DNA of 26,929 bases from a virus (lineage: Duplodnaviria > Caudoviricetes), in IMG/VR virus record IMGVR_UViG_3300033558_000008, positions 1 to 26,929 of that record. One strand, given 5' to 3'. Below are positions 1 to 26,929 of the stretch, piece after piece. How positions within the stretch are numbered: the first letter of the stretch is position 1; each line of letters starts with the position of its first letter. The position numbers were made by a program, and so were the translations under genes. The notes beneath the pieces were generated by a model, which did no database searches, was not told the DNA's origin, and worked only from the letters and a program-made list of their open reading frames with translations.

Positions 1-203
1 CCTGCAGCAGATAGGGCTAAAAAGTTTCCATCATTTTCATAAACTGCATGAACCCCGACGAAGCGCTGATCACTTTCGGTAAGTATTGGCAGTACAGGCC
101 AGTCAGCAGGACGAACGTAAGGCGTAAGCGGTGCAGGTGTAAATGAACTACCACCAAACTTTCTACCCGAGAACCCAACCTCAGAGAATTTGCGGATACT
201 CAT
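1..203 (-). CDS. 5' part of a putative tail-associated adhesin/receptor-binding protein, truncated at the window edge
   Basis: Not in the ORF track. ATG at 203-201 overlaps the upstream TAA (TAATG). Frame is open to base 1: MSIRKFSEVGFSGRKFGGSSFTPAPLTPYVRPADWPVLPILTESDQRFVGVHAVYENDGNFLALSAAG. The RPADW..LP...Q.FVG.HAV motif is recalled from N-termini of phage BspA/DUF285-like proteins (inference). Confidence 0.75.
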   Translation of the reverse strand, partial: MSIRKFSEVGFSGRKFGGSSFTPAPLTPYVRPADWPVLPILTESDQRFVGVHAVYENDGNFLALSAA

Positions 204-529
204 TAGCTTATCTCCGAACCAAACAGGCTAAAGGAAACATCTGCAGTACCTGCATAAACGCTGACTACGTCTGTAGTTGCAAGTGAGATACCTAGTGTGA
301 GGAATGCTGATTCATACTGTGCAACAGGCACGTCATAGACGATGTAATGCTGGTTAGCAATTGCTGCACCTGCTGGACGAACAGCTACACGCACAGTGGT
401 TGATACCCCCCGATTCGCTATCGCCAGCGTGCTGCATACCGATGAGGTAGATGCAGGCACTGTGTAGAGCGTTGTCAGGGTAGTTGCTGCAGGAGCCTGC
501 TGGCCCAAGACTTTGTAAGCTGATGCCAT
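203..529 (-). CDS. Small beta-rich tail-fibre-associated (adaptor-like) protein, 108 aa
   Basis: MASAYKVLGQQAPAATTLTTLYTVP...SFSLFGSEIS resembles a recurrent environmental-phage family that follows fibres ending in FLxMGA. It starts 1 nt after the fibre stop. Confidence 0.75.
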   Translation of the reverse strand: MASAYKVLGQQAPAATTLTTLYTVPASTSSVCSTLAIANRGVSTTVRVAVRPAGAAIANQHYIVYDVPVAQYESAFLTLGISLATTDVVSVYAGTADVSFSLFGSEIS

Positions 530-530
530 G

Positions 531-2909
531 TTAGGCTCCCATCATTAAAAATGTTTGTTCGTAGCCAGAGCTACCGCCTGAGATAACCAAGTCTGTATTA
601 CCTAGTAATGTTTGGCCATTAACTGTACGAATGTTAGTACCACTTACTAAAGTAGCTTGGTAGTCAGTACGTACTGGAGTATCTAAAACCTTCCAGTTTG
701 TACCAGTAAATAGTAGCTCTACATAGGCTCCACTAATATTTATTGACATACTAGTAGGGTCGGATTCAATAGTTTTTCCACCTGCTACAGCAATAATTAC
801 TGGATTAATACTACACATATTAGTAGTATCCAGTATACCAACTTTATCACCTTCTGCGGGAGCACTAGGTAATGTAACTGTAAAACCTGCTGCTGTTGAG
901 TTAGTTAATACTAAATCATTAACTAGTGCAGTATAATTAGCTATCTTAACTGGTGTAGGTGCTAAACCACCAACAATCTCTAAGTCGCCAGCACCTAATA
1001 TAGAGCTTCCGTTAATAGACTTAATATTATTTGCTGAAACTAATACATCTTGCTTGCCTGATAAGTCCTGATCACCAGTATTACTACCACTTAAAGTAGT
1101 AATACCTAGTTTAGTCTTAATAGTAGATGTAGTTTCATCGCCAGTATTACTACCACTAAATGCTAGGTTAGGAACATTACCTAATCCTACATCTGCATTA
1201 GTTAGTACCACAGCTCCAATTCTACCTGCTACACTGGATACTGATTCTGTACTATCAATTTTATCCCAGGTAGTACCATTATAAATAATGGAATCATTTA
1301 CATCATATGTAATAGAACTAACAGTACCAGCTACACTAACTTTATAATAATCCCCAGTAGCAGGAGTACTAGGGTATGTACCTGTACCTGCAGACCAAGA
1401 ACCTCTATATATTAGGGATCCTGTTATTGAAGCCGCTGCTTGTTGTGCCCAATATTTAGCAGAATACTCACCCGCAGATACTGGAGTAACTAATTGAGTA
1501 GCCCAGTTTTGCGCTAGAGTTGCTGAGGTAGCTGAATTAGTTTCTGAGGTTACAGCGTTAGCAGCACTTGTAGATGCTTCACCTGCTTTAGTTGTTGCTA
1601 TGCCTGCTGAAGCTAAAGCATTAGCAGCACTTGTAGATGCTTCACCAGCTTTAGTTGTTGCTAGGCCTTCTGAAGCTAAAGCATTAGTAGCACTTGTACT
1701 TGCTTCGCCAGCTTTAGTTGTTGCTATACCTGCTGAAGTACTCGCATTAGTAGCACTTGTTGATGCTTCTCCTGCTTTAGTTGTCGCTGTACCTGCAGAA
1801 GTATTAGCATTAGTAGCACTTGTAGCTGCTTCACCGGCTTTAGTTGTTGCTATGCCTGCTGAAGTATTGGCGTTAGTAGCGCTTGTAGCTGCTTCACCAG
1901 CTTTAGTTGTTGCAGTATCGGCAGAAGCTGCTGCTTCACTTTCTGCTGCATTAACAGCAGCAATAGAACCATATATTGCTAGTGCATCAGATAAAGTAGT
2001 AGCAGCATTAGTAGCTGATGTAGCTGCTTCACCTGCTTTAGTTGTTGCTATGCTAGCTGAAGTATTGGCGTTAGTAGCGCTTGTAGCTGCTTCACCAGCT
2101 TTAGTTGTTGCTATACCTGCTTGAGTAGTTGCTGTGTCTGCTGAAGTATTAGCATTAGTAGCGCTTGTACTCGCTTCGCCTGCTTGAGTAGTTGCAATAC
2201 CTGCTTGAGTAGTTGCTGTACCTGCTGAAGTACTAGCATTAGTAGCTGATGTAGCTGCTTCACTAGCTTTAGTAGTAGCAATACCTGCTTGAGTTGTAGC
2301 AGTGATAGCGCTAGTAGAGGCACTACTTGCGGAAGCTGTTGCACTTGCAGCAGGGGCGTCCCATGTAGCACCATTATAAAATTTTACTTGTTGACTAACT
2401 GAGTTATAGTATACAGTTCCTGCAATTAATGCATTGCCGTCGTTGTCCAGGCTAGGGTCTGCTGTCTTACTACCTAGAAACCTATCATCAAATGTATCAA
2501 ATATTAAGTTTACTGCTGTTAAGCTAGCTGCCGCACTAGTAGCAGAAGTATCTGCTTCACCTGCTTTAGTTGTTGCTGTGGTAGCCGAAATATTGGCATT
2601 AGTAGCACTTGTACTTGCTTCACCGGCTTTAGTTGTTGCTATGTCTGCCTGAGTAGTAGCTGTAGTAGCACTTGTAGCTGCTTCACCAGCTTTAGCTGTT
2701 GCTGTAGATGCCGAAGTATTAGCATTAGTAGCACTTGTACTTGCTTCACCAGCTTTAGTTGTTGCTGTAGATGCCGAAGCTGCTGCAGACTCCACACTAG
2801 CGTCTAAAACAACTAATCCTTCTGATACACTAATTACTTCATTAACTGTAGCTAGTTCATTCAGTTTATCTATATAGTTAGTTTGACCGTAGTAAAAATT
2901 TGTTGCCAT
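531..2909 (-). CDS. Side (lateral) tail fibre protein, 792 aa
   Basis: Long Ala/Thr/Ser coiled-coil repeats (ATTKAGEAATSATNA, similar to lambda Stf), a FDDRFLGSK..DP.LDNDGNAL knob, a YRGSW...GDYY...DSIIYNGTTWDKID module, VSSVAGRIGAVVLTNADVGLGNV, and a C-terminal FTVTLPSAPAEGDKV beta module. Confidence 0.88.
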   Translation of the reverse strand: MATNFYYGQTNYIDKLNELATVNEVISVSEGLVVLDASVESAAASASTATTKAGEASTSATNANTSASTATAKAGEAATSATTATTQADIATTKAGEASTSATNANISATTATTKAGEADTSATSAAASLTAVNLIFDTFDDRFLGSKTADPSLDNDGNALIAGTVYYNSVSQQVKFYNGATWDAPAASATASASSASTSAITATTQAGIATTKASEAATSATNASTSAGTATTQAGIATTQAGEASTSATNANTSADTATTQAGIATTKAGEAATSATNANTSASIATTKAGEAATSATNAATTLSDALAIYGSIAAVNAAESEAAASADTATTKAGEAATSATNANTSAGIATTKAGEAATSATNANTSAGTATTKAGEASTSATNASTSAGIATTKAGEASTSATNALASEGLATTKAGEASTSAANALASAGIATTKAGEASTSAANAVTSETNSATSATLAQNWATQLVTPVSAGEYSAKYWAQQAAASITGSLIYRGSWSAGTGTYPSTPATGDYYKVSVAGTVSSITYDVNDSIIYNGTTWDKIDSTESVSSVAGRIGAVVLTNADVGLGNVPNLAFSGSNTGDETTSTIKTKLGITTLSGSNTGDQDLSGKQDVLVSANNIKSINGSSILGAGDLEIVGGLAPTPVKIANYTALVNDLVLTNSTAAGFTVTLPSAPAEGDKVGILDTTNMCSINPVIIAVAGGKTIESDPTSMSINISGAYVELLFTGTNWKVLDTPVRTDYQATLVSGTNIRTVNGQTLLGNTDLVISGGSSGYEQTFLMMGA
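1520..2345 (-). repeat. Imperfect tandem repeat array, mainly 63 bp / 21 aa (GIATTKAGEAATSATNANTSA), in the side fibre
   Basis: Recurrent DNA unit 'gcttcacc.gctttagttgttgcta' at about 63-bp spacing (near 1576, 1639, 1702, 1765, 1828, 1891). The array is interrupted by ALAIYGSIAAV. Confidence 0.9.
2530..2790 (-). repeat. N-proximal block of the same 21-aa Ala/Thr repeat
   Basis: Four ATxKAGEAxTSAT units lie before the FDDRFLG knob. Confidence 0.85.
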
Positions 2910-2910
2910 T

Positions 2911-3750
2911 CTATATTTCCTCTATATCTATACTACTACTATACATATCAAATATAGGGTTTGATATACCTGCGAGTTGGGATAGTTTACCATAAATTTG
3001 ATGAGACTGTTCTTTAGTAGAATCTGCATCATTTGGGAATAAACTAATAAATAAAGGTTTTGGTATTCCATTACCTTTTAAAATACCTGTTAAATTAAGT
3101 CTATCTCCTTGAGTTAGATACTTAAGATCAAAAGTCATAGTATTAAATCTAATACCCCTATTAGTAGCTAGATCTCCTGACTCTGTTCTTTGGTGCTCAC
3201 TTAAGTCTTTAATAGTTGTTGATAACCCAAAAGATGTATTATATATTGGAGACCAATATGCCCCTAATATAATTCTAGATGCCTCTATATAGCTCGATGA
3301 GTTACTGGGGTCTTTTATAGTAATAACTATAGAATCTAGTGCAGTATTACCAGTACTAAACCATACTCTACCATAGGTTCCTCCACCGTATGAATAGCTA
3401 TTTACTCCTAAAGGCTGCATGCCCCAGTCCCATAAACCAAATGCAGGATATGGACATGCTGGAATATCTACATCGGTAAACTTAACTACTCCAGCTAAAC
3501 TACCTGTAACTGATATAGTAGCTACTGGGGATAAATTACAAAAAGGTAGTATTAATCCCCCTACTATAGAGCTAGTAAAACTAATTGTAAGGGTTTCAAG
3601 TTCTTTGCCTGTGGACCTCCATACTTTAGATTTTGTATCGGCTTTTAAATTAGCTACTGTAGTATTAGCACTAGCAGTACTAGAGGCAGTTATAGTAGTA
3701 CTAGTACTGTCTATAATATTTTGGTATATTATTCTTAGATTATTTGACAT
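2911..3750 (-). CDS. Putative distal tail (Dit-like) / minor tail tip protein, 279 aa
   Basis: NLRIIYQN...NLKADTKSKVWRS (galactose-binding-like insert) followed by IEASRIILGAYWSP..N.SFG...DLS..QRTESGDL...RFNTMTFDL..L, the beta-hairpin pattern of Dit/minor tail proteins. SD AGGA upstream. Family assignment is inference. Confidence 0.6.
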   Translation of the reverse strand: MSNNLRIIYQNIIDSTSTTITASSTASANTTVANLKADTKSKVWRSTGKELETLTISFTSSIVGGLILPFCNLSPVATISVTGSLAGVVKFTDVDIPACPYPAFGLWDWGMQPLGVNSYSYGGGTYGRVWFSTGNTALDSIVITIKDPSNSSSYIEASRIILGAYWSPIYNTSFGLSTTIKDLSEHQRTESGDLATNRGIRFNTMTFDLKYLTQGDRLNLTGILKGNGIPKPLFISLFPNDADSTKEQSHQIYGKLSQLAGISNPIFDMYSSSIDIEEI

Positions 3751-3781
3751 ATATTTTCCTACACCTTATAAAACTTTTTCT

Positions 3782-3810
3782 ATTATACCACTTAAGCTAC
3801 CTAGGGGCAA
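3782..3810 (-). promoter_or_regulatory. sigma70-type promoter upstream of the Dit-like gene and side fibre cluster
   Basis: Minus strand TTGCCC-N17-TATAAT with extended -10 (TGG-TATAAT) and an AT-rich upstream tract (AAAATTTTATAC). Confidence 0.8.
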
Positions 3811-3831
3811 GTATAAAATTTTTATACTTGC
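3807..3831. repeat. Perfect palindrome (12-bp arms, 1-nt centre) overlapping the -35 box
   Basis: GCAAGTATAAAA-T-TTTTATACTTGC. Confidence 0.9.
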
Positions 3832-4169
3832 TGTTGTGCATCTCTTTCTACTGCTGTTTGTATATATAAACTATATAATATAGTGTATAACTCTGCATGT
3901 GTTATACTAGTACCTGTAGGTATATTAGTTACTGTATCTAATATAGGTATTACACCACTAGGATCAAAATCTTTTATACAATTAGATTCTTTTAACACAA
4001 TAGTATCTGTACCTAATATTGCAATAGTTTCTTCTATAAATATTATACTTTTTTTATTATTTAACATACGAGTATAATCAGTAATAATACCTTCTAGTGG
4101 ATTATGTATTATTACTGTTTTTGCTCTGGTATAGCTTTCACCAGATAAGGTTTGTTCTTTATAGTTCAT
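3822..4169 (-). CDS. Hypothetical phage protein, 115 aa, possibly a fibre assembly/accessory protein
   Basis: Overlaps the fibre stop by 11 nt, has SD AAGGA, and lies directly downstream of an S74-containing fibre. Function inferred from position only. Confidence 0.7.
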   Translation of the reverse strand: MNYKEQTLSGESYTRAKTVIIHNPLEGIITDYTRMLNNKKSIIFIEETIAILGTDTIVLKESNCIKDFDPSGVIPILDTVTNIPTGTSITHAELYTILYSLYIQTAVERDAQQQV

Positions 4170-6585
4170 TTGAATAACTTCCTTTTAAATGCTTAACTTC
4201 AAGGTCTAACTCCTGAATAGCCCTTACTAAATAAGGTATAATATCTATTTTGTTTAATAAATAGGTATCATTAACTTCTTCAACTACATTAGGTAGAATT
4301 TTTTGTATATCTTGAGCGTATATACCTACTTCTACTCTATCTTTAATCTTTTCATATCCAGGAGTACCAGGTTTCCAGGTATAGTAAACTACACTAATTT
4401 TATTTATAGTATCTAGTGCATTTAGGTATAATCCTATATGGTTTTTTAATCTTTTATCAGACTGGGTATTTGGAGCTAACCAGTATGCTACACTATTTTT
4501 ATAATATACAAAGTTGGAATCCTCCTGTACTGCAGCATTATTAACGCCACATTTAAGACTAGCATAGGTAGGATTATCTACTATACCAGAGGAGGATGCA
4601 TATCCATATATAGTACCTGTTACAGTTAAGTTACCAGAAATATATACTCCTGTACCCCCACTAAAGTATCCAGAATAAGAAGATGAAGATGTACCAACTA
4701 TACCATACCCTGCAGTACTATGCCCATGTATACTTGTTGAGGCCGAAGACATATTGCCGACAATTCCGCTCATAGTACCATCTGGGCTACCTGATACAGA
4801 TATACCAGAACCATAAGTAGAAGTACTAGGTATAAATACGTTAACACCAAAATTATTTTGAAGACCTGTTACAGCACCAACGAATAAAGCTGACCCTTGA
4901 TAACTATTAGAATTGCCAGTAATTATTACTTTACCCCGTATATCTAAGTTACCTGAGCCGGATATATCTGTACCAGATATACTACCTCCAGATATACTAC
5001 TGGCACTTATAGTGCTAGCTGTTATACTGCCTGCAGTTACTGCTCCTAGAGTAGCACTAATGGCGGATAAACTACCTACCTTCAGGTTACTAAGATAGGG
5101 ATTATTCCATGTAATAGTATTAGTTTGTGCGTTATATATTCCATCAGATTGATACATATAGTACCCAGTAGATAATGTACTAGTTGCTGTAAATGACCAC
5201 CCACCTGGTGGATTATCCCCACTACTAGTTGGCGGTCCTGGTGGAGTACTACTAGTAGTTACATAATACGCAGTTCTATGTGAAGCACCTTGTGGACCAA
5301 TTGACCCATCATTACGATATCCTATAGTATTACTTATAGCATTAGACCAATTTTCAGTAGTGGATACACTACCAGAAGTAACTTCTTTGATAGTTAAAGT
5401 AATTTGATATAAAGTATAACCTGTACCAGGTGCAGCAGCTGCAGCGGATACCCAGCCAGAAGGGTATACAGCTGAAAAACTACTAGTACTCCACGTATAT
5501 GTAATAGCTTGGGAATGTGCAGGTTTACCAGTATTAGACCAAGCATACGCACTTATAATAGCGGTACGTAGTGCAGCAGCTCCTGTATCGCCAACTTTAG
5601 TTACTACAATAGGTACTACTAATGTAGTAGTTACTGCAGGGGTACCGGAAGTAACACTTAAAGAAACTTTTGTATCTGTAGTAGAATGTGTACCTGCGGC
5701 AGTAGGAGTAAATGTAGAAGTAGTACTAGTTCCTGATAGTACTCCTACAGCACTCCAAGAATAGGTGTTAATAGTTACAGCTACTCCGTCTTGTTTTAGA
5801 GTACAACTAAAAGCTGTCTGTGCTGGTGTTGGTGTAGTTCCTAAAGCATTATACCCTATAGTACGTACTCCACCAGATACCTCTAATACTAAAGGTCCAG
5901 CTCCTTGTTTAGTAGCTGTAATAGGTATAGTTTCTACAATAGTTGTCCCATCGACTACTATTGTTAGTGTTACTTTTGTATCTGCGGCGCTACTATAGAT
6001 ACCTGCCATAGTAGGGGTAAAAGTAGCACTAGTGCTAGTACCAGATAAATTACCACTAGCGCTCCAAGCATATGAAGTAATATTAGTTACCTGTTCTCCA
6101 TCCTGGTATACGGAACAAGAAAAAGCTGTTTGTGCTGGTGTAGGTGTACTCCCAACTGCACTATACGTAATTGCACGAACTCCATTAAGAACATTAACTG
6201 TATATGCTGATGCGCCAACCGAACTATAACTAATACTATATGTTGCGATAGTATTAGTATATAAAGGTTCAGTAACAGTACATCTATAGGAGATATAGGA
6301 ACCACCACCAATAGCTGTAGTAAATGCATCGTTAGTAATAACTACACTTTCACCAGAAGCTAAAGGTATCCAAGTATTTGGAGCAGAAGATAAAGCATAT
6401 TCCCATGTTTTAATAGCAGAAGTTCTACCTGGGGTAGGACACGCTAGGGATATTGAAGAAGGTGTAGTAGTCGTACCCTTTGTACTAAAACTACTGCTAC
6501 TTGCTGCAATTATTGTCTCCGCAGATATTATCCGTATTGTAGAAGCTTGTAAAGCTACATCTCTATCATTTATAACTATAGCCAT
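4159..6585 (-). CDS. Central tail fibre/spike with C-terminal intramolecular chaperone (peptidase S74), about 808 aa
   Basis: Start reassigned to ATG 6585 (MAIVINDRD), which overlaps the hub stop as TAATG. Contains two ~104-aa Ig-like repeats, a LKVGSLSAISATLGAVTAGSIT shaft motif, a Gly-rich beta-helix-like region, and SDKRLK...YTWK...GIYAQDIQKILP..V...IIPYLVRAIQEL (S74 signature). Confidence 0.85.
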   Translation of the reverse strand: MAIVINDRDVALQASTIRIISAETIIAASSSSFSTKGTTTTPSSISLACPTPGRTSAIKTWEYALSSAPNTWIPLASGESVVITNDAFTTAIGGGSYISYRCTVTEPLYTNTIATYSISYSSVGASAYTVNVLNGVRAITYSAVGSTPTPAQTAFSCSVYQDGEQVTNITSYAWSASGNLSGTSTSATFTPTMAGIYSSAADTKVTLTIVVDGTTIVETIPITATKQGAGPLVLEVSGGVRTIGYNALGTTPTPAQTAFSCTLKQDGVAVTINTYSWSAVGVLSGTSTTSTFTPTAAGTHSTTDTKVSLSVTSGTPAVTTTLVVPIVVTKVGDTGAAALRTAIISAYAWSNTGKPAHSQAITYTWSTSSFSAVYPSGWVSAAAAAPGTGYTLYQITLTIKEVTSGSVSTTENWSNAISNTIGYRNDGSIGPQGASHRTAYYVTTSSTPPGPPTSSGDNPPGGWSFTATSTLSTGYYMYQSDGIYNAQTNTITWNNPYLSNLKVGSLSAISATLGAVTAGSITASTISASSISGGSISGTDISGSGNLDIRGKVIITGNSNSYQGSALFVGAVTGLQNNFGVNVFIPSTSTYGSGISVSGSPDGTMSGIVGNMSSASTSIHGHSTAGYGIVGTSSSSYSGYFSGGTGVYISGNLTVTGTIYGYASSSGIVDNPTYASLKCGVNNAAVQEDSNFVYYKNSVAYWLAPNTQSDKRLKNHIGLYLNALDTINKISVVYYTWKPGTPGYEKIKDRVEVGIYAQDIQKILPNVVEEVNDTYLLNKIDIIPYLVRAIQELDLEVKHLKGSYSNEL

Positions 6586-8921
6586 TATACTAGTACCTCT
6601 ACTTGAATTGTGGATGTTAACCAATCAGGAGTTAACCCTATTATCTGACCAAGCTTACCTTCTGCTAAATTAAACCTAGTACTAGTTAGCAAAACTTGTT
6701 GCCCTAACTTTAAAGATAATAACTTAGAAGTACCTGTAAAACTGTATGTAAATCTAGGTACTTTGAAAAAGTCTGTTAAGCGTAATGCTTCAGCATCTGC
6801 ATCACTACCTACAATTAAGGCAGTATCTTTCTGCTCTGGTAGTACATTAATTCTATATACATTTTTTAAATTACTGTCTACATTAGTTTTACTATACCAT
6901 TCGGTTCCATACATAGTCTTGTGTTCTTCCGGTATAGAAGTTAGTAATCCAGTCTGTATAGTCCAATCTTTACAATAACCTAATTTAATAGCAGGACGTA
7001 CTGGTAGTTTACCTGTCATTGATAGACTATGATGTATCATATCTGAATCTGTTATATCTACAACGGCATCATCTGTGGGTACTCCTACTACCAATAACTG
7101 TAACTTACCCTTACGTGTTATATATAGTTGTGCACCTACACTATTTGCAATAGTATTACATACATCTAGTATATTAGTTTTATCTGATATATAAGTGCCT
7201 ATTGCTTGAGGGTATGTAGTATAAAACTTATAAAAGTTATCTTGGTCTATATCAGTTAATTCTAATCTAGACTCTGCTTTACCATACTGAGTACATATTA
7301 GCGCAATAGTACTTGCAATATTATTATCATAGGTTCCTAGGTTTAATACCGGTGTAGCTACATTACTAGGGAAGCTAATTGAGTTATTTACACCCTGTAC
7401 AGAAGCAGTAAGTGTTCCCGCTACACTATTATTTAATGTAAAGGTACCATTATCTAGGTATGTTAGTACGGAGGGTACTAAGGTACTAACACTTACTACC
7501 CCACTATTAGATAAACTAATTGCTGAACCACCTATTGTAGCACTTACACTATACTGTGTAGTGCTGTACACATATTTTACATAATAAACTGTATTAGCAG
7601 TTAAGCCACCTACATTAGTAGAAAATATAATCTTCTTTCCTGCTAAAAGTCCCGTGGTAGAATTACTAGTAACTATATTGCTTAAAGTAATAGTAGCTGA
7701 TGATACAGAAGGTATAGCTGCCACACCTGCAGTTAATGTAAGTACTGCTCCGCCTAAAGTACTAGAAATAGTAAATTCAAAAGGACTATATACATTCTTT
7801 ATATAATAAGTAGTACCTGCAACTATACCGCCATATAGTGTACCATTAAATACAATAGGTGCATCTACTACAAAGTTCTTTGTACTGCTACAGGTTATAG
7901 CATTATTTCTAACAGTAGTTTTAGCCACATCTACTGTTATAGCTAAAGAGGAGTTAGTAGCTGTAGTAGTTAGTATACTACCTACTGATACTCCTGGAGT
8001 ATAAATCGGTACACCATTATCTCTAATTTCAATAATACTTTCTGTAGCTCTATTAGTAGATAGTATTCTTCCAACTAGATCAGGATCATTATTAAGTGTA
8101 GTAGCTACAGCTGCTCCACCTACTGATAAGCTTATAGTAATAGTAGATAATATAGTATCAATAGTTTTAATATAGTATGTAGTATCTACAGTAATACCGG
8201 AAGAAGTTGTGCCTCCAAATACAATTTTATCGTTTACGCTAATACCGTATACTGAATCACAGTAAATTACTGTATCAATATATGTAACTCTTAAATGAAT
8301 ATAAGGGTCATTAACCATGTACTCTAGATTTGCTGGGTCTACTAGTAAAGGAGGTATATTAAATACTTCACCAAATACTAATGGTTTAATAGTATCTTTA
8401 GTATTTTGACCACCATTCCATGTACCATACGTACCAAGGGTATTTTCGGTTATTGGAGAGTTTAATCTCTCTAGTTTATCTCTAATTCGTAGGTCAAGAG
8501 TATCTCTACCCTTAGAGTCTATATCCTCAATAATACCATCAAATATAAGCTCAAAAGCTAGGTGAATATCTTCAAGTGTATTACATGCCCAGCTAGGGTC
8601 TCCTAGGTATATCTTAATCTCTCTATTATTCCATATATACTTTGAAGTATCTAACCAGCTATCTATTTCTCCATTATAGTTAGCTATAGATATATCTCCG
8701 GCTGATAAAGTAGCTCCACCATCTAATTGCAAACTTTCTGAGAAAGATAGTCCTCCAGTAATACTAGGCATATATGTAATAGTAGCGTCTCCACTAACAT
8801 ATCCGATATTTGATAAAAATATGTCTATATCAAAACCTAACTCTACATCGTAAACCTTTGCCTCTACTAAAAAACCTTTAATTGATGTAGGGCTTTCTAA
8901 CCATGCTTGTGAATATGCCAT
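6585..8921 (-). CDS. Putative baseplate hub / tail tip protein, 778 aa, with three inserted beta-rich repeats
   Basis: Directly downstream of the TMP. Motifs REIKIYLGD...IFDGIIEDID...LRIRDKLERLN, KPLVFGEVFNIPPLLVDP, IIEIRDNGV, and the hub-like C-terminus LKLGQQVLLTSTRFNL..GKLGQIIGL. SD AGGAG. Confidence 0.7.
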   Translation of the reverse strand: MAYSQAWLESPTSIKGFLVEAKVYDVELGFDIDIFLSNIGYVSGDATITYMPSITGGLSFSESLQLDGGATLSAGDISIANYNGEIDSWLDTSKYIWNNREIKIYLGDPSWACNTLEDIHLAFELIFDGIIEDIDSKGRDTLDLRIRDKLERLNSPITENTLGTYGTWNGGQNTKDTIKPLVFGEVFNIPPLLVDPANLEYMVNDPYIHLRVTYIDTVIYCDSVYGISVNDKIVFGGTTSSGITVDTTYYIKTIDTILSTITISLSVGGAAVATTLNNDPDLVGRILSTNRATESIIEIRDNGVPIYTPGVSVGSILTTTATNSSLAITVDVAKTTVRNNAITCSSTKNFVVDAPIVFNGTLYGGIVAGTTYYIKNVYSPFEFTISSTLGGAVLTLTAGVAAIPSVSSATITLSNIVTSNSTTGLLAGKKIIFSTNVGGLTANTVYYVKYVYSTTQYSVSATIGGSAISLSNSGVVSVSTLVPSVLTYLDNGTFTLNNSVAGTLTASVQGVNNSISFPSNVATPVLNLGTYDNNIASTIALICTQYGKAESRLELTDIDQDNFYKFYTTYPQAIGTYISDKTNILDVCNTIANSVGAQLYITRKGKLQLLVVGVPTDDAVVDITDSDMIHHSLSMTGKLPVRPAIKLGYCKDWTIQTGLLTSIPEEHKTMYGTEWYSKTNVDSNLKNVYRINVLPEQKDTALIVGSDADAEALRLTDFFKVPRFTYSFTGTSKLLSLKLGQQVLLTSTRFNLAEGKLGQIIGLTPDWLTSTIQVEVLV

Positions 8922-8948
8922 CTTTACTCCTAAATATGCACTTTACTA

Positions 8949-8977
8949 ATTATACTATACCTATAAAAATTAATCAA
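8949..8977 (-). promoter_or_regulatory. sigma70-type promoter upstream of the hub gene
   Basis: Minus strand TTGATT-N17-TATAAT, preceded by AAAAATTATAC, about 27 nt upstream of the ATG. Confidence 0.8.
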
Positions 8978-8997
8978 GTATAATTTTTATAGGTATA
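8956..8997. repeat. Perfect 17-bp inverted repeat with an 8-nt spacer, centred on the -35 box
   Basis: TATACCTATAAAAATTA-atcaagta-TAATTTTTATAGGTATA. Confidence 0.9.
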
Positions 8998-8999
8998 TA

Positions 9000-9025
9000 C
9001 ACCCACTCTTTTTAAGGAGTGGGTG
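9000..9025 (-). terminator. GC-rich hairpin 7 nt after the TMP stop; atypical terminator or mRNA-stabilising stem
   Basis: CACCCACTC-N8-GAGTGGGTG. It is followed on the minus strand by TATATA rather than a U-run. Confidence 0.5.
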
Positions 9026-9032
9026 AAATACT

Positions 9033-12000
9033 TTAGGCTAACTTAACTTTATTACGTTGAGCCCATAATGCCTGAAGGCCTGCTTCTTCCGTAGCGTTAG
9101 CTACTTTATTAGCTCCTTTTATATTTGCATCGTAGTTTGTTGAAATTATGTGTCCTGTTTGTTCTTGTTGGTCTTTACGAAGTTCTGCAACTTCTTTTCT
9201 TAGATTTCTTATTTCTTCGATTAGTTCTTTATTGCTTAGTAATTGATTGCTTGCTGAATTGCTATAGACTCGGGTCGGTGTCTTGAAGTCGATCAGCTCG
9301 GGTCCTCTTTCTCCAACTAGGGAGAGGCCGTCTGCTAGACCACCAGCATAGTATCCTGGTATAGTAGCAGCACTAGGTACCCAGTTACTACCTGAAGGGA
9401 TATAAGAACCAGTACCCATACCATCTGTACTATTAGTAGGTTTATTAGCACCTAGAGACCTTAGCCTTAAATACCCTTCTATACTCTGGTCGCCTTCTGT
9501 AGGGGTATTTGTTTTATTAATACCATTAAACGCTTTTAAAGCATTTTCAGATGCTATCCCCGGTAGCTGATTAGGGGCCCCCCAGGCACTAATATCTTGT
9601 GCTAATCCATCCCTATATACTGTATCTACTATAGTAGAAATAGCAGACGCCTTTTTTAGTAAATCTACACTAGAAGCATACGTTTTTAAATCCGCTTTTG
9701 TATATTTAATAGGTATATCGTAATCTGATACCTTTGAACCCATATTACTATATGTAAGCCATACGTTATCTTTATCTCCATTAGTAGCAAACTCTGCTAG
9801 TGTATTTCTTACCCCTTCTCCGCTGGATCTTAATGCTACTTTAAGCTCTGAAGCAGTTTTTAAGTCTCCGGTTTTAACCTTAGTTATTTCGTCTGTTGAA
9901 GGATCCCTATTAAGTACCTCTTTAAACGCTGATATAATATATGCAGTTTGACTAGAGACCACATCTGCTGGTTTATTTGCCTCTGTATCCATCCATGCTT
10001 TAACACCTGCTAGTGTCCATCTATCGGCCCCCTCGCCCTCTAAATGTTGCATTAGCATGGTTTTAGTTTCAGTATCACTCTTACGACCCCATTCGCTTAA
10101 GAATAGTTCTTCTAGCTTACCCTCATTACTTGCTTTTAAGGTAGTGCGTACATCAGCAATAGTGGCGTCTTTATCTACATCAATACGCTTTTTCCAGTAG
10201 TCTATATCTGTAGTAGTGGCGGCTCTATTAACTAAAGCAGTATACTGCTCATTAACTAACTCTGCAGTGGTTTTTACAGGTGTAGTTCCTCCGCCACCGC
10301 CACCGCCACCGCCACCGCCACCGCTGTGTGCAATACCTTCAGTACTATTTCTAATATTCTCTTTAATAGTATCAATGCTCATGCCCCCGGCAGCTTGTTC
10401 CATCCAGTAAGACTTACCAGCTACATCCGATGCTCTACCTAAGTAAGTATTATATGCTGATTCAATCTGCCCTTCAGTAGACCTACGCATATTATCCTTA
10501 ATCTGGTCTAGTGTCTGATTACCACTTGTTAGCTCATTCATCCAGTATTCTTTTCCAGCAGCATCAGATGCTCTATTAAGAATACTTTTGTAAAGACTTT
10601 CAATTGTGGCAGATGCAGCACCAGAAGCATCTATACCACCGCCTCCTGGATCTTCCCCCCCTGTTCCAGAATCTTTTAGATCTTGAAGTGCTTTAAGAAC
10701 ATTAGCTTGTGCAGTCAGTAAGTCCGCGGTTAGTCCTTCAATAGTGTCTAAAGTTTCACCTACTCCTGTGAGTTCAGTTAACTGTTTCTCTGAATCGGAC
10801 TGTTGGTTGATTAAACTAATTGAGGTTTCATCTAGTAGATCAAGTACTGAGTTAAAGTCTTGAGTATACTGTTCTGAACTTGCAAATAGTTCGCGGCTAG
10901 CGTCTAAGAAGGTATTAGTAACATCAGGTAGTTTACCTATTGCCTCATTGCGGGTAGCAATCTCAGCGTCTGTAACAGCAACTGCGGTAGCAGCAGCTTT
11001 AACTACATCCATCTGTCTCTTAGCTTCAGCGTATTTCTGCGAAGGATTTAGTGTTGATTTATCGCCCAGTAGTAGGCTATCTTTAGTATCTTGTAATGTT
11101 TTAATAAACTCTTTTAAAGAGCCTATATTTGAGTTTATTTTATCTTTTAGTTTATTTCTAATAGTCTGTTCATCTTGTAGTGCATATATATATTTCTGTC
11201 TTGGACGTAAAGATTCATCCATTGCAGCAAGTTCATCTTCACGAGTTAACTTTAAGGCCTCTTCTGCGCCATATAGTAATTCAGTCAATGTAATTTCTTG
11301 GGTTCTAATAGATTTTAGTAGTACATTAAGATCTTCTTGTGCGTAGGTTTCTTTAATTAGCGCAATCGTAGTTTCATTAATAGCATTAGCAAGTTCTTTT
11401 TCAAGAGCAATCTGTCTAGCAGTTTTAGTACCATTAGCAATAGCCAATTTCTCAGCCCAACCTGCTTGTACTATTTCCTCTTTACGTACTTGTATAGCAT
11501 CAAATAGTGCAAGATTTGACTCATCAATACCTTTACGCTCTTTTTCTAGTAGTTGTGCTCTTGTAGCGGTTAAACTAAATAGCTCATCCATTAGGTCTTG
11601 CTTTTGAGTTGCCACCAGTAGGTCTATCTGTGCTTGTTTCCAGTCCTCAACTAATTTCACTATATCTGTACTAGTATCTTGTGCAGCTTCTGCTAATGCT
11701 TTTAATTCATTAAACTTTTTAGCCCCCTCTATCTCTACTAAAGATTTAGCTTTATCTAAGGCACTCATACCCAGCTGCTGGATGCCTAGGCCAAACTCTG
11801 CTATTTCGACCTGCATGTCATATATAGCATCCGCTAAGGCTTTAATGGCTTCTGGGCTTGGTGGTTCTGTAAGAACAGGTCTATCTGGTGCATTTGGAAA
11901 GAATTGTCCTCCAGTACCAGAACCTCCAGTAACCTCTCCTGTAGTAGGATCAATGAATATAGCACCATTTCCATCTCCATAATCATCTGGTAATTGATAC

Positions 12001-15000
12001 CCTTTAGTAGAGTTTCCTGACATCTGCCCAGTACTTATAGTTATATCTGGTAAAGCTTGTGTACTTGCTAAATCTGGTAGTATTTCTGATAACCTTACTG
12101 TAACCCCTAAACTACCATCTTTACCACGGCTTAGTGGCATTATAGCTTCTGGGCCCGCTTCCCCTGCTATACCCATATCAAACATTGTAGGTTTATTAAC
12201 TATAGTATTTTTAACTAATCCACCTAATGCAAAAGCAGTAGTTGAACTTGGTATAAATACATTACCTAAGGCAGATGCAGTAACTGAAGATGCCGGAGGG
12301 CCTGGGTCATTATATACAACATTTACAGTAAAGGTTGTTGACCCCCCTAGACTAGCAGTAGCCGCAGCGGCTTCGCCAGCTCCAACTACTATAACGTTAA
12401 CTAGCTTATCTACTGGGTCTCCTAAACCTGATATAACTTCAGCAGTAGTTTGCTCACCTTTAGTAGTAATCTCTATTACTGCTGGACGAGTTTCTGTGAT
12501 ATTCGCTATTACATCTTCTGCTGTTACAGAATCAATTTCTATACCCATAAAAATAGGGTCTGGTTTTTGCAAATTAGAAATTACAGTAGCTGCTGCAGTA
12601 TCGTCTAAAGTAGCTACAAAATCAATTATAGAGTTTGAAACGAGTTCTTGTTTAGCTGCAGTTGCTGAGGCATCATTAAGTACTGCTGTAATATTTAAGG
12701 AAGCTATCTCAGTAATTGCGTTCTTAGCTGCATCGGCTTCCTCAGTATCTAAGTCTGCCATTATTTCTAGTACTTCTGGTTGTATTAATAAATCTTTTGT
12801 TTCTTGTGCTATTGCAGGTTCTAATAGTGCTTCTATTACTAACCATTGTGGCTCTAATAATGCATCTACCTGTTCCTCTGCCATACCTGTATCTAATAAT
12901 ATTTCTTTTTGAATGTCTAAGCTAGAGGTCAGCTGTTGTAGTTCATTTACGGTATCTCCGGGCTCTAATATGGCAGATATAGTTAATGGTGTTTGATCTG
13001 CAAAATATTGCATCTCATCATTAAAGTCTCTAAAGTCTATTTCTGATATGCCTAAATCTTCGGCAGTAAATCTAGTAACTTCCTTGGCTTTAGCAAATAC
13101 ATTAAATAGAGAGTCCCCTAGTCCTTCTTCTATTGCATTACCTGCAATACGTATGCTCTCATCAACTAAATCTTGATCCCATAGAGGATTTAGATCTATT
13201 AGTACTCCATCTTCATCCTCAACCTGACGTTTGCCAGTTAAAAATCCGTCTAGTATTGCACGGGCTTCTGTATCTGATAGATTTTTTCCTAATCTCTCTC
13301 CGGCGGTACTTAGTGCAGTTTCTACTCTAGTTAGATCATCTCCTTCAATACCTAATCTTACTGTTATATTTCTAGCATTACCTGCCTCTACAAATTCTGA
13401 AAAGTCTCTAGTTGATCTTCTATCTAACTGAGTAATTACATCTACAAAAATAGGTTCAGATAGTTGAGCAAGTGCATCAGTTGCAGCAGCAATATCAATA
13501 GCGGCTGAAATCTTTACATTACGTGCCTTTGTTAAATCTAGAATTTCTTGATCGGCAGCTCCTGCGTCAATACGTGCTTGTATTACAACATCAGTATTTT
13601 CAGCGAGTGTAGATATTTCTTCAAAACTATTACCTGGTTCCAATAATGCCGATAATGTAACTACTGACTGTTGGCCTAGCTTTTTAACTGCTGCTGCCAT
13701 TTTATCACTACTATCTGCTGCTAGTATTGGATTCACTAATAATTTATTAGATTTAATATAATCATTTATGTCTATTCCGGCCTGGTTAGCTTTTATCTGT
13801 AAGGTATATTCAATAATCTTTATAGCATCTGGTTGACCTTCTGCTGTTAGGATATCCATGAATTCTTTAGGTATATTACCTTTACTTATAGTTAAAACAT
13901 ACTCTAAGGCCTTACTTTCAGCATTAATAAAATTCATAGTATCTGAATCATTAGCCTTTATCGCTATACTCATTCTATAAGTAGTATCAGCAGCAGCGGC
14001 CAATAATATGTCTTTAGTTTCACCAGTTAATCCAGATACCCCATCCGGACCTACTAGGGTCATCTCAACTATTCTACTAGTAGTACTAGTATGTTCAAAT
14101 ACTAGAGATTTATCTTCCTCACTTAGGCTATCACTCTGCAGGGACAGTATAATATTACGCTGCATACGATTATTTAAAGTAAGAAAGTTACTAACATCTT
14201 CCGAACTCATACCCGGGGTTGACATAATGAGCCCAATATTAGCAGTAACATCACCAAATGAACCAATAGCTAATTTTTGTAGTACTGGGTCTAAATCAGG
14301 TGTTTCTATGATAAATTTTAGTGATTTATTACTTAAGGTTAATAAGTCTATTGCATCTTGTTTATTTTGTTCACTATGTAGGTTTAAATCAGATACTACT
14401 ATCTGCATAGCAGTAGTTAAGGTTTTGCCCGCATTAGCTAATAATAGTTTAGCTCCTTCGTCTAATCCTTCTGATTTTACCCCTATTGCCATAATAGACG
14501 CTAGATCTGTAGTTGCTCTATATGCAAGGGTTTTATCAGTATAGGACATTGCAGAGTCTTGTATTGCTAGAACTGTATCTGATAAAGCGTTACTAAGATT
14601 ACTAAAGGCTACTCTAGTATCGGGCATTAGTTCGGTTTCAAAAATAGTTTTGAATGATGCTAATATACCATTTATAGCACTTATAGCTTCTTTATCTCTT
14701 AAATCATCTTTATTAAGTCCGGCTAACATATCCTGTAATTTTTTGACAGCATCCTCTAATGTTTTTGCTGCTTCTGATAGTTTCTTTAAGCTATCAATTA
14801 CTTTTAGTAAATCTTTTTGTGTTTTTGTATATGCTGTGTCAAGTTTTTTCTGTAAAGATAATTCATCCTCACTTATTTTCCCACGCATTATAGCTAATTC
14901 TTCTTCTAATTCCTTAGTTTGCTCGTTTACTTCTACTAGAGCTAGTACACTTGATTGAAGTGCTAGTACACCGGCAGTAGCTTCTGCGTTAGCCTTTATA

Positions 15001-18000
15001 GACTGGTCCATAGCTAACTTACCTTTAACTATACTTAAGTACCATGATTTTGTTACTTTTTCAACAGCAGGCATATCTACTTCGAACTCACTAAAGGATT
15101 CTTTTAGATTATTAGTAGTTACTATGGTCTTATCTAAATTAGAGTAAAAATCTTGAAATAAACTATCTAAATTATTTATTAAAGGCTCTATTCCTCCGGC
15201 AGCTTTTACTAAACCTTCAGTTAACTCTAGATTTCTAACTGTTAAACTACTATTAGCTTGATGTACATCATTAAGTGCTTCTGTGTAAGCTTCGGTAGCT
15301 TCGGTAGCTATCATTTCTGCGGCGGCTATGTCATTAGCATTTGTTTCAACAACATCTCCACTTTCATAGCTATGTGTGTACTCAATTTTTTCCGGAATTT
15401 TTGCTTTAGCTGCTATCATTTCTCTTTCGGCGGCAGCTAACTTATCATTCATTTCCTTTGTAGCTTTACCTGCTGTTTCTGGTATACGTGCTAAAGACAT
15501 ACCCATATTATTCATAGCTGCATTAATACTGGCACTATTATTAGTTACTCTTGAAACTGTTTCTGAGAACCCCTCGCCAAACTCTCTAAACTGTTTTAGC
15601 TGTGGTGCTACTTTCATAGCTGCGTCATCTAATATACCACTAAACATTGCATTTAATTCTTCTTGACTTTCTTTACCCGTTAGTCCTCTTAAAGATGCTG
15701 CTATATCAATATTTAAAGAATTTGCTCTTTCTAAAGTTTGTTCGGCTGTAAGACCTAATTGACTTCCTTGAGCTACAAGGAATTCTCCCATATAGTCAAA
15801 TGTTTCTCTAATTGCAGCCTCTGCTTTAGTTTCTAATGGTTTTACTGCGGTATTTACAGAAGTATCAGAACTGCCAAAAAACCCGAATATTCCTGAGTTT
15901 GTTTCAGTATGTTGAACTGTTTCGAACTTTTTAATTAGGCCATCACCAGCAGTACTTAAACTAGCAAGTGTACCAGTAAACTTAATACCTGCATTAATAA
16001 TTTCAGTTGTTTCCGATGTAGCAAATAATCCAAGTAATCCAGGGTTGCTAGTACTACTCTCTACAGTGCCAAAATCGGATCCAGTACGTATACCTACTTC
16101 CCCATATGCAGCTTTTGCTACTTCCCCTATACCTTGTTCAATATTTTTTAGATATAATAGTGATTGTCTAGTGTAACTATTATCAGCTACTAAAGAATCG
16201 CTAATTACTTCTAAGTAATCTAATGAGTTTTGTATAGAATTAGATTTAGCAGAGGTATCCCCGAACACTCCACCACCATTATCTACAAGGTTTCCATCTA
16301 CCCAGCTTTGCCCAGTGCCTTGGGATTGTTGCATGTCTGCTGCACTAATACCTGAGGGTACACTAGGTACTGAGCCACCACCACTACCTGCCAGAGCTGC
16401 AATCATAGCTACAAATCCTGCGACTGCAGCTAATCCAGCGAAACCGCCTTGTGATACTAAGTTGGCGGCTCCACCAGCTATTTTAGCAGGTAATAGTCCG
16501 AGCTGTGCAGCCATCTCAGCTGCTTTCATGGCCATACTAGCCATGTGTACGCCTGTTTCTACTGCGTTTAATACCTTATATGCAGCAGTCTTTTCACCAA
16601 ACATTTTCTTAGCTGCTCCGGCGGTTTCACCAATACCCGCTAATTCCTCTTCTGCCGATTTTTTCTTAGATAGTGATACCTCTTCATCTAGTTTTGCTAG
16701 GTCTTCTTCGCTAGATACTCCATCCTTGACTGCTTTAGCTAGTTTTTCTTCTGCAGCTGTAGCCGCATTCTTATTTTTAATATTATTAGTAGCTACCTTT
16801 TGCATGGTAGTTAAAGTTTGAGATAACCCAGTACCAAATTTAGCAAAACTTTTACCTACGTCACCTAAAGAATCTGCTAGCCCATTAAATGCACCTTCAA
16901 TGCTATCTGCTAGTTTTTGCATTTTTCGCATTTCATCATTGGCTTCGGCAAGTGCTTCTTTTTCTGCTCCAGTAATATCTAGTGATAATCTTTTTGCTTT
17001 TCCACCTGCGTTTATTAGGTCTATTTGATCTACGTATGCCGCATTTATTTCTATTAACTTTGCTACCGCTTCTTTATGTGCATCTGACCCTGGGTCTGCT
17101 GTTGATATTTGTGCAATAACTGGAGCAGCTACAGCATCTTTATTTGCTGTAGCAAGCCCAATTTCTGCTTTAATTCTTGCCTCTTCTTTAACTTTATCAA
17201 TTAAATTTTGTTCTGCAACTAAGCGCTTTTCATCATATATACCTAGGTTTTTCATACGCTCTAAATTAGCGTCTAAAGCATCTAAGGCTAAATTATTATA
17301 GCCTTCGGCTAGTTTTCTTATGTCATCTTGTTTTTTTAATTCTTCTGTTATTACGGCTTGTGCTCTTTCAGTAGTACTATTTTGTTCCTGTATAATAGCA
17401 TTAGTTATGGATGCTTCTTTAGTTAGACCTAATTCTTTCATCTTTAATTCATAGGTAGCTAAAGCTTCTTGTTTCTTTTTATCCCCTTCTGGGCCTTTTA
17501 AAGTTCTATCCATTAATACACTATAGTAATCTTTGGCAGCATCTGTTAAGTCTTTTTGGTACTGAGTTTCTGCTTTTAAATCTGAAGCAACTCTTTCTCT
17601 AGCTATTGCTTCTTCTGATGCATACCCCTTAATACTTTTTACTCTATCATCTATAGCTTTAGTATTAGCAAACTCATTATCTGCACGTTTAATACTTAGT
17701 CCATATGCCTCTACACTATTCTTTAATCCTGCTAATATTCTTTTAGATTCTTCTGAGTATTTTTCGATTGCTTTTTTAGCTCCTGAACCTTTTCCCATTA
17801 AATTAGATAACCTAACAGTAGCATTATCTAAAAATACTTTTAGAGAAGCATTAATAATATCAGGAGCTACATTTGCTGCGGTTAGTGTTTTTAATATATG
17901 AGCAAATTGAATATATATAGGTAAAGCTTCTGCGGCTAGCTTACCTCCAGCTAAAATAGACTTACCTAATTCTCCAAAAATAGTAGAGGCGTTTAATGCG

Positions 18001-20939
18001 GGAGGTGCATTAGAGTCTATAGCACTAGATAGTGCATTATAGTAAGTAACTGCTTCATTAGATATTAAACCTTTTGTAGAGTCCCCTAACTTATTTTGTG
18101 TTTCTACTGCTTTAGTAGATATATCTGATAAGGTTTTTGCTGCAGTAACTGCTTTAGTAGACATTGATGTCATACCTTCACCTAATTCACCTAAGCCTGC
18201 TTTACCAGCAATGGCTTCCTGAATTAAAGCTCTTAATGCGGGAATGCTAGACTTAATTCTAGCTAAATCTTCATCATTAAATAGTGTTCTAGATGAAGAT
18301 TCTGCAAGTTTTACTTTTTCTAGTGCGGTACTTAATTCCTTGGTATAAGCTAATATTTGCTTACCTTTATCTGCTACGTTAGTATTACTACTAGATGCAC
18401 TTAATTTTCCAAGATTTTCAAGATTATATACTTCTCTACTGAAAAAAGTGTCGTTACGCTTAGCCTGTTCTTCTAGTGTCTTTAATGTTAGTTCTTGTTC
18501 TGACTTTATACGTTCAGCTGTATACTGTTTAAATGCATCTATTTGAGAAGTTAGGGCAGTAGCAAATTTATTATCAAAAGCTGCTTTCTGTTCTTGAGAT
18601 TCAAAACCTTTAGCTTGTTCTGTAGCTAGTTCCCTATAAGTTTCTCCTAAAATTCCTAATGTATCAGTATATGCTTTTAACTTTTCTTTTTGTTCATCTA
18701 ATGCCTTGGATACATCATTAGTTATACCTAGCCATTCTTTGGTTGTATCCCCAAATAATTGCCATATAGTAACTACTATCATAATAGGGCCAAATGCTGC
18801 ACTTACAGCCCCTATTAGTCCTTTGAAACCTAATGCGAGTATTTTTGTAGCTCCACTTGCTGCAGTGGTGGTTGAAGCAAAAATAGATGTAATCTTTGCC
18901 CCTGTACCTAAACTATTTGTAAGTGTAGGGATAGCCTTACCTGCTTCTTGGGTAGCTTTACCCATATTGAGCATTGCTGCACCTGTATCTAATATACCAT
19001 TTTTAAATCCAGCCCATCCTCCTTGATTAAAAGATGCAGATATTTTTGATAAACTATCTGTCATTAAATCCTTTAAACCACCTTTATTTATTGCCGATAC
19101 TGAAGCAATTTCAGATGCAGTAGCTTTAGCTTTAGCAGCCGCTAAGTTAGTAGCAGCTAAAGTCTGTGCGTTCATTGCTTCTACATCTTTTGTCTCTACA
19201 GGTAGTCCAGCAGCTACTGCAGCGGTCATAGATTTTTGTGCTATAGCTGCTTTTTCTTTTGCAGTTGCTAAAGCTGATGTGGCTGCTGCTTCTGGTATAC
19301 CACGGGATTCTGCTACCGTAGTCATATCTGGTAATTCAAAAGTAGCTCTAGATTTATTTGTAGAGTTTCTTAGTCTATCGGCTTCTGCACTAAGTTTCTG
19401 TAGACTAATAGTATTAGCAGCCTCTTCTTTTTGTAGTATATTAAGAGTTCCTTGGGCATTAACACGTTTTTGTATATCTATAAAATGTGCTGCAGCTATA
19501 TCTTTTGTTTTTGAAGATAAGACTAGATTTTCTTTAGTAGAATTAACCTCTAGTACTCCGGCATTTACTAGTTTATCAATATATCCCGCAGTATCCTTTT
19601 TAAACCCATATTGAGATTTTAATGATTGAGTAATTTGATGCTCTATATCTGCAGCAGATTTAAGCTTAGATAGATCACTATACCCATCTGTAAGATTAGA
19701 TAGTTTTGTAGATAAAGTTTTAGTACTAATACCTGCAGCACCTCCTTTTACAGAGGCTAAAGAATTAAATGCGGTTTTAGTACTTTCTGCTGTTATAGGG
19801 TTAAGTCCGCCTAGAGCTTTAATCTCAGCCTGTCCTTTAATAATAGCAAGCTTAGTAGTACTTATATACCCATCTACCTGTTTAAGCATTGCAGCATTAG
19901 CTGCGGAAGCCTTATCTTTATCATAATTAAATATACTATTAAATAATCCACCAAGTTCTGGTACTACTCGTTTTGCTAATGTAGCTCCTATTAATATAAC
20001 TAGTGCTTGCAGTCCGCTCTTAGAATCTGCCAAGAACTGCATTACTGGTGATATAAAAGTACTAAAAGCCCCTAATAATTCATTTAGAGCATTTTTACCT
20101 GTGGCTAAAAACTCGCTGAAAGGATCTTTAATTTCTGCAAATTTTTTCCATTTTTCTCCGAGACGTTCCACTTCATTAGCGTAAGCTTGAGTGCGCTGGC
20201 GTCCTGTTAAGTCCTCTGCCTTAACACCAATTTGACTAGCGTACTTATCAAAAGCTTGTTTACTTTTAACGAAAATACCTAATTCATCTAAAATTTCTTG
20301 TTCTTGTTTAGCGGTACCTTGTATAATACGACGTACTGAATCATTTGCGTCTCTACCTAAGGCACTAGCGGCTCCCCTGGCAATCTTAGTTAGACTTTCA
20401 ATTTGTTTACCCGCTAAACCTGCAGAAGTACCTACATTACTAAACTGCATAGCCTCTGCAAAACTAATAGCATGGCCTGAGGCCTCTACTAAGTTATTTG
20501 AAATACCTTTAAGATTTGCTCCTACAGATACACTCATCATTTCGGTAGCTTTACTTAGGCGCTCTACTGCGGCAGCTTTATTTAATGCCTCAAATGCTGC
20601 GCCTACAGCAAATATATTGGCAGCGAATGTAGCGTATAGTTGTACTACTCCACCTAATCCTTGTGATTGTTTTGCAAAGTCACGTCCGGCCGCACCTGTA
20701 CCTACGGTACCACGTACTTTTCCATATGCTTTATCATCAATACTATTACCTGCTGCAGTATTTGCAGTATTAATAGCAGCAGATCCTGGAGTAGAACGTG
20801 CAGCTGCAGATGTCTTAATACTACTAGCAGCTTTTTGTGCTCCTTCTAAATTTCCTCTAAGACTGGCTGCTTCTTTATTTGCTTTTTCAATATCTGTTGC
20901 TTTAAGCTTTAGCTCCATACCTATAACTGTATTTGCCAT
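9033..20939 (-). CDS. Tail tape measure protein (T5 pb2-like N-terminus), 3,968 aa
   Basis: Follows the tube and chaperone genes. N-terminal GRDFAKQSQGLGGVVQLYATFAANIFAV and EILDELGI motifs, a long Ala/Lys/Glu helical body, hydrophobic TM-like segments, and GEAGPEAIMPL and VGERGPEL TMP C-terminal-type motifs. SD AGGAG. Confidence 0.93.
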   Translation of the reverse strand: MANTVIGMELKLKATDIEKANKEAASLRGNLEGAQKAASSIKTSAAARSTPGSAAINTANTAAGNSIDDKAYGKVRGTVGTGAAGRDFAKQSQGLGGVVQLYATFAANIFAVGAAFEALNKAAAVERLSKATEMMSVSVGANLKGISNNLVEASGHAISFAEAMQFSNVGTSAGLAGKQIESLTKIARGAASALGRDANDSVRRIIQGTAKQEQEILDELGIFVKSKQAFDKYASQIGVKAEDLTGRQRTQAYANEVERLGEKWKKFAEIKDPFSEFLATGKNALNELLGAFSTFISPVMQFLADSKSGLQALVILIGATLAKRVVPELGGLFNSIFNYDKDKASAANAAMLKQVDGYISTTKLAIIKGQAEIKALGGLNPITAESTKTAFNSLASVKGGAAGISTKTLSTKLSNLTDGYSDLSKLKSAADIEHQITQSLKSQYGFKKDTAGYIDKLVNAGVLEVNSTKENLVLSSKTKDIAAAHFIDIQKRVNAQGTLNILQKEEAANTISLQKLSAEADRLRNSTNKSRATFELPDMTTVAESRGIPEAAATSALATAKEKAAIAQKSMTAAVAAGLPVETKDVEAMNAQTLAATNLAAAKAKATASEIASVSAINKGGLKDLMTDSLSKISASFNQGGWAGFKNGILDTGAAMLNMGKATQEAGKAIPTLTNSLGTGAKITSIFASTTTAASGATKILALGFKGLIGAVSAAFGPIMIVVTIWQLFGDTTKEWLGITNDVSKALDEQKEKLKAYTDTLGILGETYRELATEQAKGFESQEQKAAFDNKFATALTSQIDAFKQYTAERIKSEQELTLKTLEEQAKRNDTFFSREVYNLENLGKLSASSSNTNVADKGKQILAYTKELSTALEKVKLAESSSRTLFNDEDLARIKSSIPALRALIQEAIAGKAGLGELGEGMTSMSTKAVTAAKTLSDISTKAVETQNKLGDSTKGLISNEAVTYYNALSSAIDSNAPPALNASTIFGELGKSILAGGKLAAEALPIYIQFAHILKTLTAANVAPDIINASLKVFLDNATVRLSNLMGKGSGAKKAIEKYSEESKRILAGLKNSVEAYGLSIKRADNEFANTKAIDDRVKSIKGYASEEAIARERVASDLKAETQYQKDLTDAAKDYYSVLMDRTLKGPEGDKKKQEALATYELKMKELGLTKEASITNAIIQEQNSTTERAQAVITEELKKQDDIRKLAEGYNNLALDALDANLERMKNLGIYDEKRLVAEQNLIDKVKEEARIKAEIGLATANKDAVAAPVIAQISTADPGSDAHKEAVAKLIEINAAYVDQIDLINAGGKAKRLSLDITGAEKEALAEANDEMRKMQKLADSIEGAFNGLADSLGDVGKSFAKFGTGLSQTLTTMQKVATNNIKNKNAATAAEEKLAKAVKDGVSSEEDLAKLDEEVSLSKKKSAEEELAGIGETAGAAKKMFGEKTAAYKVLNAVETGVHMASMAMKAAEMAAQLGLLPAKIAGGAANLVSQGGFAGLAAVAGFVAMIAALAGSGGGSVPSVPSGISAADMQQSQGTGQSWVDGNLVDNGGGVFGDTSAKSNSIQNSLDYLEVISDSLVADNSYTRQSLLYLKNIEQGIGEVAKAAYGEVGIRTGSDFGTVESSTSNPGLLGLFATSETTEIINAGIKFTGTLASLSTAGDGLIKKFETVQHTETNSGIFGFFGSSDTSVNTAVKPLETKAEAAIRETFDYMGEFLVAQGSQLGLTAEQTLERANSLNIDIAASLRGLTGKESQEELNAMFSGILDDAAMKVAPQLKQFREFGEGFSETVSRVTNNSASINAAMNNMGMSLARIPETAGKATKEMNDKLAAAEREMIAAKAKIPEKIEYTHSYESGDVVETNANDIAAAEMIATEATEAYTEALNDVHQANSSLTVRNLELTEGLVKAAGGIEPLINNLDSLFQDFYSNLDKTIVTTNNLKESFSEFEVDMPAVEKVTKSWYLSIVKGKLAMDQSIKANAEATAGVLALQSSVLALVEVNEQTKELEEELAIMRGKISEDELSLQKKLDTAYTKTQKDLLKVIDSLKKLSEAAKTLEDAVKKLQDMLAGLNKDDLRDKEAISAINGILASFKTIFETELMPDTRVAFSNLSNALSDTVLAIQDSAMSYTDKTLAYRATTDLASIMAIGVKSEGLDEGAKLLLANAGKTLTTAMQIVVSDLNLHSEQNKQDAIDLLTLSNKSLKFIIETPDLDPVLQKLAIGSFGDVTANIGLIMSTPGMSSEDVSNFLTLNNRMQRNIILSLQSDSLSEEDKSLVFEHTSTTSRIVEMTLVGPDGVSGLTGETKDILLAAAADTTYRMSIAIKANDSDTMNFINAESKALEYVLTISKGNIPKEFMDILTAEGQPDAIKIIEYTLQIKANQAGIDINDYIKSNKLLVNPILAADSSDKMAAAVKKLGQQSVVTLSALLEPGNSFEEISTLAENTDVVIQARIDAGAADQEILDLTKARNVKISAAIDIAAATDALAQLSEPIFVDVITQLDRRSTRDFSEFVEAGNARNITVRLGIEGDDLTRVETALSTAGERLGKNLSDTEARAILDGFLTGKRQVEDEDGVLIDLNPLWDQDLVDESIRIAGNAIEEGLGDSLFNVFAKAKEVTRFTAEDLGISEIDFRDFNDEMQYFADQTPLTISAILEPGDTVNELQQLTSSLDIQKEILLDTGMAEEQVDALLEPQWLVIEALLEPAIAQETKDLLIQPEVLEIMADLDTEEADAAKNAITEIASLNITAVLNDASATAAKQELVSNSIIDFVATLDDTAAATVISNLQKPDPIFMGIEIDSVTAEDVIANITETRPAVIEITTKGEQTTAEVISGLGDPVDKLVNVIVVGAGEAAAATASLGGSTTFTVNVVYNDPGPPASSVTASALGNVFIPSSTTAFALGGLVKNTIVNKPTMFDMGIAGEAGPEAIMPLSRGKDGSLGVTVRLSEILPDLASTQALPDITISTGQMSGNSTKGYQLPDDYGDGNGAIFIDPTTGEVTGGSGTGGQFFPNAPDRPVLTEPPSPEAIKALADAIYDMQVEIAEFGLGIQQLGMSALDKAKSLVEIEGAKKFNELKALAEAAQDTSTDIVKLVEDWKQAQIDLLVATQKQDLMDELFSLTATRAQLLEKERKGIDESNLALFDAIQVRKEEIVQAGWAEKLAIANGTKTARQIALEKELANAINETTIALIKETYAQEDLNVLLKSIRTQEITLTELLYGAEEALKLTREDELAAMDESLRPRQKYIYALQDEQTIRNKLKDKINSNIGSLKEFIKTLQDTKDSLLLGDKSTLNPSQKYAEAKRQMDVVKAAATAVAVTDAEIATRNEAIGKLPDVTNTFLDASRELFASSEQYTQDFNSVLDLLDETSISLINQQSDSEKQLTELTGVGETLDTIEGLTADLLTAQANVLKALQDLKDSGTGGEDPGGGGIDASGAASATIESLYKSILNRASDAAGKEYWMNELTSGNQTLDQIKDNMRRSTEGQIESAYNTYLGRASDVAGKSYWMEQAAGGMSIDTIKENIRNSTEGIAHSGGGGGGGGGGGGTTPVKTTAELVNEQYTALVNRAATTTDIDYWKKRIDVDKDATIADVRTTLKASNEGKLEELFLSEWGRKSDTETKTMLMQHLEGEGADRWTLAGVKAWMDTEANKPADVVSSQTAYIISAFKEVLNRDPSTDEITKVKTGDLKTASELKVALRSSGEGVRNTLAEFATNGDKDNVWLTYSNMGSKVSDYDIPIKYTKADLKTYASSVDLLKKASAISTIVDTVYRDGLAQDISAWGAPNQLPGIASENALKAFNGINKTNTPTEGDQSIEGYLRLRSLGANKPTNSTDGMGTGSYIPSGSNWVPSAATIPGYYAGGLADGLSLVGERGPELIDFKTPTRVYSNSASNQLLSNKELIEEIRNLRKEVAELRKDQQEQTGHIISTNYDANIKGANKVANATEEAGLQALWAQRNKVKLA
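10288..10323 (-). repeat. Hexanucleotide microsatellite (CCGCCA)5 encoding a 12-Gly linker in the TMP
   Basis: cct-(ccgcca)x5-ccg on the plus strand; translates to HSGGGGGGGGGGGGTTP. Confidence 0.95.
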
Positions 20940-20982
20940 ATTCTCTCCTAGTATAGCACTTGCTATTAATTTTATCTACCCT

Positions 20983-21011
20983 ATTATACCACCTATGCAG
21001 CGCAGTGTAAA
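20983..21011 (-). promoter_or_regulatory. sigma70-type promoter for the TMP gene
   Basis: Minus strand TTTACA-N17-TATAAT with extended -10 (TGG-TATAAT), immediately downstream of a terminator. Confidence 0.8.
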
Positions 21012-21032
21012 GATGTAAATTTATTCAGGCGT

Positions 21033-21065
21033 AAAAAAGCCCCCTAGCTTTTATACTAGGGGGCT
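21033..21065 (-). terminator. Rho-independent terminator after the chaperone genes
   Basis: Minus strand AGCCCCCTAG-tataaaag-CTAGGGGGCT-TTTTT. The stem includes the TAG stop codon. Confidence 0.9.
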
Positions 21066-21379
21066 GTCTTAGGTTTATCCTTTGGCTTATTATCAGATAT
21101 TGCTTTAGATCTATGCTTATCTATCATAGATACTAAACCTAACATAGTCTTATGATCTTCCGCCGGCACATCTTCTATTATAAATAGATCTCGAATACCT
21201 TCTAAATGTTTCCCCATATAGACGCCGTTCATACCATCCCAGTCATCTCTAAGTTTACCGTAGAATGCAAAAGCTTCTTGGACTTCTGTAGGAAAATCCT
21301 CATAATCTACAGGTATTTCTTCTTCTATGGGTTCATTTCCCAGCATTTCACACATTTCAAAATAAGCGTCTTTAGTCAT
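21056..21379 (-). CDS. Tail assembly chaperone, second ORF (gpT-like; probably expressed as a -1 frameshift fusion)
   Basis: YFEMCEMLG.EP.EEEIP...L.D.WDGMNG.YMGK. Lies between the first chaperone and the TMP. No SD before its ATG, and its frame stays open upstream past the slippery site to a TGA just before it. Confidence 0.8.
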   Translation of the reverse strand: MTKDAYFEMCEMLGNEPIEEEIPVDYEDFPTEVQEAFAFYGKLRDDWDGMNGVYMGKHLEGIRDLFIIEDVPAEDHKTMLGLVSMIDKHRSKAISDNKPKDKPKTAP

Positions 21380-21420
21380 ACTAACGGCGCTATTCTGAAA
21401 ATATAGTGCTAAGAGTCTAT

Positions 21421-21858
21421 TTATTTCGACGTACTGGCTTTCGTGAAATTTGAAAGATCAGTGACTGTATCACTAATGAAACCATCAAAATTGGCAGAGT
21501 TTTGCATTAAGAATAGTGCATTATCCTGGCTGTACTCTAGTTCTGCTTCTGGATCTTGTCCAGTTAAGTCTACAGGAGCTAACTGTTCTAGATAAGATAG
21601 TTTAAACCCTGTCCATCCTTTAATACATGCGTTAACATATAGTTGTAAGAATAACTTGTCATCAAGTTCTTCTACTGGCTGACGATTTTTAAAACTAGTT
21701 TTTGTAGCTTTCTTACGAATACTAACTAGAGTTTCTCTAGATAGAAATACCGCATCAATCTTAAAACCACTAAGTCCAGGATACTCAACCTCTACTGTTT
21801 TACTTGGTACTAGTAAAGATTTAAGACTTGTAACCGGTGATGTTGTTAGATCTGTCAT
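21421..21858 (-). CDS. Tail assembly chaperone (gpG-like), 145 aa
   Basis: SLKSLLVPSKTVEVEYPG..GF...LSRETL..IRKKAT...IKGWTG...YSQDNALFLMQNS. Directly follows the tail tube gene. SD AAGGA. Confidence 0.85.
   Translation of the reverse strand: MTDLTTSPVTSLKSLLVPSKTVEVEYPGLSGFKIDAVFLSRETLVSIRKKATKTSFKNRQPVEELDDKLFLQLYVNACIKGWTGFKLSYLEQLAPVDLTGQDPEAELEYSQDNALFLMQNSANFDGFISDTVTDLSNFTKASTSK
21445..21451 (-). promoter_or_regulatory. -1 programmed ribosomal frameshift slippery heptamer A_AAT_TTC
   Basis: In-frame X_XXY_YYZ (TCA AAT TTC, Ser-Asn-Phe), 7 codons before the stop. The -1 frame runs uninterrupted into 21056..21379. Confidence 0.85.
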
Positions 21859-21891
21859 TTTTGTGTTCCTTTAATAATTATAACACTTGAT

Positions 21892-21922
21892 AAAAAGAGC
21901 CGCCAGTGATCAAGCTGGCGAC
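21892..21922 (-). terminator. Rho-independent terminator after the major tail protein gene
   Basis: Minus strand GTCGCCAG-cttgatca-CTGGCGGC-TCTTTTT. Confidence 0.8.
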
Positions 21923-21931
21923 AGGAGAAAA

Positions 21932-23362
21932 TTAAACTGAGTAGTAACGAATAGAAATATCGTTAGTCTTGTCTAGCGAGAAGGTATTAGCATTAGCGAT
22001 AGCGCTTGGTGTGCTACCGGCAGCAGTAAAGTTAATAGCTGTTGATACAACTGCTTGAACATCTACGCTAGGTACAGTAACAGTTACTGAAGGCATATCT
22101 AGAACAACCTTAGTACCGTTATTACCACCAACATTAATTACTAAAGAAGCCATAGGTTCAATAGCTGTTGGGCTTCCAGTAGTGATAGCTGCTAACATAT
22201 CAGATAGTAGGTTACCAGTCTGTCCAGTAGTACCAGTCTTTAAATAAGCATTCATAGTACCAGTAATAGCACGTGTACCGGTGAAGTACGTAATAGGCAT
22301 ATTAATAGTACCTAGATTAGCTGGAGTTACATAAGTAATGTTATTATTGATAGTAATAGAACCACCAGTAAGAGCGATTGTATATGCTGTACCCGCTGCT
22401 GTACTACCTAAAGCATTAACTAAAGCTAGAGATACTGTGCTTAATTTATTAGTAATAAATGCTGCACTAGTATTTTTAGTAGTAACAGAACCTAGGTCAG
22501 TTGAATCAATAGTACTGCTTTGTGTTAGTTTAGTACCTTGTCCAGTCCAGGCTACTGTTGCAATAGCATCTAAACCGAAGTCTAGAACGGCTTGATTCAT
22601 TGCACAGTTATCGATAACGTATGTTACGCTATCTACTAAGAAGATCATACCAAACTTTTGTAGTTGATTATAGTTAGATCCGCCGGCAGTCACTACTGAA
22701 TAAGTAGATGTAACTGGTGCCCATGCTGATTTATATAAAGTAACTGTATCTGCAGTAGCTAGGGTAATAGCTGCGATAGCTGCACCTGCTGCCTTAGGAT
22801 TAACTAATTCAATTTCGATTGAAGTAGCTGAAGGAGTACCTACAACTGTACCGGCAGAGTTAATAACTGTGCCATCTGTTGCATGTACAAGTCCACCAAC
22901 TACTACCTGTGCACCTGCTACTACACCAGTTAAGGGCATTGCTGTACCAGAAATAGTAAGTTTACCAGCACCAGCTAAATAAGCATAAGCTACACCAGAT
23001 ACACCAGTAATAGTTAAAGTATTAGCTGTACTAATATCATTAACACCTAGTAGTGCATTCCATAGTACGGCTTCTTCAGCGGTAATGCTAGTAGTAGCAT
23101 TAAATGGACGTACATAGGTAGAAAGAGAGAAGTCTACTGGAGCTAAGCTAGAGTTAAAAGAACGTTGACCGCGTACAGGAGCATTACCAGCTTCGGAAAT
23201 AGTTACTGTATCAGCATTAGCATTCTGAGAAAAAGAGAATCCGTCTAAAACTTGGATTTCTTGGGTATTAGCGGCGGTGAATCCAGTATCCTGAACTACA
23301 CCATAAGAGTTTACGTTAGTAGTGAAGAATACTCTACTATTACGTGATAGATTTAAAGCCAT
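21932..23362 (-). CDS. Major tail tube protein (T5 pb6-like), 476 aa
   Basis: N-terminus MALNLSRNSRVFF, EIQVLDGFSFSQ, RGQRSFN.SL.PVDFSLSTYVRP, DFGLDAIATVAWTG, ITINNNITYVTPANLG and FTGTRAITG are pb6-family motifs. Position after the tail terminator. Confidence 0.92.
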   Translation of the reverse strand: MALNLSRNSRVFFTTNVNSYGVVQDTGFTAANTQEIQVLDGFSFSQNANADTVTISEAGNAPVRGQRSFNSSLAPVDFSLSTYVRPFNATTSITAEEAVLWNALLGVNDISTANTLTITGVSGVAYAYLAGAGKLTISGTAMPLTGVVAGAQVVVGGLVHATDGTVINSAGTVVGTPSATSIEIELVNPKAAGAAIAAITLATADTVTLYKSAWAPVTSTYSVVTAGGSNYNQLQKFGMIFLVDSVTYVIDNCAMNQAVLDFGLDAIATVAWTGQGTKLTQSSTIDSTDLGSVTTKNTSAAFITNKLSTVSLALVNALGSTAAGTAYTIALTGGSITINNNITYVTPANLGTINMPITYFTGTRAITGTMNAYLKTGTTGQTGNLLSDMLAAITTGSPTAIEPMASLVINVGGNNGTKVVLDMPSVTVTVPSVDVQAVVSTAINFTAAGSTPSAIANANTFSLDKTNDISIRYYSV

Positions 23363-23438
23363 ATTTTTTCCTTAATTTGTGTACCTTAGCGTCTAGACTA
23401 GATATTTATCTGTGTTTGAAGCTTTGGTACTTGTTAAC

Positions 23439-23876
23439 CTACATTAGTTGATATCTCACCTGAAGATTGATTTCCCCTACTGCGTATGGGGCTAATAGGC
23501 CCTCATCTGTGGTGATAGAGGCAACTAAAATCTCAGTTGTCTCATAGTTTCTAACGCTGTCATAGACTAGTACTCTATTGGCGCTAATAACAGATTCTAC
23601 GTCTTCTAGAAGCTGTTCGAGTTGTTCTGTAGAGTCTTCACCCTTACAGTATAATTTTAGGCTTATACCTAAATAAGCCCAGGTAAAATCACCTGGAAGG
23701 TACTCGCGTTGCTCAGACCCTGGGGACATGTATATAGACATGAATTCATTGACTTCATCCCAGAATTTTAGCTTTGAAAATGCGTTACCGTAAATATTAG
23801 AAGTATATTTTGTACCATCTAATTCTTCTTTAAGTTTAGCTGCTAAAGCTTTAAGAATACTTGTTCTTTTACTCAT
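23439..23876 (-). CDS. Tail terminator protein (T5 p142-like), 145 aa
   Basis: MSKRTSI.KAL...LKFWDEVNEF...G.E.REYLP...ITTDEGLLAPYAVGEI. ATGA overlap with the upstream gene; directly precedes the tube gene. Confidence 0.88.
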   Translation of the reverse strand: MSKRTSILKALAAKLKEELDGTKYTSNIYGNAFSKLKFWDEVNEFMSIYMSPGSEQREYLPGDFTWAYLGISLKLYCKGEDSTEQLEQLLEDVESVISANRVLVYDSVRNYETTEILVASITTDEGLLAPYAVGEINLQVRYQLM

Positions 23877-25624
23877 ATTGACACAGCCCTTAATTTATTT
23901 CCTACCATTGTGGCAGCTATTTCATGTATAGACTTCGAAATTAGGAGCCTAGGGTCTCTTGTTTTTGGTGAACCTTGCTTGAAGCCCGGTTCAAAGGTTT
24001 GATAGGGGTTTTTCATATAACTGTAGAATGCGGTTATAAGGCCTTCTCTTGATTGGGACAATCTCTCTACTTGTGGAGCTGCTGCAAATCTACCGGTTCT
24101 ATAATTTAATACACTCTTATCACTACCATTACCCATATTAGCTGAAATTACATCTTGTAAATGTGTGTTTAGAAGAACTTGTAAGTTTGCTAGGCTGTAG
24201 AAACGGCCCTGTAGGTTACGAATAGGGTTAGATTTTTTAGTAATATTTACAGGTTTAATTATATTAGATTTTTTACTAGATAATGTTTTCTGTATATTTT
24301 TACTAGCTTTAGCTATTTTTGATATACCTTGTTTAACAATAGGTATATTATTATTTAATATCTTAGTATTTAACTTTATGCTAGTTTTCTGTATCGGAGG
24401 TTTTTTATTTGTACTAATTATAGCAGCTACTGTATCACCAAAAGACTGTACTAAAGGTGTTGATCCTGGTGAATTTATAAATGTACGTATAAACTTCTCA
24501 TTAAGTAATGCAGAGGATAATGCCGCTCTTGAAGCTTTATCTGTTAAAGTTATCTGACTAGCAGTATCTTTAAGGAAGGTACCTACTTTACTTAATCCTT
24601 TTAATAGATCTTCTAATGCCTTTTTTGCCGAGGAAGTTTGATTCTCCATACGGAAAGCTCTAGGATCAGACACATGTTTATCTGATAGAGCAGATATAGC
24701 TTTACCTATATCTGTCATAACATTACCTGCTTTAGTATTTAAATCCTTTAATTGTGCTTCAGTACTTACACTAGGATTATTACTAAATACTTCTTTATCT
24801 GCAGATATAAATAAACCATAATGATCCGCTAAATTACTTGAAATATAGTCTGCATCTGCTATTAACTTAACTATAGCAGCCACTATATCTAATCCTTGTA
24901 TATCTGCTTGGTTGGGTATACTGACGGTACCTATAGGAGTAGGGTTACCAGATATTTTTAAAGAGTTACCAGTAGACTCTAGTTGTACATCAAAAAAATT
25001 CTTAGTACGAATAGCTAATATTCCTGTTAAGTGACCAGATTGAGTATTAGCTTTGAAAAAAGATACAGTATCTTTATCTGCACCTAATTTGTCATGCATA
25101 TAATCTGCTAAAAATTCTACTAATTTTCCATGGGGAATATTTTTTAAAAATAAAGTATCTTTATAGCCTTTAGCCTCAGGATTATACTTACCTAATACAG
25201 CGTATGTTTCTGTTGTATTGCTAGAAGTAAACTGTTCTATATTACCTTTATAATATTGGTTTCTTGATTCAGGCTGTGTAAATTTATCTGAAAATCCTTG
25301 TTTTGTATTATATTTATCTAATACCCATTCTGAGAATTCATCAAAATCTATTTTGGTTAGAAAAGGTACTAAATTATTAAGATTGTTTTGCGCAATACTA
25401 GGTTCTAGAACTTTACCAGTAGGGGTATAGAATACTATATTCGATAAACTAAAATCATTTCTAAGTTTATCTAAAGAGCCTCTGGTTAATAAAGATTCCT
25501 GTCTAGATGCAGTTGTAGTAAGGCTTTGACGTAATTTTTTAGCAGATAACTGAATATCTGTCTGTTTTTTTATACTTTCTACTACTCTATTAGCAAATAG
25601 GTCTGTAAATTGCTGTACACTCAT
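23873..25624 (-). CDS. Neck / tail completion protein (T5 p143-like C-terminal domain) with a long N-terminal extension, 583 aa
   Basis: C-terminal L..LLN..L...I..NMG....LNYRTGRFA...YMKNPYQTFEPG...RDPR.LI.KSI.EIA. Lies between the head completion and terminator genes. Confidence 0.8.
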   Translation of the reverse strand: MSVQQFTDLFANRVVESIKKQTDIQLSAKKLRQSLTTTASRQESLLTRGSLDKLRNDFSLSNIVFYTPTGKVLEPSIAQNNLNNLVPFLTKIDFDEFSEWVLDKYNTKQGFSDKFTQPESRNQYYKGNIEQFTSSNTTETYAVLGKYNPEAKGYKDTLFLKNIPHGKLVEFLADYMHDKLGADKDTVSFFKANTQSGHLTGILAIRTKNFFDVQLESTGNSLKISGNPTPIGTVSIPNQADIQGLDIVAAIVKLIADADYISSNLADHYGLFISADKEVFSNNPSVSTEAQLKDLNTKAGNVMTDIGKAISALSDKHVSDPRAFRMENQTSSAKKALEDLLKGLSKVGTFLKDTASQITLTDKASRAALSSALLNEKFIRTFINSPGSTPLVQSFGDTVAAIISTNKKPPIQKTSIKLNTKILNNNIPIVKQGISKIAKASKNIQKTLSSKKSNIIKPVNITKKSNPIRNLQGRFYSLANLQVLLNTHLQDVISANMGNGSDKSVLNYRTGRFAAAPQVERLSQSREGLITAFYSYMKNPYQTFEPGFKQGSPKTRDPRLLISKSIHEIAATMVGNKLRAVSI

Positions 25625-25627
25625 ATC

Positions 25628-26200
25628 TTAGCTATAATTAGCCGCATACTGATCAAGCACACGCTTGATATGCGATGGTAGATTAGTAGTAGTTACATAT
25701 TCAATCTGCACTGCATTAGTACCAGGTGCTTTATTACTATGTACTGCCATGTCATTTTTCAGGTAGTATGTAATTAGATCAAATACTGCTAGTTTTAAAT
25801 CTTCAGGTAAAACCTCGAAGCCTGCAGTATATGTTAATTTATATCCATTTACTAAATGCGGAAAGCCCTCGGGCCAAATAGAAATGATGTTATGACTAAA
25901 TTTAGAGGTAGCATAGTCAGTATACTCTACTAAGGTAGTATACGTATTGCCATAATCTGTAGAATACTCTAAGCTATTAACTGTTAGTACTGGGTACTCC
26001 TCTGGTACTAGAATATTGGTCCCACCTTCGTGGTGTTCAATCTTTGAGTCATTGACGTAGTCTACGAAGGTTCTACGGCAAATAGTCTTTACAAATTCAC
26101 TAACTTTAGGAATTAAACTATCTATTTTAATATCTTCATTAGGGCTAACCAAGCCCGCATAAGCTTTATACTCAGCTCGTGTAACTAGTGGAAGTCCCAT
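25628..26200 (-). CDS. Head completion / head-tail connector protein (T5 p144, gp6/gp15-like), 190 aa
   Basis: LVTRAEYKAY...D.KI..LIP.VS..VK..C.R.F...TYTAGF..LPEDLKLAV.DL..YY...LP.HIKRVLD.Y. Directly follows the capsid gene. SD AAGGA. Confidence 0.88.
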   Translation of the reverse strand: MGLPLVTRAEYKAYAGLVSPNEDIKIDSLIPKVSEFVKTICRRTFVDYVNDSKIEHHEGGTNILVPEEYPVLTVNSLEYSTDYGNTYTTLVEYTDYATSKFSHNIISIWPEGFPHLVNGYKLTYTAGFEVLPEDLKLAVFDLITYYLKNDMAVHSNKAPGTNAVQIEYVTTTNLPSHIKRVLDQYAANYS

Positions 26201-26244
26201 ATTATATTCCTTATATTTTTAACAAGTACTCATTAAGCACTTGT

Positions 26245-26272
26245 TAAAAATAAGAGCCTAAGCTCTTATTTT
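26245..26272 (-). terminator. Terminator-like hairpin after the major capsid gene
   Basis: Minus strand AAAATAAGAGC-ttag-GCTCTTATTTTT, starting 7 nt after the capsid stop. Confidence 0.7.
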
Positions 26273-26279
26273 AAGTTAA

Positions 26280-26929
26280 TTATACTAACCAGCGGAAAGC
26301 AGAGATTGCTTGCCCAAGGTTTGTAGTCAACTGAGTCATACCTGTACGTAAAGAAGCAACTAGTACCTTACGTTGTGTTTCAACTAGGTCTTGTGTATCA
26401 AAACGTAGTCCACGCTGGTTACCAACGATAAAGTTATTAGTAGCTACAGCAAATGCACCTACGTTAGCAATATTACCACCAGTATTAGCACCCGCTGTTT
26501 TAGCAGGAAGTTCTGCTGAAACAATAACTGAGCTTCCGCCTACCATACCAATTTGACCATTAAGTACTGTAGCTTTAGGGCCTACCTTATCCATAGTCAT
26601 AAAGTTAGTATCTTCTAATAGATCGTAATAGAATTCAGTATTAACAATAAAAGTAACATCGGCTGGGTCTAGTCCCCATGCACCCAAGTCTTTACGTAGT
26701 GCGCGAAGAATAGCAATAGTACCTGGATTAGCTACTTGAGCAGTTACAGCAGATACGTCATCATACTTAACTAGACCCTTGATAGGATCAGTACCGGCAC
26801 CGGCACCTAACATATATGCTTTGTCAACAGATTTAGCAACACGACGAACCATAGCATCACGTACGATTGGAAGTAGTGCGATTAGAGAATCTTCTTCCTC
26901 TTCATACATCATATATTCGTTAGTAGCTA
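26280..26929 (-). CDS. Major capsid protein (HK97 fold, T5 pb8-like), C-terminal part; 5' end lies outside the window
   Basis: Frame is open to the window edge (..ATNEYMMYEEEEDSLIALLPIVRDAMVRRVAKSVDKA), so ATG 26912 is internal. YYDLLED..F.T.DKVG..AT.LNGQIG and QRKVLVASLR are T5-like capsid motifs. Confidence 0.92.
   Translation of the reverse strand, partial: ATNEYMMYEEEEDSLIALLPIVRDAMVRRVAKSVDKAYMLGAGAGTDPIKGLVKYDDVSAVTAQVANPGTIAILRALRKDLGAWGLDPADVTFIVNTEFYYDLLEDTNFMTMDKVGPKATVLNGQIGMVGGSSVIVSAELPAKTAGANTGGNIANVGAFAVATNNFIVGNQRGLRFDTQDLVETQRKVLVASLRTGMTQLTTNLGQAISAFRWLV

Follow-up and report, generated by a model that had tools for sequence, protein, structure and literature searches.

A 3,968-residue tape measure protein of mosaic build in an uncultured T5-related phage

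A tape measure protein (TMP) of 3,968 residues raises the question of whether so long a chain is all ruler, or whether much of it does something other than setting the length of a tail. The gene lies in a 26,929-nt stretch of phage DNA, analysed here as a whole and called the window, and the initial annotation had left two options for it, a tail approaching 600 nm or a C-terminal half that is cleaved off or ejected.

The gene and its neighbours

On the evidence of its sequence the 3,968-aa ORF is the TMP of a phage that is uncultured, related to T5 and apparently equipped with another kind of tail tip, since it has a pb2-like N-terminus, since it is accompanied by homologues of T5 structural proteins and since the T5 proteins pb9, pb3 and p140 find no match in the window. 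The homologues correspond to the T5 capsid, head-tail adaptor, completion, terminator, tube and chaperone proteins (pb8, p144, p143, p142, pb6 and both chaperones; six found by phmmer, p143 by Pfam PF25747 only) and stand in the T5 order. Among the 14 window proteins pb9, pb3 and pb4, the last compared in part only, have no sequence match by phmmer, and neither a gene between the pb6 homologue and the chaperones nor a phmmer match was found for p140. The window is a siphophage head-to-tail module with every gene on the minus strand, in the order capsid, head completion, p143-like completion, terminator, tube, two chaperones, TMP and 5 or 6 tip or fibre genes. The uninterrupted 11.9-kb ORF reported initially is borne out (9033..20939 on the minus strand, 3,968 aa, no internal stop); it is the longest gene and is found directly behind the tail tube gene and the G/GT chaperone genes with their -1 frameshift site, a slippery A AAT TTC from 21451 that opens into the frame of the second ORF (frame read by hand). 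T5-like phages (Demerecviridae) have a characteristic genome size, terminal repeats, nicks and a two-step injection; the genome available here is a contig of 26.9 kb, and the phage is not assigned to the Demerecviridae in this analysis.

The gene was furthermore said to have its own promoter, and indeed the best-scoring sigma-70-like site of positions 8000-22500 is situated in the gap upstream of the ATG, immediately after a terminator-like hairpin (Table 1). As a class such sites are not enriched (35 found against 46.7 +/- 6.8 in shuffles), and the support for a TMP promoter therefore comes from position and not from count. The stem of the downstream hairpin is likewise present, but it has no T-run and was not called by the terminator scan; a 10/12 promoter-like site follows it at 8977..8949. 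The T5 annotation has similar signals, with a terminator before pb2 and a terminator and a promoter after it. The Atlas neighbours of the 778-aa protein encoded next downstream are phage proteins, one set of which has Phage-tail_3 in 15% of its members, and a comparison at the sequence level gives it no match to T5 pb3.

Table 1. Features of the TMP gene and its surroundings (window positions; residues are those of the TMP)
Feature	Position	Strand	Basis
Tail tube protein, pb6 homologue	21932..23362	minus	sequence comparison with T5 and PHROG
Tail assembly chaperone pair	21056..21858	minus	PHROG 313 and 3914; T5 homologues E 8e-29 and 2e-11
Terminator-like hairpin, 11 pairs and T-run, closing the upstream chaperone genes	21065..21038	minus	terminator scan
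Promoter-like site, 11/12 with extended -10 (TG)	21011..20983	minus	best sigma-70-like score in 8000-22500
TMP gene, one ORF of 3,968 aa	9033..20939	minus	PHROG 3779 TMP E 1.5e-38; behind tail tube and chaperone genes
N-terminal domain homologous to T5 pb2, residues about 70-340	19920..20732	minus	tblastn
Ala/Lys/Glu-rich predicted helical shaft, residues 341-1480, with hydrophobic stretch 704-730	16500..19919	minus	composition, hydropathy
Hydrophobic stretch and Gly/Ser hinge, residues 1485-1525	16365..16487	minus	hydropathy peak 1494-1513
Module e (residues 1527-1830) and following helical hairpin	15216..16361	minus	AlphaFold2, conservation in relatives
Inserted segment, residues 1909-2960	12060..15215	minus	homology to C-terminal third of other TMPs, without their terminal helix
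Two blocks of 24-aa predicted strand-helix repeats, residues 2424-2520 and 2648-2870	12330..13670	minus	periodicity, block duplication
First (internal) TMP C-terminal motif, residues about 2885-2950	12090..12287	minus	profile match at 2903, 1,065 aa from end
Family-type helical repeats and conserved block, residues 2988-3430	10650..11978	minus	homology to relatives
DUF4214-type repeats, two clear (3444-3534), one weaker (3559-3606), possibly a fourth	10035..10610	minus	Pfam, repeat profile, self-match 3476/3593
Poly-Gly linker within DUF4214 region	10291-10324	minus	tandem array
Second TMP C-terminal motif and type-A terminal helix, residues 3855-3968	9033..9377	minus	type-A end profile E 3.6e-30
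Downstream hairpin, perfect 9-bp stem 9025-9017 / 9008-9000, 8-nt loop, no T-run	9000..9025	minus	read from sequence
778-aa likely tail-tip hub	6585..8921	minus	PHROG 8917 (unknown function); co-occurs with type-A TMP ends

Architecture of the chain

Residues 73-308 match T5 pb2 at 33% (tblastn, E 4e-28), and the pb2-like domain is found in 85 of 85 unique complete relatives, all picked by that very domain. The protein is a mostly helical chain with hydrophobic segments (hydropathy peaks at 98-116, 704-730 and 1494-1513); residues 1830-2240 give helical models, and a 7/11/18 periodicity in the shaft is weak (z about 3). By analogy with lambda gpH and T5 pb2, which are cut at or behind a hydrophobic or Gly region (PMC12617516; 10.1101/2022.09.20.507954), the hinge at 1485-1525 is a candidate maturation-cleavage region.

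The part most worth following is module e, the conserved domain behind the hinge. In an AlphaFold2 model of residues 1515-1950 made from 30 sequences (pLDDT 85, pTM 0.78) it forms two long beta-hairpins with conserved Gly/aromatic tips (1634-1640 and 1683-1689) standing between Ser/Thr/Lys-rich flanks, an arrangement that suggests to us that the tips may insert into a membrane. Foldseek found no PDB match to the module at E 0.001, which is not proof of a new fold; matches to the helical hairpin at model residues 290-405 crowded the PDB fold searches (best Z 8.6, with an rmsd of 2.6 over 76 residues), which scarcely probed the beta-rich part, and the VIA lists likewise hold generic helical hairpins. 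Five phage proteins in BFVD do match, at E 3e-12 or better, and the module is furthermore present in the TMPs of the four cultured phages checked (E 1e-35 to 3e-44), with 104 further records matched besides ValSw3-3 and CGphi29.

The comparison covered the 80 best viral matches out of 386 and the 80 best metagenome matches out of 334, together with nine proteins and P0015. From the 161 loci came 158 TMP ORFs, of which 95 were complete; with the proteins this made 85 unique ones, and after removal of three ORFs of 250-463 aa as fragments 82 relatives remained. The giant TMP is the longest of the 83 compared, its relatives measuring 1,457-3,523 aa, and none of the 82 reaches the 4,000 aa that, if routine among relatives, would by the initial annotation have counted against its reading. 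Thirty-seven relatives are shorter than 2,100 aa, and 45 are longer (2,100-3,523 aa) and have the same plan; module e is found in 40 of these 45 and in none of the 37. The distance from the start to module e is 1,600 +/- 94 aa, whereas that from the module to the end spans 647-1,910 aa in the 40 carriers and about 2,450 here, and TMP growth is located behind module e. Three relatives exceed 3,000 aa (L093, L145 and L140), each expanded by different material behind the module. When the N-terminal domain was placed in a quick tree of 84 rows, the four TMPs above 3,000 aa stood in four separate places, the giant TMP in a clade (SH-aLRT 99) with TMPs of 2,324-2,698 aa. At least 5-7 changes are required on this tree to account for where module e is present, a sign that distal halves have been swapped repeatedly.

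The excess length of the giant TMP is a mosaic, in which a segment matching the C-terminal third of TMPs from other lineages stands inside the chain and is followed by the family's own end with its DUF4214 repeats. Residues 1909-2946 follow P0013 1743-2648 in three pieces at 29-38% identity, stopping about 85 residues before the P0013 end, and the inserted segment also matches P0014, P0015 and P0016. P0013, P0014 and P0016 have a PhageMin_Tail N-terminus and represent a different lineage; P0015 has a T5-type start and is the only one of 85 family members to match residues 2050-2520 and 2648-2880. A search of residues 1961-3160 against 1.84 billion proteins gave four long homologues among the matches listed, and the TMP end motif accounts for most of the 150 matches listed. 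Close relatives match residues about 1-1950, 3160-3520 and 3830-3968, the middle being absent from them. From residue 2988 the chain follows L145 (2988-3430 match L145 2638-3357 at 32-44% and P0002 2180-2553 at 40%), and the block 3240-3420 occurs in 36 of 85 relatives. No type-B end helix was found behind the internal end motif with the end-helix profiles.

The internal repeat arrays described initially stand out above shuffled sequence as well, with a periodicity of 24 aa across residues 2400-2900 (z 6.7-7.3 relative to 50 shuffles) and, in a diagonal scan of the protein against itself, a duplicated block at 2427/2652 and 46-aa repeats at 3437/3483 (scores 80 and 81 against 42-53 for the best of 3 local shuffles). 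The two 24-aa blocks are split by a 120-aa segment without a homologue among the relatives, and their strand-helix pattern appears only in a low-confidence model (residues 2001-2950, pLDDT 46 on 5 sequences). BFVD matches to this model were set aside for TM-scores of 0.17 or less, and the ESM Atlas gave no lead on residues 2180-2900 (best score 0.89, low recognition). At the DNA level the poly-Gly run 10291-10324 is the only clear tandem array in the gene, other TRF rows being two-copy with scores of at most 54. No donor of the insert was found in genome contigs, and viral contigs yielded one locus, L081, with an ORF of the length of P0014; among the matches listed no cultured phage matched the inserted repeats.

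Most likely the captured repeats are a spacer. It might alternatively be argued that the tail is long and that the captured segment is nevertheless active cargo in a polyprotein-like TMP, which refolds in the envelope or provides a second processing site; this we find distinctly unlikely. In favour of cargo, about 450 residues of the segment run colinear with four other TMPs, its end motif is intact and its codon use is that of the genome itself, but the five closest relatives do without it, the other giants L093, L140 and L145 carry unrelated material at the same place, neither a Pfam family nor an enzyme match is found in it, and its structure model is of low confidence. An enzyme cargo in particular was rejected, since Pfam gives DUF4214 only and the PDB sequence searches gave Gly-linker and chance matches. 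Third-position G+C of the insert does not mark it as foreign (0.160 against 0.169 expected, z -0.85), the first 1,900 codons are poorer (z -3.3) and the last 1,000 are richer (0.219 against 0.180, z 3.3).

A mosaic of this kind could in principle be a chimera in which TMP genes of two phages were joined during assembly. Only one public run (X1) contains the whole stretch, with 99% of the sampled words, and it is probably the source and hence not independent; it moreover leaves two places unbridged, base 13609 and the poly-Gly run 10283-10330. However, both insert junctions (about 15215 and 12060) lie within single X1 contigs of even depth (13610-20687 at 41, 10331-13608 at 43), in which no joints or loose ends show at 95% likeness. 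On either side of base 13609 (residue about 2444) the sequence runs colinear with P0013-P0015, no DNA-level repeat is found at the junctions, and the codon use of the insert fits the genome. A chimera is therefore very improbable and was rejected on contig bridging and colinearity with other TMPs, so that the check for misassembly by read coverage, proposed at the outset, gives no sign of one in the contigs of this probable source. Two runs of another study (X2 and X3) hold short pieces of the N-terminal half, several of them near-identical, and all those listed fall outside the insert; with a share of 0.06-0.07 and low depth they are silent on the insert, for or against.

Behind the insert, DUF4214 (PF13946) is the only Pfam family found in the giant TMP, at 61.4 bits in the whole protein and 76.5 in part (cut-off 23.2), and similar repeats occur in L145, P0002, L033, L152 and the cultured CGphi29. 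Proteins of the DUF4214 type have been treated as surface-anchored (PMC11970703), and the domain was inferred in one preprint to help keep the secreted protein Psh on O-antigen (10.64898/2026.09.02.748959); on that preprint's inference we predict surface binding for the repeats of the giant TMP. The C-terminal end at 3855-3968 is likely the tip-docking end. Downstream sequence of 1.5 kb or more was available at 65 loci, and in these a homologue of the 778-aa hub gene follows the TMP gene in 15 of 15 with type-A ends, in 0 of 5 with type B, in 0 of 26 of the short type and in 12 of 19 unclassified ones, and the true end of the giant TMP is of the type that pairs with the 778-aa tip gene.

Tail length and the fate of the distal half

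Applied to 3,968 aa, six published TMP/tail pairs give 500-635 nm, a calibration that covers phages without inserted repeats, and the arithmetic behind a tail approaching 600 nm holds. The figure of about 1,200 aa quoted for T5 pb2 is likewise sound, its 1,219 aa and the 160-nm tube (10.1101/2022.09.20.507954) giving 0.131 nm per residue. Other ratios are 0.145 over 810 counted residues in TP901-1 (PMC5099701), 0.153-0.156 in phiCbK (1,964 aa, 300 nm) and Colossus (2,155 aa, 336 nm; PMC3556154), and 0.16 in P23-45 (5,002 aa, 800 nm), whose authors hypothesise folded domains in the virion (10.1101/2022.12.01.518664). By this analogy we consider a tail of 500-630 nm likely, three to four times that of T5, in a phage that like its 82 relatives is known from sequence alone.

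The prediction requires that the distal half be measured, and a tail of about 200-450 nm would result if much of it were folded or removed before the tube polymerises, for example if the chain were cut close to the hinge, for a tail of 190-245 nm, or near residue 2950, at the internal end motif. We regard this as unlikely. Module e does have a confident compact fold, but the cultured carriers ValSw3-3 and CGphi29 have tails of 168 +/- 2.2 nm (PMC7199398) and 179 nm (PMC6518143) that match near-whole TMP length, and the module e part therefore likely counts as ruler. The ValSw3-3 TMP (1,062 aa, module e at 554-878) needs its whole chain for 168 nm, at 0.158 nm per residue, as about 110 nm would be expected with the module excluded. 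In CGphi29 (1,418 aa, module e and one DUF4214-type repeat) the ratio is low, 0.126, which would favour the shorter tail; the part before module e gives only 88 nm, and loss of the whole distal half is hence excluded there, but 161 nm without module e alone is close enough to 179 nm for a compact module to be compatible with this phage. Furthermore, deletion of a 114-aa hydrolase motif (motif 3) from the TM4 TMP shortened the tail by about 20 nm (PMC1796659), so an internal domain counts toward tail length, and the tube lumen cited for T4 is 4 nm (PMC9022992), which likewise speaks against a folded distal half. As for a cut at the internal end motif, the TMP end motif occurs twice in the giant TMP, 963 residues apart, and two copies were found in only one of the 82 relatives (L095), with one copy in 62 and none detected by the profile in 19; the internal copy however lacks the terminal helix, and only the true end fits the tip gene.

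We hold it reasonably probable that the giant TMP is instead an intact mosaic ruler, the whole of which measures the tail and is later cut near the hinge, its distal half being ejected into the host envelope. The either/or of long tail or processed C-terminal half is then probably false, since in lambda and T5 cleavage and ejection follow measuring and since internal TMP domains count toward length. Only the true end would dock on the tip, and the whole chain would be coated by chaperones and measured; after assembly cleavage would follow, as in lambda and T5, in the vicinity of the hydrophobic/Gly hinge (about 1500-1525), and the distal fragment would have about 2,450 residues where those of T5 and lambda have 92-140. 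On infection the distal part is predicted to exit first, module e to refold and to engage the membrane through its two hydrophobic-tipped hairpins, and the cell surface to be bound by the DUF4214 repeats. The calibration supports the measuring role, while for cleavage, insertion into the membrane and binding to the surface the basis is analogy or prediction. Cleavage of a TMP has been demonstrated for T5 and lambda only, lambda gpH being cut in its Gly-rich region after tail assembly and forming a periplasm-spanning channel (PMC12617516), and T5 pb2 being cut behind a hydrophobic stretch with both pieces remaining in the tail (10.1101/2022.09.20.507954).

A bolder version, which we think doubtful, would have the distal 2,450 residues act, once ejected, as a modular machine spanning the envelope, in which module e, a widespread and undescribed domain, inserts its paired hairpins, DUF4214 clamps surface polysaccharide and the end motif is a processing or recombination module for stacking TMP ends. 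If this were true, stacked TMP ends would tune a 0.6-micrometre tail and its entry channel to thick-coated hosts.

Relation to known tape measure proteins

To call the locus an undescribed system, as was done initially, is too strong, since the same plan is shared by the 45 of 82 relatives that have TMPs of 2,100-3,523 aa, and since a TMP of 5,002 aa has been published. Giant TMPs are indeed already known (PMC10034513, PMC9022992; P23-45), and the sources of TMP length described so far include repeats and homorepeats (PMC13585406). In the openly accessible literature, mostly without subscription papers, we found no paper dealing with this TMP group, with the stacking of TMP ends or with a TMP that carries DUF4214. 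With typical tails at 50-200 nm (PMC10034513), the predicted 500-630 nm would rank among the longest phage tails, and the stacking of one ruler's end inside another, the last helix being kept matched to the tip, may be a route to big jumps in tail length. More useful than a record length is a conserved, confidently foldable TMP domain, module e, which touches the question of how TMPs form a DNA entry channel; since it is also present in cultured phages, that question can be tested for this domain without culturing the giant-TMP phage.

Among known systems P23-45 and P74-26 are similar in having a giant TMP (5,002 aa) with embedded domains and a tail of about 800 nm, but there an RNA polymerase is fused N-terminally, whereas the extra material is C-terminal in the giant TMP (10.1101/2022.12.01.518664). 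Pfam found no polymerase or other enzyme family in the latter, and no P23-45 or P74-26 record is among the matches listed for it. The TMPs of Salicola phage CGphi29, Vibrio phage ValSw3-3, Lsp-JY19 and Me-ZS1 share module e with the giant TMP, and that of CGphi29 also has its DUF4214-type repeat just before the TMP end; these are however siphophages of 37-50 kb with TMPs of 1,062-1,915 aa that do not match the pb2-like N-terminal segment or the 24-aa array. The available parts of the CGphi29 and ValSw3-3 papers (PMC6518143, PMC7199398) give the tail lengths and nothing on module e. DUF4214 surface proteins such as P. putida Psh have the same Pfam match, but here the domain lies within a TMP. 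Lambda gpH, compared by description, shares the hydrophobic stretch with a Gly-rich region and an end motif that is widespread at TMP C-termini; it has 853 aa, and in the giant TMP the motif occurs twice.

Homologous in its N-terminal part is pb2 of T5 (Tequintavirus, Demerecviridae), which has a hydrophobic stretch ahead of its distal part as well. The homology ends near residue 310, residues 2001-3968 giving no T5 match among the matches listed. pb2C carries a C-terminal metallopeptidase motif; Pfam scans of the giant TMP found no peptidase family. The giant TMP is 3.3 times longer than pb2 with its 160-nm tube, and where pb2C has 92 residues, about 2,450 lie behind the hinge here.

Stacked ends and lengthening in related tape measure proteins

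The tape measure protein (TMP) of L095, which belongs to the short class of relatives (TMPs below 2,100 aa), carries the lambda-type C-terminal end motif twice at a spacing of 267 residues and is thus a second case of a stacked TMP end. In the L051 TMP, residues 2569-2623, just ahead of the end motif, match Peptidase_S74 with 30.7 bits (cut-off 22). The extra length of the TMPs of L093 and L140 stems from tandem duplications located behind module e, the conserved domain following the hydrophobic/Gly hinge, and these duplications are recent-looking. For the DUF4214 repeats near the C-terminus of the focal TMP, the nearest relatives among the matches found are P0164 and P0165 (42% identity), proteins of 700-800 aa in which six Pfam DUF4214 repeats are followed by Cys-rich repeats.

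Coordinates of TMP loci and window genes
Feature	Locus	Position	Strand
Tail fibre, 792 aa	window	531-2909	-
279-aa gene, PHROG 8610	window	2911-3750	-
Fibre, 821 aa, Peptidase_S74 chaperone domain at end	window	4159-6624	-
Tip protein, 778 aa	window	6585-8921	-
Tail tube protein, pb6 homologue	window	21932-23362	-
p143-like tail completion protein, 583 aa	window	23873-25624	-
TMP, 2,011 aa, short class	L095	586-6621	
TMP, 2,763 aa	L051	8449-16740	
TMP, 3,108 aa	L093	9962-19288	
TMP, 3,523 aa	L140	9911-20482	

Genes downstream of the TMP

Repeats are found in both fibres, the 792-aa protein having a long Ala/Thr/Ser array with a period of 21 aa (63 nt; window ~1550-2780) and the 821-aa protein a duplicated internal unit, the copies of which lie 312 nt apart. 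By eye, the tip protein contains an internal unit three times, and its structural neighbours in the Atlas, ~490 aa in length, are aligned over ~480 residues. The PHROG 8610 gene is found four genes downstream of the TMP in the window, and its homologues in relatives occur either immediately after the TMP or several genes beyond it.

Tail completion and tube proteins compared with T5

The p143-like protein comprises 583 aa as against 255 aa for its T5 counterpart, the match being confined to residues 423-547, which leaves ~420 N-terminal residues unaccounted for. At the corresponding position, L145, a related TMP locus, has a 631-aa gene. Compared with T5 pb6, the tube protein of the window has ~100 additional residues (113-213) separating two pb6-matching parts, and the final 120 residues of pb6 find no match in it.
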